Source: Vicingus serpentipes
GTDB lineage: Bacteria > Bacteroidota > Bacteroidia > Flavobacteriales_E > Vicingaceae
NCBI GenBank assembly: GCA_024103385.1
Contig: JAGFIT010000074.1
Span: 45,766-109,765, forward strand
Length of the DNA stretch: 64,000 nt
Reading direction: 5' to 3'
Shown here: one piece after another, positions 1 through 64,000 of the stretch
Layout of the letters: every line of letters begins with the position of its first letter
Position numbering within the stretch: the stretch's first letter is position 1
Translations under genes and position numbers: made by a program
The notes under the pieces: model-generated
Told to the model about the DNA's origin: nothing
What the model saw: the letters and a program-made list of their open reading frames with translations, nothing else
Databases searched by the model: none

Positions 1-1159
1 TTAACGAAGCGCTCCCTGAAGTTACCGTAAAAGAACTATTTGTGCTTGAACGAGCAGCTCCAGCAACTTTTAATTTAACAGGGGATGTTACATCAATATT
101 AGGTACATTAAAAACAAAATCATAATCTGTTTTTAAGTCAAATACATCGCTAAACCACATATCTCCAGATCGGATCAAATTAAAAACGTCTTTCTCATAA
201 AAAGCATAATCGTCAAAACTATTCACTGTGTTATTAGGCGAAGGTTCTGAACTTTGATTTTGTATCCTTTTAGCAGCCTCTCCAGTATTACTAAAAGTAA
301 TAAAATAGAACGTGGAATCACTATACTTATTTTTTTGGTGCTCAAAACGACTAGCACTACTATTATAGCTCCATACCTCTTGAGACTGCCCATAAAATAA
401 TACATAATCATTTTTATCAAACGAACCATCACTAGCTCCCTCAACATAAACTGCATTTTGTATAATATCATCAGGTCTATATGTCGAATTTAATTCAGGT
501 AACATTCCTGCACCATTTCCATACAACTGAAATGTATTAGGATCAACATTATCAATATCAACACCTATTTTTTTTAAGAAATCATAGGTTATTTTATATA
601 TACCATCATTCAAAACCGCTATTTTATACCAAACTCCGGTTTCTAATTTAGAGTTAGATGTAAAGGATTTTGAATTGGAGCCTCCTTTTTCTAGAAAAGA
701 AATCCCTTTTGTTATTACTTCTATTTTATAAGCTACAACCCGTTGATAAGCACCTGTTTGTTGGTTATAAATAATAGGTATAAATGAAACATTACCATAA
801 TTTACTTTCTGACTCGTTCCATTAAAAAATTGAAGGTTAATATCGTTTTCAATATAATTTTTACCTTTTACCCCTCCAATTTCTTTTAAATCAATGTTCT
901 CATATTGAAGATCAACTATATTTACCTGAATAATTTTTTCTTGACCTATTTTCAGTTGTTTAGAAACAAAAGGAAGTCCCTCTTTCTTATCGTTGTAATT
1001 TGCTCCTTCGAAATGAAAGTATTCCTCCTTAACCCCCTCTACATTATTAACTTCAAAATTACTATACCACTCGATTTTATCCTCAATTATTATTGTTTTT
1101 GATTGAGCTGAAATGGAAAGAGAAAGAAAGGGTATATATAAAAATGATAATACTCTCAT
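1..1159 (-). CDS. porU: T9SS sortase PorU-like protein, N-terminal ~386 aa only (3' end runs off the window start)
   Basis: Absent from the ORF track because its stop lies outside the window. Hand translation of the minus strand from ATG (1159..1157) stays open to position 1: MRVLSFLYIPFLSLSISAQSKTIIIEDKIEWYSNFEV..HFEGANYNDKKEGLPFVSKQL..GVWYKIAVLNDGIYKITYDFLKKIGVDIDNVDPNTFQLYGNGAGMLPE. It has a signal peptide plus the N-terminal pattern I associate with PorU / C25-type sortases, and sits next to gldJ. The peptidase domain itself is not in the window. Confidence 0.55.
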   Translation of the reverse strand, partial: MRVLSFLYIPFLSLSISAQSKTIIIEDKIEWYSNFEVNNVEGVKEEYFHFEGANYNDKKEGLPFVSKQLKIGQEKIIQVNIVDLQYENIDLKEIGGVKGKNYIENDINLQFFNGTSQKVNYGNVSFIPIIYNQQTGAYQRVVAYKIEVITKGISFLEKGGSNSKSFTSNSKLETGVWYKIAVLNDGIYKITYDFLKKIGVDIDNVDPNTFQLYGNGAGMLPELNSTYRPDDIIQNAVYVEGASDGSFDKNDYVLFYGQSQEVWSYNSSASRFEHQKNKYSDSTFYFITFSNTGEAAKRIQNQSSEPSPNNTVNSFDDYAFYEKDVFNLIRSGDMWFSDVFDLKTDYDFVFNVPNIDVTSPVKLKVAGAARSSTNSSFTVTSGSASL

Positions 1160-1336
1160 GATTTTTTTTACTAAATTATGATTATTTACTGTATATTTAC
1201 AATCAGTATTTACGCAAAAACGCAATATTTTTTTAGTTATTGTTTTCATAAGTATGTCAAATTATATACATTTGGAAACTTACTAATGAACTATTACGTA
1301 AAAGAATACTCATTTAAGAACGAAGGTAAGACGAAT

Positions 1337-2302
1337 ATGGTAAATAAGTTTTTATATAGAACTGGTGTTATTGCTGTACTTTCACTGATCTTAACGACAG
1401 AAGCATTTGGTCAAGATCCTGAGTTTACTCAATTTTATGCTAACCCTTTATACCTAAATCCTGCATTTGCAGGTACAGCACATTGCCCAAGAGTTTCCTT
1501 AAATTATAGAAATCAATGGCCAGGTATTGCTGGATCATTCATAACTACTAGTGCTTCTTACGATCAACACGTGGATGCATTTTCGGGTGGACTTGGTTTA
1601 TTAGTTTGGAATGATAGAGCTGGGGAAGGAACTCTAATCACCACGAATGTAAGTGGGATGTACTCTTATCAACTGCCTGTTACAAGAACTTTTTCTGTTA
1701 AAGCTGGAATACAAGCAACATGGGCACAAAAAAGTGTAGATTGGAGTAAATTGACTTTTGGTGATATGATTGATGCTAGAAGAGGTTTTATATACAATAC
1801 CAATGAAATTCAAAGAGATCAACCTGCTAGTTATGTTGATTTTTCTGCCGGTATTTTGGGTTTTAGTGAAAAGTACTTTTTTGGCTTTGCTGCTCATCAT
1901 TTGACAGAACCTAATGAATCGGTAATTGAAGGAACGAGTCCGTTACCAAAAAAATATACCTTTCATGCAGGTGCAATAATCGCCCTAGATGGCAAAGGAG
2001 ATGAAGCTTCTCTATCTCCTAATATTCTTGTTCAATTACAACAAGATTTTATGCAAATTAACTTTGGAATGTACTACACTAAAGGACCTATAGTAGGAGG
2101 ATTATGGTATCGAAATGCTGATTCATTTATTGCGCTCATAGGTTTTCAGGCAGGTATATTAAAGTTTGGTTATAGCTACGATATTACTGTCTCTAAACTT
2201 ACCAACAAAACAGCTGGATCTCACGAGATTTCTACAAGTTTATTATTTGATTGTAAACCTCGAAGAAGAAGATTTAGAACAATAAGTTGTCCTTCTTTTT
2301 AG
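1337..2302 (+). CDS. PorP/SprF family type IX secretion system membrane protein
   Basis: ORF 1178..2302. The likely true start is ATG 1337 (MVNKFLYRTGVIAVLSLILTTEAFGQ, a signal peptide). Family signature QDPEFTQFYANPLYLNPAFAG followed by SLNYRNQWPGI. Confidence 0.8.
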   Translation: MVNKFLYRTGVIAVLSLILTTEAFGQDPEFTQFYANPLYLNPAFAGTAHCPRVSLNYRNQWPGIAGSFITTSASYDQHVDAFSGGLGLLVWNDRAGEGTLITTNVSGMYSYQLPVTRTFSVKAGIQATWAQKSVDWSKLTFGDMIDARRGFIYNTNEIQRDQPASYVDFSAGILGFSEKYFFGFAAHHLTEPNESVIEGTSPLPKKYTFHAGAIIALDGKGDEASLSPNILVQLQQDFMQINFGMYYTKGPIVGGLWYRNADSFIALIGFQAGILKFGYSYDITVSKLTNKTAGSHEISTSLLFDCKPRRRRFRTISCPSF

Positions 2303-2340
2303 TTTATTATATTTAAAACTGAATTTTCAAACATAAAGTC

Positions 2341-3846
2341 ATGAAATTACAAAAAATAAAAATTTTATTAATAGTTGTACTTGTTTCAACACCGATCATT
2401 TTTACTACTTCATGTAAATATGACCAATCAGGTGCTACTGGATGGAATTATAACGATCCTAGAAATGGTGGTTTTCAAAAAATACCTTACTTTGAACAAG
2501 AAACTGGTCCTGGATTAGTTCTTATCGAAGGTGGTCGATTCACAATGGGTAGAGTAGAACAAGAAGTTAATTACGACTGGAATAATATTCCTCGTACAGT
2601 TACTGTTTCTTCATTTTATATGGACGAAGTAGAAGTAACTAATTTCTTCTATTTGGAATACCTTTATTGGTTAGAAAGAGTTTATAGTGCCGATTACCCA
2701 GAAGTTTACAAAAAAGCTGTTCCTGATACGTTAGTATGGAGAAGTAAATTAGCCTATAACGAACCTTATGTAGAGTTTTATTTGAGGCATCCTTCTTACA
2801 GAGATTATCCTGTTGTTGGTGTAAACTGGCTGCAAGCAAATGATTTTTGTGCGTGGAGAACAGATAGAGTAAACGAATTGATCTTAATTAGAGAAGGGTT
2901 ATTTGAACACTATCCTAACCAAATCAATGAAGACAACTTTAATACTGAAGCATATATCGTAGGGCAATATGAGAGCGGAAAAAGAGTTGATGGTATCCCT
3001 GATTTGAACCCAAATAAAGAATATAGAAATGTAACTATTGAGGATGGTATCTTGTTGCCAAAATACAGGCTACCAACTGAAGCAGAATGGGAGTTTGCCG
3101 CATATGGTTTAATTGGTAATACTATTGATGAGTTAATTCCAGATAAAAAATTATACCCATGGAATGGTCACGCTGTTCGAAATTCCAATGAAAATTATAT
3201 AGGTCAAATCTTAGCCAATTTTAAAAGAGGAAGAGGTGATAATATGGGGGTAGCCGGTGCTTTAAATGATAATGCTGATGTTACAGCTCCTGTTTATTCT
3301 TATTGGCCAAATGATTATGGATTATACAACATGGCAGGTAATGTTAGTGAATGGGTAATGGATGTATATAGACCTTTATCTTTAGAGGATAACGATGATT
3401 TTAGACCTTTTAGAGGAAATGTATACAAAACAAAGGCGCTTGATGAAGAAGGGCTTATTATGGAAAAAGACAGCCTAGGTCGTATTATCAAAAGAGATGT
3501 TGATCCTAAGTTAGATAACTTACAGGCAAGAAGGAATTATAAAACGGCTGACAACATTAACTATTTAGATGGTCACTGGGAATCTAATATTTATTACAGT
3601 GATGTTGATCCAGGAACTGTTGTCTCAGATATAGATAATGACCCACAAAAACAAATGTATCAGTTTGGAACCACATCACTCGTAAATGATAAAGCCCATG
3701 TTTATAAGGGTGCTTCATGGAAAGATAGGGCTTATTGGAATGTGCCTGGGACTAGACGTTATTTAACTGATGATCAATCTACTTCTTATCTTGGCTTTAG
3801 ATGTGCAATGACAAGATTAGGTAGTCCAGTTGGAATGGGATATTAA
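2341..3846 (+). CDS. gldJ: Gliding motility lipoprotein GldJ (FGE-sulfatase / SUMF1-like fold)
   Basis: Lipoprotein signal (..FTTSCKYD). N-terminus SGATGWNYNDPRNGGFQKIPYFEQETGPGLVLIEGGRFTMG, and a C-terminal LGFRCAM motif typical of FGE-like domains. The neighbours porU and murF match what I remember around Flavobacterium gldJ. Confidence 0.9.
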   Translation: MKLQKIKILLIVVLVSTPIIFTTSCKYDQSGATGWNYNDPRNGGFQKIPYFEQETGPGLVLIEGGRFTMGRVEQEVNYDWNNIPRTVTVSSFYMDEVEVTNFFYLEYLYWLERVYSADYPEVYKKAVPDTLVWRSKLAYNEPYVEFYLRHPSYRDYPVVGVNWLQANDFCAWRTDRVNELILIREGLFEHYPNQINEDNFNTEAYIVGQYESGKRVDGIPDLNPNKEYRNVTIEDGILLPKYRLPTEAEWEFAAYGLIGNTIDELIPDKKLYPWNGHAVRNSNENYIGQILANFKRGRGDNMGVAGALNDNADVTAPVYSYWPNDYGLYNMAGNVSEWVMDVYRPLSLEDNDDFRPFRGNVYKTKALDEEGLIMEKDSLGRIIKRDVDPKLDNLQARRNYKTADNINYLDGHWESNIYYSDVDPGTVVSDIDNDPQKQMYQFGTTSLVNDKAHVYKGASWKDRAYWNVPGTRRYLTDDQSTSYLGFRCAMTRLGSPVGMGY

Positions 3847-3868
3847 CCAATCATACTTAATAAATTTA

Positions 3869-3902
3869 AAACCTCATTAGTTTTCACTAATGAGGTTTTT
3901 TT
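3869..3902 (+). terminator. Rho-independent terminator after gldJ
   Basis: Perfect 12-bp stem aaacctcattag / ctaatgaggttt (3869..3880 and 3887..3898), a 6-nt loop, then a T-run. The track's murF ORF starts inside it, which argues for the later murF start. Confidence 0.7.
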
Positions 3903-3913
3903 ATGTTTACAAA

Positions 3914-5200
3914 ATGGAAATTCAAGACCTCTACAAAATTTACAAATCATATCCATTAGTATGTACTGACAGCAGAAAAGTGGTGAAAGATTGCCTGTTT
4001 TTTGCTTTAAAAGGAGAAAATTTTAATGGCAATCAATTCACAAAAGACGCCATTAAAAAAGGTGCAAAATATGTTATTATAGATGAAAAAGAATTTCTTG
4101 TTTCTAATCAGTGTATACTAGTAAAAGATGTATTAACAACACTTCAAGAATTAGCTAATTATCACCGAAAACAACTAAACATCCCTTTTATTGGTATTAC
4201 TGGAACAAACGGAAAAACCACTACAAAAGAGTTAATAAATGCTGTTTTAAGTAAAAAGTATAAAACAATAGCTACTCAAGGTAATTTCAACAACCACATT
4301 GGTGTTCCTTTAACAATACTACAAATTACTTTAGATTGTGAAATGGCAATAATTGAAATGGGAGCCAACCATATTGGTGAAATCAAATTTTTGTGCCAAA
4401 TAGCTGAGCCTAATCATGGAATAATTACCAACATAGGAACAGCACATATTGAAGGATTTGGCAGTAAAGAAGGCGTTATTAAAACAAAAAATGAACTCTA
4501 TCAATTTATTAAAGAAATCTCTGGAAAAGTATTTGTAAACAATACAGATGATCTTCTAATGAATTTAGCAAAAGATATCAACCATTATACTTATGGAAAC
4601 TCAAATGCTAACTGTAAAGCCACAATGGTTAAATCCTCTCCTTTTGTTCAGGTGAAATGGAATAATCAACTGATTACTTCCCAACTTTATGGTAAATATA
4701 ATTTCGATAACATCATAGCAGCAATCTGTATCGGTGATTTTTTTAATGTATCCGCTTCCGATATTACCGAAGCTATAGAAGAATATACCCCTACTAATAA
4801 TCGGTCTGAAATTGTAAAAATTAATTCTAACACCTTCTATTTAGATGCATATAATGCTAACCCTAGTAGTATGAAAGCTGCAATTGAAACATTTTCAGAA
4901 AATGATGCACAAAACAAATACATGATTTTAGGAGATATGCTAGAATTGGGGAATACCACTACTGAAGAACACCAGAAAATAGTTGATAGTATAAAGGAGT
5001 TAAATATCGATACACTTTTCGTTGGTAATGCATTTAATAACATCAAAAACAAGTACCATTTTTGTTTTGTTTCTAATTATGATGAAGCTATCAAACATCT
5101 CATTGATAAAAATACCACTAATACGCACATTTTAATTAAAGGATCTAGAGGTATTCAACTAGAAAAAATTACTGCATATTTTCAAACTAATCCACTTTAA
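3914..5200 (+). CDS. murF: UDP-N-acetylmuramoyl-tripeptide--D-alanyl-D-alanine ligase
   Basis: Mur ligase P-loop GITGTNGKTTTKE. DAYNANPSSM and ILIKGSRG motifs. The start is moved to ATG 3914 (MEIQDLYKIY), downstream of the gldJ terminator. Confidence 0.9.
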   Translation: MEIQDLYKIYKSYPLVCTDSRKVVKDCLFFALKGENFNGNQFTKDAIKKGAKYVIIDEKEFLVSNQCILVKDVLTTLQELANYHRKQLNIPFIGITGTNGKTTTKELINAVLSKKYKTIATQGNFNNHIGVPLTILQITLDCEMAIIEMGANHIGEIKFLCQIAEPNHGIITNIGTAHIEGFGSKEGVIKTKNELYQFIKEISGKVFVNNTDDLLMNLAKDINHYTYGNSNANCKATMVKSSPFVQVKWNNQLITSQLYGKYNFDNIIAAICIGDFFNVSASDITEAIEEYTPTNNRSEIVKINSNTFYLDAYNANPSSMKAAIETFSENDAQNKYMILGDMLELGNTTTEEHQKIVDSIKELNIDTLFVGNAFNNIKNKYHFCFVSNYDEAIKHLIDKNTTNTHILIKGSRGIQLEKITAYFQTNPL

Positions 5201-6902
5201 TATCTTTAATATTTAGTTGTATAGAAGTAATCCCATTCCAATGATTCTGATCGATACTATACACCATACTAAAAGGAACTCCTTCATCAAGTTCTTCTAA
5301 TTTATACCCCAAATCAAATCCTATCCCATTTAATTTAATCGCTGGATTATTTTCTTGAAAAACTTCCAATCTCAAATGTGTATTTTCTTTCCCTATTACT
5401 CTTGAATTAGCAGTAATAAAAACATTCTCTGAAATAAAAACGGGCTTCATATTTCCTGGTCCTGTTGGAGAAAATTGCTTTAATATACTATAAAAATTAT
5501 CTGTAATTTGAAACAAATCCAATTTCGCATCAATGGTAATTTGGGGAACTAATAATTCTTCTTTTATACGACTAGCCACCTCATCTTCAAATTTTTGAGT
5601 GAATGCTTCCACATTTTCTATAGCCATTGTTAACCCAGCAGCATATTTATGCCCTCCAAACTGTTCTAATAAATCTCCACAAGCTTCTATGGCATCATAA
5701 ACGTCAAAATCTTTTACTGAACGGGCAGATCCCGTAGCTTTTCCATTGGACTCTGTTAAAATAATTGTAGGCCGATAATGTGTTTCTATTATTCGAGATG
5801 CCACAATTCCAATTACTCCTTTATGCCAATTATCTTGAAAAAGTACAGTCGTCTTTTTATTTTGTAATTGTGGGTTTTTAGCAATTATACTTAACGCTTC
5901 CTCAGTAATATTTTTGTCTAAATTTTTTCTATCAATATTTAATTGATTGATGTTTTTCCCAAATTCGACTACCTTTTCTATATCATCTGCAACTAACATC
6001 TCAACAGCTTTTTTTCCCGTCTCAATTCGTCCAGCGGCATTTATTCTTGGTGCAATAGTAAAAACAACATCAGTAACTGTTAACTCTTTTTTTAATGCAG
6101 CTAGCTCTATCATTGTCTTAATTCCTAATCTAGGATTGTCATTAATTATTTTTAAACCATAAAAAACAAAAATTCTATTTTCACCAACGATAGGAACAAT
6201 ATCCGCACAAGTGCTTATTGCTAACAAATCTAGATAAGACCACAACAGTTGATTATCTTTACTGTTATCTTTAGTCCATGCTTGCATCAATTTAAACCCG
6301 ACTCCACATCCTGATAGTTCTTTAAACGGGTAACTGCAATCTTCTCTTTTAGGATCTAGCACTGCTACTGCATTTGGTATCTCATTTCCAGGTCGGTGAT
6401 GATCACAAATTATGAAATCCACTCCTTTGTGAGTTGCATATTCAATCTTCTCTATGGCTTTAATACCACAATCTAACGCTATAATTAATTTAAATTTATT
6501 TTCTGCCGCATAATCTATTCCTTGATAAGAAATACCATACCCCTCCGTATATCTATCTGGTATATAATACTCTAAATGATCATAAAAATGACTTAAATAA
6601 GAATAGACTAAAGCAACTGAAGTTGTTCCATCTACATCATAATCTCCATAGATTAATACCTTTTCTTTCTTATTAATAGCTTGGTTTATTCTAATCAGAG
6701 CCTTATCCATATCCTTCATTAAAAAAGGATCATGATTTTCTTCTAAGCTGGGTCTAAAAAAAGATTTTGCGCTTTCAAAAGTAGAAATACCTCTTTGAAG
6801 AAGAATATTGGTAAGTGTTTCATCTAAATTATTTAATTCAACAGAGAGTCGTTGTATATCTTCTTTATTGGATTGTTTTTTTAGTTCCCAGCGTTTTTGC
6901 AT
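5187..6902 (-). CDS. recJ: Single-stranded-DNA-specific exonuclease RecJ
   Basis: DHH family motifs: IYGDYDVDGTTS, LDCG, ICDHHRP and GGHKYAAG (DHHA1). Confidence 0.92.
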   Translation of the reverse strand: MQKRWELKKQSNKEDIQRLSVELNNLDETLTNILLQRGISTFESAKSFFRPSLEENHDPFLMKDMDKALIRINQAINKKEKVLIYGDYDVDGTTSVALVYSYLSHFYDHLEYYIPDRYTEGYGISYQGIDYAAENKFKLIIALDCGIKAIEKIEYATHKGVDFIICDHHRPGNEIPNAVAVLDPKREDCSYPFKELSGCGVGFKLMQAWTKDNSKDNQLLWSYLDLLAISTCADIVPIVGENRIFVFYGLKIINDNPRLGIKTMIELAALKKELTVTDVVFTIAPRINAAGRIETGKKAVEMLVADDIEKVVEFGKNINQLNIDRKNLDKNITEEALSIIAKNPQLQNKKTTVLFQDNWHKGVIGIVASRIIETHYRPTIILTESNGKATGSARSVKDFDVYDAIEACGDLLEQFGGHKYAAGLTMAIENVEAFTQKFEDEVASRIKEELLVPQITIDAKLDLFQITDNFYSILKQFSPTGPGNMKPVFISENVFITANSRVIGKENTHLRLEVFQENNPAIKLNGIGFDLGYKLEELDEGVPFSMVYSIDQNHWNGITSIQLNIKDIKVD

Positions 6903-6955
6903 GTTATTTTATCTTCAATTAAAAATGCATTTCTGAAAACACATTCCCTCTATGA

Positions 6956-8896
6956 CTAGGCTAAAGCTTTATTCTCTTTATTTATTAAAGATTTTGACGT
7001 TTTAACAATAGCCTCAGCATCGTAGCAACATTCTTTATATAATTCTGATTGGGTACCATGTTCAATAAATTCATCAGGAATTCCTAAACGGACAACCTCG
7101 GCATGATAATGATGGTCCGCCATAAACTCTATAATAGCACTTCCCATCCCTCCCATTAAACATCCATCCTCTAGCGTAATTACTTTAGTAAATTTTCCAA
7201 ACACTTCGTGCAATAGGATTTCATCAATGGGTTTTACAAATCTCATGTCGTAATGTGCAACAGACACACCGTCTCTTTCTAATTCTTTTATTGCCTTTAT
7301 TGCTTCGTTACCGATAGCTCCAATACTCAATATCGCAAGGTCAACTCCAATTTTAATTCTTCTTCCTGTTCCTATTTTCAGTTTTTTAAATGGTTTTTTC
7401 CAGTCAATCATAACCCCCTTCCCTCTTGGGTAACGAATAGAAAATGGTCCTTTCTGTTCTTCTGTTTGAGCGGTATACATTAAATTTCTTAATTCTTCCT
7501 CATTCATAGGTGCAGAGACAATCATATTGGGAATAGCTCTTAAGTACGCTAAATCATAAGCTCCATGATGAGTTGCCCCATCAGCACCAACTAACCCTCC
7601 TCTATCCAAACAAAATACAACTGGTAATTTTTGTAATGCAACATCATGGATGACTTGATCATAGGCTCTTTGCATAAAAGAGGAATAAATATTACAAAAT
7701 GGAATCAATCCTTGTGCTGCCATTCCTGCAGAGAATGTTACTGCATGTTGTTCAGCAATTCCAACATCAAACGATCTATCTGGCATCGCTTCCATCATAA
7801 TATTTAACGAACAACCTGAAGGCATTGCAGGTGTTACTCCTACTATTTTTTTATTTTTCTCAGCCAATTCAACAATCGTATGACCAAAAACATCTTGATA
7901 TTTAGGCGGTTCAGGACTCTTTGGAGTTATCTTAATAATTTCTCCTGTATCTTTATTAAACAACCCAGGAGCATGCCATTGTGTGGAATCACCATCTTCA
8001 GCTGGCTGATATCCTTTTCCTTTTTCTGTAATACAATGTAAAATTTTTGGTCCGGGGATATCTTTTAAATCTTCTAAAACCTTTGTTAAATAATTCACGT
8101 CATGCCCATCAACTGGACCAAAATATCTGAAATTTAGGGATTCAAAAAGATTACTTTGCTTAAGTATGGTAGATTTTATTCCGTTTTCAATTTTTTGAAC
8201 AATAGCCTGAGCATTGGGTCCAAATTTGCTCATTTTCCCTAATAAATGCCATACCTCATCTTTTACCTTATTGTAAGTGTGAGATGTTGTTATATCTGTT
8301 AAATATTCTTTTAATGCACCAACATTAGGATCTATAGCCATGCAGTTGTCATTCAAAATAACCAACAAATTGGTATTCTCAACCCCTCCATGATTCATTC
8401 CTTCAAAGGCTAAACCAGCAGTCATTGAACCATCTCCAATAATAGCAACATGCTGTCTCTTTTCTTTTTTTATGTTATCGGCAACAGCCATTCCTAATGC
8501 TGCTGAAATAGAAGTGGATGAATGACCCACAGCAAAGGTATCATACTCACTTTCTGATGGCTTAGGAAAACCACTAATTCCTTTATATAGTCTATTCGTA
8601 TGAAATTGTTCCCTCCTACCTGTAAGAATTTTGTGTCCATATGCTTGATGACCCACATCCCAAACCAACTTATCATCAGGAGTATTAAAAACATAATGTA
8701 AGGCAACTGTCAACTCTACCACTCCTAAGCTTGCACCAAAATGCCCTCCTTGCTGAGAAACTACATCAATAATAAAATCCCTCAATTCATTACATAATTG
8801 AGGTAAATCGTCTTCGAGAATTTTATCTCTTAAGTCTTGAGGAATATTTATTTGCTTTAAAAGCTCACCTGTTTTATAATCAGCCATGTAATACAA
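6956..8896 (-). CDS. dxs: 1-deoxy-D-xylulose-5-phosphate synthase
   Basis: [38 protein letters not shown], the thiamine-diphosphate (TPP) motif [17 protein letters not shown], and the transketolase C-terminal half. The start could be M1 (8896) or M4 (8887). Confidence 0.95.
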
Positions 8897-9048
8897 TTCT
8901 TACCTTACAAAAGTAATTAATATTTAGTAATGAAGTTAACTACATATTTACTCCAATTAGTATATTTTTTTCGGTTGTAAATCAATAATTTAACAAACAA
9001 TAACATTTTTACGCTAATTTTGCACTTATTCTCTTTAAACTCTTTATC

Positions 9049-9393
9049 ATGAATATATCAAAACTACCTATGCTATTAACTATGTTTATAGTATTCACAT
9101 CGATTTGTAATGCACAAGATGCAAAAACCAAAAAAACAGTCGAACAAAAAAGCACAGAAATGACTGAAAAACTCACTGAGGAATTACAATTAACAGCATC
9201 TCAAAAAGCTTCTGTTAAGTCAATTAACGATTCTTACGTTAAAAATAAAAGAATCATAGATGATAAAATAGAATCATTAAAGAAAGCCAAAAATGAATTA
9301 AAGAAAGAGCGTAATGATAGAATTAATGAAATTCTCACAGAAGAACAAAGAAAGAAACACGAAGCTTTGAAAAAGAAAAAAAAGAAGAAATAA
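9049..9393 (+). CDS. Small secreted LTXXQ-motif (Spy/CpxP-like) lysine-rich protein
   Basis: Signal peptide MNISKLPMLLTMFIVFTSICNAQ. LTASQ and LTEEQ repeats, and a KKKKKK tail. Function is not established. Confidence 0.5.
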   Translation: MNISKLPMLLTMFIVFTSICNAQDAKTKKTVEQKSTEMTEKLTEELQLTASQKASVKSINDSYVKNKRIIDDKIESLKKAKNELKKERNDRINEILTEEQRKKHEALKKKKKKK

Positions 9394-9483
9394 CTAATCT
9401 CTACCCCTATCAGGTTAGAGGGAATAAAAAAGGTTAATTTTTTAGACCTTCTACTAGAAAATTAACTCCTCAAAAAAATAGTA

Positions 9484-10602
9484 TTATTTAAACAATTGAA
9501 CTGCTTTGTTTACTGTGTGGCGTTCACCATCATCCCCTATTGCTATTATAGTTAAATAATAGGTTCCTGGAATCAATTTATTCCCGCTCATGTCAGTACC
9601 ATCCCATTTCCCCTCTATGCTATTCCATTCATAAACAACCTTACCACCAGAATTCATCACCCTTGCATTAAATACTTTAATATTTTCTCCTGTAATTTTC
9701 AATTCATCATTACTTCCGTCATTATTTGGCGTGATAACATTAGGAATTTCATTCTTATTTAAAACAGATGTCACATTTTTCTCTACTTCAATAAAATTAA
9801 CAACCGTTTTTGAATTAGCATTTTTATCTATTACAGTTAATGAAACTTTATATAGTCCTGGAGCTGCAAATGTATGGTAAGGTGATTTTTCGTTTGACAA
9901 ATCAGACCCATCAGCAAAATCCCAAAAATATTGGACTCCATTTCCTTCTGCTTCAAATTGAACATCTAAAGGAGCCTTGCCCGAAAAAACACTAGCTATA
10001 ATAGTTGCGTTTACTTCATCCTGAGTTTCTTTTGGCGATGACTCTTTTTGACTTTTTGATGGTTTTTTAACAGATTGTTTTGGTTGCTCCTTCTCTGGAT
10101 TTGCTGTTTCATTTAAAGGCTTATCATTTACTCTATCAGCCTTAACTTCTTCATTTGAAACAATCACGTCCTCTTTATTTCCTATATCTTCTTGAACTGG
10201 TTCTGAACTTATTTGATTCTTTTGATGGATTGAAAAATCTTCTTCAACTTCAACATCTAACTCCTGCTTTTTTATTTCGGGGGAATTTTGTTCAAGACCA
10301 ACATCACTTTGCGTTGTCAACTGTTCTTTAACCTCTAATTTACCTTCATTATTAGTAACAACAAAATAAGCTGAAGTCATTACTGCTGATACTGCAATGA
10401 CACCACCCGCTATCTTTAGTATTAATGCTTTAGTAAAAGTAGTGCTTAAAGATGGATTCGATTTAGGCAACGTATTACTAGGACTAGCGGTATTATTAAT
10501 GGAATGTTGCACGTTATTCCATACTGCTGGATCAACGTGAGCTTCAAACCCATCAAAAGCTTGTTTGAAAATTTCGTCTATTTTATCTATTCCTTCTTTC
10601 AT
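9484..10602 (-). CDS. Membrane-anchored anti-sigma-like protein with PKD domain and T9SS type-B (gliding motility-associated) C-terminal domain
   Basis: Starts 8 nt downstream of the ECF sigma gene. It has a hydrophilic N-terminus of about 58 aa, then a hydrophobic segment (ALILKIAGGVIAVSAVMTSAYFVV), an E/K-rich linker and a PKD-like segment (APLDVQFEAEG..WDFADGS..HTFAAPGLYKVSLTV). The C-terminus is IPNVITPNNDGSNDELKI..WDGTDMSGNKLIPGTYYL, typical of the type-B CTD. Confidence 0.75.
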   Translation of the reverse strand: MKEGIDKIDEIFKQAFDGFEAHVDPAVWNNVQHSINNTASPSNTLPKSNPSLSTTFTKALILKIAGGVIAVSAVMTSAYFVVTNNEGKLEVKEQLTTQSDVGLEQNSPEIKKQELDVEVEEDFSIHQKNQISSEPVQEDIGNKEDVIVSNEEVKADRVNDKPLNETANPEKEQPKQSVKKPSKSQKESSPKETQDEVNATIIASVFSGKAPLDVQFEAEGNGVQYFWDFADGSDLSNEKSPYHTFAAPGLYKVSLTVIDKNANSKTVVNFIEVEKNVTSVLNKNEIPNVITPNNDGSNDELKITGENIKVFNARVMNSGGKVVYEWNSIEGKWDGTDMSGNKLIPGTYYLTIIAIGDDGERHTVNKAVQLFK

Positions 10603-10610
10603 GTTTATTC

Positions 10611-11153
10611 TTAAAACACTTCCTTTTTACTTAATACATTCTGTAAATACACTCTCGCTCGAGAATATTGCGATTTCGAGGTGTTAACAGATATGCCTAA
10701 TTGATCTGCTATCTCTTTGTGTGAATACCCTTCAATAGCATATAAATTAAATACCGTTCTAAAACCTACTGGCATTGCCTGAATAACATTTAGTAAGTCT
10801 TTTGTTTTCATTGCTTCATATCCATTTAAACCTTCATTAGACAATTGATAATCCACCTTATCAATTTCTATATTATCATTCTCCTTTTTATTCTTACGAA
10901 TATTATCCAAAGCGGTATTAATTACCACCTTTCTAATCCAACCTTCTAAAGAACCTTCTTGGTTATATAAATCTAGTTTCTCAAAAACTTTTATAAACCC
11001 AACTTGCAATACATCTTTCGCTTCATCTTCATCCCTACTATACCTTAAACATACCCCCATCATCTTTCTCGAGTATAAATTGAACAAATACTCCTGAGCA
11101 GCACTATCTTTCTCAAGACACTTTTTTACTAATTGCTCATCTGTAATTTTCAT
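10611..11153 (-). CDS. ECF-type RNA polymerase sigma-70 family factor
   Basis: Region 2 (GWIRKVVINTALDNIRK) and a region 4 HTH (YSHKEIADQLGISVNTSKSQYSRAR). Confidence 0.9.
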   Translation of the reverse strand: MKITDEQLVKKCLEKDSAAQEYLFNLYSRKMMGVCLRYSRDEDEAKDVLQVGFIKVFEKLDLYNQEGSLEGWIRKVVINTALDNIRKNKKENDNIEIDKVDYQLSNEGLNGYEAMKTKDLLNVIQAMPVGFRTVFNLYAIEGYSHKEIADQLGISVNTSKSQYSRARVYLQNVLSKKEVF

Positions 11154-11324
11154 TTACTCTCCTAATAAGATGTTTTTTTTCGCCAAAAGGTTGCATGTAT
11201 TAATTTAAAATTAACCTAACCCTCCAAAATACCTAACAATAAAGAGTTCTTAATCTGCAACTTCTAACAAATTTAAGCATTTGAATTGTCAGTTTATGGT
11301 ATCTTTGAGAACAAATTGCTTTCT

Positions 11325-12014
11325 ATGCCAAAATTATACCTTATACCAACTCCTATTGGTAATTTAAAAGACATTACTTTGCGTGCCTTAGAATTATTAA
11401 ATAGTGTTGATATTATTTTGGCTGAAGATACCAGAACGTCTTCTAAACTACTAAAGCATTATGAAATCAATAAAAAATTAATTGCTTACCACCAACACAA
11501 TGAACACAAAATAACAACTCGTATTATAGATGCTTTAAAAAATGGTGAAACTTATGCTTTAATTAGTGATGCAGGTACTCCTGCAATATCTGACCCTGGT
11601 TTTCTATTAGTAAGAGAGTGCATAAAAAATAATATTGAAATAGAATGTCTACCAGGAGCAACCGCTTTTGTTCCTGCATTAGTTAATTCCGGGTTGCCTT
11701 CCGATAAATTTGTTTTTGAAGGTTTCCTCCCTCACAAAAAAGGAAGGCAAACTCGTCTGAGTTTTTTACAAAATGAAACTAGGACCATTATTTTTTATGA
11801 ATCTCCTCATCGTTTACTTAAAACATTACATCAATTTGGAGAATATTTTGGAGTTAATCAAAAAATTTCTATATCACGTGAGCTCACTAAACTGCATGAA
11901 GAAAACATCAGAGGAACTATTGCGGAAGTAATTAAGTATTTTGAAACCAATACCCTCAAAGGGGAGATTGTTATTATTGTTGACTCACCAAAAAATAACG
12001 TTGTTAATAACTAA
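11325..12014 (+). CDS. rsmI: 16S rRNA (cytidine1402-2'-O)-methyltransferase
   Basis: MPKLYLIPTPIGNLKDITLRALELL..ILAEDTR, SDAGTPAISDPG and FYESPHRL. The track ORF starts at a TTG (11286); ATG 11325 matches the usual N-terminus. Confidence 0.9.
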   Translation: MPKLYLIPTPIGNLKDITLRALELLNSVDIILAEDTRTSSKLLKHYEINKKLIAYHQHNEHKITTRIIDALKNGETYALISDAGTPAISDPGFLLVRECIKNNIEIECLPGATAFVPALVNSGLPSDKFVFEGFLPHKKGRQTRLSFLQNETRTIIFYESPHRLLKTLHQFGEYFGVNQKISISRELTKLHEENIRGTIAEVIKYFETNTLKGEIVIIVDSPKNNVVNN

Positions 12015-12076
12015 AACAGGTAAAAACTTTTCTATCAAAATCGCTTTTACCTAACTTCGTTTTTAAAAATAAATAT

Positions 12077-13366
12077 ATGGATATATCGCTACTAGAACCT
12101 ATTATTAATCAGAGAGTATCTGAAATGTCTGAAAATTTAATTGGTTCTGAAATTATAAAATTAGCAGGAGAAGTAAAAGCAAAAATTGCTGCTGGTGAAA
12201 AAATTCACAACCTAACAATCGGGGATTTTGATCCTTCTATTTTTCCTATTCCAAAGGAATTAAAAGATGAAATAATTAAAGCCTATCAAAATAATGAAAC
12301 CAATTACCCTGCAGCTAATGGAATACCTGAATTAAGAGAAGCTGTTGCTCGATTTTTACATACAAGAGAAGGTTTAGAGTATAATACTGATCAAATTTTA
12401 ATTTCTGGAGGAGCAAGACCTTTAATTTATGCTGTTTATCAAACCATTCTAGACCCGGGAGACACTGTTTTATTTCCAGTCCCTTCATGGAATAACAACC
12501 ATTACGCTCACCTTACAAGAACAAAAGCAATTGTTATTGAGACTAGCGTAGAAAATAATTTTATGCCAAAAGCACTAGAATTAAAGCCTTTCATCAGTGA
12601 AGCAAACTTAATTGCAGTATGTTCTCCATTAAATCCTACAGGGACTACTTTTTCTCAAAATGATTTAACAGAAATTTGTGATTTAATTATAGAAGAAAAC
12701 AAAAAAAGAGGTGACACAAAGAAACCAGTCTATTTGCTATATGATCAAATATACTGGACTCTAACACATGGTGAAACTAGACATTTTGACCCCGTTTCAT
12801 TAAGGCCTAACATGAAAAATTACACCATCTATATTGACGGTATTTCTAAAGCTTTTGCTGCTACAGGTGTTAGAGTTGGATGGGCATTTGGGCCTCAAAA
12901 AGTAATAGATAAAATGCGTTCTATTCTTAGCCATATTGGCGCATGGTCTCCGAAAGCGGAACAGGTTGCAACTGCTCAATACTTAGACAATGATGATGCG
13001 ATTGATGAATATTTATTCTCTTTTAAAAATGAAATTAATAACCGCTTAACTCAATTATATAAAGGTATTATCAACTTAAAAAATGAAGGATACGATATAG
13101 ATGCTATAGCTCCCCAAGCAGCCATTTACTTAACTGTAAAATTTGATTTAGTAGGAAAAAAAACTGCTTCTGGAAAAGCTCTAAATACGACTGCTGATGT
13201 TACTCAATATTTATTAGATGAAGCAAAACTCGCAATTGTACCCTTTTATGCTTTTGGTGCTGACAACAAATCTCCTTGGTATAGACTCTCTGTGGGCACT
13301 ACAAAAACTGAGAGTATTGATGAATTATTTAATCAATTAAAGCAGGCACTAAACAACTTAAGCTAA
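12077..13366 (+). CDS. Class I/II pyridoxal-phosphate-dependent aminotransferase
   Basis: PLP-lysine context ISKAFAATGVRVGW, SPLNPTG, and a length of about 430 aa. Confidence 0.85.
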   Translation: MDISLLEPIINQRVSEMSENLIGSEIIKLAGEVKAKIAAGEKIHNLTIGDFDPSIFPIPKELKDEIIKAYQNNETNYPAANGIPELREAVARFLHTREGLEYNTDQILISGGARPLIYAVYQTILDPGDTVLFPVPSWNNNHYAHLTRTKAIVIETSVENNFMPKALELKPFISEANLIAVCSPLNPTGTTFSQNDLTEICDLIIEENKKRGDTKKPVYLLYDQIYWTLTHGETRHFDPVSLRPNMKNYTIYIDGISKAFAATGVRVGWAFGPQKVIDKMRSILSHIGAWSPKAEQVATAQYLDNDDAIDEYLFSFKNEINNRLTQLYKGIINLKNEGYDIDAIAPQAAIYLTVKFDLVGKKTASGKALNTTADVTQYLLDEAKLAIVPFYAFGADNKSPWYRLSVGTTKTESIDELFNQLKQALNNLS

Positions 13367-13370
13367 CTAA

Positions 13371-14459
13371 ATGAATTCTAATAACTATTGTGTAATAATG
13401 GCCGGAGGAATTGGAAGTCGATTTTGGCCAATGAGTAAAACTGCTCGACCTAAACAATTTATTGATATACTAGGAACTGGAGAAACATTAATTCAACAAA
13501 CTTACAACAGATTAAAAAAAATTAGCCCTAAAGAAAACATATTTATTGTTACAAATGAACTCTATAAAGAACTAATAGCTGAGCAACTTCCTGAAATAAG
13601 TAATGAGCAAGTAATTTATGAGCCTGTAATGCGAAATACGGCTCCCTGTATCGCTTATGCCAATTATAAAATTGCTGCAAAAAACCCTAATGCTAATATT
13701 GTGGTTGCTCCTGCTGATCATCTTATATTAAAAGAGGATGAGTTTGTAAGAATAATTAACCTAGCATTAGCACATACTGCTAACACCGACAGCTTAGTTA
13801 CTTTAGGTATTACTCCTACCCGACCAGATACAGGATATGGTTACATCCAATTTGATTCCAATGATGATGAACTTGATACTGTCGTTAAAAAAGTAAAAAC
13901 ATTTACTGAAAAACCTGATTTAGAATTAGCAAAAAACTTTATTAGCAGTGGTGAGTTTTGTTGGAATTCTGGTATGTTTATATGGAGTTTGAAAAGTATT
14001 CAAAAAGCTTTTAAGGAACAATTGCCTACTATAGATGAAATATTTAAAGAAGGTATAGGTATCTATAATACAACTAAGGAAAAAAGTTTTATCGAAGCCA
14101 TATATTCCACTTGTAAAAATATTTCTATAGACTATGGTATTATGGAAAAAGCAAAAAACACATATGTGATTAGTGCTGATATTGGTTGGTCTGATTTAGG
14201 AACTTGGGGATCAGTTTATACTCACCTTCCACATGATGAAAATGCAAATGCTGTTTTAGGTAAAAATGTAATGCTCTACGATTCAAGCGAAAACATAGTT
14301 AACGTTCCTAAAAACAAGCTAGTGGTATTGCAAGGATTAAAAGATTACATTGTAGTAGAGTCTGACGACATATTACTTGTTTGTAAAAAACAAGAAGAAC
14401 AAAAGATAAAACAAATTGTAACCGACATTAAATTATCTAAGAATAAAAAATTTTATTAA
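13371..14459 (+). CDS. Mannose-1-phosphate guanylyltransferase-like nucleotidyltransferase
   Basis: N-terminal MAGGIGSRFWPMSK..PKQF, EPVMRNTAPCIA and GYGYIQ. Confidence 0.8.
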   Translation: MNSNNYCVIMAGGIGSRFWPMSKTARPKQFIDILGTGETLIQQTYNRLKKISPKENIFIVTNELYKELIAEQLPEISNEQVIYEPVMRNTAPCIAYANYKIAAKNPNANIVVAPADHLILKEDEFVRIINLALAHTANTDSLVTLGITPTRPDTGYGYIQFDSNDDELDTVVKKVKTFTEKPDLELAKNFISSGEFCWNSGMFIWSLKSIQKAFKEQLPTIDEIFKEGIGIYNTTKEKSFIEAIYSTCKNISIDYGIMEKAKNTYVISADIGWSDLGTWGSVYTHLPHDENANAVLGKNVMLYDSSENIVNVPKNKLVVLQGLKDYIVVESDDILLVCKKQEEQKIKQIVTDIKLSKNKKFY

Positions 14460-14469
14460 TCCAAGTATC

Positions 14470-14685
14470 ATGGGAAAAATAATTAATTACTCAAACAATG
14501 ATATCACCATCAAATGGACTCCTGATTTATGCACACATGCTGCAAACTGTGTCAAACTCTTACCAAAGGTATACAACCCTAAAGCTCGCCCATGGATAAC
14601 TATTGAAAATGCAAAAACTGAGGAACTTAAAAATCAAATCCAAGCATGTCCTTCAGGAGCCTTAAGCTATATCGAAAGAACATAA
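14470..14685 (+). CDS. Small divergent 4Fe-4S mono-cluster (Fe-S binding) protein
   Basis: 71 aa with the Cys pattern DLCTHAANC ... ACPSGAL. Resembles the small '(4Fe-4S)-binding protein' family common in Flavobacteriia. Confidence 0.6.
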   Translation: MGKIINYSNNDITIKWTPDLCTHAANCVKLLPKVYNPKARPWITIENAKTEELKNQIQACPSGALSYIERT

Positions 14686-14702
14686 TTTTTATTGTAAAAA
14701 CA

Positions 14703-15266
14703 CTATAGCCCTATTGCTATTCCTAAACGGATAATTGGATTAGGTTGTAGAAAATAAGACTCTTTAGTTTCATTTAAATTCCACAACGCTAAAAGATAAA
14801 AATAAGATGTCTTCCCCATCTGCTGTTTTAATCCACCTCCTACATAAAGGTTAATAATATTTAGCCTTTCTGCTCTCGCTCCTTCGATATTAATAACTTC
14901 TGTTTCTACATGAGCCAAAAAAGGTAAATCATCAAATAAGTACTCACCAAAAATCCTAGCTCCATAAATACTCGTGTTGAAGTTGATGCTTTTATCTTCA
15001 TAATAAATATAGTTCGCTCCAACTCCTGCCAATACATTATCTGTTAAATAGTACCCAACTGTTGGAGCAACCTCAACAAGAGTTATAGTTCCAAAAGTTA
15101 ACCCTAGCCCTCCACCAAGAGTAACTTTACTCCAATCAAAGCCTTTCTTAGGGATAGAAGGTTTAGCATTCTCGTCTGTATCTCCCAGCACATAAACATC
15201 TTCTTCCTGAGCAAATAAGAATGAAGAAAAAAATAGCGCTAATATTAAGAAAATAGATTTTTTCAC
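14703..15266 (-). CDS. Hypothetical secreted protein, probable small outer-membrane beta-barrel
   Basis: Signal peptide MKKSIFLILALFFSSFLFAQ. Alternating hydrophobic/Gly-rich strands, with an aromatic/aliphatic C-terminal strand. Confidence 0.5.
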   Translation of the reverse strand: MKKSIFLILALFFSSFLFAQEEDVYVLGDTDENAKPSIPKKGFDWSKVTLGGGLGLTFGTITLVEVAPTVGYYLTDNVLAGVGANYIYYEDKSINFNTSIYGARIFGEYLFDDLPFLAHVETEVINIEGARAERLNIINLYVGGGLKQQMGKTSYFYLLALWNLNETKESYFLQPNPIIRLGIAIGL

Positions 15267-15358
15267 CCCTCAAATTTACAAATATTATACAAAGTATTTT
15301 CTTATTTTAAACAGTAATTAATAGCAAGAAACCCTAACTTTACATTAAAAAAGAAAGA

Positions 15359-16591
15359 ATGTATTGGGAAAAATTATCACACGATGAAATCGCTAATCAA
15401 ATTGATAATGCTTTAGGGGAAAACATCAGTTACAAAACAAAAAATATACTTGGTGTTCCTGGCAGTTATTTAGACGAAGAACAGTTTTATGATGATGCTC
15501 CATTTATAGAAGACTCTCCTTTTTTAAAAACACTGGTAGCTAATCCCAATCATATAGGATGCCATACTTTAACAGAAAGTGCCGAACCTTTTTTTAAAGG
15601 AACACAAAAAATTGAGAAAGACTTAATAAAACTTTGTGCAGAAGAGATATTAGGAGGTAAAAAAAATGCTCAAGACGGTTATGTAGCTTCTGGAGGAACT
15701 GAAGCAAACATACAAGCTATATGGATTTATCGAAATTACTATATGAAAGAGTATGGTGCTGCTTCAAAAGAAATTGCAGTAGTTTACTCAGAAGACAGCC
15801 ATTACTCTATGCCCAAAGGAGCAAACCTATTAAATATTTCCTCTATTATATTAAGTGTAGACAATTCTACAAGGATGATTATACAAGAGGATTTAGAACA
15901 AAAAATAACAACTGCTAAAAATAAAGGTATAAAATATTTCATTGTTATCATGAATATGTCCACCACCATGTTCGGGTCTGTAGATGACATTGATAGGATT
16001 ACCTCCTATTTCAACAAAAATAATCTTCAACACAAAATACATGTAGATGGCGCTTTTGGTGGATTTATTTACCCTTTCACTAATGAAAACAGTCTATATA
16101 GCTTTAAGAATAATAACATCAATTCATTTACTTTAGATGGTCACAAAATGTTACAATCCCCTTATGGTACAGGTATCTTCATTATTCGAAAAGGATATAT
16201 GCAATATGCTCTTACTGAAGAAGCTAATTATGTACAAGGAAAAGATTATACTATTTGCGGAAGTAGATCAGGTGCCAACGCTATTTCTGTATGGATGATT
16301 TTAAAAGCGCATGGTTCTGATGGACTAAAAGTTAAAATGAAATCACTTGCAGATAAAACAAAATCGTTAGGTAAAAAATTAGAAAAATTAGGAGTTGAAT
16401 TTTACCACAATCCTTTTATTAATATTCTTACTATTAAAGGAAAATATATTTCTCCTCAACTGGCAAAAAAATATTTTTTAGTCCCTGATTCTCATGAGGA
16501 AAACCCTAGTTGGTATAAAATTGTAGTAATGAGTCATGTTAAGCAAGGAGTATTAGACAGTTTTATTATAGACTTAAAATCAGCCATTTAG
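15359..16591 (+). CDS. PLP-dependent group II decarboxylase family protein (substrate unknown)
   Basis: SGGTEANIQAIW, HVDGAFGG, and PLP-lysine context TLDGHKMLQSPYGTG. Confidence 0.75.
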   Translation: MYWEKLSHDEIANQIDNALGENISYKTKNILGVPGSYLDEEQFYDDAPFIEDSPFLKTLVANPNHIGCHTLTESAEPFFKGTQKIEKDLIKLCAEEILGGKKNAQDGYVASGGTEANIQAIWIYRNYYMKEYGAASKEIAVVYSEDSHYSMPKGANLLNISSIILSVDNSTRMIIQEDLEQKITTAKNKGIKYFIVIMNMSTTMFGSVDDIDRITSYFNKNNLQHKIHVDGAFGGFIYPFTNENSLYSFKNNNINSFTLDGHKMLQSPYGTGIFIIRKGYMQYALTEEANYVQGKDYTICGSRSGANAISVWMILKAHGSDGLKVKMKSLADKTKSLGKKLEKLGVEFYHNPFINILTIKGKYISPQLAKKYFLVPDSHEENPSWYKIVVMSHVKQGVLDSFIIDLKSAI

Positions 16592-16843
16592 AATAATCTT
16601 TTATCATCTCTGTCATAAATTTATTCCGTATTTTTTATCATATAAAAAATAAAGGAATTAAGAAAGCGTTGTTAATAAAATTTGTCAAATTAGGCTCAAA
16701 CACCTACCCTTAAAAACTAACTTGCTTGTTGAAAAATATAGTAGATAAAACATGTCAAAAAATTGAGTAATCTACTTTATACTTGCACAAGTATTTTTAC
16801 TGAGAAAGTACTTTTTTTATTAACCGATCAAACCCCTTTAAGA

Positions 16844-19474
16844 ATGGAGAAAACATTAAGTCAAACAGAAGAATCTACTCACACAACTGATGAAGTTTTG
16901 ACACCAAAGAATGAAAAATCTGGTGAAAGTCTACCAAAAACATATTCTTTTGATGAAGCTTTAGCTGAATCAGTAAAATATTTTAAAGGTGATGAATTAG
17001 CTGCCAATGTTTGGATTAACAAATATGCTCTTAAAGACTCCGAAGGGAACATTTACGAAAGTAATCCTGATCAGATGCACCATAGATTAGCAAAAGAAAT
17101 TGCTCGAATCGAAGAAAAATACCCTAACCCTTATTCTGAAAAAGAAATTTACGAGGTAATTAGAGACTTTAAGTACATCATACCCCAAGGAGGTCCAATG
17201 ACAGGAATTGGTAATAACTATCAAATTGGTTCATTATCTAATTGTTTTGTTATTGGAAATGATGGAAATTCTGACTCTTATGGCGGTGTGATGAAAGTTG
17301 ATGAAGAACAAGTTCAATTAATGAAACGAAGAGGAGGAGTTGGACATGATTTATCTCACATCAGACCAAAAGGAAGCCCTGTAAAAAACAGTGCACTAAC
17401 CTCTACGGGTGTTGTACCTTTTATGGAGAGATATTCTAACTCGACAAGAGAGGTAGCACAAGACGGAAGAAGAGGTGCTTTAATGTTATCTGTTTCTATC
17501 AAACATCCAGATGCTGAAAATTTTATTGATGCTAAAATGGATGGTACAAAAGTAACTGGAGCTAATGTTTCTGTTAGAATTGATAACGATTTCATGAAAG
17601 CTGTAAAATCAGACTCAGAATATCAACAACAATACCCTATTCATTCCGATTCTCCAAAATATACCAATACAGTACAAGCAAAAAAACTATGGGATAAAAT
17701 CATTCACAATGCATGGAAATCTGCAGAACCTGGTATTTTATTTTGGGACACCATCATTAACGAATCTATTCCTGATTGTTATGCCGATTTAGGTTTTAAA
17801 ACTGTATCTACTAATCCGTGTGGAGAGATACCTCTATGTCCTTATGATAGCTGCAGGTTATTGGCTGTTAATTTATACAGTTATGTAGAAAATCCGTTTT
17901 CTGAAAACGCAACATTTAACTATGAAAAATTCAACACCCATGTTGAAATGGCTCAACGAATCATGGATGATATTGTTGATTTAGAAATGGAAAAAGTAAA
18001 CAGAATCATTGAAAAAATAGAATCTGACCCTGAAGATATTGAACTTAAAAGAACAGAATTAAACCTTTGGCAAAAAATTAAAACAAAAGCGATTCAAGGA
18101 AGAAGAACTGGAGTTGGTATTACTGCAGAAGGTGATATGTTAGCTGCATTAGGGTATAAGTATGGAACACCAGAAGCAACTAGTTTTTCTACTGATATTC
18201 ATAAAAAATTAGCTGTAGCTGCTTATCGTTCTTCTGTTACTATGGCTAAAGATAGAGGTGCTTTTCCTGTATACGATTCTATCAGAGAAGAAAAAAACCC
18301 GATGATTAACCGTATTAAAGAAGCGGATGAAAATCTATACAACGACATGGTTAAATACGGTCGAAGAAACATTGCTTTATTAACTATTGCTCCAACAGGC
18401 ACAACCAGTTTAATGACTCAAACTTCTTCAGGAATTGAACCTGTATTTATGGTTTCATATAAAAGAAGAAGAAAAGTTAACCCTAACGATAAAAAAGTAA
18501 AAATAGATTTCGTTGATGAAGTGGGTGATTCTTGGGAAGAATACCACGTTTTTCATCACAAATTTACCACTTGGTTAGAAGTTAATGGTTACAATGCTGC
18601 TGAAGTTGAAAAAATGGATGAAGAAGAGCTAAATAAAATTATTGCAAAATCTCCTTACTACGGAGCAACAGCTAACGATGTTGACTGGGTAGAAAAAGTA
18701 AGACTACAAGGTGCTGTTCAAAAATGGGTTGACCATTCAATTAGTGTAACTGTTAATGTTCCTAACGAGTGCCCAGAAGAATTGGTAAGCCAAATCTACT
18801 TAACAGGATGGGAAGAAGGATGTAAGGGTGTTACTGTATATCGAGATGGTTCTAGAAGTGGTGTTTTAGTTTCTAACGATGAAAAGAAAGAAGAAAACAA
18901 GGAAGAAATCATTACTAAGTTTTTAGAAACGAATGCACCTAAGCGGCCTGAGAAATTAGAGGCCGAGATTGTTAAGTTTAACAATGAACATGAAAAGTGG
19001 ATTGCAGTGATTGGTTTATTAGATGGAAGACCTTATGAAATATTTACTGGTGGAGCTGAAGAATCTTTTGCTATACTCTCACACATTAGTAAAGGCTGGG
19101 TAATTAAAAGCAAATCTGAAGATGGAAAAACACGTTACGATTTCCAATATGAAGATAGCCATGGTTATAAAACTACTATTGAAGGTTTATCAAGAACATT
19201 TAACGAAGAATACTGGAATTATGCAAAATTAATTTCAGGAGTACTTCGTCATGGAATGCCTCTAAACTTTGTTGTTGAAATGGTGAACAACTTACATTTG
19301 AATGATGAGACACTAAATACTTGGAAAAAAGGGGTAGTAAGAGCTTTAAAAAGATACATCCCTGACGGAACTAAGCCTTCAGAGAATACTTGTCCTAGCT
19401 GCAAAGAACCATCTTTGGTTTACGAAGAAGGGTGCTTAAACTGCAAAAGTTGCGGGCATTCTAAATGCGGATAA
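16844..19474 (+). CDS. nrdJ: Adenosylcobalamin-dependent (class II) ribonucleotide reductase
   Basis: STNPCGEIPL, IAPTGTTSL, and a C-terminal Cys-rich tail CPSCKEPSLVYEEGCLNCKSCGHSKCG. The start is moved to ATG 16844 (MEKTLSQ); the track's upstream extension starts at a non-ATG codon. Confidence 0.92.
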   Translation: MEKTLSQTEESTHTTDEVLTPKNEKSGESLPKTYSFDEALAESVKYFKGDELAANVWINKYALKDSEGNIYESNPDQMHHRLAKEIARIEEKYPNPYSEKEIYEVIRDFKYIIPQGGPMTGIGNNYQIGSLSNCFVIGNDGNSDSYGGVMKVDEEQVQLMKRRGGVGHDLSHIRPKGSPVKNSALTSTGVVPFMERYSNSTREVAQDGRRGALMLSVSIKHPDAENFIDAKMDGTKVTGANVSVRIDNDFMKAVKSDSEYQQQYPIHSDSPKYTNTVQAKKLWDKIIHNAWKSAEPGILFWDTIINESIPDCYADLGFKTVSTNPCGEIPLCPYDSCRLLAVNLYSYVENPFSENATFNYEKFNTHVEMAQRIMDDIVDLEMEKVNRIIEKIESDPEDIELKRTELNLWQKIKTKAIQGRRTGVGITAEGDMLAALGYKYGTPEATSFSTDIHKKLAVAAYRSSVTMAKDRGAFPVYDSIREEKNPMINRIKEADENLYNDMVKYGRRNIALLTIAPTGTTSLMTQTSSGIEPVFMVSYKRRRKVNPNDKKVKIDFVDEVGDSWEEYHVFHHKFTTWLEVNGYNAAEVEKMDEEELNKIIAKSPYYGATANDVDWVEKVRLQGAVQKWVDHSISVTVNVPNECPEELVSQIYLTGWEEGCKGVTVYRDGSRSGVLVSNDEKKEENKEEIITKFLETNAPKRPEKLEAEIVKFNNEHEKWIAVIGLLDGRPYEIFTGGAEESFAILSHISKGWVIKSKSEDGKTRYDFQYEDSHGYKTTIEGLSRTFNEEYWNYAKLISGVLRHGMPLNFVVEMVNNLHLNDETLNTWKKGVVRALKRYIPDGTKPSENTCPSCKEPSLVYEEGCLNCKSCGHSKCG

Positions 19475-19491
19475 TTTCCAAAAAAGGATAT

Positions 19492-19535
19492 AAAAAAGCC
19501 CCGATTCCGATAGCTATCGGAATCGGGGCTTTTTT
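19492..19535. terminator. Bidirectional rho-independent terminator (34-bp perfect palindrome)
   Basis: aaaaa-agccccgattccgatag|ctatcggaatcggggct-ttttt, between convergent nrdJ and ORF 19534..20001. Confidence 0.8.
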
Positions 19536-20001
19536 ATGATGATACTAAATCTACCGAAGAAATGGTAATCAATGGTCCCTTATATGGTGATGGGCCTTGA
19601 ATTTCTCCATTAAAAAATAATCGATTGTTTTTAGCCAGTAATTCAACCTTGTATTGATGAGCTTGTTTTTTAGCAATCTTATCTTGAGAGATTTCTCCAA
19701 CTTTATTTCCGGCATAATAAACAACCAAACTTTGACTACCTTTTTCAAAAGGAATACCGTTGACTTGCTTCCCTTCTTTAAATATTATCATATCTGAACA
19801 CATCACATCCTTTTCTGCACAAACCCATTTAATTTCCAATAACTCTAAATCAATTGTATTGCTACTTACCACATCCAATGAATTGCCATAAACTAAATAC
19901 TGAAAATAAGTAATAGGCGTTTCTCCCTTGTTTAAACTTGGGTGAAGAGCAAAGACTCCAATCACACTCAATACAACAAATATGTTTTTTAAATGAATCA
20001 T
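19534..20001 (-). CDS. Hypothetical secreted protein
   Basis: 155-aa ORF with an N-terminal hydrophobic signal-like segment. No recognisable motifs. Confidence 0.55.
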   Translation of the reverse strand: MIHLKNIFVVLSVIGVFALHPSLNKGETPITYFQYLVYGNSLDVVSSNTIDLELLEIKWVCAEKDVMCSDMIIFKEGKQVNGIPFEKGSQSLVVYYAGNKVGEISQDKIAKKQAHQYKVELLAKNNRLFFNGEIQGPSPYKGPLITISSVDLVSS

Positions 20002-20059
20002 TTTAGTTGGTTAAATCCAAAAGTAAAACGATTAACAACACTAAAAGGTTGGTTTAGTA

Positions 20060-21484
20060 TTACCCTTTTTTTAAGAAAATGTATTTTATCCCTAAATTGA
20101 ATTCCAAAGAAAAGTTCCTAGAAGAACTAAACATGCTTGAACTGTTCGATACGTTCATTAATCCTTGCTGATAACGAATACCCGGAGTAACTAATAAAGC
20201 TTTTGTAAGGTATCTATCTTGCTCAATACCAATTACTAAACCTAAGTCTGTGTTTTTATAACAGTCATTATTACTAGACACGCCATTAACATTAGAAGTT
20301 GCAGACCTTAATTGTCCAGCATAAAAACCTCCAATCAAATTAGTAGAGTATTTTTTATTATCAAAAGTAGATTTGTTATTCATCCTTTTTGCTAAAACAC
20401 TAAGTGTAATGTAATTTAAATTCAATTCCTCCTTAAAAGAAACAGCTTCATTACTAAACGCTCGTTGATATCCTGCTGTAGAGTTAATATTTACATTTGC
20501 TTCTAAATTTAATTTGTCCGAAACAATCCATCCAAAAGTACCTCCAACACTAGATCCAAAATCTAAAAAATACTTTTGAGTGTACTTTTCAAATTCAGGA
20601 GTGTTTTTTATAGTGCTAATAATTCCTTGTTTTTTAACTGCAAAATTTAACCCTGTATAAAATCTTCGTGCATACAATCCAAAAACAAAATAAGAGGAAA
20701 AGCGCTTATTGTTAAATACTATTTTATTTTTTTCTTTTTTTACCAAAAACTCTTTCTGTTCAGCAGGTAACACAATATTTTTTTCTGACAATAAATTCTG
20801 TTGAATATTTCTTTCAATATCTCGTGTCTTATTAAAAGTAGATTCATTTAACTCTGGAGCATATAAAGTTGTTATTTTTTGAATATCACCTTTACTTGCC
20901 AGCAAATCTCCATCATTTATACCCCTGTTATTATTAGTAACTCCATAATTTTTGGAGTGCATAGTAGATGAAATTTCTCTATGTTCTTTTTTCAATAACA
21001 ACTCATCAGCATTGGTTGAATTGCTTGTTTTTTCTTGTTGATGCACATTTTTCACTACTTGAGAAGTAGAAACTCCTTCATTGGTCATCAACTGTTTAGT
21101 TTTATTCTCTACAATAGGCTGCTCTGGTTCAGCTTGTCGAAATGCCAAATAACTACCTAATAATAAAACAACAATAGCAGTGCCTTTGAAAACTAAATTT
21201 CTCCACCAAATATATTTATCATACGCATTGAGAGAAACAACTAGTTTATCCCATACTGAAGCTGTATCTAGATTGGTAGATAATTTTTCCCATACCGTAT
21301 AATCTGGTCGTTCAGCAAATTTTGCTACTTCCTTTTTATACCATTCACTAACATTTTCATCTGTAAGCGGAGCACTGGCATCCAAATCTTCAGAAAGAGA
21401 ATTCCACACTTCTTTATCTGGAGTAACATGATAGCTCTCCATTTCATTTCTATACCAATCTTCTATGTTATTAATATCTTTCAC
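20060..21484 (-). CDS. Anti-sigma-like membrane protein with duplicated N-terminal motif and beta-barrel-like C-terminal half
   Basis: Starts 2 nt after the ECF sigma gene stop. Tandem N-terminal motif (EDWYRNEMESYHVTPDKEVWNSLSEDLDAS / SEWYKKEVAKFAERPDYTVWEKLSTNLDTAS). One transmembrane (TM) segment (GTAIVVLLLGSYLAF). The C-terminal approx 200 aa has alternating strands and ends ..FNLGIKYIF. Confidence 0.6.
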   Translation of the reverse strand: MKDINNIEDWYRNEMESYHVTPDKEVWNSLSEDLDASAPLTDENVSEWYKKEVAKFAERPDYTVWEKLSTNLDTASVWDKLVVSLNAYDKYIWWRNLVFKGTAIVVLLLGSYLAFRQAEPEQPIVENKTKQLMTNEGVSTSQVVKNVHQQEKTSNSTNADELLLKKEHREISSTMHSKNYGVTNNNRGINDGDLLASKGDIQKITTLYAPELNESTFNKTRDIERNIQQNLLSEKNIVLPAEQKEFLVKKEKNKIVFNNKRFSSYFVFGLYARRFYTGLNFAVKKQGIISTIKNTPEFEKYTQKYFLDFGSSVGGTFGWIVSDKLNLEANVNINSTAGYQRAFSNEAVSFKEELNLNYITLSVLAKRMNNKSTFDNKKYSTNLIGGFYAGQLRSATSNVNGVSSNNDCYKNTDLGLVIGIEQDRYLTKALLVTPGIRYQQGLMNVSNSSSMFSSSRNFSLEFNLGIKYIFLKKG

Positions 21485-21486
21485 CC

Positions 21487-22017
21487 CTACCTGACGTAAT
21501 ATTTATTTACCAATTCTCGCAACACACTTTTTGCTTTAGATAATTGAGATTTTGATGTTCCAACGCTTATATTAAGCATATCAGCAATTTCCTGATGTTT
21601 ATAACCTTCTATGGTGTACAAATTAAAAATTGTTTTAGCTCCATTTGGAAGCATATTGATAATCTCTGACAAATCACTTGTTTTAGATATATCCACCACC
21701 TCATCATGAGTTCCCGCTAAATAAATGGATTCTTGAAAATCAACATTACTCATTCTATTGGTTTTTCTAAAATGATCTATTGCTGTGTTCACAATAATTC
21801 TTCTAATCCATGCTCCTACAGCCCACGAATCATTGTATTTATCAAATTTTTTAAAAACCTTAAAAAATCCATCATGCAATATGTCTTGTGCTAAAGCTCT
21901 ATCTTTAGTGTAGGTTAAACAAACACCAAACATCTGAGCAGAAAACATATTGTACAAGGCCTCTTGGTGCTTTCTGCTCCCTTTATAACAACCTTCTATG
22001 ATTTCTTCTAATTCCAA
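21487..22017 (-). CDS. ECF-type RNA polymerase sigma-70 family factor
   Basis: AWIRRIIVNTAIDHFRK (region 2) and YKHQEIADMLNISVGTSKSQLSKAK (region 4). Confidence 0.9.
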   Translation of the reverse strand: MELEEIIEGCYKGSRKHQEALYNMFSAQMFGVCLTYTKDRALAQDILHDGFFKVFKKFDKYNDSWAVGAWIRRIIVNTAIDHFRKTNRMSNVDFQESIYLAGTHDEVVDISKTSDLSEIINMLPNGAKTIFNLYTIEGYKHQEIADMLNISVGTSKSQLSKAKSVLRELVNKYYVR

Positions 22018-22201
22018 TTTACAAGCTTACTTGTTTAGTTACGAGTGTAATACGATAAAAGTAATCAAAAGGTTGTTTCATCAATTATTAACATCAAAAA
22101 ACATGTTTTCTTTAAAATATCGTTTTTTTATTCCAACCATAAAATGTTGAAATGTTGTGAAAAAAAAGAGGTATTCAAAATTGCTGTTTTTTGGTTCTTG
22201 C

Positions 22202-22209
22202 TAACTTTG
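22202..22209 (+). promoter_or_regulatory. Candidate Bacteroidota -7 promoter element (TAnnTTTG) for purL
   Basis: TAACTTTG lies 27 nt upstream of the purL ATG, with a TTG about 20 nt further upstream. This is a consensus match only. Confidence 0.35.
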
Positions 22210-22235
22210 CTGCTCCTTATTAATGAGTTAAGTAA

Positions 22236-25200
22236 ATGATAGTATTTTTCAAGAGTAATTCTAATAAAATTATAGCTGTTCAGTTCAATGGAAAAATGAA
22301 TGATAGTGATGTTCCAAAGCTAAATTGGCTACTAAATGGAGAACGATTAGCTGAATCTGAACTTACCGGTTTTTTTATTGGGCCACGAGCTGCTATGGTA
22401 TCCCCATGGAGTACCAATGCTGTTGAGATTACTCAAAATATGACTATTGAAAACATCATTAGAATTGAAGAGTATAAAATAGCACAATCTAGCTCGGACT
22501 TTTATGACCCCATGCTAGAAATGATGTACACCGTTTTAGATCAAAATATTTTCACCATTGATATTGCTCCAGAAAAAGTACTCTACATCGATAATATTTC
22601 CGAATACAACCAACAAGAAGGACTAGCATTAAGTGACGATGAAGTAAATTATTTAGAAAATGTAAGTGCTAGAATTAATCGAAAATTAACTGACAGTGAG
22701 GTTTTTGGTTTCTCACAAGTGAATTCTGAGCACTGCAGGCACAAAATATTTAACGGAACTTTTGTAATTGATGGTAAAGAAAAACCTTCTTCACTATTTA
22801 ATTTAATTAGAAAAACTTCTAATGAAAACCCCAACACAATTGTTTCTGCATATAAAGACAACGTGAGTTTTGTAAAAGGTCCTCGTGCGATGCAATTTGC
22901 ACCTATCTCACAAAATAAAGCTGATTTTTTTGAAACGAAGGATATTGATACGGTACTTTCCTTAAAAGCAGAGACACACAACTTCCCTACAACTGTTGAA
23001 CCTTTCAATGGTGCTGCAACTGGTGCTGGAGGAGAAATCAGAGATCGTATGGCTGGCGGACAAGGAAGTGTTCCTATGGCTGGAACAGCTGTTTACATGA
23101 CTGCTTATTCTCGATTAGAGAAAGATAGAGAATGGGAAAATGGAATGACTGAAAGAAAATGGTTGTACCAAACCCCAATGGATATCTTAATAAAAGCCTC
23201 CAATGGGGCTTCTGATTTTGGAAACAAATTTGGGCAACCTTTAATTAATGGTTCTGTTTTAACTTTTGAGCATACCGAAGCTGGAAAAAAATACGGTTAC
23301 GACAAAGTAATTATGCAAGCGGGGGGTATTGGATACGGAAAATTAAATGATGCCTTAAAACACACTCCTGAAAAAGGAGATAAAATAGTAGTAATTGGAG
23401 GTGACAACTACCGTATAGGAATGGGAGGAAGTGCTGTTTCTTCTGTAGCAACTGGAGAATACAGCAACGCTATCGAATTAAATGCCATTCAACGTTCTAA
23501 CCCCGAAATGCAAAAACGTGCAGCGAATGCTGTTCGTGCTTTTGTAGAGTCAACAAAAAATCCAATTATTTCTATTCATGATCACGGTGCTGGAGGACAT
23601 TTAAATTGTCTTTCTGAATTGGTAGAAGAAGTTGGCGGAACTATCAATTTAAGAAAGTTACCTGTTGGTGACCCTACCCTATCTGCTAAAGAAATTGTGG
23701 GGAACGAATCTCAAGAAAGAATGGGATTAGTTATCAAAGCAGAAGACATTCCTCTTTTAGAAGAAATATGTAAAAGAGAACGTGCTCCTATGTATGTTGT
23801 TGGAGATATTACTGGCGACCACCACTTTAAATTTGAAGATAAAGAAACTGGAGAAAACCCGATAGATCTTAAAATTGAAGATATGTTTGGGAAACCTCCT
23901 AAAACTATCATTACTGACAAAACAATTAACACAAAGTTTACCCCTATTAATTACGATAATACTCAAATTGAAAACTACTTGAAACAAGTGTTACAATTAG
24001 AGGCTGTGGCTTGTAAAGATTGGTTAACCAACAAAGTCGATCGTTCTGTAACAGGAAAAATAGCCAAACAACAAACTGCTGGAGAAATTCAATTGCCTCT
24101 GAACAACTTAGGTGTAGTTGCCCTAGATTTTAAAGGGAAAAGTGGTATTGCAACTGCTCTTGGACATGCTCCTGTTACTGCTCTTATCGACCCTAAGAAC
24201 GGTAGTAAAATGGCCATTGCAGAAGCATTGACCAACATTATCTGGGCTCCTTTTAAAGATGGGGTAAAATCTATTTCCTTAAGCGCCAATTGGATGTGGC
24301 CATGTAAAAATGAAGGAGAAGATGCTCGTTTATATGAAGCTGTAGAAGCTGTGAGTGATTTTGCTTGTGATTTAGGAATTAATATTCCTACTGGGAAGGA
24401 TTCTCTTTCTATGGTTCAAAAATATAAAGACGATGCTGTTTATGCTCCTGGAACAGTGATCATTTCAGCCTCTGGAGAAGTAACGGATGTAAAAAAAGTA
24501 ATAGAGCCTGTTTTAGTAAATGACGAAAGCACTTCTCTTATTTTGGTTGATTTTTCCAAAGGTAAGTTCGAATTAGGAGGATCTTCTTTTGCCCAAATAC
24601 TGAATAAATTAGGAGAAGCTACTCCAACAGTTACAGACAATATTTATTTTGCAACTGCTTTTAATACAGTACAAAAATTAATTACTCAAGGAAATATATT
24701 GGCTGGTCATGATATTTCTGCAGGTGGTTTAATTACTACTCTTTTAGAAATGAATTTTGCCAACCAACAAGGAGGTATGTGCATTAACTTTTCTTCATTA
24801 GAAGAAAAAGATTTAACCAAAATACTATTTAGTGAAATTGCCGCAATAGTGATTCAAGTGAAAGATAGTGGACAAGTAGTTTCTGAATTAGGTAAAAATG
24901 GAATTCATGCACACATTATCGGGACTCCGTGTTCCGACAGAAATATCAATATCAAACACAATGGAGCAGAGTTAACTTTTGATATTGATGAAATGAGAGA
25001 CGTTTGGTATAAAACTTCTTACTTGTTAGATAAAAAACAGTCTACCGAAAAGCTAGCTAAAGCTCGATATGAAAATTACAAGAAAAATAACTTAACCTAT
25101 ACTTTTCCTTCAACTTTTAATGGAAAATTATCGAGTTATGGAGTGGAGCATGGGCGAAAAAGTAGCGGTGGAATAAAAGCTGCCATTATTCGTGAAAAAG

Positions 25201-25937
25201 GAGTTAATGGAGATAGAGAAATGGCTTACTCATTATTCTTAGCAGGGTTTGATGTAAAAGATGTACACATGACAGACCTTGTCGCTGGGAAAGAAGATTT
25301 AAGCGATGTAAATATGATTGTGTATGTCGGTGGTTTCTCTAACTCTGATGTTCTAGGTTCTGCTAAAGGATGGGCTGGCGCTTTCTTATACAACCCAAAA
25401 GCCAAAGAGGCTTTAGATAATTTTTATGCAAGACCTGATACATTAAGCTTAGGGGTTTGTAATGGTTGTCAATTAATGATGGAGCTGGGATTAATTGAAT
25501 CAAAAGGAGCTACTCAACCAATGGCTCACAACACCTCAGGTAAATTTGAATCTACTTATTTGAATGTAACCATTCCAGAAAACAATTCTGTGATGTTAAA
25601 TACATTGGTAGGAAGTCAACTAGGAATTTGGGTAGCTCATGGTGAAGGGCGTTTCCTATTTGAAGGACCTGAAGAGGATTACAACATTGCTTTGAAATAC
25701 CGTGGAAGTAACTATCCTGCCAACCCCAATGGTTCGGAATACAATACTGCAGGAATTTGTTCCAATGACGGTCGTCATTTAGCCATGATGCCTCACTTAG
25801 AGAGAATCATCTTCCCATGGCAAGCAGCACATTATCCTTCAGACAAAAAACAAGATGAAGTCACCCCTTGGTTTGAAGCTTTTGTAAATGCGAGAAAATG
25901 GATTTCCTCCTCTAACCCCTCCAAAGGAGGGGAGTAA
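22236..25937 (+). CDS. purL: Phosphoribosylformylglycinamidine synthase (single-chain large PurL)
   Basis: 1233 aa. SEHCRHKIF, ETHNFPTTVEPFNGAATGAGGEIRD, and a C-terminal glutaminase domain (LGVCNGCQLM, HGEGRF). Confidence 0.95.
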   Translation: MIVFFKSNSNKIIAVQFNGKMNDSDVPKLNWLLNGERLAESELTGFFIGPRAAMVSPWSTNAVEITQNMTIENIIRIEEYKIAQSSSDFYDPMLEMMYTVLDQNIFTIDIAPEKVLYIDNISEYNQQEGLALSDDEVNYLENVSARINRKLTDSEVFGFSQVNSEHCRHKIFNGTFVIDGKEKPSSLFNLIRKTSNENPNTIVSAYKDNVSFVKGPRAMQFAPISQNKADFFETKDIDTVLSLKAETHNFPTTVEPFNGAATGAGGEIRDRMAGGQGSVPMAGTAVYMTAYSRLEKDREWENGMTERKWLYQTPMDILIKASNGASDFGNKFGQPLINGSVLTFEHTEAGKKYGYDKVIMQAGGIGYGKLNDALKHTPEKGDKIVVIGGDNYRIGMGGSAVSSVATGEYSNAIELNAIQRSNPEMQKRAANAVRAFVESTKNPIISIHDHGAGGHLNCLSELVEEVGGTINLRKLPVGDPTLSAKEIVGNESQERMGLVIKAEDIPLLEEICKRERAPMYVVGDITGDHHFKFEDKETGENPIDLKIEDMFGKPPKTIITDKTINTKFTPINYDNTQIENYLKQVLQLEAVACKDWLTNKVDRSVTGKIAKQQTAGEIQLPLNNLGVVALDFKGKSGIATALGHAPVTALIDPKNGSKMAIAEALTNIIWAPFKDGVKSISLSANWMWPCKNEGEDARLYEAVEAVSDFACDLGINIPTGKDSLSMVQKYKDDAVYAPGTVIISASGEVTDVKKVIEPVLVNDESTSLILVDFSKGKFELGGSSFAQILNKLGEATPTVTDNIYFATAFNTVQKLITQGNILAGHDISAGGLITTLLEMNFANQQGGMCINFSSLEEKDLTKILFSEIAAIVIQVKDSGQVVSELGKNGIHAHIIGTPCSDRNINIKHNGAELTFDIDEMRDVWYKTSYLLDKKQSTEKLAKARYENYKKNNLTYTFPSTFNGKLSSYGVEHGRKSSGGIKAAIIREKGVNGDREMAYSLFLAGFDVKDVHMTDLVAGKEDLSDVNMIVYVGGFSNSDVLGSAKGWAGAFLYNPKAKEALDNFYARPDTLSLGVCNGCQLMMELGLIESKGATQPMAHNTSGKFESTYLNVTIPENNSVMLNTLVGSQLGIWVAHGEGRFLFEGPEEDYNIALKYRGSNYPANPNGSEYNTAGICSNDGRHLAMMPHLERIIFPWQAAHYPSDKKQDEVTPWFEAFVNARKWISSSNPSKGGE

Positions 25938-26120
25938 TAATCCCTCCTTGAGGAGGGTGTCAAGTTCACTTGACGGGAGGTGTCATTCTGAACAAAGTTA
26001 TGTCGGAAATAAATTTCCGAAACAGAACGAAGTGAAGAATCTATTTATTTAGATTCTTCATTTTGTTTTATATCTCTGCTAAAGCAGCAATAAAACTACA
26101 TTCAGAATGACAAAGTTCAT
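25916..26120. repeat. Nested palindromic intergenic repeat element (REP/MITE-like), complete copy
   Basis: Consecutive hairpins: cccctcc-aaa-ggagggg (25916..25932), ccctcc-ttga-ggaggg (25942..25957), tcaagt-tc-acttga (25960..25973). Then an outer inverted pair, gtcattctgaa (25982..25992) / ttcagaatgac (26101..26111). That pair encloses tcggaaat-aa-atttccga (26003..26020) and gaagaatcta-tttatt-tagattcttc (26034..26059). Confidence 0.8.
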
Positions 26121-26166
26121 ATTTAACTGGTTTCCACTAACGTTTGTCAGGAATGAATTTTGATCC

Positions 26167-27345
26167 TTATTCTATTTTATCAAAATACTCGTTCAATTTT
26201 TCATTCATAACTATAACTGTGGCATCAAATGTCCAATTTTGAAATGGTAAGATTGGTGCTAAAAATAATGCTTGCTCAGGATGCTGTTTCATTGATTTAA
26301 AACTGGTTCTCACATAGTAAGGAAAAGGTCTTTTTAATTGAACAAATTCATCATTTTTTATAATTAATGCTTGAAACCCGGAAGTTGATGGAGCCTCAAT
26401 GCTACCAAATTCTGCAATAAATATTGCTCTGTTGGTGTCCACTTTTATTGAACCATCTATCATTAAACTATCATTAAGAAATATGTTACTTAATTTTTTA
26501 GCTCTAACATTATTAGAATGATTGCTATGAAAAAAAACAACATCACAGAAGTTGAAGTAATGCTTAAAAGCTGAAATTATTTGTTTATTCTCTAAGTCTT
26601 GTTCTGCTTTAACTTTGAGTGCTTTTTCAATATTTCCAACTTTTTTTAATGCATTTATCTTGTTATTTGACGTTTTTAACCTCACTAACAATGTGCCTTG
26701 TTTAAGTTCTTCTATTTGTTCTTCCGACTCTCTTCTTACTATCTTTCTATAGCTTTCTTTTTTAGGTGCTTTCTTGCCTAATAAAGAAGGGGACTCTAAT
26801 TGAATCTTAGCTTCATGATTTGCATCTCTACTCTCTTTATTCACTAATCTATAATTAGGAACATTAGCATTACCATTTATCCCAATATGTCTCGAAACAC
26901 CTCTAGAAACGCGCTTCTTAACAGTCCCTATGTTATCAACTGGCTCCTTTTCATCATCATCACTTTTTAAACTTGTCGTTTTATCTTGATTTTCTATCAT
27001 CTCCCCCCCTTTATTTACATTAACAACACCTACAAGCGCTGCCTTTTCTTTTGGAAGAAAAACATTCTCTTTTTTTGGAATTGGGTTTGTTTCTAGGATT
27101 GTTTCTTGTTCAATATTTGATGGATTAACCTTTTCTAAAATCTCATTATTGTTAAAATTAAAAATGTAGTATCCAAAGGGCAGTAGTCCCACAGAAAGAA
27201 AAACTAAAAAGAAAATACCTCTCCTTTTTTTCTTTCTTTCATCAAGTTTTTGCTCCAGATCAGCGATAAAACTATCCTTAATTTCAAACTCTCTGTGTTC
27301 TAGCTTTTCTTTGAAAAAACTATCTATATTATTCCTTGGTTTCAA
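26167..27345 (-). CDS. Anti-sigma-like single-pass membrane protein (unknown C-terminal domain)
   Basis: Abuts the ECF sigma gene stop directly. Short hydrophilic N-terminus, a basic stretch KKKRRG, then a TM segment IFFLVFLSVGLLPFGYYIF. The C-terminal approx 200 aa has no recognisable motif. Confidence 0.55.
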   Translation of the reverse strand: MKPRNNIDSFFKEKLEHREFEIKDSFIADLEQKLDERKKKRRGIFFLVFLSVGLLPFGYYIFNFNNNEILEKVNPSNIEQETILETNPIPKKENVFLPKEKAALVGVVNVNKGGEMIENQDKTTSLKSDDDEKEPVDNIGTVKKRVSRGVSRHIGINGNANVPNYRLVNKESRDANHEAKIQLESPSLLGKKAPKKESYRKIVRRESEEQIEELKQGTLLVRLKTSNNKINALKKVGNIEKALKVKAEQDLENKQIISAFKHYFNFCDVVFFHSNHSNNVRAKKLSNIFLNDSLMIDGSIKVDTNRAIFIAEFGSIEAPSTSGFQALIIKNDEFVQLKRPFPYYVRTSFKSMKQHPEQALFLAPILPFQNWTFDATVIVMNEKLNEYFDKIE

Positions 27346-27885
27346 TTAAACTAATTTTTTTGATAAAACTATTTTTAATCTTTTTCTTGCTTCTTTCATG
27401 TGCCATTTTGATGTTTCTAAAGAGATTTTTAACTCAGCACAAATCTCTTTATGCGAGTAATCATCTATAGCAAACAGACAAAACACTGTTCTTGTTGCGG
27501 GAGGTAATTTTAATAAATAACTATTCACCACTTCCTCCTCCATGCTCCTGTCAATATCATTTAAAGAAATGTCTTCATCACTATCATATTCATCAACCGA
27601 ATCAAATAGCTCCACTCTTTTTTTATTCTTTCTAAAATCATCAATAACTTCGTTAAGAGTTATTCTTCTTATCCAAGCCTCAAACGGTACTTTTTTATCA
27701 TATTTATTAAGGTTTGTAAGAATTTTTAAAAAGGAATTGTTTGCTAAAGAAACGGCATCTTCTTCGTTATTTTTATATCTATTTGTTACGCTCATCAATG
27801 TATTAAAACAAATCCTGTAAAGCTCTAACTGTGCTTTACGGTCTTCTTTTATAACCTTCTTTATTAAGTGTTCTTTAATTTCCAA
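27346..27885 (-). CDS. ECF-type RNA polymerase sigma-70 family factor
   Basis: AWIRRITLNEVIDDFRK (region 2) and YSHKEICAELKISLETSKWHMKEAR (region 4). Confidence 0.88.
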   Translation of the reverse strand: MEIKEHLIKKVIKEDRKAQLELYRICFNTLMSVTNRYKNNEEDAVSLANNSFLKILTNLNKYDKKVPFEAWIRRITLNEVIDDFRKNKKRVELFDSVDEYDSDEDISLNDIDRSMEEEVVNSYLLKLPPATRTVFCLFAIDDYSHKEICAELKISLETSKWHMKEARKRLKIVLSKKLV

Positions 27886-28177
27886 CAGTAACGATAAATA
27901 AACATTAAAAAAAGATACCCATTTTCAAATGTACCGTGATTTTTTGGTAAAACTATCCAATAAAACTCTCTTATTAAACAACATTTTAATGACTATCATT
28001 TTTTTAATTCATAATGAGTTTTCAGTTTTTTATGCTTAATTGTTTGTTTCAATTAAATACACGTAAAAAATATAGTTTAAGGGGGGGGACGATTTAATTC
28101 GTAATGTAGCAAAGTGGAAGTAAGGGATTCAGGTTTTATTCTTTTATAACGCAATGAAACCAAAAACTGCAAAAAAT

Positions 28178-28333
28178 AGATTCTTCATTTTGTTTTACTC
28201 TCTTGCTAAAGCAGCAATAAAACTACATTCAGAATGACAAAGTATTGTCCTTTTTCGTCATTACGATTCCGATGAGGAATGAATATCGGAAAAAGCAATC
28301 CCATCAATAAGATTGCTTCGTTCCTCGCAATGA
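28178..28333. repeat. Second (partial) copy of the palindromic repeat element plus an additional composite hairpin module
   Basis: 28178..28243 matches 26051..26116 at about 62 of 66 positions in the same orientation (agattcttcattttgtttta..gctaaagcagcaataaaactacattcagaatgacaaagt). It is followed by the outer stem tcattacga / tcgcaatga (28258..28266 and 28325..28333, one mismatch). That stem encloses ttccgat..atcggaa and gcaatc..gattgc. Confidence 0.8.
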
Positions 28334-28689
28334 TTTCATCAATGATAAATTAGTGCTAATTTAACCTTCTTAGCGATTTGTTAATTCAAAACATGTTGAA
28401 GGTTAATAGAACCCTAACGCTGTTTTTACCCCTTCATAATAAGTAGTTTTTATTTTTGATTAAGAAAATTAATTAAGATGAAAAAAGATTATCAAAAAAC
28501 ATTCAGCTATGGTTATCAGTACAACGCTACTAATTCTTTGTATAAAGAGATTGAGCAAATCAGAAGAATTCAAGAGCAAAATCAAAAAGAAACTAAAATT
28601 CAAAAAATCAGCAACTTTTTCACCCGAGTAAGTGAATTCAAAAGAAATTCAAATTCGCACATTTACCCTGAATCGGAATTTTTAGGTAT

Positions 28690-29484
28690 TTAAAATTGAG
28701 TAAAAAAAGTTTCAGAAATAGAATCCAATACTTCAATTTCTGAAATCTGTCTTTTTCCTCTTCCGCCAGACAATAGAATATTTCCATACTGCTGGTAATC
28801 ATCCCAAGGGTTAATAAAGCGAGGGATACTGTCCTCGTAATTTGCAAAATAAGCCCATTGATTCACCAACATTTCGGTGGTATCTACATACACCCAATAT
28901 TTATTATCAGGCGTATCTCCAATTTCATTAAAGGTTAATTGCAATACATGGCTGTATGCACCATTCTCAGTAGTATCCACTTTTAAATACTTTAATGTCG
29001 TTTTTGAGTCTTTTAACTTAAAAGGCATAAATAACCAATACGCATCGTTAATCCATATACTCTCCGCAAGCTTCGTATACTTCTTCACTGAATCTGGTTC
29101 CAGCATTTCTTCACCATCTAATCTCACTTTTCCAGTATGCGTAAAAACATTGGTAATTAAAACATTACTATCGGTATCACCAAACTGAATACGGACATCT
29201 CCGCTGTGCTTATTCCAAGCCAGCTTTCTATACCCAAAAAAATTCCACTTAATTATCTTGGTATCGTCCCACGCTTTTCTTCCTCCCATCTTTTCCATTA
29301 CCATATCTGCAATCTCTATGGCTTTTAGGTCAGAATTTAAAGTATCAAAGTCAGGTGCTGCAGGGTTTACATCTTGCTCCTCAACAACAGCTCCCTGCTG
29401 ATTAGAAACACCAGAAGAACATTGAGAAAAAATTATTCCTAGTAATAGTATAGCTAAAAAATAGGGTATCCTTTTAATTATCAT
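28690..29484 (-). CDS. Hypothetical lipoprotein (co-transcribed with M1 peptidase)
   Basis: Lipobox ..GIIFSQCSS. Its start overlaps the stop of the upstream M1 peptidase gene by 4 nt. Confidence 0.6.
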   Translation of the reverse strand: MIIKRIPYFLAILLLGIIFSQCSSGVSNQQGAVVEEQDVNPAAPDFDTLNSDLKAIEIADMVMEKMGGRKAWDDTKIIKWNFFGYRKLAWNKHSGDVRIQFGDTDSNVLITNVFTHTGKVRLDGEEMLEPDSVKKYTKLAESIWINDAYWLFMPFKLKDSKTTLKYLKVDTTENGAYSHVLQLTFNEIGDTPDNKYWVYVDTTEMLVNQWAYFANYEDSIPRFINPWDDYQQYGNILLSGGRGKRQISEIEVLDSISETFFTQF

Positions 29485-31826
29485 TTTTCCTCTTCTTTCT
29501 TTTTCAACTCTTCATTTCGTTCATTACGTTGCATAGGGTTCTCATCATCATCCATCTTTCTCCATCCATACTTCTTTTCTTTGTACAACTGAAATTTAGA
29601 AGGTGCTAATTTAGCAGGCCAACTGTTGTCATCAAGATTAACATCTGCTGTTTCTAAGAAAGGATCTAAATCAATATTGGTTACTTCTTTCTTAAAAAAG
29701 AAAACCTTAGAAACATTTTTATCATTTTGTTTCCATATTTCAGCCGGTATTCTAACAACTTCATTAGTCCCATCTTTAAATGTAAAGTTTAAAATAATAG
29801 GCATTACCAAACCTCCTTTATTTTCGAAATCGATTGAGTAATAATTATAATCTCCCTCTAACAATTTAATGTCGTCTTCACTTAATTTAGAGAGGTATTT
29901 TTGATAATCTGCCTTATCTACTAAAGTCACTTCAAATGGGTCATATTTGATATAAAAATCATCTAGCGATGGGTCTTTTTCGTTATATGTTTGCTTAATG
30001 GTTGTTTTGTTACGAGTATCTCCAATAAATTGAGTTTTATTGGCTTCTCTTTCTTTAGCTATCGCCTTTTCTACCTCTGGATTCTTCGTGTCTATTTTAA
30101 ACCATTCTACACGGTTAATGGCCAAATCAACATGGTCAGTAGTATAAAACCAACCTCTCCAAAACCAATCCAAATCAACTCCAGATGCATCTTCCATGGT
30201 TCTAAAAAAGTCTGCTGGTGTAGGATGTTTAAACTTCCATCTTTCCGCATATGTTTTAAAAGCAAAATCAAACAATTCTCTTCCCATAACTGTCTCCCTC
30301 AAAATATTTAGTGCTGTAGCTGGTTTAGCATAGGCGTTTGGTCCAAATTGAAGAATAGACTCAGAATTGGTCATTATAGGAGATATTCCCTTTTTATCTC
30401 CCTTCATGTAATCTACAATTTTGTAGGCTGGACCTCTTCGAGAAGGATACCCCCTTTCAAATTCCTGTTCAGTTAAATACTGTGTGAAAGTATTTAAACC
30501 TTCATCCATCCATGTCCACTGGCGCTCATCAGAATTAATAATCATTGGAAAGAAATTATGTCCTACCTCATGGATAATAACGCCTATCATTCCATATTTT
30601 ACTCTTTCAGAATAAGTGCCATCTTTTTCTGGTCGTCCTCCATTAAAACAAATCATAGGGTATTCCATTCCTATACTTTTGGTATGTACTGAAATAGCAA
30701 CAGGATAAGGATAATCACACGTATATTTTGAATAAGTAGCAATAGTATGCGCCACCACTTTTGTGCTGTACTGTTCCCACAATGGATTTCCTTCTTTCGG
30801 ATAAAAACTCATTGCCATCGTAGATTTTCCATTGTACTTTACCGTCATAGCATCCCAAATAAATTTACGGGAAGAAACAAAGGCAAAATCCCTCACATTG
30901 GTAGCGCTAAACGACCATGTTTTTGTCCCTGCTTCTTTCTTTTTTTCAGCTGCTTCAGCTTCTGATTGATTGACTATCATCACTGGAGTGATGTACTCTG
31001 ATTGTGCTTTCTTGAGCCTTTCTCGTTGTGCTGTTGTTAATACCGATGAAGCATTGGTTAATGTTCCTGTAGCTCCAACAATATGATCAGAAGGTACAGT
31101 AATGTTTACTTTAAAATCTCCAAAAGGTAAAGTAAATTCTCCTCTTCCTAAAAACTGTTTGTTTTGCCATCCTTCTACCTCATTATACACCGCCATTCTT
31201 GGATAAAATTGCGCAATAGTATATAGGTAGTTGTCGTTTTCTTCAAAATACTCATAACCTGATCTTCCTCCAATTTCATCCCTATTATTCACGTTGTACC
31301 ACCATTTAATTTTTAAAGAAGTAGAGGCTCCTGGAGCCAATGCAACTGGTAAATCAACACGCATCATTGTTTTATTGATGGTGTATTTCAAATCTTTCCC
31401 CGAAGCATTTTTGACATACTCTAATTTAAATCCACCATCAAAATCATTGTGCAACTCGGCCAATTCATTAAAACTCATTTTTTCATCGATATTGTTTGTG
31501 CTAATCAACTTACTATCGGAATCTCTTGCTCGTATATTTTGATCTAACTGCAACCACAAATAATCTAATCTATCTGGTGAGTTGTTTTTATAAGTAATGG
31601 TTTCAACTCCTGTAACCTTTTGAGTTTTATCATCTAATGTGATATCAATAGCATAATCTGCTTTTTGTTGGTAATACTCATGACCTGGGGCACCTGATGC
31701 AGTTCTATACACATTTGGTGTAGCCAATTCTTGTTTTAACTGTCTAAATTTATTGGTATTCACATTCTCTTGAGCAAACAATGGTATTGTTCCAATTAAT
31801 ACTGCTAAAGCAATTATTTTTCTCAT
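29481..31826 (-). CDS. M1 family zinc metallopeptidase (aminopeptidase N-like), secreted
   Basis: HEXXH-(18)-E: VIIHEVGHNFFPMIINSDERQWTWMDEGLNTF. Signal peptide from MRKIIALAVLIGTIPLFAQ, so the start is moved from 31868 to ATG 31826. This also removes the overlap with the upstream gene. Confidence 0.9.
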   Translation of the reverse strand: MRKIIALAVLIGTIPLFAQENVNTNKFRQLKQELATPNVYRTASGAPGHEYYQQKADYAIDITLDDKTQKVTGVETITYKNNSPDRLDYLWLQLDQNIRARDSDSKLISTNNIDEKMSFNELAELHNDFDGGFKLEYVKNASGKDLKYTINKTMMRVDLPVALAPGASTSLKIKWWYNVNNRDEIGGRSGYEYFEENDNYLYTIAQFYPRMAVYNEVEGWQNKQFLGRGEFTLPFGDFKVNITVPSDHIVGATGTLTNASSVLTTAQRERLKKAQSEYITPVMIVNQSEAEAAEKKKEAGTKTWSFSATNVRDFAFVSSRKFIWDAMTVKYNGKSTMAMSFYPKEGNPLWEQYSTKVVAHTIATYSKYTCDYPYPVAISVHTKSIGMEYPMICFNGGRPEKDGTYSERVKYGMIGVIIHEVGHNFFPMIINSDERQWTWMDEGLNTFTQYLTEQEFERGYPSRRGPAYKIVDYMKGDKKGISPIMTNSESILQFGPNAYAKPATALNILRETVMGRELFDFAFKTYAERWKFKHPTPADFFRTMEDASGVDLDWFWRGWFYTTDHVDLAINRVEWFKIDTKNPEVEKAIAKEREANKTQFIGDTRNKTTIKQTYNEKDPSLDDFYIKYDPFEVTLVDKADYQKYLSKLSEDDIKLLEGDYNYYSIDFENKGGLVMPIILNFTFKDGTNEVVRIPAEIWKQNDKNVSKVFFFKKEVTNIDLDPFLETADVNLDDNSWPAKLAPSKFQLYKEKKYGWRKMDDDENPMQRNERNEELKKKEEEK

Positions 31827-31833
31827 GTTCAAG

Positions 31834-32334
31834 TTATTTAAGTTGGTGCGAACTACTTGTGTTGGCACTGTTTAATGTAAAATCTATTTTTTCTTCTCCA
31901 ATCTTTAGGTGAACCAAATTGGATTGTAATTCAAATACTTCTGTAAGCAATGTGTTTTTTATCGTAATTTCCTTTAATGATGGCAGCTTATCTGTTTCTA
32001 AATAACAATAAATGTCATCATCATTATTTACTTCTTTACCAATAAAATGGTAAGTCACTTTTTTATTGTTGACACTAATTTCAAATCGTTTGTTAATGTA
32101 ATTCAATAGATATTCATTAGCGTCTTTCACTTCTTTATCCGTTCCTAAGTACAAATTAGGAACCCCTGCATTTTTTAATGCATGTTCTAAATCGTGACCA
32201 ATAAATTTAATCGAAATTTCAAAAGTACGCTGCTCCTTATTATAAGCTATATCTGTATTAGACACATAAAATTTATGCGCCACAAAACTGAGCATAAATA
32301 AGGCTAAGAAAGAAAACAATAATTTGCGAACCAT
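31834..32334 (-). CDS. Hypothetical protein (DUF6702-like), upstream partner of the M1 peptidase
   Basis: N-terminal hydrophobic segment, then HKFYVSNTDIAYNKEQRTFEISIKFIGHDLEHAL. I recall this as a conserved Flavobacteriia family found next to M1 peptidases. That recollection is unverified. Confidence 0.5.
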   Translation of the reverse strand: MVRKLLFSFLALFMLSFVAHKFYVSNTDIAYNKEQRTFEISIKFIGHDLEHALKNAGVPNLYLGTDKEVKDANEYLLNYINKRFEISVNNKKVTYHFIGKEVNNDDDIYCYLETDKLPSLKEITIKNTLLTEVFELQSNLVHLKIGEEKIDFTLNSANTSSSHQLK

Positions 32335-32438
32335 AATACCTTTTAAGGGGAGCTAAGGTAAAAAAAATTGAGTAGAAACACCCGATAACACTCAACTATT
32401 CGGATGAGTGGTGTTATTTCTTGATGAGTAACAAAATA

Positions 32439-35400
32439 TTAATTCAAAAAGCCTTTGGCCTTTGCTATTGCAGCTTCAATGCCTGTAACATCTTTACCTC
32501 CTGCAGTAGCATAAAATGGTTGACCTCCACCGCCTCCTTGCATTTCTTTAGCAGCTTCTCTAATAATGTTTCCAGCATGTAAACCTCTCTCTTTCACCAA
32601 ATTATCTGAAACCACTATGGTTAAATTAGGCTTTTCGTTGACCTCAGCACCTAATACTAAAAAGAGGTTATCAATTTGTCCTTTTAATTGGAATGCTAAA
32701 TCTTTAATCGCTCCACTGTCGTTTAAATCAATTTTTTGAGCCAACACATTTACTCCTCCCACTTCTTCTATTTGAGTTAGTAATTTTTCTTTGATGGCTT
32801 TGGCCTCTTCTTTATTTCCTTGTTCATCAGCTTTAGCTAATTCTTTCTTTTTAGCTGTTAAAGCATCTATGATGTTTTGAGGTAGTTTGATTTTTGTAAA
32901 ATCTGAAATAGCTTTATTGAGGGCTTCTGTTACAAGAATTGCTCCTTTAGGTTGATAATCCTCAATTTTTAATAATCCAGCCACGTTTTCATAATCTTTC
33001 AAAAACTCTTGTTTTACAGATTTTATATCAGTCATTAATTTATCAGAAATGATACTGTGTATAGATGCTTCGTTTCTATTAATAATTTCAACTTTATTTT
33101 TCAACCACTTTCCTGCTTCAACAGAAGTCAACGCTTCTATTCTTCTTATCCCCGAAGCTACAGATCCTTCTGATTTTATTTTAAATAACTGAATGTTCTT
33201 TGTATTTTTCACATGAATTCCTCCACACAATTCTTTCGAGTCCCCAAACTGTATCATCCGCACCACATCTCCATATTTTTCTCCAAACAACATCATGGCT
33301 CCTTTTGCTTCTGCTTCGGTAATTGGTATCGCTCTATGCTCCTCCAATTGAAAACCTTCTTGAATTCGAGCATTTACTAATACCTCAATTTTATCCAATT
33401 CTTCTTGACTTACTTTTTGGAAGTGAGAAAAATCAAACCGTAAATACTCAGCATTTACCAATGACCCTTTTTGTTCAACATGGGTGCCCAGTACTTCTCT
33501 TAAAGCTTGATGTAATAAATGAGTAGCTGTATGGTTACAAGCTGTTTGTTCTCTTATAGAAGAGGTAACCTCAGCCTTAAATTTCGCGTTGACATCCTTT
33601 GGTAATTCATGGGTATAATGAACAATTAGATTATTCTCTTTTTTCGTATCATGAATTGAAGCTCCATTTTCATCATTTTCTTTGATTGTTCCTATATCTC
33701 CAACTTGACCTCCACCTTCAGGATAAAAAGGAGTTAAATTAAAAACCAATTGATATATTTCTTCTCCTTTCGCTTTTACTTTTCTGTATTTAGTAATGGA
33801 TATATCTGCTTCTGTATAGTCATAACCAATGAACTCTTCCTCATCATCTTCTCGCAATACCACCCAGTCATCCGTTTCAATTTTTGTCGCTGCCCTTGAT
33901 CTGTCTTTTTGTTTTTGAAGTTCTTCTTCAAAACCCTCCTCATCTATTTTTCCATTTAACTCTTCTACGATTAACTTTGTTAAATCAATCGGAAAACCAA
34001 AAGTATCATACAGTTCAAATGCAAATTTTCCATCCACTTTCAATTGATATTTGAACTCATTAAATATTCTTTCTTCACCTTTAAACTCCTCTAAAATCTC
34101 TTTAGATTTTTCCACCATATCTAGACTAATTTTTAAAGAGGTATGTTCAAATTTTATCTTATCATATCCTTTAAATTTAGACATCTTAAAACCCCCTTGA
34201 TCGTCAATATCATAAATATCGATAAGTAAATTTAAATTAGGAACAAATAAATCAGGACTAGAACAACTATCCGTTATCACGTAGTTATTAGAGCTATCAT
34301 ATCCTTTATCCGCTAAGTAGTTATGAATCGCTACAATCAATCGATCTTTTCTATACTCATATAACCTATCCATTCCCTTAGCTAAAGTCCGTAAAAAGCT
34401 TTCTTCTTCTTCTCTAATCACATTCGTAATCAATTCTTGTTGTATTTTTAATTCTGGGAAAAACTCACTCATTTGGTTCACCAACACTTCTACCAATTGG
34501 TAAATAAACGCTTCTTTCAAATTTAAAAAACTATACCCATAACGAATAGCTCTTCTTAAAATTCTACGAATAACATATCCAGCTCCAGTATTGGAAGGTA
34601 ATTGACCATCAGCGATAGAAAAAGCAACTGCTCTAACATGATCTGCAATAACTCGAATGGATACATCTGTTTTTGCTTCTGACTGTTGGTAATTAACCCC
34701 AGAAATTTCCACTATTTTATCAATAAGCGGTGTAAATACATCTGAATCGTAATTAGATTGTTTTCCTTGCAACACCATTGCCAATCGTTCAAAACCCATT
34801 CCTGTATCTACATGTTGAGCCGGTAATTTTTTCAATTCTCCATTCGCCATTCGATTAAATTCCATAAAAACCAGGTTCCATATCTCAATTACCTGAGGAT
34901 GATCTTGATTAACCAATTCTCTTCCTGGAATTTTAGCTACTTCTTCTTCACTTCTAATGTCTACATGAATTTCAGAACACGGACCACAGGGTCCTGTGTC
35001 TCCCATTTCCCAAAAATTATCTTTCTTATCGCATTTTAAAATATGGTTTTCTGTCAATCCATTCTTCAACAAAATAGCTTCCCACAAATCATATGCTTCT
35101 TCATCAAATGCAGTTCCATCTTTTTCGTCTCCTTCAAACACTGTAAAGTATAACCTGTTTTTATCAATTTTATAAACATCGACCAACAATTCCCACGCCC
35201 ATTCAATCGCTTCTTTCTTAAAATAATCCCCAAAACTCCAATTCCCTAACATCTCAAACATCGTATGATGATAGGTATCTACTCCTACTTCCTCTAAATC
35301 ATTGTGCTTTCCGGAAACCCTTAAACATTTCTGAGTATCTGCAATACGAGTATATTTTATTTTGCTATTTCCCAAAAACAAATCTTTAAACTGGTTCATT

Positions 35401-35522
35401 CCTGCATTAATAAACATTAATGTTGGGTCATTCTTTACCACCATAGGTGCTGATGGCACAATATGATGCTGTTTTTGAGCAAAAAAATCTAAAAATGTTT
35501 TTCGTATTTGCTTGGAATTCAT
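32439..35522 (-). CDS. alaS: Alanine--tRNA ligase, unusually long (1027 aa) with internal insertion
   Basis: Class II core (FINAGMNQFKD, HHTMFEMLGNWSFGDYFK, DTGMGFERL). Editing-domain HxxxH (NHTATHLLHQAL) and CGGIH. C-terminal DHHA1-like GGGGGQPFYATAGG. Confidence 0.95.
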   Translation of the reverse strand: MNSKQIRKTFLDFFAQKQHHIVPSAPMVVKNDPTLMFINAGMNQFKDLFLGNSKIKYTRIADTQKCLRVSGKHNDLEEVGVDTYHHTMFEMLGNWSFGDYFKKEAIEWAWELLVDVYKIDKNRLYFTVFEGDEKDGTAFDEEAYDLWEAILLKNGLTENHILKCDKKDNFWEMGDTGPCGPCSEIHVDIRSEEEVAKIPGRELVNQDHPQVIEIWNLVFMEFNRMANGELKKLPAQHVDTGMGFERLAMVLQGKQSNYDSDVFTPLIDKIVEISGVNYQQSEAKTDVSIRVIADHVRAVAFSIADGQLPSNTGAGYVIRRILRRAIRYGYSFLNLKEAFIYQLVEVLVNQMSEFFPELKIQQELITNVIREEEESFLRTLAKGMDRLYEYRKDRLIVAIHNYLADKGYDSSNNYVITDSCSSPDLFVPNLNLLIDIYDIDDQGGFKMSKFKGYDKIKFEHTSLKISLDMVEKSKEILEEFKGEERIFNEFKYQLKVDGKFAFELYDTFGFPIDLTKLIVEELNGKIDEEGFEEELQKQKDRSRAATKIETDDWVVLREDDEEEFIGYDYTEADISITKYRKVKAKGEEIYQLVFNLTPFYPEGGGQVGDIGTIKENDENGASIHDTKKENNLIVHYTHELPKDVNAKFKAEVTSSIREQTACNHTATHLLHQALREVLGTHVEQKGSLVNAEYLRFDFSHFQKVSQEELDKIEVLVNARIQEGFQLEEHRAIPITEAEAKGAMMLFGEKYGDVVRMIQFGDSKELCGGIHVKNTKNIQLFKIKSEGSVASGIRRIEALTSVEAGKWLKNKVEIINRNEASIHSIISDKLMTDIKSVKQEFLKDYENVAGLLKIEDYQPKGAILVTEALNKAISDFTKIKLPQNIIDALTAKKKELAKADEQGNKEEAKAIKEKLLTQIEEVGGVNVLAQKIDLNDSGAIKDLAFQLKGQIDNLFLVLGAEVNEKPNLTIVVSDNLVKERGLHAGNIIREAAKEMQGGGGGQPFYATAGGKDVTGIEAAIAKAKGFLN

Positions 35523-35623
35523 TCTGTTAATTAATGTTAAATAAGCGTTAATCTAATTTTCTCGATTTTGATATTCTTCAAATTTGATTAAATTAGCAGT
35601 CAAAATTAGCATATATTCTTTAA

Positions 35624-36595
35624 ATGGCTAAAGCTAAATACAGATATAATAAACATACTTTAAGCTACGATAAAATTGAGCTTACATTTAAGGATAAGGT
35701 TTTTAAGTCTTCTATTTATGTAGGTTTAGGTTTAGTTATTGGAGTAATTATTTATGGTTTAGCATACACATACATTGATTCTCCTAAAGAAAAACAATTA
35801 AAGAGAGATAACGCTCATTTACAAACACAGTTTGTTATTCTGAACAAAAAATTAGAGCAATTTTCTAAAGTATTGGATGATGTTCAACACCGTGATGATA
35901 ATATTTACAGGGTAATTTTTGAAGCAGAACCAATTCCTTCAGAAATCAGAAAAGCAGGTTTTGGGGGAGTTAATAAATATAAAGAATTGGAAGGTTATAA
36001 CAATTCTGAATTAATTATTAATACTGCTGAAAAATTAGATAAGTTGCACAAGCAATTGTACATTCAGTCCAAATCCTTTGATGAGGTTTTTGAAATGGCC
36101 AAGAAAAAAGAAGAGATGCTCGCTTCATTACCAGCCATACAACCCGTCCAAAACGAAGATTTAACACGTATGGCAAGTGGTTATGGCTACAGAATGCACC
36201 CTATTTTAAAATATAATAAATTTCATGCAGGAATGGATTTTACGGCAGACAGAGGAACGCCTATTTATGCTACGGGGTCAGGAACAGTAATTCAAGCAGA
36301 TGCTGCCTCCAGTGGTTATGGAAAACACATAAGAATTGACCATAGATATGGTTATGTTACTTTATATGCACACATGAGTAAAATGAATGTTAAAGTGGGT
36401 CAAAAGGTGAAAAGAGGAGACGTAATTGGCTACGTGGGTAATTCAGGACTTTCAGCTGGACCTCACTGTCATTATGAAGTTCGAAAAAATGGAAATCCTG
36501 TTAATCCTGTTAATTTTTACTACAACGATTTAACGGCTGAAGAATACGCTAAAATGATTGAGCTATCCAACGCTCCAATGCAATCATTAGATTAA
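35624..36595 (+). CDS. M23 family (LytM-type) peptidoglycan metalloendopeptidase, membrane anchored
   Basis: TM segment, coiled-coil region, HAGMDF, and GNSGLSAGPHCHYEV. Confidence 0.88.
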   Translation: MAKAKYRYNKHTLSYDKIELTFKDKVFKSSIYVGLGLVIGVIIYGLAYTYIDSPKEKQLKRDNAHLQTQFVILNKKLEQFSKVLDDVQHRDDNIYRVIFEAEPIPSEIRKAGFGGVNKYKELEGYNNSELIINTAEKLDKLHKQLYIQSKSFDEVFEMAKKKEEMLASLPAIQPVQNEDLTRMASGYGYRMHPILKYNKFHAGMDFTADRGTPIYATGSGTVIQADAASSGYGKHIRIDHRYGYVTLYAHMSKMNVKVGQKVKRGDVIGYVGNSGLSAGPHCHYEVRKNGNPVNPVNFYYNDLTAEEYAKMIELSNAPMQSLD

Positions 36596-37521
36596 TTCTT
36601 TTTCTTTCTTTTTAAATTAATTTGATCTCCAATATTGGGCTGAGTACCCGGAATCATCAAATTTTTCTTGTATAGTTTCTTCAATTTTACACCATAATAT
36701 TGAGAAATGCTTCTCATCGTATCTCCTTCTTTTACTGTATGAAATTCTTCTGCGGCTTTATTCTTTTTAGGTTGAAGATATATTATTTCTTCCGCCTTCA
36801 GTACATGCCCTTTATTTAAATCGTTGTATTTATAAATTTGCCATAAATTCATTTGAAAATCATGTGCTATACGATAATATGTATCTCCTTCTTTTACTAC
36901 AATATACTTTACATCGTTATGCAGTTTTACTATTCTCGTTTGCTTTGTCTCAGCCAACACCGTAGAGGTTTTCTTATTAGTTAATTTTTTAGGTGGAACC
37001 TTCCCGTAATTATCATACTGATTTAGATTATGCTGTTCAATAAGTTTAATGAGCAAATTAGCATATTGAGGATTAGTAGCATACCCTGCCTTTTTCAATC
37101 CTTTTGCCCATCCTTTATAATCCGTAATTTTTAAATCGAATAAAAAAGCATACCTCGAACGATCTGCTAAAAAAGAAGAGTGATCTCTAAAAGATTCATA
37201 AACATCATCGTACTTTCTAAAACACTCATTTTTTTCATCATCATCAATACGCATCGTTTCTCCATTCCATCCACTATGGCATTTTATTCCAAAATGGTTA
37301 TTGGCATACATAGCTAACGGACTGTTTCCATCTGCCGATTCCAAGATTCCCTGAGCTAGTGTAATACTTGCAGGAACACCAGACTTATGCATCTCTCTTA
37401 TCGCATCATCTTTATAACGTTCAATGTATTCATTACGGGTAATTCTTCGCTCGGCAGGTTGACCTTGAGCCCAACTCACTATAAATAATAGGAGAAATAA
37501 TATGTTAAAAAAATACTTCAC
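36592..37521 (-). CDS. Glucosaminidase-domain peptidoglycan hydrolase with two LysM repeats
   Basis: Signal peptide. ASITLAQGILESADGNSPLA..NNHFGIKC (mannosyl-glycoprotein endo-beta-N-acetylglucosaminidase motif). Two LysM-like repeats (YIVVKEGDTYYRIAHDF.. and HTVKEGDTMRSISQYYG..). Confidence 0.8.
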   Translation of the reverse strand: MKYFFNILFLLLFIVSWAQGQPAERRITRNEYIERYKDDAIREMHKSGVPASITLAQGILESADGNSPLAMYANNHFGIKCHSGWNGETMRIDDDEKNECFRKYDDVYESFRDHSSFLADRSRYAFLFDLKITDYKGWAKGLKKAGYATNPQYANLLIKLIEQHNLNQYDNYGKVPPKKLTNKKTSTVLAETKQTRIVKLHNDVKYIVVKEGDTYYRIAHDFQMNLWQIYKYNDLNKGHVLKAEEIIYLQPKKNKAAEEFHTVKEGDTMRSISQYYGVKLKKLYKKNLMIPGTQPNIGDQINLKRKKKN

Positions 37522-37606
37522 TACTTTTCTTCTACTACAAATTTAATACCTCTTTTAGTATTCAATGGCTTACAACACATAAGATATTAACAGCAACCCT
37601 TTAAAA

Positions 37607-38542
37607 CTACAAATTGATACCTAACCGCTCTTCAAACCCCTTATTACCTTGCAGTCCGCCAGTATGTACTACTATTATTTTTTTACCATCAAATTGTGTT
37701 GAGTTTTTAATTTGATCAAAAAGTCCAAACAACAACTTGCCTGTATAAATTAGATCTAGCAACACATCGTGTTTTTCTTTAAATTCTTTAACAAAGTCTA
37801 TTAATTCTCTATTTACCTTTGCATAGCCTCCAAAATGATAATCTGTAATTAATTCCCAATTGTTATTTTCCACTTCAACTTTAAAAGCATTGGAATATTT
37901 AACCAATAAATTGGTAATCTCTTCTTTTAAAAAATCACCTCCTTTTAAGGCAGGAAAACCTAAAACCTGTTTGCTACTATCTAATGATGAAATAATGCCT
38001 GACATTGTACCTCCTGTTCCGCAAGCACAACAAACAACATCATAATCTACTTTTATTTTTTTCATAATTTCAGTACACCCTTTTACTGCAAACTCATTAG
38101 ATCCACCTTCAGGAACCCTATAAAATTTTCCATACTCTTGCTCCAGTTCAGCTAAAAAATTAGGTTCATATTTTTGAGTGCTATAAGTAGAGCGTGAAAC
38201 AAATTTTAATTGCATGCCATTGTTATGTGCCAATTGTAAAGTAGCATTTAGCGGTAACACTTCATCACCTCTAATTACTCCAATAGTTTTAAATCCAAAT
38301 GCTCTTCCTGCAGCAGCTGTAGCAGCTATATGGTTAGAATAAGCTCCACCATAGGTTAGCAATTGATGATAACCGATCTGTTTTGCTTCTTTGATATTAT
38401 ATTTGAGCTTTCTCCATTTGTTACCCGATATTTCCGGGTGAATTAAATCTTCACGAAGAAGGTATAGTCGAATCTTCTTTTCTTTTAGAAAAGTTTCTTC
38501 CAACTCCTGAACAGGAACACTATTTTCGTTAACAGATAACAT
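37607..38542 (-). CDS. ACC deaminase / D-cysteine desulfhydrase family PLP-dependent enzyme
   Basis: GNKWRKLKYN (PLP lysine), GGAYSNHIAATAAAG, and HTGGLQG. Confidence 0.8.
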   Translation of the reverse strand: MLSVNENSVPVQELEETFLKEKKIRLYLLREDLIHPEISGNKWRKLKYNIKEAKQIGYHQLLTYGGAYSNHIAATAAAGRAFGFKTIGVIRGDEVLPLNATLQLAHNNGMQLKFVSRSTYSTQKYEPNFLAELEQEYGKFYRVPEGGSNEFAVKGCTEIMKKIKVDYDVVCCACGTGGTMSGIISSLDSSKQVLGFPALKGGDFLKEEITNLLVKYSNAFKVEVENNNWELITDYHFGGYAKVNRELIDFVKEFKEKHDVLLDLIYTGKLLFGLFDQIKNSTQFDGKKIIVVHTGGLQGNKGFEERLGINL

Positions 38543-38575
38543 GACTAGCCAAAAATAGTAATTCTAGTAATTGGG

Positions 38576-38953
38576 CTACATTATCTTTTTTAATTCTGAG
38601 ACTATTTGTTCTTCATTAACATCAAACTTAGAGATAAAACCATCGGCACCACTCTCTTTCATTCTTTTTCTAAATGAGTAATGGTCTAATGAAGAGAAAG
38701 CTATTACTTTTATATGAGGATAATATTTTTTTATGTTCTCAGTCGCTTCAAAACCATCAATAAATTTCATGATGACATCAATAAAAACTATATCTACTTT
38801 ATTTTTTTCTAGAAAAGGGATTACTTCTCCTCCATCAGAACATTCTCCTACAATATTTATATTCGGGATGTTATTCAAAAAAACTCTAAATGATGACCTA
38901 ATAGAAGAATTATCATCTACTATAAGTACGTCTATCGTTTTATTTAATTTCAT
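38576..38953 (-). CDS. Stand-alone response regulator receiver (CheY-like) protein
   Basis: 125 aa. DVLIVDDN, a phospho-acceptor context DIVFIDVIM, and no output domain. Confidence 0.85.
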   Translation of the reverse strand: MKLNKTIDVLIVDDNSSIRSSFRVFLNNIPNINIVGECSDGGEVIPFLEKNKVDIVFIDVIMKFIDGFEATENIKKYYPHIKVIAFSSLDHYSFRKRMKESGADGFISKFDVNEEQIVSELKKIM

Positions 38954-39145
38954 GATTTAAAATTAAGAATGTTCAATTTATTTTTTTAATAGCGTTCTTT
39001 TTCGATTAATACCCTTTTTTTATTTAACGGTCATATTTTAGACGCTTTTGTGCATTTTACCACATAGCAGTAGAATTATTTTTACCTTTTAGAGTCTTTT
39101 ATCAACCTTATTTCACGTTCATCAAAAATAATAAAAATTATCATA

Positions 39146-39196
39146 TTGACAATTATTATACCTAATTGACAACTTATTATTAGCTATAATTGTCAA
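39146..39196 (+). promoter_or_regulatory. Three TTGACAA-core boxes (candidate operator/promoter) in front of the XRE regulator
   Basis: TTGACAATTAT (39146..39156), TTGACAACTTA (39166..39176, a direct copy 20 bp later), and ATAATTGTCAA (39186..39196, an inverted copy ending 1 nt before the ATG). Confidence 0.45.
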
Positions 39197-39197
39197 A

Positions 39198-39542
39198 ATG
39201 GATATTGGAAAGAAAATAAAGGTATTAAGAGCTCAAAAAGGAATTAGTCAACAAGAGTTAGCTGACTCCATCAATAAAACACGTACTTTAATTTCTCACA
39301 TTGAAGTTACCTCAAAAGTTAATTATTATACATTAACAGAAATCGCTAACGCTATAGATGTTACACTTGCTTACTTTACTGAAGAACCTTCCAATAATAA
39401 AATAGTAAATGAAGAAAAAGTTGAATATGCTAGCCTAGCAAAAAAGATAGAAAAGTTAGAACGTGAAAATGAATTACTAAATGAAATTATCCAAAATCAA
39501 AAAGAAATAATTACTCAATTAAAAGATAAGCTTACTCAATAA
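39198..39542 (+). CDS. XRE-family helix-turn-helix transcriptional regulator with C-terminal coiled coil
   Basis: IKVLRAQKGISQQELADSINKTRTLISHIE (HTH_3 pattern), and a leucine/glutamate-rich tail. Confidence 0.85.
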   Translation: MDIGKKIKVLRAQKGISQQELADSINKTRTLISHIEVTSKVNYYTLTEIANAIDVTLAYFTEEPSNNKIVNEEKVEYASLAKKIEKLERENELLNEIIQNQKEIITQLKDKLTQ

Positions 39543-39605
39543 TCAGTTTAATTTATTCTCAAAAACCTATTCTTATAAATTAACCTTTGTATTTTTATAA
39601 TTCAA

Positions 39606-39785
39606 TTGACGAATGATTTTTCAAATATCAACGAATTAAATCCAGACGATTTTTATTATAGTAAAGATGGATACAAGGTATTTACCGAAAAATATCTTTT
39701 AAAAAGAGGTTATTGTTGCGAAAATGGCTGTAAGCATTGTCCTTATGGCTTCGATAAATCCAAAGGAAAAAGAATAAAAAAATAA
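39606..39785 (+). CDS. DUF5522-like small cysteine-rich protein (59 aa, below ORF-track cutoff)
   Basis: Hand translation from TTG 39606: (M)TNDFSNINELNPDDFYYSKDGYKVFTEKYLLKRGYCCENGCKHCPYGFDKSKGKRIKK*. The core F-T-E-K-Y-L-x-K-R-G-Y-C-C-x-x-G-C-K-H-C-P-Y matches the family as I remember it. The start codon is uncertain, since there is no in-frame ATG. Confidence 0.6.
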   Translation: MTNDFSNINELNPDDFYYSKDGYKVFTEKYLLKRGYCCENGCKHCPYGFDKSKGKRIKK

Positions 39786-39910
39786 AATTCTTCTTGCTAA
39801 TTGGATTCCTAACTCATTCTTATTCAAGAAAGAAGTCAAAACAATTAAAATAAATAATTATATTTGAAGCCACTAACAAAAACACAATTTCTAACTAAAC
39901 ACAAAAAATT

Positions 39911-41902
39911 ATGAAAAAGTATTTACTATTTGCTTTTACATTAGGATTGATATCTTCTGCAGGCGCTCAAAACAAAAATGCTGCTGCTCGTTATGATTTC
40001 AACAAATTTGCATTTATTGACGATGATTCTCAAAATCAACTGATTAAACCTATTTCTATTCCTTATGATAAAGCATCATCTAAAATTCCTATCGGAACTT
40101 CTTACAACATCTATGGCATTTTAGGTGACAGACAAAATCAAGTGGTATATAATGCCGCTACAAATACCGTTGCTTTCGTTCATAGACAAAACAACGGTGG
40201 TTCTGGTCCTGCTGGAAAAGAAAGTGGAGTAATGTCATTTGATTATTCTACAGATGGAGGAGCCACTTGGACGGTAAACCCATTTCAAACCACGCCTACT
40301 TTAGGTGGTTTTAATGGGAACAGGTATCCAAATATTGGACTTTATAATCCGACAAGTAATACAGATCCTGCTAATGCATTCTTAATACAGGTTGGTCCTG
40401 CATTAGATCTTTTGGCTGGTGAATCTCAGTGGACTAGAACTTTTCGATCTTCATTCAAATTAGATGGCTCTAATTTAGAAGAGACTTACTCCTACAACTC
40501 TATTTTAGGCCCGAATAATGATCCTAATGATTGGGCTGCAGCTGGTTTATTTGTAAATGCGCAAGGTCACGCATGGTATGTTTCTACAACTTTTAACAAT
40601 CAAGGTCCTTTAGGTTCTGAAAACCCAGCATACAACGTTGCTGGAGATCTTCATGATTATTTCTTACATAAAGGTGTTTTCAATGCTGGTAATAATAATT
40701 TTGATTGGACAACAGTAGATACTATCACACCTAACTGGTATACGACTAGTGTTGACGGTACTTCAGGAGGAGCAAAAGTTAATGTTGCTGGATTAGCTAA
40801 CATGGCATGGTCTCCTAATGGAATGGTAGGTTATATGGTAGCTATGGGTGCTGATTCTAACGCTAATCAAAACACACAAATCAGACCTTATGTAGTAAAA
40901 ACAACAGACGCTGGTGTCACATGGAATAAAGTGGCTGATTTTGATTTTTCTACCGATTTTACTATTAATTGTGGATTAAGACCTATAGCCACTACTGGAG
41001 CAAAGAGAACATTCTTTAGCGCTTATGATATGGTAGTTGATGCCAATGGAGAATTAAGAATTTTTGCCAATGTTAGATCAGGTTTTTCTGATCATCCTGA
41101 TTCTTTGAATTATTTTTATAGTTTTTATGGAACAGGAAACCTTTTGTACGAAGTAGCTACAAAAGGATCAGGATGGGAAGTTACTTATATTGACTCTATT
41201 TATGTGGCAGATTTTGAGTGGGATGCAACAAATACTCTAAGTCATTATGTTAGACCTCAAGCTGCAAGAAGTCAAGATGGAACGAAAGTATTTTATACCT
41301 GGTTAACCACTGATCCTTTACTTAGTCTAGATAGAGAATTCCTTAACATGTCAGCTGTAGGACACGACATTAACACAGATAAATGGACTCCTGTTACCGA
41401 CTTAACTGTGGGTGTATCTGGAGCCGAATATGTTACCGCATACCCTACTATTGCTGTTGAGACCATTGAAAATGGAAGTGATAAAGAATACGAAATAGCA
41501 ACTGTTTTTGCTACTGATTTTAGCACTCAAGCTGATGTAACAAATGGACAAAACCCTACTCAATGGAACTTCTTAAAAGGAGTTGGTTTTGATCAAGCTG
41601 ATTTTACTAGAGATACCGTTAACCTTTGTGCTTTAGCTAATAGTATCGATGATAATAACAATATTAATGATATCAGTATCTCTGTTTACCCTAATCCAAC
41701 AAATGGAATTTTAGATATCCAATTAAGCACTAATGCTTTCAACTACACGATTACTGATATTGTTGGGAATATTATTGCAAACGATAATGTTGTTGGAGGA
41801 AAAACAACTATTGATCTTTCAAACAATGCCTTAGGTGTTTATTTAGTAACTATCAATACTGAAAATGGTTCAACAACCAAAAAAGTGCTATTAACTAAAT
41901 AA
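39911..41902 (+). CDS. Secreted BNR/Asp-box repeat protein with T9SS type-A C-terminal sorting domain
   Basis: Signal peptide MKKYLLFAFTLGLISSAGAQ. Asp-boxes STDGGATW and TTDAGVTW. C-terminus ISVYPNPTNGILDIQL..GVYLVTINTENGSTTKKVLLTK. Confidence 0.75.
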   Translation: MKKYLLFAFTLGLISSAGAQNKNAAARYDFNKFAFIDDDSQNQLIKPISIPYDKASSKIPIGTSYNIYGILGDRQNQVVYNAATNTVAFVHRQNNGGSGPAGKESGVMSFDYSTDGGATWTVNPFQTTPTLGGFNGNRYPNIGLYNPTSNTDPANAFLIQVGPALDLLAGESQWTRTFRSSFKLDGSNLEETYSYNSILGPNNDPNDWAAAGLFVNAQGHAWYVSTTFNNQGPLGSENPAYNVAGDLHDYFLHKGVFNAGNNNFDWTTVDTITPNWYTTSVDGTSGGAKVNVAGLANMAWSPNGMVGYMVAMGADSNANQNTQIRPYVVKTTDAGVTWNKVADFDFSTDFTINCGLRPIATTGAKRTFFSAYDMVVDANGELRIFANVRSGFSDHPDSLNYFYSFYGTGNLLYEVATKGSGWEVTYIDSIYVADFEWDATNTLSHYVRPQAARSQDGTKVFYTWLTTDPLLSLDREFLNMSAVGHDINTDKWTPVTDLTVGVSGAEYVTAYPTIAVETIENGSDKEYEIATVFATDFSTQADVTNGQNPTQWNFLKGVGFDQADFTRDTVNLCALANSIDDNNNINDISISVYPNPTNGILDIQLSTNAFNYTITDIVGNIIANDNVVGGKTTIDLSNNALGVYLVTINTENGSTTKKVLLTK

Positions 41903-41920
41903 GTATAATTGAACTTTATA

Positions 41921-41958
41921 AAAAAAGCCCTCCGAGAAATATTTCGGAGGGCTTTTTT
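41921..41958. terminator. Bidirectional rho-independent terminator
   Basis: aaaaaa-gccctccg..cggagggc-tttttt, between the convergent BNR gene and pheT. Confidence 0.8.
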
Positions 41959-41980
41959 ATGTATCTAAAAACAAGTTTTC

Positions 41981-44398
41981 TTATCTCAATTGTGCTTTTA
42001 AATTAGTTGTTAACGACTGTATTAATTGATTCATCATTTTATCAATTTGCTTATCTGTTAACGTTTTATGCTCATCTTGAAACACGAAACTTACTGCGTA
42101 AGATTTTTTACCTTTCTCTAAATTCTTCCCTTCATACACATCAAATAGGTTCATCTCTTTTAATAACTTACGTTCCTGCTGAAAAGCTATAGCTTCAATT
42201 TCAGAATAATTAACAGATTGATCTAATAACAACGCCAAATCTCTTCTCACAATTGGGTATTTAGGAACTTCCTTATACACTACTTCATTCGCTTTCATCA
42301 ACTTCATCAAGTTATCAAAATTAAATATGGCATAAAAAACTTCATTGTTAATAGCAAACTGTTGCTGTGTTTTTTTATCCACTCTCCCAAATTGCACCAA
42401 CTCTATATTATTCACTGAATATTTTAACCCGTATGATAATGAAGTTAGTGTGGAAGGCTCACTCTTAAAGTTCATTTGCATTAATCCAAAACGATTTAAA
42501 AGTGCATTAACCGTTCCTTTTAAATGGTAGAAGTTTGCCGCATCTCCAGAGGTATTCCAATTTTCCTTCTTAAACATCCCCGTAACCAATAAACTTAAAT
42601 GGTTGGTTTCTTGAAATTTTTCTCCCTTTTTTAAATACGTCTTCCCTAACTCAAAAAGTTTTAAATCTGGTGATTTTCGATTCTGATTGTAAACAATTGT
42701 TTCTAACCCATTAAATAACATTGATTGTCTTAACACTTCCAATTCATTACTCAATGGATTAGCAATATAAACTAACTCACTTTTTAAAGCTGTGTAATAA
42801 CTTTCTTTAGTTAAAGAATTAGATAAAATCTCACTAAATCCATTTGACACCAATAACTCTGCAATAAGATTAGTTACCTTCTCCTTATCTGGTTGTTGAC
42901 GATAAGAAAGAGAAGATGCTAATTTTTTAGGTAATTCCACTTGGTTATAACCATATATCCTCAGCACTTCTTCTATAACATCTACCTCACGTTGAACATC
43001 TACTTTAAAAGGTGGCACAGAAAGTTTCAACTTTTCCTCTGTTTCACTGATAATGGTTATTTCTAAACCTGCTAAAATATTTTTTATTACTTCCTTATCT
43101 ATTTTCTCTCCTATTAATCGATTACAATTTTCATAAGAGAACACTATTTCAAAATTAGGTATCGGATTAGGGTAAACATCAATTATTTCTGATGAAATTT
43201 CTCCTCCTGCTACTTCCTTAATTAAATTAGCTGCACGTTTTAATGCATAAATAGTAATATTAGGATCCGCACCTCTTTCATATCTAAAAGAGGCATCCGT
43301 GTTTAAACCATGATGTTTAGCTGTTTTACGAATTGATACAGGGTTAAAATAGGCACTCTCTAAAAATATGGCTTGAGTGGCATCAGAAACGCCTGATCGT
43401 ATCCCTCCAAAAACACCTGCAATACACATTGATTCTTCAGCGTTACAAATCATCAAGTCCTTATCTGATAATGTTCTTTCCTCTTCATCTAACGTGGTAA
43501 ATTTCGATTTATCTGCTACTGTTTGAACAACTACCTTATTCCCTTTAACCTGTTTTGCATCAAATGCATGAAGTGGCTGCCCTGTTTCATGCAATACAAA
43601 ATTCGTTACATCCACAACATTATTGATGGGCTTTAAACCTATACTTCTTAATCTATTTTTTAACCAATCAGGTGATTCTTGAACGCTAACGTTCGAAATA
43701 GTCACCCCCGAATAGCGTGGACATAAATCCGGATTCACCACCTCTACATCAATCGTTAAATCCTTATTGTCAATCTTAAAATCTTTAACAGATGGCTTTA
43801 GCAAGCTTGCTTTCCTTGATAAATTTAGAACCGTTACTAAATCTCTCGCCACTCCAATATGTCCAGTAGCATCAGCTCTATTAGGTGTTAATCCTATCTC
43901 AAAAACAACATCATTCTCTACCTTAAAATAATCCTTAGCAAGGGTTCCTACAAGTGCTTTTTCATCTAAAATCATTATTCCATCATGAGCATCTCCCAAT
44001 CCAATTTCATCCTCGGCACATATCATCCCTTCAGAAAGTTGTCCTCTAATTTTTGATTTTTTAATCTGAAAAGCTTCTCCTACCGTTGGATAAATGGTTG
44101 TTCCAACAGTTGCCACTACTACTTTTTGTCCTTTTTCTACGTTAGGTGCTCCACAAACGATATGCAAAGATTCTCCGTTTCCAACATCAACTTTGGTTAA
44201 ATTCAATCGGTCTGCATCAGGATGTTTTTCTTTGAATAACACCTCTCCTATGACTAATCCTTCTAATCCTCCCTTTACAGATTGTATTTCTTCATAACCT
44301 TCCACTTCCAACCCACAATCTGTTAAAATGGTCTCTACCTGCTTAGGCTTTACATCAACATCAATATAATTTTTTAACCAGTTATAAGAAATTTTCAT
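41981..44398 (-). CDS. pheT: Phenylalanine--tRNA ligase beta subunit
   Basis: MKISYNWLKNYI start. tRNA-binding domain (HPDADRL..VCGAPN), B3/4 and B5 regions, and a length of 805 aa. Confidence 0.95.
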   Translation of the reverse strand: MKISYNWLKNYIDVDVKPKQVETILTDCGLEVEGYEEIQSVKGGLEGLVIGEVLFKEKHPDADRLNLTKVDVGNGESLHIVCGAPNVEKGQKVVVATVGTTIYPTVGEAFQIKKSKIRGQLSEGMICAEDEIGLGDAHDGIMILDEKALVGTLAKDYFKVENDVVFEIGLTPNRADATGHIGVARDLVTVLNLSRKASLLKPSVKDFKIDNKDLTIDVEVVNPDLCPRYSGVTISNVSVQESPDWLKNRLRSIGLKPINNVVDVTNFVLHETGQPLHAFDAKQVKGNKVVVQTVADKSKFTTLDEEERTLSDKDLMICNAEESMCIAGVFGGIRSGVSDATQAIFLESAYFNPVSIRKTAKHHGLNTDASFRYERGADPNITIYALKRAANLIKEVAGGEISSEIIDVYPNPIPNFEIVFSYENCNRLIGEKIDKEVIKNILAGLEITIISETEEKLKLSVPPFKVDVQREVDVIEEVLRIYGYNQVELPKKLASSLSYRQQPDKEKVTNLIAELLVSNGFSEILSNSLTKESYYTALKSELVYIANPLSNELEVLRQSMLFNGLETIVYNQNRKSPDLKLFELGKTYLKKGEKFQETNHLSLLVTGMFKKENWNTSGDAANFYHLKGTVNALLNRFGLMQMNFKSEPSTLTSLSYGLKYSVNNIELVQFGRVDKKTQQQFAINNEVFYAIFNFDNLMKLMKANEVVYKEVPKYPIVRRDLALLLDQSVNYSEIEAIAFQQERKLLKEMNLFDVYEGKNLEKGKKSYAVSFVFQDEHKTLTDKQIDKMMNQLIQSLTTNLKAQLR

Positions 44399-44502
44399 CT
44401 TTGAATTGTTTGAAAAACAAAAGTAATTAATTTTATAAGTGTACCATTATATTTTAAAAGACAATAAAGTGATATTTAGTTCGTATTAGTATTAAAAAAA
44501 TT

Positions 44503-44970
44503 ATGAGACATCTTATCTTAATTACACTTATATATTCCACTTTTTTATCTTGTGGACAATCTTCATCTAAATCTAAAATTGGATATCAGTATAAATTAAC
44601 AGACCAACAATGGAAAGAAAAATTAACTCCCGAAGAATATCACATTTTAAGAGAACGAGGAACAGAAGAAGCGTTTACAGGAAAATATTGGGATAATAAA
44701 ACTCGTGGAAAATATATTTGTGCTGGATGCAACCACGAGCTATTTTCATCAAAAACAAAATTTAAATCGGGTACTGGTTGGCCAAGTTTTTACGATTATA
44801 TTGAAAATGGAATTGACTTAGGAGTGGATAATAACTTAGGATACTCTAGAAATGAAGTGCATTGTGCTAATTGTGGAGGGCATTTAGGGCATGTTTTTGA
44901 TGATGGCCCTCCTCCTACACATTTGAGATACTGTATCAACTCAGCAGCATTAAAATTCATCCCTGAATAA
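44503..44970 (+). CDS. msrB: Peptide-methionine (R)-S-oxide reductase, exported form
   Basis: CAGC..CANCGGHLGHVF..RYCINSAAL. N-terminal signal/lipobox (FLSCGQ). Confidence 0.92.
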   Translation: MRHLILITLIYSTFLSCGQSSSKSKIGYQYKLTDQQWKEKLTPEEYHILRERGTEEAFTGKYWDNKTRGKYICAGCNHELFSSKTKFKSGTGWPSFYDYIENGIDLGVDNNLGYSRNEVHCANCGGHLGHVFDDGPPPTHLRYCINSAALKFIPE

Positions 44971-44975
44971 TACCG

Positions 44976-45725
44976 TTACCTAATAATGGATTTGGTTTTT
45001 TTCTTGGTCTTCTTCTTTTTCTTTTCCTGATCTTCATGAAAAAAATAACGAATGTCTATCGTAATGTAATTTCCCGATAAATCAAAAAAGACATCTTCCT
45101 TTTTACTGTAATTCTCATAGGTAATAAACTCTCTAAAAATACTACCAAAAGGACGATGCAAAGAAGCTCCTAAATAAAGAAATCCGCTCTTGCGTGTTCT
45201 GTATTCCCAACCTACGTTTGCTAACAAACTTGTACTTATCCAATTGTATCTAAACAAAATATTATCTACATAATAATCCTCCGTTCGTAATTCCGAAGGA
45301 TAAATATCAAAAGAAACTCCACCTGCAACATTCATATACAATAAGTCTCCCAACCGAACATAAACTAACCCTAAAACAGGAATTTCGTAATTTACCAATT
45401 TAAAACTAGCTCCGCCTGTATAGTTAGAATCCAAATCGGTAACCGATAAATCATAATTTCTTTGTAAAAAATTGATTCCTGTTTCTAGTGAAAGCGATTT
45501 TGTAAATCCTTTTCGTATGACCATCCCGAAATTCATTCCTAATCTTGGATTCAAAATAAAATCAACATTGTTTTGATTAGTTTGCTGCTTACCTGTATCC
45601 ATAAACCCCATTGGAATAATCGGCTTTAATTGAATTCCAAAAGTAGTTACTCGTTCCTGAGCAATAGTAATTGAGGAAAAAGCAAGCAGCAAAAAAAGGA
45701 TGTATATTCTTAGTAACCGTATCAC
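44976..45725 (-). CDS. Hypothetical outer-membrane beta-barrel-like protein with lysine-rich tail
   Basis: Signal peptide, alternating-strand pattern, and a C-terminal EKKKKKTKKKTK. Confidence 0.5.
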   Translation of the reverse strand: MIRLLRIYILFLLLAFSSITIAQERVTTFGIQLKPIIPMGFMDTGKQQTNQNNVDFILNPRLGMNFGMVIRKGFTKSLSLETGINFLQRNYDLSVTDLDSNYTGGASFKLVNYEIPVLGLVYVRLGDLLYMNVAGGVSFDIYPSELRTEDYYVDNILFRYNWISTSLLANVGWEYRTRKSGFLYLGASLHRPFGSIFREFITYENYSKKEDVFFDLSGNYITIDIRYFFHEDQEKKKKKTKKKTKSIIR

Positions 45726-45848
45726 AAAAACAAAACTAAGATTTTGTATTCACTAACGCTTTATTTTCAATTGAGGAAAAACAAGATTATTAATTTCAGA
45801 AACATACCTAATGAAAAAAGTATTATTGAAACACCTCAGCATTAATGA

Positions 45849-46520
45849 TTAAATAATCTTACCATCACCCATTTCTATTATTCGGTCAGTTTTATCGGCA
45901 AAGTCTTTATCATGTGTTACCACTAATAAAGAAAGGTTTTGTTCCTCACTCAATTCTTTAAAAATATTAAACACATTATCGGCATTATGACTATCAAGGT
46001 TACCTGTAGGTTCATCGCCCATTATAATAGTTGGATCATTTATTAATGCCCTAGCAATGGCTACTCGCTGTTTTTGTCCGCCAGAAATCCGTGAAGCAAT
46101 TTTAAATGCTTGCTCATCGATATGCAACAATTTAAGCTTTTCAATAGCATCATGCTCAATCTCTTCGTGTGATTTTAATCCTAATTTTTTTGCTGGAAGC
46201 ATCACGTTTTCTAATATTGTAAACTCTGGTAATAAATAATGGAACTGAAAAACAAATCCAATGTGCTTATTTCGAAAATAGGCCAATTCATTTTTTGTTT
46301 TGCCAGTAATTAATTCTTCATTTAAAAATAACTGACCCTCATAATCCGTATCCATAGTGGAAAGGATGTAAAGCAGCGTAGATTTTCCACAGCCCGACTT
46401 CCCCATGATAGATACAAACTCTCCTTTGTCGATACTAAAACTGATATCGTTTAGTGCCTGAAATAAAACAGGTTTCCTAAAAAATTTATTGATATGTTTT
46501 GCTTCCAACACTTTTTTCAT
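45849..46520 (-). CDS. ABC transporter ATP-binding protein (MacB/LolD-type)
   Basis: Walker A GKSGCGKST, signature SGGQKQRVAIARAL, and Walker B IIMGDEPTGNLD. Confidence 0.92.
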   Translation of the reverse strand: MKKVLEAKHINKFFRKPVLFQALNDISFSIDKGEFVSIMGKSGCGKSTLLYILSTMDTDYEGQLFLNEELITGKTKNELAYFRNKHIGFVFQFHYLLPEFTILENVMLPAKKLGLKSHEEIEHDAIEKLKLLHIDEQAFKIASRISGGQKQRVAIARALINDPTIIMGDEPTGNLDSHNADNVFNIFKELSEEQNLSLLVVTHDKDFADKTDRIIEMGDGKII

Positions 46521-47779
46521 TGTCCTCTAATTATTTCAACCGGATCTATCTTTTGCGCTTTTCTTGCAGGTAAATAACCTGCGAAAAAGGTAGATACCAT
46601 GGCAAACACAATTCCTACAACATAATACAAATAATTAAAATTAACAGGAAAAGTTTTAATGGTAGGTAATGCCTCTGTTTCAAATGGTAAAGAATCTATC
46701 AATTTTGAACATACAAATCCAATGATCAAACCTAAAACACCACCAATGAAACCTATAATTACTGCCTGACTTATAAAAATCATTTTTACATCAAAACCAG
46801 AAAATCCAGTTGCTTTTAAAATCGCAATGTCGTTCATTTTTTCATAAATCATCATGTTAAGAATATTGTATATTCCAAAACCAGCAACAATCAAAAGGGT
46901 TATAGAAACCGCATAACTTATAAGATTTCTAATGGATGTGCCTGTTTCAAATTGAGCATTAGCAGTATTAATATCTATTGCTGTTACATTAAACTGTTTA
47001 CTGATAGCCTTTGACATTGGAACAGATTGATTAATGTCTAATAACTTAACATTAATGTCTGTGATGTAATTGGCATTTTCTCCTAAAATACGTTGCGCTG
47101 TTTTGAGGTTAACGTAGCTCTGAACATTATCTATTTCTCCCAGTCCACTTTGAAAAAAACCAACTATTTTAAGCGAAATAAAATCTCCTTTAGGTGTAGC
47201 CAATTGCACCCTATCTCCGATTTTTAACGACATTTTTTTGGCTGCTCCAATCCCTAATAAAATTCCATTAAGATTATTTTTTAACCCTTGTGGTGTACCA
47301 CCTATAATGTAATCATGAAAATTAAATAGACGAGATTCTTCAAGAGGTAGAATTCCAGTTACAATACCGTTTAATTCAATTATTCCAGCAGTATAAAATA
47401 CCTGAGTTTTTACTTGTGGTATTGCTCCTTTTACCTCTTTATTGGTGTTTAAATAATTTATTATTGGAAGTGCATTATGAATTTTAAGTTGTGTTTGTTT
47501 TGGTTTAATAGAGTGTATTACATGCATACTGTTTTCCAAATCCGAATAAAGAGAAGCTGGTTGATTTAGATTTGGGGATATTTCATTGTAAATATGAATA
47601 TGAGGTGTACGGTTTAATATTAAGCCATCTAAAAGGCCATTTAACCCTGTCATAAAACTCATTAAAATAATAAACGCCCCTATACCAAATGTAACTCCTA
47701 AAGCAGCAATAGACGTTTGTTTAACTCTGGATAAAAGGTGAGTTTTAGAAATATTTAATATGATTAAAAACCATCTCAT
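46517..47779 (-). CDS. ABC transporter permease (FtsX/MacB-type)
   Basis: N-terminal TM segment, a large periplasmic domain, and a C-terminal FtsX 3-TM bundle. 4-nt overlap with the ATPase gene. Confidence 0.88.
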   Translation of the reverse strand: MRWFLIILNISKTHLLSRVKQTSIAALGVTFGIGAFIILMSFMTGLNGLLDGLILNRTPHIHIYNEISPNLNQPASLYSDLENSMHVIHSIKPKQTQLKIHNALPIINYLNTNKEVKGAIPQVKTQVFYTAGIIELNGIVTGILPLEESRLFNFHDYIIGGTPQGLKNNLNGILLGIGAAKKMSLKIGDRVQLATPKGDFISLKIVGFFQSGLGEIDNVQSYVNLKTAQRILGENANYITDINVKLLDINQSVPMSKAISKQFNVTAIDINTANAQFETGTSIRNLISYAVSITLLIVAGFGIYNILNMMIYEKMNDIAILKATGFSGFDVKMIFISQAVIIGFIGGVLGLIIGFVCSKLIDSLPFETEALPTIKTFPVNFNYLYYVVGIVFAMVSTFFAGYLPARKAQKIDPVEIIRGQ

Positions 47780-48864
47780 TACTCCTCTGGCAAGTATATA
47801 ACTGTATTTTTATCTATACCAGATAATACTTCGATTTTGTCTAAGCTTTCTAAACCCGTTTTAATTTCTATTATCCCATTATCCGTTTTTACTTTATTTC
47901 CGTTAATCAAATAAATTTTGGGAATACTCAACACATTACTTTTTTCTGCTACAATAATATTTGCTTCACCTGATAAGCCTGGGAACAATTTGGCAGGTTC
48001 TCTAACAAACTCTGCTTCTATTTTAAATGTTTGAGAACGCTCATTTTTTTGAGGATAAATTTTACCAATAGTAGCTTCAAAAACTTCAACACCGTATGCA
48101 TCTAGGGTAATCAAAACTTTTTGACCCAATTCAATTTTAGCGATATCAACCTCATCAACCATTAATTCGGCAATAAATTTAGATTGACTACCAACCATAG
48201 CAACAGGTTGCTGAACAGAAATAAGTTCGCCTTGATTTTTGTAAATGGAATAAATTCGTCCGTTTATTTTACTTTTTAATGTAAAATCTTTGGTTTGAAT
48301 AAAAGAAGCCTGATAGTTGTTGGTAGCTTGCTCTAATTGTTGCTTAAGCTCAGTAGATGTTCTAAGGTATTTATTTTTTAAGGTTTTTACATTCTGTTTA
48401 GATAATTCATATTGTAATTTTCGAGTATCAAAATCTACTTGAGACCCAATATTTTTACTCCATAAATTTTGTTGACGCACAAAGTTGATTGAATCATTCT
48501 GAAATTTCAATTCAGCAACCTTAATCTCATTTTTTAAATCATCCAAAATTGGATTTTTGCCATTGTAATTGGCTTTAGCAATTTGCATGGCCAATCTCGC
48601 ATTTTCGGTATTGAGTTTAGGGTTAGTATTTATTATTTGAAGTAAGGGTTGGTCAAATTTCACCAAATCTCCTTCTTCAACTAAAACTCTATCCAATATA
48701 CCAGTTACAGCAGAATACACTTCATACATGCTATCTGGTTGAATTGTTACAGATGAATATACCGATTCGGTAAGGTTTTGCTCTATAGGTTGCGTTGATA
48801 AATTTTCATCTCCACCGCAGCTTATTAGGAATAGAATAGAAATTAAGTAGACTCTATTTTTCAT
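47779..48864 (-). CDS. Efflux periplasmic adaptor (HlyD/membrane fusion protein family) lipoprotein
   Basis: MKNRVYLISILFLISCGG lipobox, coiled-coil hairpin region, and beta-barrel domain. The start is chosen at ATG 48864; the track start 48891 is a TTG. Confidence 0.85.
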   Translation of the reverse strand: MKNRVYLISILFLISCGGDENLSTQPIEQNLTESVYSSVTIQPDSMYEVYSAVTGILDRVLVEEGDLVKFDQPLLQIINTNPKLNTENARLAMQIAKANYNGKNPILDDLKNEIKVAELKFQNDSINFVRQQNLWSKNIGSQVDFDTRKLQYELSKQNVKTLKNKYLRTSTELKQQLEQATNNYQASFIQTKDFTLKSKINGRIYSIYKNQGELISVQQPVAMVGSQSKFIAELMVDEVDIAKIELGQKVLITLDAYGVEVFEATIGKIYPQKNERSQTFKIEAEFVREPAKLFPGLSGEANIIVAEKSNVLSIPKIYLINGNKVKTDNGIIEIKTGLESLDKIEVLSGIDKNTVIYLPEE

Positions 48865-48964
48865 GTACATTTTATTATTTAATTGTAACAAAAGTACACC
48901 CAGTTATCTTAAAAAGAATGATAATCGTCACCAAGAACCAATAATCTTCTTAAATTCTTATCAC

Positions 48965-49432
48965 TTATTTTAGATATGAATTTAACATCCAAAGCGTTTT
49001 TTCAGTTTGGGAAATGTAGTCACTCATTAAACTAACAGTTCCTTCATCGTCTGCATCAGAAGCAAGGTTTAAAATTTCACGTTCTTTAGAAACTAAAATT
49101 GCAAAATTCTTAACAACAATTTCCACCCCTTTAGTTCCATTTGTTACGCTTTTTTCTTCTTTTATTTCTGATGAATTCAAATAGTCTGAAAAGGTATGTA
49201 AAGGTTCTTCTTCAAGTGTTAAAATACGCTCTGCTATTTCATCTATTTTAATTACTGCATCATTGTAAAGTTCCTCGAATTTCAAATGGAGTTCAAAAAA
49301 CGATTTCCCCTTAATGTTCCAATGTAATCCTCTCAAATTTTGGTAAAACATTTGATAGTTGGCTAATAGATCATTCAATTTATTACTTAAAACTTTTGCT
49401 TTAGCTTTATCAATTCCGATTAGATTTTTCAT
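48965..49432 (-). CDS. dps: Dps family DNA-protecting ferritin-like protein
   Basis: LNDLLANYQMFYQNLRGLHWNIKGKSFFELHLKFEELY and DEIAERI. Confidence 0.9.
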   Translation of the reverse strand: MKNLIGIDKAKAKVLSNKLNDLLANYQMFYQNLRGLHWNIKGKSFFELHLKFEELYNDAVIKIDEIAERILTLEEEPLHTFSDYLNSSEIKEEKSVTNGTKGVEIVVKNFAILVSKEREILNLASDADDEGTVSLMSDYISQTEKTLWMLNSYLK

Positions 49433-49572
49433 TTGTTGTTTTTTTAAGATAAAGTACGAAGTTAAGTGATGTAATATTAATAGAAAATGATAAATGACAG
49501 GAATTTGGTAAGTATAATTTATTTAAAAACTAATAATTTGCAGATTCATTGAACTTTTAGCATAGCTTCCCA

Positions 49573-49660
49573 ATACCATAAATGTGGTATTTTTCTATCA
49601 TATGATTTTTTTACTAACTGTATATCAGTAAAATAAGATTTGATACCTTAAATATGGTAT
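49573..49660. promoter_or_regulatory. Twin 18-bp palindromes in the dps / sensor-phosphatase intergenic region (candidate transcription-factor sites)
   Basis: ATACCATAAATGTGGTAT (49573..49590) and ATACCTTAAATATGGTAT (49643..49660). They are identical at 16 of 18 positions and lie 70 bp apart centre to centre. Confidence 0.4.
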
Positions 49661-49868
49661 TGGTTAATAATGTAGTTCATACATACAATGGATAGCTCCT
49701 TTACCCATCCCGGTCAAGGTAACATAACTTAATTCTAATACATCAGATTTTATTAGTAAGTATTTTTACAAAAAAAATAAGTATAAATACTTAATTGTTT
49801 AATTTCCAGCAAATTAAAGGCTTTGTTTAGTCTCATATCGTTATATTTGAATACCTACATTTTCATAT

Positions 49869-51740
49869 ATGAAAAAAATTAAATTGAGTATTGTTATTAT
49901 AATTGCAATCACAATAACTGGAAGCTTATTAGCTTACTTAATTTTTGACATCAACAAAACAAAAAGATTCATTGCGCAATCTTTAATTGAAAAATCCATT
50001 CAAAATGTCACTATTTCTCTTAATGGCTTTTTTAATCCAATAAAAAACACTTTACTAACTACTAAGGATCAGGCAATCGTTAATTTTTTTGATGAGAAAT
50101 CAAATACTTCTATGAATAACTATTTTGTCCCTATGATAAAACGCCATCCCCAGTTATCATATATGGGTATCGGAAATTCTAATGGCTATGAAATAGATGT
50201 AATTCCAAATAATGGCGTTTTAAACAATAGGTGTGTTTTCATAAATAATAATCCCAAAGAGGTATGGACCTCCTGGAAAAAAGATACTATTTCCAACGCT
50301 TGGGTTTTAACAAAAACATGGGAAGACACTATAAAAAATGATCCTAGAAATAGACCTTGGTATACTGGAGCTATTAAATCAAATAAAAATCAAATTAATT
50401 GGACTACCCCTTATATATATAACACAACTTTTGAGCCTGGAATAACTGCTTCAGTAAAGTATTTAAAACCTAATGATGATAAAACATACATATTGGCCTT
50501 TGATCTTACATTAAAAGACATTACATCTTTTACACAAAACATTTCTATGAGTAAAAATGGAAAAGCATTTGTACTTTCAAGATCAGGAAAGTATATAGGA
50601 TTACCTAAAGATTTTTCCTTAAACTCTTCCCTAAAAATAAAAAAAGCTATCCTGAGCCATGTAGATTCTATTAATGTTCCAGAAGTAGCTGATGCCTATA
50701 ATATTTGGAAATCAAACAAAAACCTTCATAAGTCATTTAGATACAAGAGACAAGGAGATTACTGGCAGGGAAAAATAATTAAATATAAATTAGCTCCTGA
50801 CAATTATTTTTTAATAGGAATAATTATTCCCGAAAAAGACATTTTAGGTAAAGTAGAAAAAACAAAGATTATTGTTATTGGTAGTTTTATCTTTATTTTC
50901 ATCTTAGCTATAGGCATACTTTGTTTTTATATAAAACTAAAAAATAAAAATAGAGCCATTACACTCCAAAAATTACTAATAGAAGATAAAAATAAAGAAA
51001 TCTTGGATTCTATTAATTATGCAAAACGTATCCAATCTGCTATTTTACCTTCTCAAGAATTGATTACAAACTCTTTTTCTGATTCTTTTATAATATATAT
51101 ACCAAAAGATATAGTAGCTGGAGATTTTTATTGGATAGAGCACTTAAATAATAAAATTTTGTTTGCAGCTGCAGATTGTACTGGCCATGGAGTTCCAGGA
51201 GCAATGGTTAGCGTTATATGTAATAATGGTTTAAATAAATCGGTAAGGGAACACAAATTAACAGATCCTGGAAAAATTTTAAACAAAACCCGAGACATTG
51301 TACTTAAGCAATTCGAAAAAAGTGAAGATAAAGTTAAAGATGGTATGGATATCGCTTTATGCAGCATAGAAGGTAATATTATTAAATACGCTGGTGCGAA
51401 CAATCCATTATGGATATTAAGAAAAAACGCAACAGAAATAGAAGAAATTAAAGCCGACAAACAACCTATAGGATTTTTTGACAATCCGAAACCATATACA
51501 ACACACACTCTAGAATTAAAAAAGAATGACAATATTTACATATTTTCTGACGGTTTTGCAGACCAATTTGGAGGTGAAAAAGGGAAAAAATTTAAAACAA
51601 TAAATTTTAAAAATTTACTTCTATCTATCAAAAATCAAACAATGCAAGAACAATCGGTTTCAATTAAAGAAACTTTTGAAAAGTGGAAAGGAAGCTTAGA
51701 ACAAGTAGATGATATTTGTATAATAGGCATTAAAATTTAA
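49869..51740 (+). CDS. Membrane sensor: Cache-like periplasmic domain fused to PP2C/SpoIIE-type serine phosphatase
   Basis: TM1 (IVIIIAITITGSLLAYLIF), an extracytoplasmic domain of about 300 aa, and TM2 (IIVIGSFIFIFILAIGILCFYI). Then VAGDFYW..AADCTGHGVPGAMVS..DGMD..SDGF..QVDD. Confidence 0.85.
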   Translation: MKKIKLSIVIIIAITITGSLLAYLIFDINKTKRFIAQSLIEKSIQNVTISLNGFFNPIKNTLLTTKDQAIVNFFDEKSNTSMNNYFVPMIKRHPQLSYMGIGNSNGYEIDVIPNNGVLNNRCVFINNNPKEVWTSWKKDTISNAWVLTKTWEDTIKNDPRNRPWYTGAIKSNKNQINWTTPYIYNTTFEPGITASVKYLKPNDDKTYILAFDLTLKDITSFTQNISMSKNGKAFVLSRSGKYIGLPKDFSLNSSLKIKKAILSHVDSINVPEVADAYNIWKSNKNLHKSFRYKRQGDYWQGKIIKYKLAPDNYFLIGIIIPEKDILGKVEKTKIIVIGSFIFIFILAIGILCFYIKLKNKNRAITLQKLLIEDKNKEILDSINYAKRIQSAILPSQELITNSFSDSFIIYIPKDIVAGDFYWIEHLNNKILFAAADCTGHGVPGAMVSVICNNGLNKSVREHKLTDPGKILNKTRDIVLKQFEKSEDKVKDGMDIALCSIEGNIIKYAGANNPLWILRKNATEIEEIKADKQPIGFFDNPKPYTTHTLELKKNDNIYIFSDGFADQFGGEKGKKFKTINFKNLLLSIKNQTMQEQSVSIKETFEKWKGSLEQVDDICIIGIKI

Positions 51741-51777
51741 TTAATTTGAGTAGCTATTTAATACTTTCCCTACCAAC

Positions 51778-54700
51778 TTATTTAAAATTATATTGCACTT
51801 TACTAACTACTCGATCCCCATTCTGAGTTTCTTTATAAGTCGCAATAATATTTCCTGCATTATCATACTCATATCGAGTATAAAAGTTGTCATTACTAAT
51901 CGTAGCTTTTACTATACCTAATCGTTCATCATAAACATATCCTGTAAACTGTGCATCAACTGGGTGAACCACTAAATCATCAAAATAAGCTACTCCGCCT
52001 GACCCGGGGTTTTCGACATAAACTCTAAAGTCGTTATCATTACTTCCTCCTGATGAAACATAATTAGAAGGAACATCAAACGTTAAGTTTAATTGTATCC
52101 AATCTCCTATTTGTAATCCATTCGGACTATCTCTTCTTATTGTTTTATTGTCTGTTACATTTCCATCCAATTTAAATACGAGTTGAGCATCATCTGGGCT
52201 ATCTTTGTGGACCCACACACTCGCCATATAAGTTCGCCCCACTTGAATTCCTTGTTCAAATGTTTCATCCTCAACAGTAGTATTATCTACAATGGCTTTA
52301 AAAATTGGTCCCTCACTCGAAGTGGGTACTTCTACCATATAATCTCCAGTATGTGGTACAACAGTTCCTACTGTAGTTTTTTGCACTCCACTTCCTTTTT
52401 CCACCTCTCCGTCAAAATGAAATAAACTGGTTTCTACTTCTTTGGTACTTTCAAATCCAGAATATGCAAAACTGGTATAATTACAATTAGATACTTCAGC
52501 TATTTTATAACGTTCATCATAACCAAATTTAATAGCAGAATAGCCATCTTTCGTATCTTTTTTTTCTAATCGTTTATCTCCATTTTTTCCTCCATACAAA
52601 GTACTACTGGTTAATAATTTCCATGTACCTCCGTTATTTATCAATAGATTAACAGGAGAAAACACACCGCTTTCTATAGATGTTGCATATTTATCATTCA
52701 CATCATCCCATGCTCTAACTAAAAGATCATTGTCCCAATCATATTTTTTACCACTACCATTACTTTCTGTTTCTTGCTGAATCGGAGTTAAAATATTTAA
52801 GTTCGACCAATCATCTGTTTTTGCTCCCATACTCGAGTTGGATTCATAAGCAAAACTTTTGGCAAGGATATTTTTATTATATCCAGATGTTTGAGAAGTT
52901 ATTAACCTTGGCTGCCCAGTAAAATTATCTCTTCCATCATAAGTAATAATAGTGGTGATTCCATTCATCACTCTTGTTTCTTTTTTTAGATGTGTTATAA
53001 TGTTTGTTCTAGAAAAAATATTTTTAAATACTTTCCATTTATTAATACCGGTTTGAAAATCATCATATTTATAAAAAACTTCCTGAACAGTTCCTATAGG
53101 TCCAGACGTTTCATCACTATATTCATAATCTGTTTTTGACACAATAGCACCATTGTCATCGTAATTAATTATATTTTTTGGTTGACCAAAGCCAGATTTT
53201 GAGAACATTTTGGTTACCCCTAATTCATAATCAATAATTTTACCATTAACTATTTTTGTAACTTCTTCTTTAGAAACATGAGGGCGGTAAAGGTTTAAAT
53301 AGTTTTTATAATTATGCTCTATTGAACCAATATTAGATTGTTCATCACCAATAAATACTTTAACTTTGGAGTAACCGACTGTAGGAGCAGGAGCATGCCG
53401 ATCTCCGGCATGAGTAGATTTTATTAATGTATAACCATTACTACGTTGATACCTGTCCGGTTCTACCGTAGCAATTCCTTGCTCATAAGAATAAGTTAAT
53501 TTATATTCCGCTGCTGAATGAGGATCGGTTAAAGAAATCTCTTTCACTCGAGTACCGCCTCCATACACCTCTTTTAAGATGAGCTCTTTATATTGATCTC
53601 CATAAGCCGAAAATGTATTCGTGCTGATAGCATTACCATTAGCACTGTATAAATCAATATTGTCTTCTTCTGAACTTTTAAAAATTCTTGTTGGAGCTAA
53701 AGGGAAGTTATATTTGACGTTATCATAAACCACTCCATTATAGGTGTCCGATTCATATTCAACATTGATTTCTCCTCCTGATGGTGTGGTTATCTCACTT
53801 AAAGACCATGCATCTACCTGATCGTCATCTGCTGAAGTAATGTATTGGTCTCTTAAGGTTGAATTATGATTCGCTTGATAAAATCCAAAAATATCTTGTT
53901 TTTCATGTGTGTAATCAGGGTTCTCAGTATTGTATTCAAATAAGTAGGGATCTTGTGTTTGGTGATGATTTAAATCAAACATGGTTACCTTATTTAAGGT
54001 CAATTTACCACTCATGTCTAAACTTCCGCTAGTGGATGAATAAGAACCATCTTTATAGACTTCATATGACCCTCCACTATAGGTAAAATTAGTAGGTGTT
54101 TCATTAAAAGTATTGTTAATATTATTGGGCATTTTTTTGGCTAAATGATAATCATAATCAAAATCTATAATTTTTAGCGCATTGTTCTCTATAGCTGTTT
54201 GATAATAAGCATAATCTTCCACGGTTAATATATCTGTCACATTGGCAACTGTTTCTAAATCTTCTGTAAAAGCGGTACTTTCTGCATCCTGTGGAGAACT
54301 AAATATATTATTATTTTCAACATCATCGTTATCCATTAAAACAATATATTTTAAGTAGAGTTTTGGTGTGTATACGGAAGAATCATTCGCTACACTGTGA
54401 TCATCATTTCGAATCCCTTTTATAAAATAAGCGGTTTGTGTAGCTGTTTGTATTGATTCTGGATAATAAACCTGAGAACTACCTTTAGTAATAGAACCAC
54501 TAGGAGCATATTCTTCAACACCTTCTATAAATGAAGTGTTATTTTCGGATGTAAAATCAGGATAAAAATTATAATAGGGGAACCTCCAGTCAAATTTTTC
54601 TGTCCACTTGGAATAATTAATTCTAATCCAATAGCCTTTATCTCCGTCATCAGGAATATTATTTTCATTAGTATCTTCATAATAAGGACCCGTAATAGCT

Positions 54701-55860
54701 GTTAATTTCCAAGTATAGGCATACTTCTTATTTTTAGTATGTTTACTTACCTTTTTTATAGAAGTATAATCCATATTTTCTGTTTCGAAAACAACTATTT
54801 CATCATCATAAGTATATACTGGTAATGAATAATGATACATCATTCCATTAGGAGTGGTTATATTAAAAGCTTCTATACCATCAGGGTCATATTTATCAGG
54901 ATCTAATCTTTCAGAAGTACTAGAAGCAAAATAATGGGCCTTATAATCTAAGAATTTTTCATGTGGGTAATATACAGTTTCTTGCATACGATATATATCA
55001 CTATTAGTAAAGAATTGAATAAAATTTCCTGCATCGAAACCAATATTGTAGTGGTAAGGAGCTTGAACTTTTTTATCTTTTATTTTCCATGTCCTCCCTA
55101 TATTATAATTTCCTGATGAGGGTTCTAAATAACTGGTCAGTTTAAGATTGTCGGTTACCCTCATAAAGTTAGTCAGATCTTCATCAATTGCTATATTAGC
55201 CATAGGTTCATTAACAAATCTAAACATGGGTTTTTCATAAAAAAATTTAATATCTCTATAACTATCTGATCCTGAGTAAGGATAATATTCAGCAAAATCG
55301 AACAGAAACGGACGCATTAACCCTGAGATACTCGGACCACTGACATAATAATCATCATAATCAGGAAAAATAAAAGGAGTATCTTCACTTTTTAATCCTC
55401 TTTTAGTAGCGTATAAATCCATCTTTGAATAACGGCCTTCTTTAAAAGGATATAGTCCACCAAAATACATGGGACCATAAACATTAGAAAGAGAGGCTGT
55501 AGTCCATTGATTAGAAATAGGAACAAGCAATTGGCTTTTTAACTCAACGTTATTGTGATCATCAGGTATCCCTTTAACTTGTCTTGTTATTTCTCCAATA
55601 TTTAAATTCCACCCTAAACCTACCCATGTGGCTTGTTGATTTACAGATATTCCTCCTGCATACCCCAAATTTAAAGGAAAGCTCTCACCATTGGGGCCAC
55701 TTACTGTTATTAAAGGAATATTATAACTAAAATCTCCTGTAAAGGGATTGACATGATTGGATAGCTGCTTTGCAGGCGCATCTACTTTTTCTTCTTGTGC
55801 ATTTAGCTGAAAAGCTATTGTTATTGCTAATAGTGCAAAGGTGGTTTTTATTAAATTCAT
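51778..55860 (-). CDS. Large secreted protein with SpvB/TcB-like N-terminal domain and YD-repeat-like C-terminus
   Basis: Signal peptide MNLIKTTFALLAITIAFQLNAQ. NPFTGDFSYNIPLITVSGPNGESFPLNLGYAGGISVNQQATWVGLGWNLNIGEITRQVKGIPDD resembles the SpvB/TcdB N-terminal motif (..LSLPLPIS.GRG..P.F.L.Y.S..GN..FGLGW.....I.RR...G.P.Y). Ends ..YTRYEYDNAGNIIATYKETQNGDRV. No RHS core (DPxGL) and no T9SS CTD were recognised. Confidence 0.6.
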   Translation of the reverse strand: MNLIKTTFALLAITIAFQLNAQEEKVDAPAKQLSNHVNPFTGDFSYNIPLITVSGPNGESFPLNLGYAGGISVNQQATWVGLGWNLNIGEITRQVKGIPDDHNNVELKSQLLVPISNQWTTASLSNVYGPMYFGGLYPFKEGRYSKMDLYATKRGLKSEDTPFIFPDYDDYYVSGPSISGLMRPFLFDFAEYYPYSGSDSYRDIKFFYEKPMFRFVNEPMANIAIDEDLTNFMRVTDNLKLTSYLEPSSGNYNIGRTWKIKDKKVQAPYHYNIGFDAGNFIQFFTNSDIYRMQETVYYPHEKFLDYKAHYFASSTSERLDPDKYDPDGIEAFNITTPNGMMYHYSLPVYTYDDEIVVFETENMDYTSIKKVSKHTKNKKYAYTWKLTAITGPYYEDTNENNIPDDGDKGYWIRINYSKWTEKFDWRFPYYNFYPDFTSENNTSFIEGVEEYAPSGSITKGSSQVYYPESIQTATQTAYFIKGIRNDDHSVANDSSVYTPKLYLKYIVLMDNDDVENNNIFSSPQDAESTAFTEDLETVANVTDILTVEDYAYYQTAIENNALKIIDFDYDYHLAKKMPNNINNTFNETPTNFTYSGGSYEVYKDGSYSSTSGSLDMSGKLTLNKVTMFDLNHHQTQDPYLFEYNTENPDYTHEKQDIFGFYQANHNSTLRDQYITSADDDQVDAWSLSEITTPSGGEINVEYESDTYNGVVYDNVKYNFPLAPTRIFKSSEEDNIDLYSANGNAISTNTFSAYGDQYKELILKEVYGGGTRVKEISLTDPHSAAEYKLTYSYEQGIATVEPDRYQRSNGYTLIKSTHAGDRHAPAPTVGYSKVKVFIGDEQSNIGSIEHNYKNYLNLYRPHVSKEEVTKIVNGKIIDYELGVTKMFSKSGFGQPKNIINYDDNGAIVSKTDYEYSDETSGPIGTVQEVFYKYDDFQTGINKWKVFKNIFSRTNIITHLKKETRVMNGITTIITYDGRDNFTGQPRLITSQTSGYNKNILAKSFAYESNSSMGAKTDDWSNLNILTPIQQETESNGSGKKYDWDNDLLVRAWDDVNDKYATSIESGVFSPVNLLINNGGTWKLLTSSTLYGGKNGDKRLEKKDTKDGYSAIKFGYDERYKIAEVSNCNYTSFAYSGFESTKEVETSLFHFDGEVEKGSGVQKTTVGTVVPHTGDYMVEVPTSSEGPIFKAIVDNTTVEDETFEQGIQVGRTYMASVWVHKDSPDDAQLVFKLDGNVTDNKTIRRDSPNGLQIGDWIQLNLTFDVPSNYVSSGGSNDNDFRVYVENPGSGGVAYFDDLVVHPVDAQFTGYVYDERLGIVKATISNDNFYTRYEYDNAGNIIATYKETQNGDRVVSKVQYNFK

Positions 55861-55885
55861 TCTTATGATATTATCAATTATTATT

Positions 55886-57628
55886 CTATTCTTTTATGAT
55901 CTTTTTTACTACTCTTTCGTTAGACGTGATGATTTCTATAAAATAAACTCCTGGTTTTAAGTTTTCTAACACCACTTCTCTATTTCTAGTCGTCTTTTCA
56001 AAAAGTTGTTGTCCCGTTACATCAACTATTTTAATGGTTATTAAATCATCATTATCTAAACCGTTGATATACAATCTTTCTTTTACAGGGTTTGGAAAAA
56101 CTACCACCTCTTTTCCTTTCTTATTTTTAGTCAAAATTCCTGTTGTAGTACAACCTAAACTATTATTGGCGTATAAATTTTTTATTTCATCTACATATTG
56201 AATAAATAAATTTTTACCTATAGACACTCCGGGGCTATTACTTTGTGCAAAGACGTAAGCCAGCTCTATTTGTTGAATAGCTCCAGGTGAAAATGTAACA
56301 GGGCCCATGCTTCCTACGCTTTTATTATCACTAGCCAATAAAGTATTATCATCTTTGTCCCAAGAGGAAGATGAAGTAGTGTACCCATTTGTTCCATACC
56401 CTGTAGGGTCTGATGATCCAGGGTAAACAAAACGAGCACGATAATTCCCTGGGTGAGCCCAAGGTGCATAACCCATATTCCCATAATAAAGTAGACTACC
56501 ATCTGCCCAAACTGCATTCATAATACCATGTAATTGGTAATCCGTATTAGGTAAATCACGCCATGTTGCTCCATCCCATGGTATTAAAGCTTGATACATA
56601 AATGAAGTCATTCCTAAGCGTTCGTTATCATTAATACCATCTCCAAAACCGATACCATTCGGACTAGCTGATATAGCATTATCATTTCCATCGGCATCCA
56701 TCCATGGTCCAGATAAAATCACCACTCCTTGTGTGGGGTGGTAATTTCCATAACCCAACGTTGCACCGGAGTTATCATCAGGTCCATTTTCATCAAATTG
56801 AAAGTAGCAACCCCTAGTTACATCACATTGTACATATTCATTGTATGCATTTCCAATGTCTATGTCTGTCCATGCTCCAAAGTAAAAATCGTTGTAAGTA
56901 GTGGTGCTTCGGTTAATAATCTTATACTCCACAAAAACGGTATTGTTTAATGATGGGGTTCCATTGCAACTATAGGCGTATACCATTTGATGTATTTCTA
57001 CTCCTATGGGTGTTCCTCCACTCCATTGATGGGTAGTGTAGTCGTTATAAATGGTATAGGTAGCCACATCTCCTTTTATTTTAGGGTAATCTCCATCAAC
57101 CGGAAAATAGAAATTATCATTATCTACATCTACAAATGGAGCTAAATTTTGCGCATAACCTAAACTAATATCTCCGTGTGCCGGCCAATCTTCAATATCT
57201 TGAGGTACAACATAACCAGGATCATTAATCGCCCCTGTTTTAACAGCTATGTGGTAATCTATTTCTGCTTGGGTGACTTTCCATACCCTGTCGTATTCTA
57301 ACCGTATGGTAGGAGTAGTTGTTCCCGAAAGGGTTAACGGACCGCTGCTAAAGTCAGTACTGTCTGCATAATAAGTACTTGCTGCCAAATGAGTAGCATT
57401 GCCCAACCATAAATTGGCAGCATATACACTATGTTTACCACTTCCTTTAGGTGCTTCAAAACCAGGGGTTTGTTGGCTAGGATCACCAAATAAAAAGCCT
57501 TTGGTGTTTACCTGTGCGTTAATGTTGTTGGCATCCAGTTGTTGGGAAGATTGTGAAAACCCCAATTGAACATTGAAAAACAAAACAGTAATAACTAGGG
57601 TTATTAATTTATTATAATCTTTATTCAT
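55886..57628 (-). CDS. Secreted protein of unknown function with T9SS type-A C-terminal sorting domain
   Basis: Signal peptide. C-terminus VVVFPNPVKERLYINGL..IKIVDVTGQQLF..LKPGVYFIEIITSNERVVKKIIKE. Confidence 0.75.
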   Translation of the reverse strand: MNKDYNKLITLVITVLFFNVQLGFSQSSQQLDANNINAQVNTKGFLFGDPSQQTPGFEAPKGSGKHSVYAANLWLGNATHLAASTYYADSTDFSSGPLTLSGTTTPTIRLEYDRVWKVTQAEIDYHIAVKTGAINDPGYVVPQDIEDWPAHGDISLGYAQNLAPFVDVDNDNFYFPVDGDYPKIKGDVATYTIYNDYTTHQWSGGTPIGVEIHQMVYAYSCNGTPSLNNTVFVEYKIINRSTTTYNDFYFGAWTDIDIGNAYNEYVQCDVTRGCYFQFDENGPDDNSGATLGYGNYHPTQGVVILSGPWMDADGNDNAISASPNGIGFGDGINDNERLGMTSFMYQALIPWDGATWRDLPNTDYQLHGIMNAVWADGSLLYYGNMGYAPWAHPGNYRARFVYPGSSDPTGYGTNGYTTSSSSWDKDDNTLLASDNKSVGSMGPVTFSPGAIQQIELAYVFAQSNSPGVSIGKNLFIQYVDEIKNLYANNSLGCTTTGILTKNKKGKEVVVFPNPVKERLYINGLDNDDLITIKIVDVTGQQLFEKTTRNREVVLENLKPGVYFIEIITSNERVVKKIIKE

Positions 57629-58043
57629 GATTTGTGCTACATTTTTTTAATATTTCAATTTTTTGAAGGTTTGTCATGTCAAGAAATTTTTCATGAATTA
57701 ACGTGTAGTACTTTTCTCTATATGTTCCTTTCTGTTTCTTATTCCATTTTCCACTCTGTAAATAAGAACCTACGTCTTCAAGTAAAGTTATTTCTTCATC
57801 CTTTAGTAAGGAAATATTAACACTACTATCTTTAACATTAATGTCATAAGAGAAAGAAAGCTGTTTATAAGAAGAATTGCTTTTTTGAAGAATAAAATAA
57901 AAATACCCATGTTCTATTTTTTTATAATAAGTCTTTATCAAAACCTTTTCTTCAACTTGCTCCTTGCATGTCGCATTAGAAATAAACATTACTGATAAAA
58001 ATATAAGTGACTTCATTTTTTTATTTAAAGTAAGAATTCCCAT
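57621..58043 (-). CDS. Small exported hypothetical protein
   Basis: 140 aa with a signal-like MKSLIFLSVMFISNATC. Its stop overlaps the start of the downstream T9SS cargo gene by 8 nt. Confidence 0.5.
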   Translation of the reverse strand: MGILTLNKKMKSLIFLSVMFISNATCKEQVEEKVLIKTYYKKIEHGYFYFILQKSNSSYKQLSFSYDINVKDSSVNISLLKDEEITLLEDVGSYLQSGKWNKKQKGTYREKYYTLIHEKFLDMTNLQKIEILKKCSTNHE

Positions 58044-58045
58044 TA

Positions 58046-58360
58046 TTATTCGTCTAGTTCTTTTTTTACTGTAATTGCTTTTATCTTCATATACTCTTCC
58101 TCTGTTAAATCATATTCATAACTTCGAGAAATATCAATAAGTCGAGTTTTAGTCAGTAATAGACAAAAACATTCATTAGAATTACATATTTCTACTACCA
58201 TTTCTATTCCTGACACCTTTTGTTGATGATGTTTTTGAGGTTTAAATTCTTTTAAAATATCACTTAACTCTAACAGTTTTTCTTTACTCAATAGATCCTT
58301 ATTTTCCTTTAATTTAAAATAGGACGCTCTTAGACTCATTGTCGTTACCAACTTTATCAA
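58046..58360 (-). CDS. Small cytoplasmic hypothetical protein
   Basis: 104 aa from a TTG start (97 aa from ATG 58339). No signal peptide. Ends 2 nt before the next gene. Confidence 0.45.
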   Translation of the reverse strand: MIKLVTTMSLRASYFKLKENKDLLSKEKLLELSDILKEFKPQKHHQQKVSGIEMVVEICNSNECFCLLLTKTRLIDISRSYEYDLTEEEYMKIKAITVKKELDE

Positions 58361-58455
58361 AAGAATTGAAGCTATAGGATTCCTTAATTTCCATAAATGG
58401 CCAAATTTCTTTATTCAGTGTGCATGATGTTAGTATTATTATCAAAACAAATAAT

Positions 58456-59646
58456 TTATTCATAATTATTCCTAAATATTGTTTTATTCCCTGATGGTAT
58501 AAAATTATTTGTATCTATTTTCAACTCTTTTTCAATTTTTTTACTTTCTATATCAAGTAGTACCAATTTGAGATCAATACCTTCTCCCACTACTCCCACT
58601 AATTTTTCCTTTCCATATACATACTTAAAATTGTACATTTCTACAGAGTCTGTATAGTGACCGTAGGAAATAGGAACATTATTTATAGAATCAATAATCA
58701 ATTCAAGGGTATTATTTTCATAATTAAATTTATATATTTTATCGGTTTTGAATAATACATAAGGCTCTTTATAGTGCTGGGCAGATTTGCTAATTAAAGG
58801 GTTTAGATCAAGAACTTCTTTCATAGAACGGGATTTATATTCTTGACAAACATCTATTGTTATTTCTTCCATCCTTCCACTTTCTACATTAACTAACCCA
58901 TTAAAATTATTCTTATATGGCTTCCTATTGCTAATTACAGTATATTTCTCTTTAATACGTGTGTAATCTATACTTGGAGATTTTTTCTCCCACCAGTTAA
59001 GTTCCGTCTCAAACGAAATAAATAAATATTTACTATTAGGTATTAATATGATATCATAAATCCAACTAGTTATACAGTTGGTAGTTATTCTTCGAAGATT
59101 TTTTCCGTCAACCCCAATAGCAAATATGTCTTGGCATTTTTCTAAACTTTTCTCAATTTCTAAGGTGTCATTAAATAAAGCTCCTCCGATAAAATAGATA
59201 ATACTATCATTTTGACTAAAAATTACTTTAGTGATATATATATCTTCATCTATTAACTTATTACAATTAGTTCCATCTGAATCTATTATATATAATTTAT
59301 TATTTCCTCCAAAAATATTACCTCTTTTAAATATTATCTTTTTACCATTATGAGAAATTACAGGTGAAAAATCTGAATTCCCATCCTCTGTAATTTGTTT
59401 TAAAAATCCAGTATTAAGGTTTATACTACAGATAGCTCTTCCTTTTTTATTGTTATATGCAAAATAGATGTCATTATCTATAGAAACATCAATATCTGTA
59501 GGAAAAATTTGATTATCAATAACGGCTATTTGCTTATAGGGTTTTCCTCTATCATTAATAAAATTAACTGTTTCACATCCGAACAAAGCTATTCCTATCA
59601 ATAAAGCTATTACATATTTTAGTCGAAAGATTTCTATGATTACCAT
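58456..59646 (-). CDS. Lipoprotein with TolB/PD40-like beta-propeller motifs; candidate RHS immunity protein
   Basis: Lipobox LIGIALFGC. DGNSDFSPVISHNGKKIIFKR..LYIIDSDGTNCNKL and IFAIGVDGKNLRRIT resemble PD40 repeats. Its start overlaps the RHS stop in ATGGTAA (59640..59646). Confidence 0.6.
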   Translation of the reverse strand: MVIIEIFRLKYVIALLIGIALFGCETVNFINDRGKPYKQIAVIDNQIFPTDIDVSIDNDIYFAYNNKKGRAICSINLNTGFLKQITEDGNSDFSPVISHNGKKIIFKRGNIFGGNNKLYIIDSDGTNCNKLIDEDIYITKVIFSQNDSIIYFIGGALFNDTLEIEKSLEKCQDIFAIGVDGKNLRRITTNCITSWIYDIILIPNSKYLFISFETELNWWEKKSPSIDYTRIKEKYTVISNRKPYKNNFNGLVNVESGRMEEITIDVCQEYKSRSMKEVLDLNPLISKSAQHYKEPYVLFKTDKIYKFNYENNTLELIIDSINNVPISYGHYTDSVEMYNFKYVYGKEKLVGVVGEGIDLKLVLLDIESKKIEKELKIDTNNFIPSGNKTIFRNNYE

Positions 59647-62600
59647 CTTTTATATGTATATGGATATAAGGTTTTGATTGTTGTCGTTATCATAAATGAC
59701 GTTCGTATTAGTCTAGCACTATTAAGAACTTGTTGAGATGCCCCGCTTTGTATAATGGACGTCATCCCTTTTATTAAGGAATAATCAGCTGGTGTTACAT
59801 TTGTATTAAAGAGCACTCCCTTAATTCCATCTGCCCCTTTGTTAAAATAAGCTAAATCATGGTTAAACCCTCCAAAATTATCACCTAATCCATCTAATAT
59901 TCCTTTTTGTTTGTAAAAAAGAAATTCTTCTGGGGATATATTTTTTGGGCTATTTCCTGCATATTGAGCTGACCCTTTCTCTTTATTTAATACCTTATTT
60001 AATTTTGTGTCTGTTGCTTTATCATATATATTCTTAAGTTCTTCTTCGGAATAATTATTAGCGTTTCTATTCGCTGCTTTAAGTTTGTTTAAGCCTGTTA
60101 GAACATCAGAAAAATTTGCAGCAGCTCCCATACCATAAACAAAATTCTCAAATCCTGAATTTCCCTTTTCTAACAAGTACCCCCAATCATTTTGAGTAAA
60201 GTTATAAGAACCCACTCCAAATGAAACAGAAAAATTATGATTTCCAGTATAAGCACTAGTTCCTATGGATTGTATAGTTGATCCAGCAATTATCGCCATT
60301 GTATTTGCAAAAGGACCTCCAGCACTAGCTATTGCCGAACTAGCACCACCAGAAAGCCCTCCAACTACAGCCCCAGCAATCATAAACCCCCATGTTTTTT
60401 TAGAATGAAAATTCCAGTTTAATGGGTTAAAGCTACCATTAGCCGTAGTACCTCCTATGTATGCTCCTATGGCCGCACCAACAATAAGTGCTGTAACTAC
60501 AAACTCTCCATCAGGGTCAATACTACTTATCGGGTTATTCCCCATTGCCAAATAAGGAGAATAAAACTGGCTGGCAGGGTCGGTGGTGATCCAACGACCT
60601 AACCTAGCGTCCCATAAACGAGCTTCAAAATCATACAATCCGTTTTGGTCTAACTCTTTCCCCTGATAGCCATAGGTCAATAAGTTTACAGAACTAGTTA
60701 GGCTACGCCCAGGTAATATTCCTCCAAAAGGATAATAGTCGCCAGCACTAATTACTTGTAATGCCCCCGTATTTTCTCTAAAGGTTGCTCTTACATTACC
60801 CAAATGGTCATACAAATGGTAACGACTTGCCGAAGTAGAAGGATCATAAGACCCTAATTGGTTTAATCCATACAAATTATATTCTGTAACCGTTGTGCTA
60901 CCCACTACATCTTTATCATAAATACTTACCACTTGTCCTGATAAGTCTTGAACATAGTAAATTTCTTGAATAGGAGTAGTACCACCTGTTCCATTATAAA
61001 TTTCTTTCTTTATTCGTTTTCCTGCAGGATTGTATTTGAACTTTAAAAATAAATTCCCATTGAGCAATACCTCTTTAGCTAATCCACTTTGATAATAAGT
61101 ATAAGTCTTATTTTCTGAAGCATCTGCTGTTAATTCACCTATGGCATTATAAGTATAATTAGCTGCACTTTGAGTCTCTATATCTGAGGTGTAAGATGAA
61201 CTACTTACGCCATCTGTAACGTAAGTTAGCTGGTTATTCACTTTTACCACGTCTCCATCCTCTGATTGAGTGGTAGTAGTATAGTTATAAGTGAATTCAT
61301 CCATTCCTACACCAGTAGTGGTATTTCCATTTCTATCCAAAGCAGTAATATTTCCGTTTTTATCATAGGTGATGCCACTCACTTCAAATTGGCTATTGGC
61401 ATCTGCAACAAAACCTTCCCAATCACTCCCAACTACTTCGCTTTCATTTTGATTTCCAAAAGGCTCGTAAGTTCCAAATGTAGCTGATGCTAACCAATTA
61501 AAATCATTGTATTCGTATTGATAGACATTTTGTAATCCATAAGAAGTTAAGTTAGTAGATATAGAAGGGGCTTCTAAATTCCATCTTACTTGATTAATGG
61601 TACTTGTGAATTTTTCGTTGGTTCCTTCTCCGTAATTAATGTAAGTCCCTGTCCTTTTATAATCATCCACATGATAGTCGATGACCATGCCAAACACATC
61701 AGCAAATACCCCATTATTAGTAGGGCTATCAGCTCCTGGGTCTGAAAACACTCCATTTCCGGTAGCAATTCCTAAATTAGGGGAATTGATGGCCTTTAAT
61801 TTCCCTGTAACGGTATATACATAATCCACCCCTTGTAAATCATCACCTAACACCGTTCTTTTTAATGCTCCATGCTGATAATATTCGTAATTCGCCTGAA
61901 CATCATAATTGGTACCGTCTTCACTTGTTTCTACTTTAATGAGTTGTTGCTCTCCATTATAGGTGTTTTGATGTTCAAAGTATTCAGCATCGTCTTTTTG
62001 ATATATGGTTTTGGACACATTACCGGCTGCATCATATTCATAATGCATGGTCTTATATTCGTCCATATCAACTAGGTATTCTATCGTCCATATTACTCTT
62101 CCATACATATCGTAACTGTACCAAGTAATGCTATTGTCATTCCATACTTTAGATACTCTTCCCAACAAATAAGTTTGTTCATAAGTAGTGTAAGGTGATG
62201 TGTTAAATGGGTAATGCGAAGAAGATGAAACATCTGCTACATCATATAGGGTATATATTTGTTCTGAGCATCTTGCATCATCAATTCCATCCTCATCGTC
62301 CAACATACTCAACACAGAAACTTCTCCACCGCCCAAAGCAGGTTCTTCTTGGTAATTCTGAAATTGTAATGCTGCAGATTGACTGTAGTCATACACTCCT
62401 GTTTCTACCTCTCTTCCTGCTCTATCGTAGTTAACGTAGCTAAATATTTCATCTTGCTGCTGTTGTGCATTTTGCTGAAACCTGATTCTCCCTCGTGAAT
62501 CGTATACAAACTCAGTACTTCCTTTATCTGGTGTAGTTTCCTTTACTCGTTGGTCTAAAGCATCATACTCATAAGTATCTTCCATACCGTGGGAAATATT

Positions 62601-64000
62601 ATCGTTTGGCAAGGGTGCTGTGGTATGTGTCATATAAGTAAAGAAACGAAGGTACTTGGCAAATTGATGAGTTGGGTAAGAAGCATTGAAAGGTAAGAAA
62701 TAACCTGGAGATTGAGCTACCCATATGGATTTAATGTTGATTTCTATCCCTCCCGGATAATTGTTGAGTTCTTCATTATCAATGATAATATCAGGCAACC
62801 CTGCTAAAGAAGTTTGATCCCATAAATATTCACACTCACAGGTTTTGTAAAGTTTAGGATAAACAGCGTAAGTATAAGGAATCGTAGTTACACTTCCATC
62901 TGGATTCACATATCCTTTTCCTCCGCTGCCATTATCAATTAATATTTCTATATTAAAATTAAATGTTGCTACTAACTTCGGATCTACTCCATAACAAGGG
63001 TCTGGGGTCAATAAACAACTTCCACCTACATCAACTCCTGTTTCATCGCAATCCATAATTCCATTGCTACAATGACCATCATCCCCCCAAGGAATATCGC
63101 ATGGATCAGGAGGAGTATTCGTACTCGCTTCACTAATTATTCCTCCGTTATCTAAAACAACATTCCCATCTGTATCAACCAATACAAAAGAATTATCATT
63201 TTTAGGTTCTACCGGATAGTACCCTTCTGCTTCTATATCTTCGATGTAATCTTCATGATTGGTAATTATTGTTTGTAAATCCTGGTATTCTTCTATTAAA
63301 ATGGTTTTCTCATTTTTTAGTTTTGTTAATTCGATAACATTTCTACAAGCATTATTTACCCATGTAGGATCACTACTTTCTATACTGCCTGTGGTACCTA
63401 GCAGAGCATTTTCATCGGATACTATTTCTAGTACATTCTGACCACTCGCTTCATTCATTTCGCAATTGGCAATCAAGTAGGGAGTAGATGAGAGAAGGTA
63501 AGCATTAATATAGTTAGAGATTTGATCGTCTGTTCTAGCTATATTCCATACTCGAACATCAGAAATATTTCCTTTAAACGGATTTGAGTTGGTTTTTGAC
63601 AACCCTATTCTTAATGTTGACCCTGTAGTGATATCTGGAGAACCTGAGATAACCTTTGTCCCTAAAAGAAAACCATCTACATAAAATGAAAGCATAGTAT
63701 CTTCTCTAGTAATAGCGACATGATGACAAGTGCTGTCTAGAATAGTAGTATCAAGCGCTCCATTGTTTTCCAGATAATATTCCACCCCTTCCAATTGAAC
63801 TGCTAACATTTTGTATAGTGATGTGGTACCGGTGGTGTCTTTAAAGAAAAAAATGGCTCCTGTTGTATCCACCGTATTGTTACAAAATATAATTGGGTCA
63901 CTGCCAACACTATCTTCATCTGCTCTAATAGTTGCTTCAAAAGTAAAGTCCCCATCTTCAATGGTATCTATTATAGAGGGTGTTACATCAACTAGGTCAT
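59640..64000 (-). CDS. LamG-domain YD/RHS repeat polymorphic toxin (5' end beyond window) with 286-aa variable C-terminal domain
   Basis: The track 'start' at 63872 is an in-frame GTG. Hand translation stays open to position 64000 (..DFTFEATIRADEDSVGSDPIIFCNNTVDTTG..). LamG-like LSFYVDGF..ISDVRVWN. Many YD repeats (YEYDALDQR, YSYDMYGRV, YEYDAAGNV). RHS core end YGYQGKELDQNGLYDFEARLWDARLGRWITTDP..GNNPISSIDPDGEF at about 60501..60750. Confidence 0.9.
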   Translation of the reverse strand, partial: DLVDVTPSIIDTIEDGDFTFEATIRADEDSVGSDPIIFCNNTVDTTGAIFFFKDTTGTTSLYKMLAVQLEGVEYYLENNGALDTTILDSTCHHVAITREDTMLSFYVDGFLLGTKVISGSPDITTGSTLRIGLSKTNSNPFKGNISDVRVWNIARTDDQISNYINAYLLSSTPYLIANCEMNEASGQNVLEIVSDENALLGTTGSIESSDPTWVNNACRNVIELTKLKNEKTILIEEYQDLQTIITNHEDYIEDIEAEGYYPVEPKNDNSFVLVDTDGNVVLDNGGIISEASTNTPPDPCDIPWGDDGHCSNGIMDCDETGVDVGGSCLLTPDPCYGVDPKLVATFNFNIEILIDNGSGGKGYVNPDGSVTTIPYTYAVYPKLYKTCECEYLWDQTSLAGLPDIIIDNEELNNYPGGIEINIKSIWVAQSPGYFLPFNASYPTHQFAKYLRFFTYMTHTTAPLPNDNISHGMEDTYEYDALDQRVKETTPDKGSTEFVYDSRGRIRFQQNAQQQQDEIFSYVNYDRAGREVETGVYDYSQSAALQFQNYQEEPALGGGEVSVLSMLDDEDGIDDARCSEQIYTLYDVADVSSSSHYPFNTSPYTTYEQTYLLGRVSKVWNDNSITWYSYDMYGRVIWTIEYLVDMDEYKTMHYEYDAAGNVSKTIYQKDDAEYFEHQNTYNGEQQLIKVETSEDGTNYDVQANYEYYQHGALKRTVLGDDLQGVDYVYTVTGKLKAINSPNLGIATGNGVFSDPGADSPTNNGVFADVFGMVIDYHVDDYKRTGTYINYGEGTNEKFTSTINQVRWNLEAPSISTNLTSYGLQNVYQYEYNDFNWLASATFGTYEPFGNQNESEVVGSDWEGFVADANSQFEVSGITYDKNGNITALDRNGNTTTGVGMDEFTYNYTTTTQSEDGDVVKVNNQLTYVTDGVSSSSYTSDIETQSAANYTYNAIGELTADASENKTYTYYQSGLAKEVLLNGNLFLKFKYNPAGKRIKKEIYNGTGGTTPIQEIYYVQDLSGQVVSIYDKDVVGSTTVTEYNLYGLNQLGSYDPSTSASRYHLYDHLGNVRATFRENTGALQVISAGDYYPFGGILPGRSLTSSVNLLTYGYQGKELDQNGLYDFEARLWDARLGRWITTDPASQFYSPYLAMGNNPISSIDPDGEFVVTALIVGAAIGAYIGGTTANGSFNPLNWNFHSKKTWGFMIAGAVVGGLSGGASSAIASAGGPFANTMAIIAGSTIQSIGTSAYTGNHNFSVSFGVGSYNFTQNDWGYLLEKGNSGFENFVYGMGAAANFSDVLTGLNKLKAANRNANNYSEEELKNIYDKATDTKLNKVLNKEKGSAQYAGNSPKNISPEEFLFYKQKGILDGLGDNFGGFNHDLAYFNKGADGIKGVLFNTNVTPADYSLIKGMTSIIQSGASQQVLNSARLIRTSFMITTTIKTLYPYTYKRW

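Follow-up and report, generated by a model that had tools for sequence, protein, structure and literature searches.

An RHS Polymorphic-Toxin Locus With a TcB-Like Partner Gene in Vicingus serpentipes and Other Bacteroidota

Introduction

A stretch of 64,000 nucleotides from Vicingus serpentipes (hereafter, the window) carries a string of six genes in which an RHS toxin gene, a T9SS cargo gene and a gene for a large protein with an SpvB-like N-terminus lie close together. This composition raises the question of whether these genes form a functional module related to the insect-killing Tc toxins, and of whether such a module depends on T9SS, as had been proposed in a sequence-only reading of the window. 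The observations in that reading have been partly confirmed and its interpretation is partly supported. The locus type is spread across Bacteroidota, but is barely studied and largely uncharacterised.

Organization of the Gene String

All six genes lie on the minus strand from position 51778 to the window end, in the order RHS toxin, putative immunity protein, two orphan ORFs, T9SS cargo and TcB-like protein (Table 1). An ORF check bore out the packing and every junction as first described. The RHS stop and the start of the 396-aa gene share ATGGTAA, a 95-nt gap precedes the 104-aa ORF, the 104-aa and 140-aa ORFs are 2 nt apart, the 140-aa and 580-aa genes overlap by 8 nt, and 25 nt separate the 580-aa and 1360-aa genes. 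A distance of 3.8 kb, taken up by four genes, separates the RHS and TcB-like genes. Same-strand packing of six genes is in itself statistically unremarkable; the non-chance signal is that, in other genomes too, members of the 1360-aa family stay linked to RHS genes (see section Linkage of TcB-Like and RHS Genes). The RHS start previously given (1410 aa, GTG) is an artefact, as the frame is open to base 64000, and because the deposited protein (P0241; 100% identical to the part in the window) has 2207 aa, the window omits its first 755 residues.

Table 1. Positions of genes and domains in the window.
Feature	Position	Strand	Evidence or remark
PorP/SprF	1178-2302		Within window
GldJ	2341-3846		Within window
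TcB-like shell protein, 1360 aa (J5I47_10935)	51778..55860	-	ORF; AF2 and Foldseek; family search
Terminal YD/RHS-type repeat of 1360-aa protein (...FYTRYEYDNAGNIIATYKE...)	51838..51885	-	PF05593, E 0.06
CBM_4_9-like (jelly-roll) segment, ~residues 1203-1266 of 1360-aa protein	52063..52254	-	PF02018, weak
SpvB-type N-terminal motif, residues 38-101 of 1360-aa protein	55558..55749	-	PF03534 match on fragment
T9SS type A cargo, 580 aa (J5I47_10940)	55886..57628	-	Por_Secre_tail, TIGR04183; AF2
T9SS type A CTD, residues 510-578 of 580-aa protein	55895-56101	-	Por_Secre_tail, E 8.9e-13; TIGR04183, E 7e-13
140-aa putative ORF, lipoprotein-like N-terminus	57621..58043	-	ORF only
104-aa putative ORF, TTG start	58046..58360	-	ORF only
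396-aa lipoprotein, TolB/Tricorn-like beta-propeller	58456..59646	-	Weak TolB-propeller matches; start overlaps RHS stop
RHS polymorphic toxin (J5I47_10960), 3' 1452 codons of 2207-aa gene	59640..64000	-	Frame open to window end
Variable C-terminal toxin region of RHS toxin, 288 aa	59643..60506	-	No significant Pfam match
RHS-associated core domain	60507..60737	-	TIGR03696, E 1.3e-14
LamG of RHS toxin	63516-63965	-	Laminin_G_3, E 7e-20

The two small ORFs have GC contents of 25.5% (140 aa) and 27.3% (104 aa). Neither has a Pfam or NCBIfam match or a homologue in the 86 related loci that were fetched, which for the 140-aa ORF holds even at E ≤ 10.

The TcB-Like Protein

The 1360-aa protein is 100% identical to a deposited 'hypothetical protein' of a Vicingus serpentipes MAG. 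A Sec-type signal peptide at its N-terminus is followed by an SpvB-type motif (...NPFTGDFSYNIPL...WVGLGWNLNIGEITR...PDD) and by ~800 aa of long beta-hairpins that make up a shell; a CBM-like domain comes next, and then a single terminal YD repeat. The SpvB-like N-terminus noted at first stands for the isolated segment: 80 aa from the N-terminus match positions 1-60 of the 287 in PF03534 (E 3.6e-5, 23.6 bits; cutoff, 22 bits). It does not emerge at full length, as a Pfam scan of the entire protein gave no match, SpvB included, and a 340-aa fragment reached 20.2 bits (E 3.7e-4). Within the family, SpvB matches are found in 28 of 34 members and DUF6531 in 24 of 34.

Similarity to genuine TcB is marginal by sequence, and at noise level beyond the first ~60 residues of the SpvB motif. 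When three real TcB sequences were aligned by hhalign, just three weak colinear matches were obtained (best E 2.3e-3, probability 12.5%). The best pairs the SpvB-type motif with SepB residues 33-88; colinear with it, residues 1327-1347 pair with SepB 1345-1365 (E 0.14). Against TcC chains, hhalign likewise has its best match in this terminal YD segment, and the YD repeat is kept in the family consensus. The isolated C-terminal 240 aa match PF02018 weakly (E 1.1e-3), and for several homologues PF02018 is among the precomputed annotations. PDB profile searches gave no match, and a TcdB mid-domain (mid-N/mid-C) beta-propeller was not detected in the protein.

Structure prediction for residues 1-1200 gave a confident AF2 model (pLDDT 85.5, pTM 0.87). 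When the PDB was searched with this model by Foldseek, the eight highest-ranking matches were all TcB or BC chains, including YenB, TcdB2-TccC3, TcdB1 and a chain of the YenTc holotoxin (probability 1.00; E 2.8e-14 to 2.2e-12). T6SS Rhs cores, teneurins and TcC chains rank below them. The low TM-scores (~0.2) and an rmsd of ~26 Å indicate that the match is local or architectural, without global superposition. Assignment of the protein as TcB-like is supported by this model, the SpvB-type motif and the linkage of the family to RHS genes.

The RHS Toxin and Its Putative Immunity Protein

From its N-terminus, the RHS protein has a signal peptide, DUF6443 (residues 205-295), a first YD-repeat block, a coiled coil, LamG and the RHS shell, followed by the RHS core, glycine-zipper helices and a variable toxin domain. 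YD repeats were detected in NCBIfam and Pfam profile scans, and the two YD-type blocks together comprise ~1,100 aa. The core is closed by an autoproteolysis-type DPxG motif (PISSIDPDGEF), in agreement with the initial description of an RHS shell with a variable C-terminal domain. The variable region begins with ~80 aa of glycine-zipper-like hydrophobic helices and continues with ~200 aa without a recognised fold; a Pfam scan of the region yielded only a trace of Gly-zipper_YMGG (E 0.11). Its relatives P0243 and P0244 (51-53% identity) bear PF15528 ('polymorphic toxin type 23').

The 396-aa lipoprotein, which has weak TolB-propeller matches (E 6.6e-7), likely provides cognate immunity against the C-terminal toxin of the RHS protein, as judged from position and co-variation. 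A 386-aa homologue (E 1e-97) follows the one related RHS gene, in loci L005/L006, whose product has the same C-terminal toxin domain as that in the window, and comparison of the window with related loci indicates that the toxin domain and this type of lipoprotein co-vary.

Linkage of TcB-Like and RHS Genes

The TcB-like family contains 4,889 representatives at E ≤ 1e-3 (clusters at 50% identity), and with one genome per species at least 584 stretches encode relatives, with 23-55% identity among the matches listed. An RHS gene is located within the next three genes downstream on the same strand in 50 of the 65 Bacteroidota loci with enough downstream sequence, and is the very next gene in 30 of them, with gaps of -14 to +126 nt. 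Adjacency is therefore not coincidental. Of 83 non-redundant loci, 58 have an RHS gene within 10 kb of the TcB-like gene; the two genes almost always share a strand and are usually neighbours. Multi-copy loci (L069, L036, L055) have a separate TcB-like copy for each RHS gene. The two families thus pair one-to-one in genomes across the phylum. A small gene (F16 or F23) often lies between the two.

The TcB-like gene usually comes before the RHS gene, just as tcB precedes tcC in the classical arrangement. The reversed order emphasized in the sequence-only reading is real in the window, but is found in only 8 of the 58 loci and does not define the family. The rearranged string recurs in L005/L006 and L001/L007, with the same six-gene order in L005/L006; the departure of the window from the usual order, both reversed and interrupted, is a rearrangement specific to its lineage. 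The absence of a TcA-like translocator noted for the window extends to the loci of the wider family, none of which contains a TcA-like gene.

Other genes accompany the pair in the wider family. A Skp-like gene (F2; OmpH, E 3.5e-24) is present in 49 of 70 loci and a small lipoprotein gene (F1) in 50 of 70. A T2SS-like gene set (secretin, E 5.5e-40; T2SSE, E 2e-127; T2SSF, E 2.2e-43; pseudopilins; PilN/PilO) lies near the TcB-like gene in 22 of 83 loci, and is most likely the route across the outer membrane in genomes that carry one. The window contains no Skp-like, F1 or T2SS genes, and its 580-aa gene occupies the slot of the Skp-like and lipoprotein genes of other loci. Signal peptides are read from the sequence in both large proteins of the window, and a rough heuristic also assigns one to 60 of 82 TcB-like and 32 of 43 RHS proteins.

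Proposed Module

The locus is probably, although by no means certainly, an RHS polymorphic-toxin module of two functionally linked large genes, which encode a Sec-exported RHS toxin and a Sec-exported TcB-like protein and operate without TcA. Sec would export both proteins, which may then come together, either in the periplasm or at the cell surface, to form a BC-type device that encapsulates or presents the C-terminal toxin after its cleavage. LamG and the CBM-like domain may bind target-cell glycans, and the hydrophobic helices of the toxin could aid its entry into the target membrane, with no TcA-type injector taking part. The 396-aa lipoprotein would protect the producer cell.

The ~1,100 aa of YD-type sequence in the RHS protein might close a cocoon alone, leaving the TcB-like protein another role. 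The 1360-aa family might accordingly comprise toxin-less YD-shell proteins of the surface or periplasm, such as glycan-binding adhesins or secretion/anchoring adaptors, which aid RHS export or target recognition outside the cocoon. This reading is rather unlikely, but deserves consideration: the YD-type sequence is comparable in length to T6SS Rhs chains of ~1,020-1,050 aa that form closed cocoons alone according to the cited literature, the TcB-like protein carries a CBM-like domain, F16 or F23 often intervenes between the genes, and the 86 loci contain no TcB-like/RHS fusion protein whereas BC fusions exist in Proteobacteria. However, the predicted structure best matches TcB chains, each of which forms half of a shell and needs TcC, and the YD hairpin kept after the CBM-like excursion lies where TcB meets TcC. 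In addition, strict one-to-one pairing and overlapping stop/start codons suggest a stoichiometric complex.

The T9SS Cargo Protein and the Extent of the Module

The 580-aa protein has a signal peptide, an N-terminal domain of ~500 aa with a beta-supersandwich-like fold, and a CTD that, as first proposed, is a genuine sorting domain, of type A (TIGR04183, E 7e-13). In its AF2 model (pLDDT 87.4), the CTD can be overlaid on CTDs bound to the T9SS (8glk_D, TMt 0.82), and the N-domain weakly resembles those of sugar phosphorylases and lyases (E 6e-6, TM 0.3). This protein could be T9SS-secreted and anchored, and recruit or present a TcB-like/RHS complex at the cell surface. The spacing between its gene and the downstream TcB-like gene is 6-9 nt in two relatives sharing the arrangement, and the recurrence of such tight spacing leaves room for a functional link to the cargo. 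The position of the gene in the Skp-like/lipoprotein slot and the proposal that TANFOR toxins are T9SS substrates (PMC7073777) are also in keeping with this idea.

T9SS coupling is nevertheless improbable. The 580-aa protein belongs to a broad T9SS cargo family, with at least 388 homologues, which mostly occurs apart from TcB-like and RHS genes and is present in only 3 of ~83 non-redundant loci. Three members examined (36-55% identity) sit among housekeeping genes or other T9SS cargo genes, and neither a TcB-like nor an RHS gene lies close to them. Pfam and NCBIfam scans found no type A or type B CTD on the RHS or TcB-like protein, and the secretion genes linked across the family are T2SS-like. 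The T9SS core genes PorP/SprF and GldJ do lie inside the window as had been reported, but ~50 kb from the gene string, beyond housekeeping genes. The 580-aa cargo is most likely a lineage-specific neighbour rather than part of the module core; the T9SS link looks incidental, and the module is not T9SS-based.

That an ordinary RHS toxin-immunity pair merely lies near unrelated genes is very improbable: two of the four genes separating the large ones lack a homologue in the fetched loci and promoter and terminator scans gave no informative signal, but this reading is already contradicted by the linkage counts (58 of 83 loci vs the few percent estimated, not computed, from RHS gene density) and by the six-gene order repeated in L005/L006, and the 23-55% identity argues against near-identical copies of one mobile element.

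Comparison With Known Systems

The closest counterpart is the Tc BC subcomplex (YenB, TcdB2 and SepB with YenC, TccC3 and SepC), in which a YD/RHS shell protein with an SpvB-type N-terminus is likewise encoded beside an RHS-core protein with a variable toxin, usually B then C, and whose TcB chains best match the predicted model. Unlike this subcomplex, the module has no TcA injector and no detected TcdB mid-N/mid-C beta-propeller. Its RHS partner, which carries DUF6443/LamG modules in its N-terminal part, has 1,250-2,200 aa or more, vs 973 aa for SepC and 961 aa for Vibrio TcC, and its accessory genes are Skp-like chaperone, lipoprotein and T2SS-like genes. The adjacent putative immunity gene, a further difference, implies a bacterial target. 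Both module proteins have Sec signal peptides, whereas Tc toxins are reported to be released through T10SS-dependent lysis (PMC10847048).

T6SS Rhs effectors (RhsA, Tse15, Photorhabdus Rhs with Tre23) share the RHS cocoon, DPxG core, variable toxin and adjacent immunity gene, and provide the second-tier structural matches. In contrast to the signal peptide-bearing module proteins, they are cytoplasmic, are loaded on VgrG/PAAR and form a cocoon alone, without a TcB-like partner; no PAAR, VgrG or T6SS genes were found among the Pfam matches of the window or the neighbourhoods examined. TANFOR toxins of Bacteroidetes, for which enrichment in gene neighbourhoods led to the proposal that they are T9SS substrates (PMC7073777), are likewise large and polymorphic, vary in their C-terminal toxin domains and have T9SS-CTD genes nearby, but have a TANFOR/Fn3 N-terminal scaffold and neither an RHS shell nor a TcB-like partner.

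The view that no such system had been described is nearly right: no functional study was found, but one genomics paper mentions such a cluster in passing. The FPSM_02418-02439 cluster of F. psychrophilum CC-ST10 was annotated there without functional or family-level analysis (Duchaud et al., 2018; PMC5808330). It differs from the window, which lacks T2SS, Skp-like and F1 genes, and its described composition fits the wider TcB-like family, to which it probably belongs.

The TcB-Like/RHS Gene String

The feature is a Sec-exported, TcA-less, BC-like RHS module, in which a 1360-aa TcB-like protein is encoded close to an RHS toxin that resembles TcC. The six minus-strand genes of the string are tightly packed at the positions inferred by the sequence-only reading, and the ORF map reproduces each junction: ATGGTAA contains both the RHS stop and the first codon of the 396-aa gene, 95 nt separate that gene from the next, and the remaining three junctions are a gap of 2 nt, an overlap of 8 nt, and a gap of 25 nt (Table). 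The observation was largely correct. The start assigned to the RHS gene (1410 aa, GTG) was wrong: the frame is open through base 64000, so this start is spurious and stems from the window edge, and the deposited protein has 2207 residues. A scan for sigma-70 promoters and terminators across 51.5–60.2 kb detects no enrichment, and such a scan is uninformative for Bacteroidota promoters.

Table. Positions of the module genes, RHS protein regions, and related features in the window and in related Bacteroidota loci (L numbers)
Feature	Position	Remarks
1360-aa TcB-like gene	51778-55860 (-)	J5I47_10935 of the same Vicingus serpentipes assembly
580-aa gene	55886-57628 (-)	T9SS type A cargo
140-aa ORF	57621-58043 (-)
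104-aa ORF	58046-58360 (-)
396-aa gene	58456-59646 (-)	lipoprotein
RHS gene	59640-64000 (-)	open at window edge
DUF6443	RHS residues 205-295
YD-like repeats	RHS protein, up to about residue 600
RHS middle	after the YD-like repeats	acidic coiled coil, LamG (Laminin_G_3, E about 1e-19), cysteine-rich stretch, main RHS repeat region, in this order
RHS-associated core		TIGR03696, E 1.3e-14; ends PISSIDPDGEF (DPxG motif)
RHS C-terminal toxin region	last 288 residues	glycine-zipper-like hydrophobic helices, then ~200 residues without recognisable family
SGS1-matching segment	first ~57 residues of 59643-60506 (-)	8fjp_A residues 2739-2793, E 7e-8
PorP/SprF	1178-2302 (+)	E 3e-75
GldJ	2341-3846 (+)	E 7e-138
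Second T9SS type A CTD cargo, 663 aa	39911-41902 (+)	TIGR04183, E 1.3e-9
F25/F28 family ORFs	38576-38956 (-); 39150-39542 (+)	unrelated small families
Skp-like chaperone (F2) and lipoprotein (F1)	L057 8738-9860	same position in about 50 loci
T2SS/type IV pilus-like set	L057 2376-8644; L066 21126-24789	also L002, L017, L020, L048, others
F4 tandem arrays	L057 1-2348 and 19689-23880; L060; L028; L040
Second partial SpvB-motif protein, then 1895-aa protein	L055 3-8873	upstream of main TcB-like/RHS pair

The 1360-aa Protein

The 1360-aa protein combines a TcB-like fold with an SpvB-type motif, and its designation as TcB-like is based on this motif, on the predicted fold, and on direct comparison with TcB sequences. 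For the SpvB-like N-terminus proposed earlier, the results are mixed. Pfam and NCBIfam scans of the full-length protein return nothing useful, with no SpvB match even at E ≤ 10, whereas the isolated 80-aa N-terminus matches SpvB (PF03534, 287 positions; score cutoff 22 bits) at 23.6 bits (E 3.6e-5) over positions 1–60. A 340-aa fragment scores 20.2 bits, which is under the cutoff. The N-terminal SpvB match is present in 28 of 34 diverse family members, and a DUF6531 match in 24 of the 34. PDB sequence searches with the single protein, the family profile, and an N-terminal profile find nothing relevant; matches to Tektin and to an ADP-ribosyl cyclase toxin are at chance level. In the last 240 residues, a CBM_4_9-like segment is weakly matched, and a lone YD repeat closes the protein.

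Structure prediction, which had been proposed as a check, yields a confident AlphaFold2 model of residues 1–1200 (43-sequence alignment; pLDDT 85.5, pTM 0.87), consisting almost entirely of long β-hairpins. The eight best PDB matches of this model in Foldseek are all TcB or BC structures (E 2.8e-14 to 2.2e-12, probability 1.00), namely YenB (5kis_A, 4igl), TcdB2–TccC3 (6suf, 6sup, 4o9x), TcdB1 (6l7i), and YenTc (9c4k); T6SS Rhs cores, teneurins, and TcC chains rank below them. The model has the RHS/YD β-hairpin half-shell fold of TcB, with TM-scores of only about 0.2, so that the resemblance is architectural and is not a rigid superposition. When the family is aligned by profile (hhalign) to authentic TcB sequences (SepB of Serratia, one from Vibrio, and a BC fusion from Burkholderia), E is 0.14 for SepB alone, and the best local match to the three-sequence alignment has E 2.3e-3 (probability 12.5%). 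Three weak matches are colinear: the SpvB motif (40–99 with 33–88, E 2.3e-3), a segment in mid-protein, and the YD repeat at the end (1327–1347 with 1345–1365). These scores are too weak to establish homology of the family to TcB from sequence alone.

The central β-propeller of TcB gates the cocoon and docks on TcA, whereas no such mid-domain propeller is detected in the 1360-aa protein. TcdB_toxin_midN/midC and FG-GAP propeller matches are absent from the full-length protein and its fragments at Pfam E ≤ 10, and the secondary structure of the corresponding region of the model comprises long hairpins and helices, with no short four-stranded blades.

The RHS Toxin and its Putative Immunity Protein

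The RHS protein is 100% identical, over the region inside the window, to J5I47_10960 (P0241), a ‘hypothetical protein’ of the metagenome-assembled Vicingus serpentipes genome (Flavobacteriales). It has the features of an RHS polymorphic toxin: YD/RHS repeats (YD_repeat_2x, E 1.6e-6), the TIGR03696 core with its DPxG motif, a variable C-terminus, and a downstream putative immunity gene. PF15528 (‘polymorphic toxin type 23’), which relatives at 51–53% identity bear, is undetected in the window RHS protein; such exchange of C-termini is the hallmark of polymorphic toxins. No orphan RHS C-terminal fragments are found in the window. The segment that matches SGS1, a mosquito salivary gland surface protein, runs from the last part of the RHS core into the first of the hydrophobic helices (Table).

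The 396-aa lipoprotein has weak similarity to TolB/Tricorn-type propellers. It is most likely the immunity protein of the RHS toxin, because its gene overlaps the RHS stop and varies together with the toxin domain. In L005/L006, the RHS gene is followed by one for a 386-aa homologue (E 1e-97), and this RHS is the only related one with the same C-terminal toxin domain as that of the window. GC content drops to about 26–28% across the 396-, 104-, and 140-aa genes (58000–60000), with 25–27% in the two small ORFs, as against 35–37% in the RHS gene, a dip that fits a horizontally exchanged immunity cassette.

Linkage of TcB-Like and RHS Genes in Bacteroidota

The family of the 1360-aa protein is large. 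A word-indexed search gives 915 matches among the candidates scored, an exhaustive search gives 4,889 representatives of 50% identity clusters at E ≤ 1e-3 (1,060 at E ≤ 1e-30), and a search of one genome per species finds at least 584 stretches encoding relatives. For locus analysis, 80 loci from the genome search and six homologue-bearing places from protein searches (83 non-redundant) were used; ORFs were called and searched with the window proteins, and all neighbouring genes were clustered.

The co-occurrence with RHS genes in other genomes that the sequence-only reading named as a test is found: 58 of 83 loci have an RHS gene no more than 10 kb from the TcB-like gene. In 50 of the 65 loci with at least 3 kb downstream, RHS is among the next three genes on the same strand, and in 30 loci it is immediately next, with gaps of −14 to +126 nt. 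These counts indicate that the canonical order of the family is TcB-like then RHS, identical to tcB–tcC. L069, L036, and L055 each carry two RHS and two TcB-like genes. TcB-like/RHS linkage is real and phylum-wide in Bacteroidota, with conserved one-to-one pairing, and a TcC-type RHS-core partner with a hypervariable toxin is encoded with the TcB-like gene in the window as in the family. The Tc-like interpretation of the 1360-aa/RHS pair is right in substance, and it is highly probable that the 1360-aa protein both has a TcB-like fold and acts in functional partnership with RHS.

In the window, the TIGR03696-bearing RHS gene lies 3.8 kb upstream of the 1360-aa gene, so the ‘reversed order’ pointed out earlier is true of the window, but it is not a family trait, RHS being upstream in just eight of the 58 loci; it is a lineage-specific incidental. 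Of the 104-, 140-, 580-, and 1360-aa genes, whose conservation had been proposed as a check, the two small ORFs have no homologue among 86 related loci, even at E ≤ 10, and the full string (RHS, propeller lipoprotein, small ORF, T9SS cargo, TcB-like) occurs elsewhere only in the nearest relatives, L005/L006 and L001/L007, the 580-aa homologue being split in two in the latter. In L055, the additional partial SpvB-motif protein and 1895-aa protein (Table) suggest tandem duplication of whole modules.

Accessory Genes of the Wider Family

Skp-like, lipoprotein, and T2SS-like genes are associated with TcB-like/RHS pairs in the wider family. An OmpH/Skp-type periplasmic chaperone (F2; about 178 aa, E 3.5e-24) is encoded directly upstream of the TcB-like gene in 49 of 70 loci, and F1, a lipoprotein of about 200 aa for which Pfam gives no match, is likewise encoded directly upstream in 50 of 70. 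A T2SS/type IV pilus-like set (at least three genes within 10 kb) is present in 22 of 83 loci and comprises a secretin (E 5.5e-40), a T2SSE ATPase (E 2e-127), T2SSF (E 2.2e-43), pseudopilins, and PilN-/PilO-like proteins. Arrays of tandem paralogous secreted proteins of 230–680 aa (F4) are also common nearby. F4 proteins have a signal peptide, a ‘GNVGIGT’-type motif, and a faint YadA_head match.

None of the Skp-like, F1, F4, or T2SS components is found in the window when profile HMMs of 25 accessory families are run against its six-frame ORFs, and the window is a rearranged, accessory-poor member of the module family. The sole profile matches are to F25 and F28 (Table); these families also occur near TcB-like loci in a few genomes, and their presence here is probably incidental.

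Comparison With Known Systems

Tc toxins are well-studied protein-injection devices, and their BC subcomplex is the closest known system, which the module resembles in outline. Whereas the Tc (ABC) complex has a pentameric TcA injector, no conserved large gene family of TcA type (non-RHS, non-TcB-like) is found in the window or in any of the 86 loci, which upholds the lack of a translocator noted earlier. The Tc papers found concern Proteobacteria and portray toxins that assemble in the cytoplasm, use a TcA injector, and are released by lysis (for lysis, PMC10847048); a published census of Tc loci makes no mention of Bacteroidetes (PMC7861908). In contrast, both large proteins here carry typical Sec signal peptides as read from sequence (MFKRFITSLILLSLTTIGYSQ in RHS), and a crude heuristic assigns signal peptides to 60 of 82 TcB-like and 32 of 43 RHS family members.

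T6SS Rhs effectors associate with PAAR/VgrG and have no signal peptide, whereas the window RHS has a signal peptide and no PAAR/VgrG domain (Pfam); T6SS genes are absent from the gene listings of six fetched homologue neighbourhoods and from the scanned window genes. The cluster FPSM_02418–02439 of Flavobacterium psychrophilum CC-ST10 matches the wider TcB-like/RHS family in composition, but its description was taken no further (Duchaud et al., 2018; PMC5808330). Work on the T2SS of Cytophaga hutchinsonii, in which Rhs goes unmentioned, did not identify any direct substrate (PMC5553014), and literature on DUF6443, on Rhs with T2SS, and on Rhs in Bacteroidota yields no functional description of the system.

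Possible Mechanism

Both the RHS and the TcB-like protein would cross the inner membrane by Sec and may then associate as a BC-type shell around an autoproteolytically released C-terminal toxin. LamG and CBM-like domains could recognize target glycans, and the T2SS-like machine, where present, would carry the complex across the outer membrane. The target would be another bacterium, given the presence of a lipoprotein immunity gene. A true two-component TcB-like/RHS cocoon is a tentative reading, for which the chances fall a little short of even. In the main alternative, RHS would form a closed shell by itself with its roughly 1,100 residues of YD-type sequence, and the TcB-like protein would serve export or targeting.

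A further reading, rather unlikely, is that TcB-like/RHS pairs are native cargo of the little-understood Bacteroidota T2SS-like machine and that the window is a reduced or rearranged member. A BC-type cocoon would then be assembled in the periplasm with the dedicated Skp-like chaperone and lipoprotein, pushed through the secretin, and delivered to competing bacteria without a TcA injector; for the window, export could depend on a T2SS encoded elsewhere in the genome or on a helper anchored by the T9SS.

The wider importance lies in the Bacteroidota family itself, which is very large (about 4,900 clusters at 50% identity) and consists of unannotated TcB-like proteins that are paired one-to-one with RHS and have signal peptides, no TcA partner, and often T2SS-like genes beside them. 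A cocoon formed by the pair would mean that BC-type encapsulation does not depend on TcA and would make the pairs candidate substrates for the Bacteroidetes T2SS; how a roughly 3,000-residue shell exits a Gram-negative cell and passes its toxin to a target would become a testable question. If the T2SS-cargo reading is true, it would represent a new RHS delivery route and a Sec-dependent, non-lytic relative of Tc toxins. The value of the window itself is more modest, as it is rearranged, without accessory genes, and its T9SS flavour is apparently incidental.

T9SS Genes in the Window

The 580-aa protein, whose match in the same assembly is annotated ‘T9SS type A sorting domain-containing protein’, is a true T9SS type A cargo, as had been recognized from the sequence: Por_Secre_tail/TIGR04183 matches at E 7e-13, PDB CTDs are also matched, and the predicted CTD superposes on T9SS-bound CTDs (TMt 0.82 to 8glk_D). 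Its N-domain of about 500 residues is weakly like the β-supersandwich N-domains of sugar phosphorylases/lyases (E 6e-6, TM 0.3).

The T9SS framing is unsupported for the module as a whole and appears to be a lineage-specific incidental. No type A, B, or C CTD is matched in the 1360-aa and RHS proteins (Pfam, NCBIfam). The 580-aa family has at least 388 homologues, and the surroundings of three of these on long contigs (36–55% identity) are unrelated and contain neither a TcB-like nor an RHS gene. T9SS core genes are in the window, as had been stated, but the adjoining PorP/SprF and gldJ genes are ~50 kb from the module, with MurF, RecJ, Dxs, NrdJ, PurL, AlaS, PheT, and further housekeeping genes in between. 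That the 580-aa gene plays a T9SS-dependent part in the module is very improbable. The window also encodes a second T9SS type A cargo, which is unrelated to the module (Table).

Follow-up and report, generated by a model that had tools for sequence, protein, structure and literature searches.

A conserved hydrophobic module and a putative phospholipase A2-like tip in the tail of a Rhs protein from Vicingus serpentipes

The C-terminal tail of a Rhs protein encoded on a 64,000-nucleotide stretch of Vicingus serpentipes DNA (contig JAGFIT010000074.1, positions 45,766 to 109,765; hereafter the window) is resolved by sequence comparison into a conserved pre-toxin module (tail residues 1-135) and a variable tip (residues 136-286), the latter probably being distantly related to the phospholipase A2 (PLA2) of parvoviruses. 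This architecture replaces that of a 90-residue zipper followed by one globular domain. We lean towards the interpretation that the tail is a membrane-tethered, calcium-dependent phospholipase that would act on the envelope of the target cell and be neutralised by an exported lipoprotein.

The open reading frame of the toxin (59640-63872, minus strand) runs on upstream beyond the window end, the complete protein (P0003) being 2207 aa in length. Its Rhs/YD-repeat body lies at 60519-64000 (minus strand), with the N-terminus cut by the window end, and the complete protein possesses a Sec signal peptide, a DUF6443 domain and a Laminin_G_3 domain. YD repeats were recognised by TIGR01643 (28.4 bits; cut-off 15.8). 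The Rhs-associated core domain, an aspartyl autoprotease (60507-60737, minus strand), was recognised by TIGR03696 (54.5 bits; cut-off 32.5) over positions 1-75 of the 76 in the profile, the match stopping at the DPDG at the end of the domain. This DPDG belongs to the cleavage-type motif PISSIDPDGEF (PxxxxDPxG type), after which the variable tail begins. DPDGEF (60501-60518, minus strand) is the predicted self-cleavage site and aligns with DPDG 2729 of mosquito SGS1; on the model of the Tc toxins, the cut would be expected after DPDGE. Translation of 59640-60530 on the minus strand gave ISSIDPDGEF followed by 286 residues (59643-60500) and the stop codon TAA (59640-59642), in agreement with the tail length given in the first-pass annotation. 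With its repeats, core domain, cleavage motif followed by a variable tail, and co-varying downstream gene, the protein is a Rhs/YD polymorphic toxin. Like the TcC proteins of Tc toxins and other Rhs cocoon toxins, it combines a YD shell and aspartyl self-cleavage with a variable C-terminal toxin that is presumably encapsulated; unlike these, it has a conserved hydrophobic module that separates the variable toxin from the cleavage site. A literature search found no report on Rhs proteins with DUF6443. The adjacent 1360-aa protein was considered as a partner of the Rhs protein and was rejected, as no significant similarity was detected.

The pre-toxin module (60096-60500, minus strand) was delimited using its identity to P0001/P0002, comparison of GTDB loci, its match to SGS1 and hydropathy. 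It is made up of three Gly/Ala-rich hydrophobic helices, a loop of the form N-P-x-x-W...S-x-x-T-W and a hairpin region (SVSFGVGSYNF). Over tail residues 1-90, glycine accounts for 18% and alanine for 17% of residues and charged residues for only 2.2%, with many small-xxx-small-xxx-small runs and hydropathy maxima (19-residue) of 1.69 and 1.46. The Gly/Ala-rich hydrophobic stretch that had been read from the sequence earlier is thus borne out by composition and hydropathy, but the conserved module extends to about residue 135 rather than 90. The Gly-zipper_YMGG model matched the tail weakly (13.1 bits), below the cut-off of 28.9 for this glycine-zipper family. The module is 51% identical in P0001/P0002, the tip of which differs, and a word-indexed protein search with the tail returned only two partial relatives in which the module was matched and the tip was not. 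Among GTDB representative genomes, it was found in at least 63 Rhs loci of Bacteroidota, including that of Tannerella forsythia; the tails of these loci are mostly 274-329 aa long (DPxG to stop codon) and their end domains vary. At least six unrelated tip types follow the module, with enzyme-like motifs that include Cys/His, HExxH, M23-like and PLA2-like ones. The hydrophobic segment is a conserved module sited directly after the aspartyl autoprotease site.

In SGS1, the helices downstream of the autoprotease site are homologous to the module. The module profile matched SGS1 (8fjp) with an E-value of 2e-11 and SGS4 with one of 5e-9, the alignment beginning at the DPDG site, and a search of the module as a single sequence against SGS1 gave an E-value of 2e-7. 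As with the 'daisy-chained' helices of SGS1/SGS4 (PDB 8fjp, 9on3), the module starts at the DPDG autoprotease site of a Rhs/YD shell, and SGS1 and the module have in common the signature G-A-x-x-G-A-Y-x-G-x-x-x-A-N-x-x-x-N-P-x-x-W...T-W; in both, a separate C-terminal domain follows the helices. The unit is present three times in SGS1 and once in the Rhs protein, and the hairpin region of the latter has no match in SGS1. The C-terminal end of SGS1 is the arthropod-only Tox-SGS domain, unlike the tip described here. In the structure of SGS1, the post-cleavage segment is packed inside the Rhs shell and transmembrane helices are predicted within it (PMC9935623); membrane insertion of these helices is a proposal of the authors of that study (PMC9935623).

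The variable tip (about 151 residues; 59643-60095, minus strand), delimited by comparisons with its family and with PF08398, is predicted to be a PLA2-like toxin domain. Its motif Y-A-G-N-S (tip Y45-S49; 59949-59963, minus strand, with Y at 59961-59963) is the putative counterpart of the YxGxG calcium loop, and H-D-L-A-Y (tip H79-Y83; 59847-59861, minus strand, with HD at 59856-59861) that of the catalytic HDxxY; from the Y of QYAGNS to the H of GFNHDLAYF there are 34 residues, in line with the earlier figure of about 34. Asp104 of PADY (59784-59786, minus strand), 25 residues past H79, aligns with the viral AD and is a candidate equivalent of the second catalytic Asp (D175 of parvovirus B19; PMC3626588), which in the parvovirus-type family is expected some 22 residues past the His. 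HDxxY arose in 0.28% of 200,000 composition-matched shuffles; the share fell to 0.039% when a YxG was required upstream and to 0.02% when a D had to follow as well, and on account of these frequencies the motif in a single sequence is only suggestive. It is raised above chance by the invariance of G47 and H79-D80 across 13 diverged relatives. Six residues are invariant in these 13 members: G47 (the Gly of YxG), P55, H79, D80, G90 and L107. The residue before G47 is Tyr or Phe in all 13, the last Gly of the loop is lost (Ser here) as in the AAV-type YLGPF, and HD is present throughout, with the Tyr of HDxxY in ten members and His in two; the second Asp is found in 10 of the 13 and is Asn in the other three.

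The tip family is rare, with ten clusters retrieved by an exhaustive phmmer search of 1.84 billion representative proteins, against which the relatives P0011 and P0012 scored E-values of 2.1e-5 and 1.3e-4, respectively. A word-indexed protein search with the family profile returned two family members only, and relatives in GTDB came to light solely via the module scan; when GTDB genomes, metagenome contigs and viral contigs were scanned for patterns of the tip, there were no matches. No match came from PDB sequences when the tip profile, P0011 and P0012 served as queries, and phage genomes searched by tblastn with the tip and P0012 yielded nothing of use. There is no Pfam model for the family, and the window's tail drew no meaningful match from Pfam, NCBIfam, PHROGs or PADLOC, in keeping with the earlier placement of the tip in no named toxin family. 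Two enzymatic assignments were also rejected: an HD-domain phosphohydrolase, given that the family alignment conserves neither an upstream His nor an additional Asp, and a GxSxG lipase, given that the sole GLSGG sits in the Gly-rich helix and P0001 does not conserve it.

The parvovirus-type PLA2 family (PF08398; cut-off 23.9 bits) was approached most closely by P0012 (23.6 bits, E-value 6.5e-5) and P0011 (21.5 bits, E-value 2.8e-4), with two further tips matching at E-values of about 0.1. No family member reached the gathering score, and the window's own tip had no Pfam match at an E-value of 10 or below. PF08398 was matched by four members; the other recurring match was to DegS, below its cut-off, in two. 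With hhalign, bridge sequences matched the core family (98.9% probability, E-value 3.4e-17) and also 25 PF08398 proteins (90.2%, P-value 1.5e-6), and the whole 13-member family matched PF08398 with a probability of 47% (P-value 2e-4) over 53 columns in which YxG, HD and AD were aligned. The direct comparison of family and PF08398 rose from 11% without the bridge sequences to 47% with them (P-values from 2e-4 to 3e-3). The observed score of 31.6 compares with 8.8 +/- 1.7 (maximum 13.8) for the column-shuffle null, and the core family without bridge sequences scored 24.9 against a column-shuffle maximum of 16.8. Across the profile comparisons, YxG, HDxxY and the downstream Asp lie in register with PF08398. 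In VP1u of parvovirus B19, Y130, G132, H153, D154, Y157 and D175 are each required for activity (PMC3626588), and all six have identical counterparts in the window's tip. Tyr168, also essential in B19, is matched by Phe in the alignment of P0011/P0012, within the [LF]FNT motif of the family, so that one Tyr of the catalytic network of the viral PLA2 appears to be replaced by Phe in the tip family. The spacer from calcium loop to HD is 34 residues in the tip versus about 22 in the viruses.

Taken as a whole, these results suggest that the tip is probably a distant relative of parvovirus PLA2, and a guess formerly made on motifs only now has support at family level from invariant residues, near-cut-off PF08398 scores and in-register profile matches. 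Both domains are small and Cys-free, with the same order and register of motifs, and the tip is predicted to be helical like the viral enzyme. The viral domain is displayed on a larger delivery particle and acts on a membrane barrier, as is proposed for the tip. The tip differs from the viral enzyme in its longer spacer, the Ser in place of the last loop Gly, the apparent Phe for the network Tyr, and an additional helix at the C-terminus that carries an aromatic tail; it is also bacterial, fused to Rhs, partnered by a predicted immunity gene and below the Pfam cut-off. A literature search found no report of a bacterial toxin of the PF08398 type. An AF2 model of the tip from nine sequences is all-alpha with moderate confidence (pLDDT 60.6, pTM 0.55); that of the 286-aa tail from a single sequence (pLDDT 34) was of no use. 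Foldseek searches with the nine-sequence model against PDB and BFVD returned nothing at an E-value below 1. The top BFVD rows were often capsid proteins of parvoviruses and densoviruses, every one with an E-value above 1. No unrelated fold or family competed in Pfam, NCBIfam, PHROGs, PADLOC, PDB or Foldseek searches.

A 396-aa lipoprotein with the lipobox LFGC and TolB/PD40-like propeller blades (58456-59646, minus strand) is the predicted cognate immunity protein, and the start of its gene overlaps the stop of the toxin gene by 7 nt. No record with its exact sequence was found. Homologues are encoded right after PLA2-like tips at loci L091 (46% identity), L001 (28%, E-value 1e-13) and L131 (25%, E-value 2e-7); short lipoproteins unrelated to it come after another two PLA2-like tips, and a different gene family after Cys/His tips. 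The downstream gene varies with the tip and not with the module, so that protection appears to be aimed at the tip; the adjoining lipoprotein gene probably protects the producer. Further downstream lie two putative orphan immunity genes, at which the GC content drops: a 104-aa ORF of low GC (58046-58360, minus strand), possibly of this kind, with a match in the region that follows the Rhs gene of L146, and a gene for a 140-aa exported protein (57621-58043, minus strand) of the type found after Cys/His-tipped Rhs genes (L138, L116, L144).

[quoted passage not shown] These enzymes have alpha/beta-hydrolase (GxSxG) or PLD folds. The tail and its lipoprotein resemble Tle/Tli pairs in the proposed pairing of a lipid-hydrolysing toxin with an exported lipoprotein immunity protein, and differ from them in the PLA2-type fold proposed here; Pfam scans of the Rhs protein and 20 of the larger neighbouring ORFs found no T6SS, PAAR, VgrG, GxSxG or HxKxxxxD domains. 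For RHS-repeat and filamentous toxins, a PLA2-fold domain named Tox-PLA2 has been predicted to be the toxin at the C-terminus (Zhang et al. 2012, PMC3482391; Streptomyces-type, PDB 1kp4). It is defined by the Cys-containing motifs DxC[ST] and CxxHxxxYxN, with no immunity family listed (PMC3482391). In both cases, a PLA2-type C-terminal domain would be carried by an RHS-repeat toxin; unlike Tox-PLA2, the tip on translation contains no Cys, and an assignment to the Streptomyces type was rejected on this ground. Pfam PLA2 families other than PF08398 were matched by neither the tip nor its relatives.

It is conceivable, though rather unlikely, that the tip is an envelope-acting toxin with an invariant His-Asp that is not a PLA2, acting on another lipid or cell wall substrate or without catalysis, and that its resemblance to PF08398 is convergent or too weak. 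Such a reading would fit the sub-cut-off Pfam scores of every member, direct profile probabilities of just 11-47%, the failure to match a known structure, the apparent Phe for B19 Y168 and the different spacing of the calcium loop. It is opposed by the three PLA2 motifs being in register across independent comparisons, by scores far higher than those of shuffled controls, and by PF08398 being the sole family matched by four members, with no other enzymatic family recurring.

Two other readings concern the toxic part and the target, and we regard each as improbable. The glycine-zipper segment might itself be the toxin, a pore-forming peptide as in glycine-zipper effectors elsewhere, with the end domain only assisting: the segment is strongly hydrophobic with many small-xxx-small runs, it has the weak Gly-zipper_YMGG match (13.1 bits against 28.9), and membrane insertion has been proposed by the SGS1 authors for the homologous helices. 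The sharing of the module by at least six unrelated enzyme-like tip types and the tracking of the tip, not the module, by the downstream gene argue against this. Equally improbable is a target among eukaryotic cells and not rival bacteria, as for Tc toxins and SGS1, where the membranes of a host or grazer would be damaged. Eukaryotic membranes are the site of action of parvoviral PLA2 as well as SGS1, genes for T6SS or other contact-dependent delivery were not found in the 64 kb, and SpvB/TcdB-type parts occur in P0007 and at the P0011 locus. However, an exported, tightly linked and co-varying lipoprotein together with orphan immunity genes at a GC drop is the signature of an interbacterial polymorphic toxin, and periplasmic immunity is rarely needed by toxins directed at eukaryotes.

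According to the favoured interpretation of a tethered phospholipase, the tail would be the toxic cargo of a Sec-exported Rhs protein of Bacteroidota (Flavobacteriales, Vicingaceae-like), cut after DPDGE and then kept inside the Rhs shell. On delivery to a neighbouring bacterium, the helices would emerge from the shell and enter one of the membranes of the target envelope. The PLA2-like domain would thereby be anchored at the lipid surface, and hydrolysis of phospholipids by its His-Asp dyad together with calcium would cost the membrane its integrity. In the periplasm of the producer and its siblings, the TolB-like propeller lipoprotein may bind and block the tip.

More tentatively, and as a proposal about which we are more doubtful than confident, the parvovirus-type PLA2 fold may also occur as an antibacterial Rhs toxin that is tethered to the membrane and has a propeller-lipoprotein immunity family of its own; the module would be the equivalent in bacteria, and perhaps the origin, of the C-terminal helices of SGS1. 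If this is true, viral PLA2 and the Rhs tip would be of common ancestry, the parvovirus-type PLA2 family would reach into bacterial conflict systems, with a bearing on the origin of the viral enzyme, and the exit of Rhs-shell helices from the cocoon into a membrane would be testable in a simple bacterial system. For the C-terminal helices of SGS1, of which the structure is solved and the function unknown, the bacterial module would provide a tractable model. For a toxin family without annotation, there would be a candidate for the active site as well as an immunity family to match, and the Rhs systems of Bacteroidota, the delivery and targets of which are poorly known, would gain a lipid-targeting weapon of PLA2 fold, carried on one conserved membrane-helix module with interchangeable tips.

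The open reading frame at 59640..63872 (minus strand) encodes the C-terminal 1410 residues of an Rhs protein that runs beyond the end of the window. An exhaustive protein search identified an identical full-length version (P0003, 2207 aa), consisting of a Sec signal peptide, DUF6443, a Laminin_G_3 domain, RHS repeats and the Rhs-associated core, with the TIGR03696 match (54.5 bits, cut-off 32.5) ending at the DPDG motif. The translated C-terminus reads ...NNPISSIDPDGEF, then 286 residues (the tail) up to the TAA stop (59640-59642, minus strand), bearing out the tail that the first-pass annotation had placed after a core-end motif. Its description of a hydrophobic start and two motifs also holds: residues 1-90 are rich in Gly (18%) and Ala (17%), with 2% charged residues and abundant small-xxx-small runs, and QYAGNS and GFNHDLAYF are both present, separated by 34 residues. 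The proposed division into two parts stands, with its boundary moved from about residue 90, as a conserved module reaches residue 135.

P0001 and P0002, the sole two proteins matched in an initial homologue search, resemble tail residues 1-135 at 51% identity and then continue into a Cys/His end domain that is unrelated. Two short module patterns, scanned against one genome for each GTDB species, identified 63 loci, almost all in Bacteroidota (including Tannerella forsythia ATCC 43037, Flavobacterium, Cryomorpha, Bacteroides and Butyricimonas), most with a DPxG-to-stop distance of 274-329 aa. Their last 125 residues sort into unrelated groups: Cys/His (44 loci), PLA2-like (six; five clustered and L141 assigned by motifs), HExxH, one M23-like and singletons. 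As these tips are unrelated, residues 1-135 are interpreted as a conserved pre-toxin module, for which Pfam holds no model, and residues 136-286 as a polymorphic toxin tip. The commonest tip on the module (44 loci within L093-L147; P0001 and P0002) carries conserved GH...SC[VS]xHT[AS]RAL...G(I)HP motifs, has no Pfam match and represents an unnamed, widespread toxin family of Bacteroidota Rhs proteins, including that of T. forsythia (L103). A short aromatic-rich C-terminal tail (YPYTYKRW, FFYPFW, LFPW, YLYQIP) is frequent on unrelated tips and was found in the window (59643-59666), L148, P0011, P0001 and others.

Exhaustive phmmer analysis (1.84 billion representatives) of the 151-residue tip gave 10 clusters, three being large Rhs-type proteins and the remainder short or fragmentary; the module scan supplied five or six more members from GTDB. 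In a 13-sequence alignment (identities down to 19%, tip numbering), G47, P55, H79, D80, G90 and L107 are invariant, Tyr or Phe lies two positions before G47 in all thirteen, and Tyr83 and Asp104 are each kept in 10/13. Textbook calcium loops (YTGPG, YLGPTG, YIGPNG, NYLGP) occur in distant members. Two distant members, P0012 (23.6 bits, profile positions 3-70 of 80) and P0011 (21.5 bits), fall just short of the cut-off (23.9) of PF08398, the parvovirus-type PLA2 family, and two GTDB tips match it weakly (E 0.08 and 0.1). In the Pfam scans the window tip itself gave no PF08398 match, and no other PLA2 family was matched by tip members; the sole other family in more than one member was DegS (two members, below cut-off).

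For profile-profile comparison, PF08398 was represented by an alignment of 25 annotated proteins. The bridge pair (P0011 and P0012) matched the core family, which includes the window tip, at 98.9% (E 3.4e-17, 103 columns) and PF08398 at 90.2% (P 1.5e-6). The core family without the bridge matched PF08398 at 11% (P 0.0027), and the full 13-member family matched PF08398 at 47% (P 2e-4, 53 columns). The latter alignment pairs QYAGNS with KYLGPGNS, HDLAY with HDEAY and PADYSLI with PADQRFI. Observed comparison scores were 31.6, 41.7 and 24.9, against 8.8 +/- 1.7 (maximum 13.8-17.5) when the columns of the PF08398 alignment were shuffled (151 versions). Mutagenesis of the parvovirus B19 PLA2 domain (VP1u) showed that Y130, G132, H153, D154, Y157 and D175 are each needed for activity (PMC3626588), and the six matching positions of the window tip (Y45, G47, H79, D80, Y83 and D104) are all identical. 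The position matching essential B19 Y168 appears, via the P0011/P0012 alignment, to be Phe in the tip family, and the spacer between loop and HD motif is 34 residues in the window tip whereas that of viral PLA2 is about 22.

An AF2 model of the tip (nine sequences) is all-alpha and of only moderate confidence (pLDDT 60.6). Foldseek, as proposed in the first-pass annotation, gave nothing below E = 1 in PDB or BFVD, neither a PLA2 nor an unrelated fold; the top BFVD rows feature many parvovirus and densovirus capsid proteins (all E > 1), which is suggestive only. The motif-level likeness to PLA2 noted earlier is strengthened by the family invariants, the near-cut-off PF08398 scores and the bridge profile matches, and the tip is likely to be a true PLA2 homologue. 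A 2012 survey predicted PLA2-fold tips for RHS toxins, of a Cys-rich Streptomyces type with no immunity family listed (PMC3482391). The window tip, in contrast, sides with the parvovirus-type family, to which it seems to belong or next to which it lies; a literature search found no report of this family as a bacterial toxin.

The 396-aa lipoprotein gene (58456-59646, minus strand; lipobox LFGC) starts 7 nt before the toxin stop, and its product has weak TolB/PD40 propeller similarity, far below family cut-offs. Its homologues occupy the position immediately after PLA2-like tips in L091 (46% identity over 389 aa), L001 (the P0009 cassette; 28%, E 1e-13) and L131 of Cryomorpha ignava (25%, E 2e-7); after two more divergent PLA2-like tips the lipoproteins are short and unrelated. 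The gene 3' of Cys/His tips belongs to a different family; the identity of the downstream gene thus goes with the tip and not with the module, an argument for the tip as the toxic element. Export of the predicted immunity protein points to toxin action in the envelope, which would fit a lipid-hydrolysing enzyme. Lipoprotein immunity was exceptional in the 2012 survey (PMC3482391). Further downstream, orf104 (58046-58360, minus strand) is similar to a stretch found 3' of the Rhs gene in L146, and orf140 (140 aa; 57621-58043, minus strand) is homologous to the gene directly after Cys/His-tipped Rhs genes in L138, L116 and L144 (32-36% identity, E ~1e-15), and is thus a putative orphan immunity gene, with no matching toxin in the window. 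The Rhs body and module have a GC content of 0.37-0.40, the tip 0.32 and the three downstream genes 0.26-0.27, a drop typical of exchanged toxin/immunity cassettes.

PLA2-like tips also occur in other settings. P0005 (240 aa) stands alone, without an Rhs body: a Sec signal peptide is followed by the module's second half and a tip, and the toxin part differs little from residues 1290-1444 of P0007, the end of a 1444-aa Rhs protein. The P0009 tip, for which 17 contigs were examined, lies 3' of a truncated YD-shell fragment interrupted by a stop and a frameshift (L001 2070-4114; also L003 and L005-L008), with resolvase genes nearby in L001 and L005; it resembles a toxin-immunity cassette that is orphaned or mobile. 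In L009 (5448-10396), P0011 is annotated as a separate 131-aa gene directly after a 1499-aa SpvB/TcdB/YD-shell protein ending in a Gly-rich hydrophobic stretch, the two probably being one gene split by frameshift; 3' of it in L009 there are T9SS-tail proteins and no lipoprotein homologue. In the window, a 1360-aa secreted protein (51778-55860, minus strand) has no Pfam match and a single YD-like repeat at its C-terminus. It is adjoined by a protein of 580 aa (55886-57628, minus strand) that bears a T9SS sorting domain and has a homologue placed likewise behind the Rhs locus of L091. The window is chromosomal DNA of a Flavobacteriales, Vicingaceae-like bacterium, whose PheT shares 70% identity with MAGs of this group. 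Its housekeeping genes are interspersed with genes for a T9SS component, PorP/SprF, and for several cargo proteins of that system with CHU_C and Por_Secre_tail domains (T9SS-related regions 1178-2302, 9484-10602 and 39911-41902); no T6SS domains were identified when the Rhs protein and 20 of the larger neighbouring ORFs were scanned against Pfam.

The domain order, homologies and tip-lipoprotein gene linkage are read directly from the sequence. In the proposed mechanism, the Rhs protein would cleave itself after DPDGE and store the tail in its shell; contact with a target would release the tail, the helices of which may enter a membrane of the target envelope, where the His-Asp dyad would hydrolyse phospholipid at the interface in a calcium-dependent manner, with the 396-aa lipoprotein inhibiting the tip. 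This scheme, from cleavage to inhibition, is modestly favoured as a whole.

The tail sequence alone matches mosquito salivary protein SGS1, which has an Rhs/YD shell (PDB 8fjp; E 2e-7), and a five-sequence module profile matches SGS1 (E 2e-11), the related SGS4 (E 5e-9) and, weakly, two further SGS1 units. The alignment with SGS1 begins exactly at the DPDG autoprotease site (SGS1 residue 2729), at a segment described by cryo-EM as about 230 residues with six predicted transmembrane helices (PMC9935623). By homology and position, the window module is the putative bacterial equivalent of this segment. Pfam has no model for the tip family, the carrier module or the predicted immunity family of this Rhs polymorphic toxin, and the sequence link of its module to SGS1 is unexpected.
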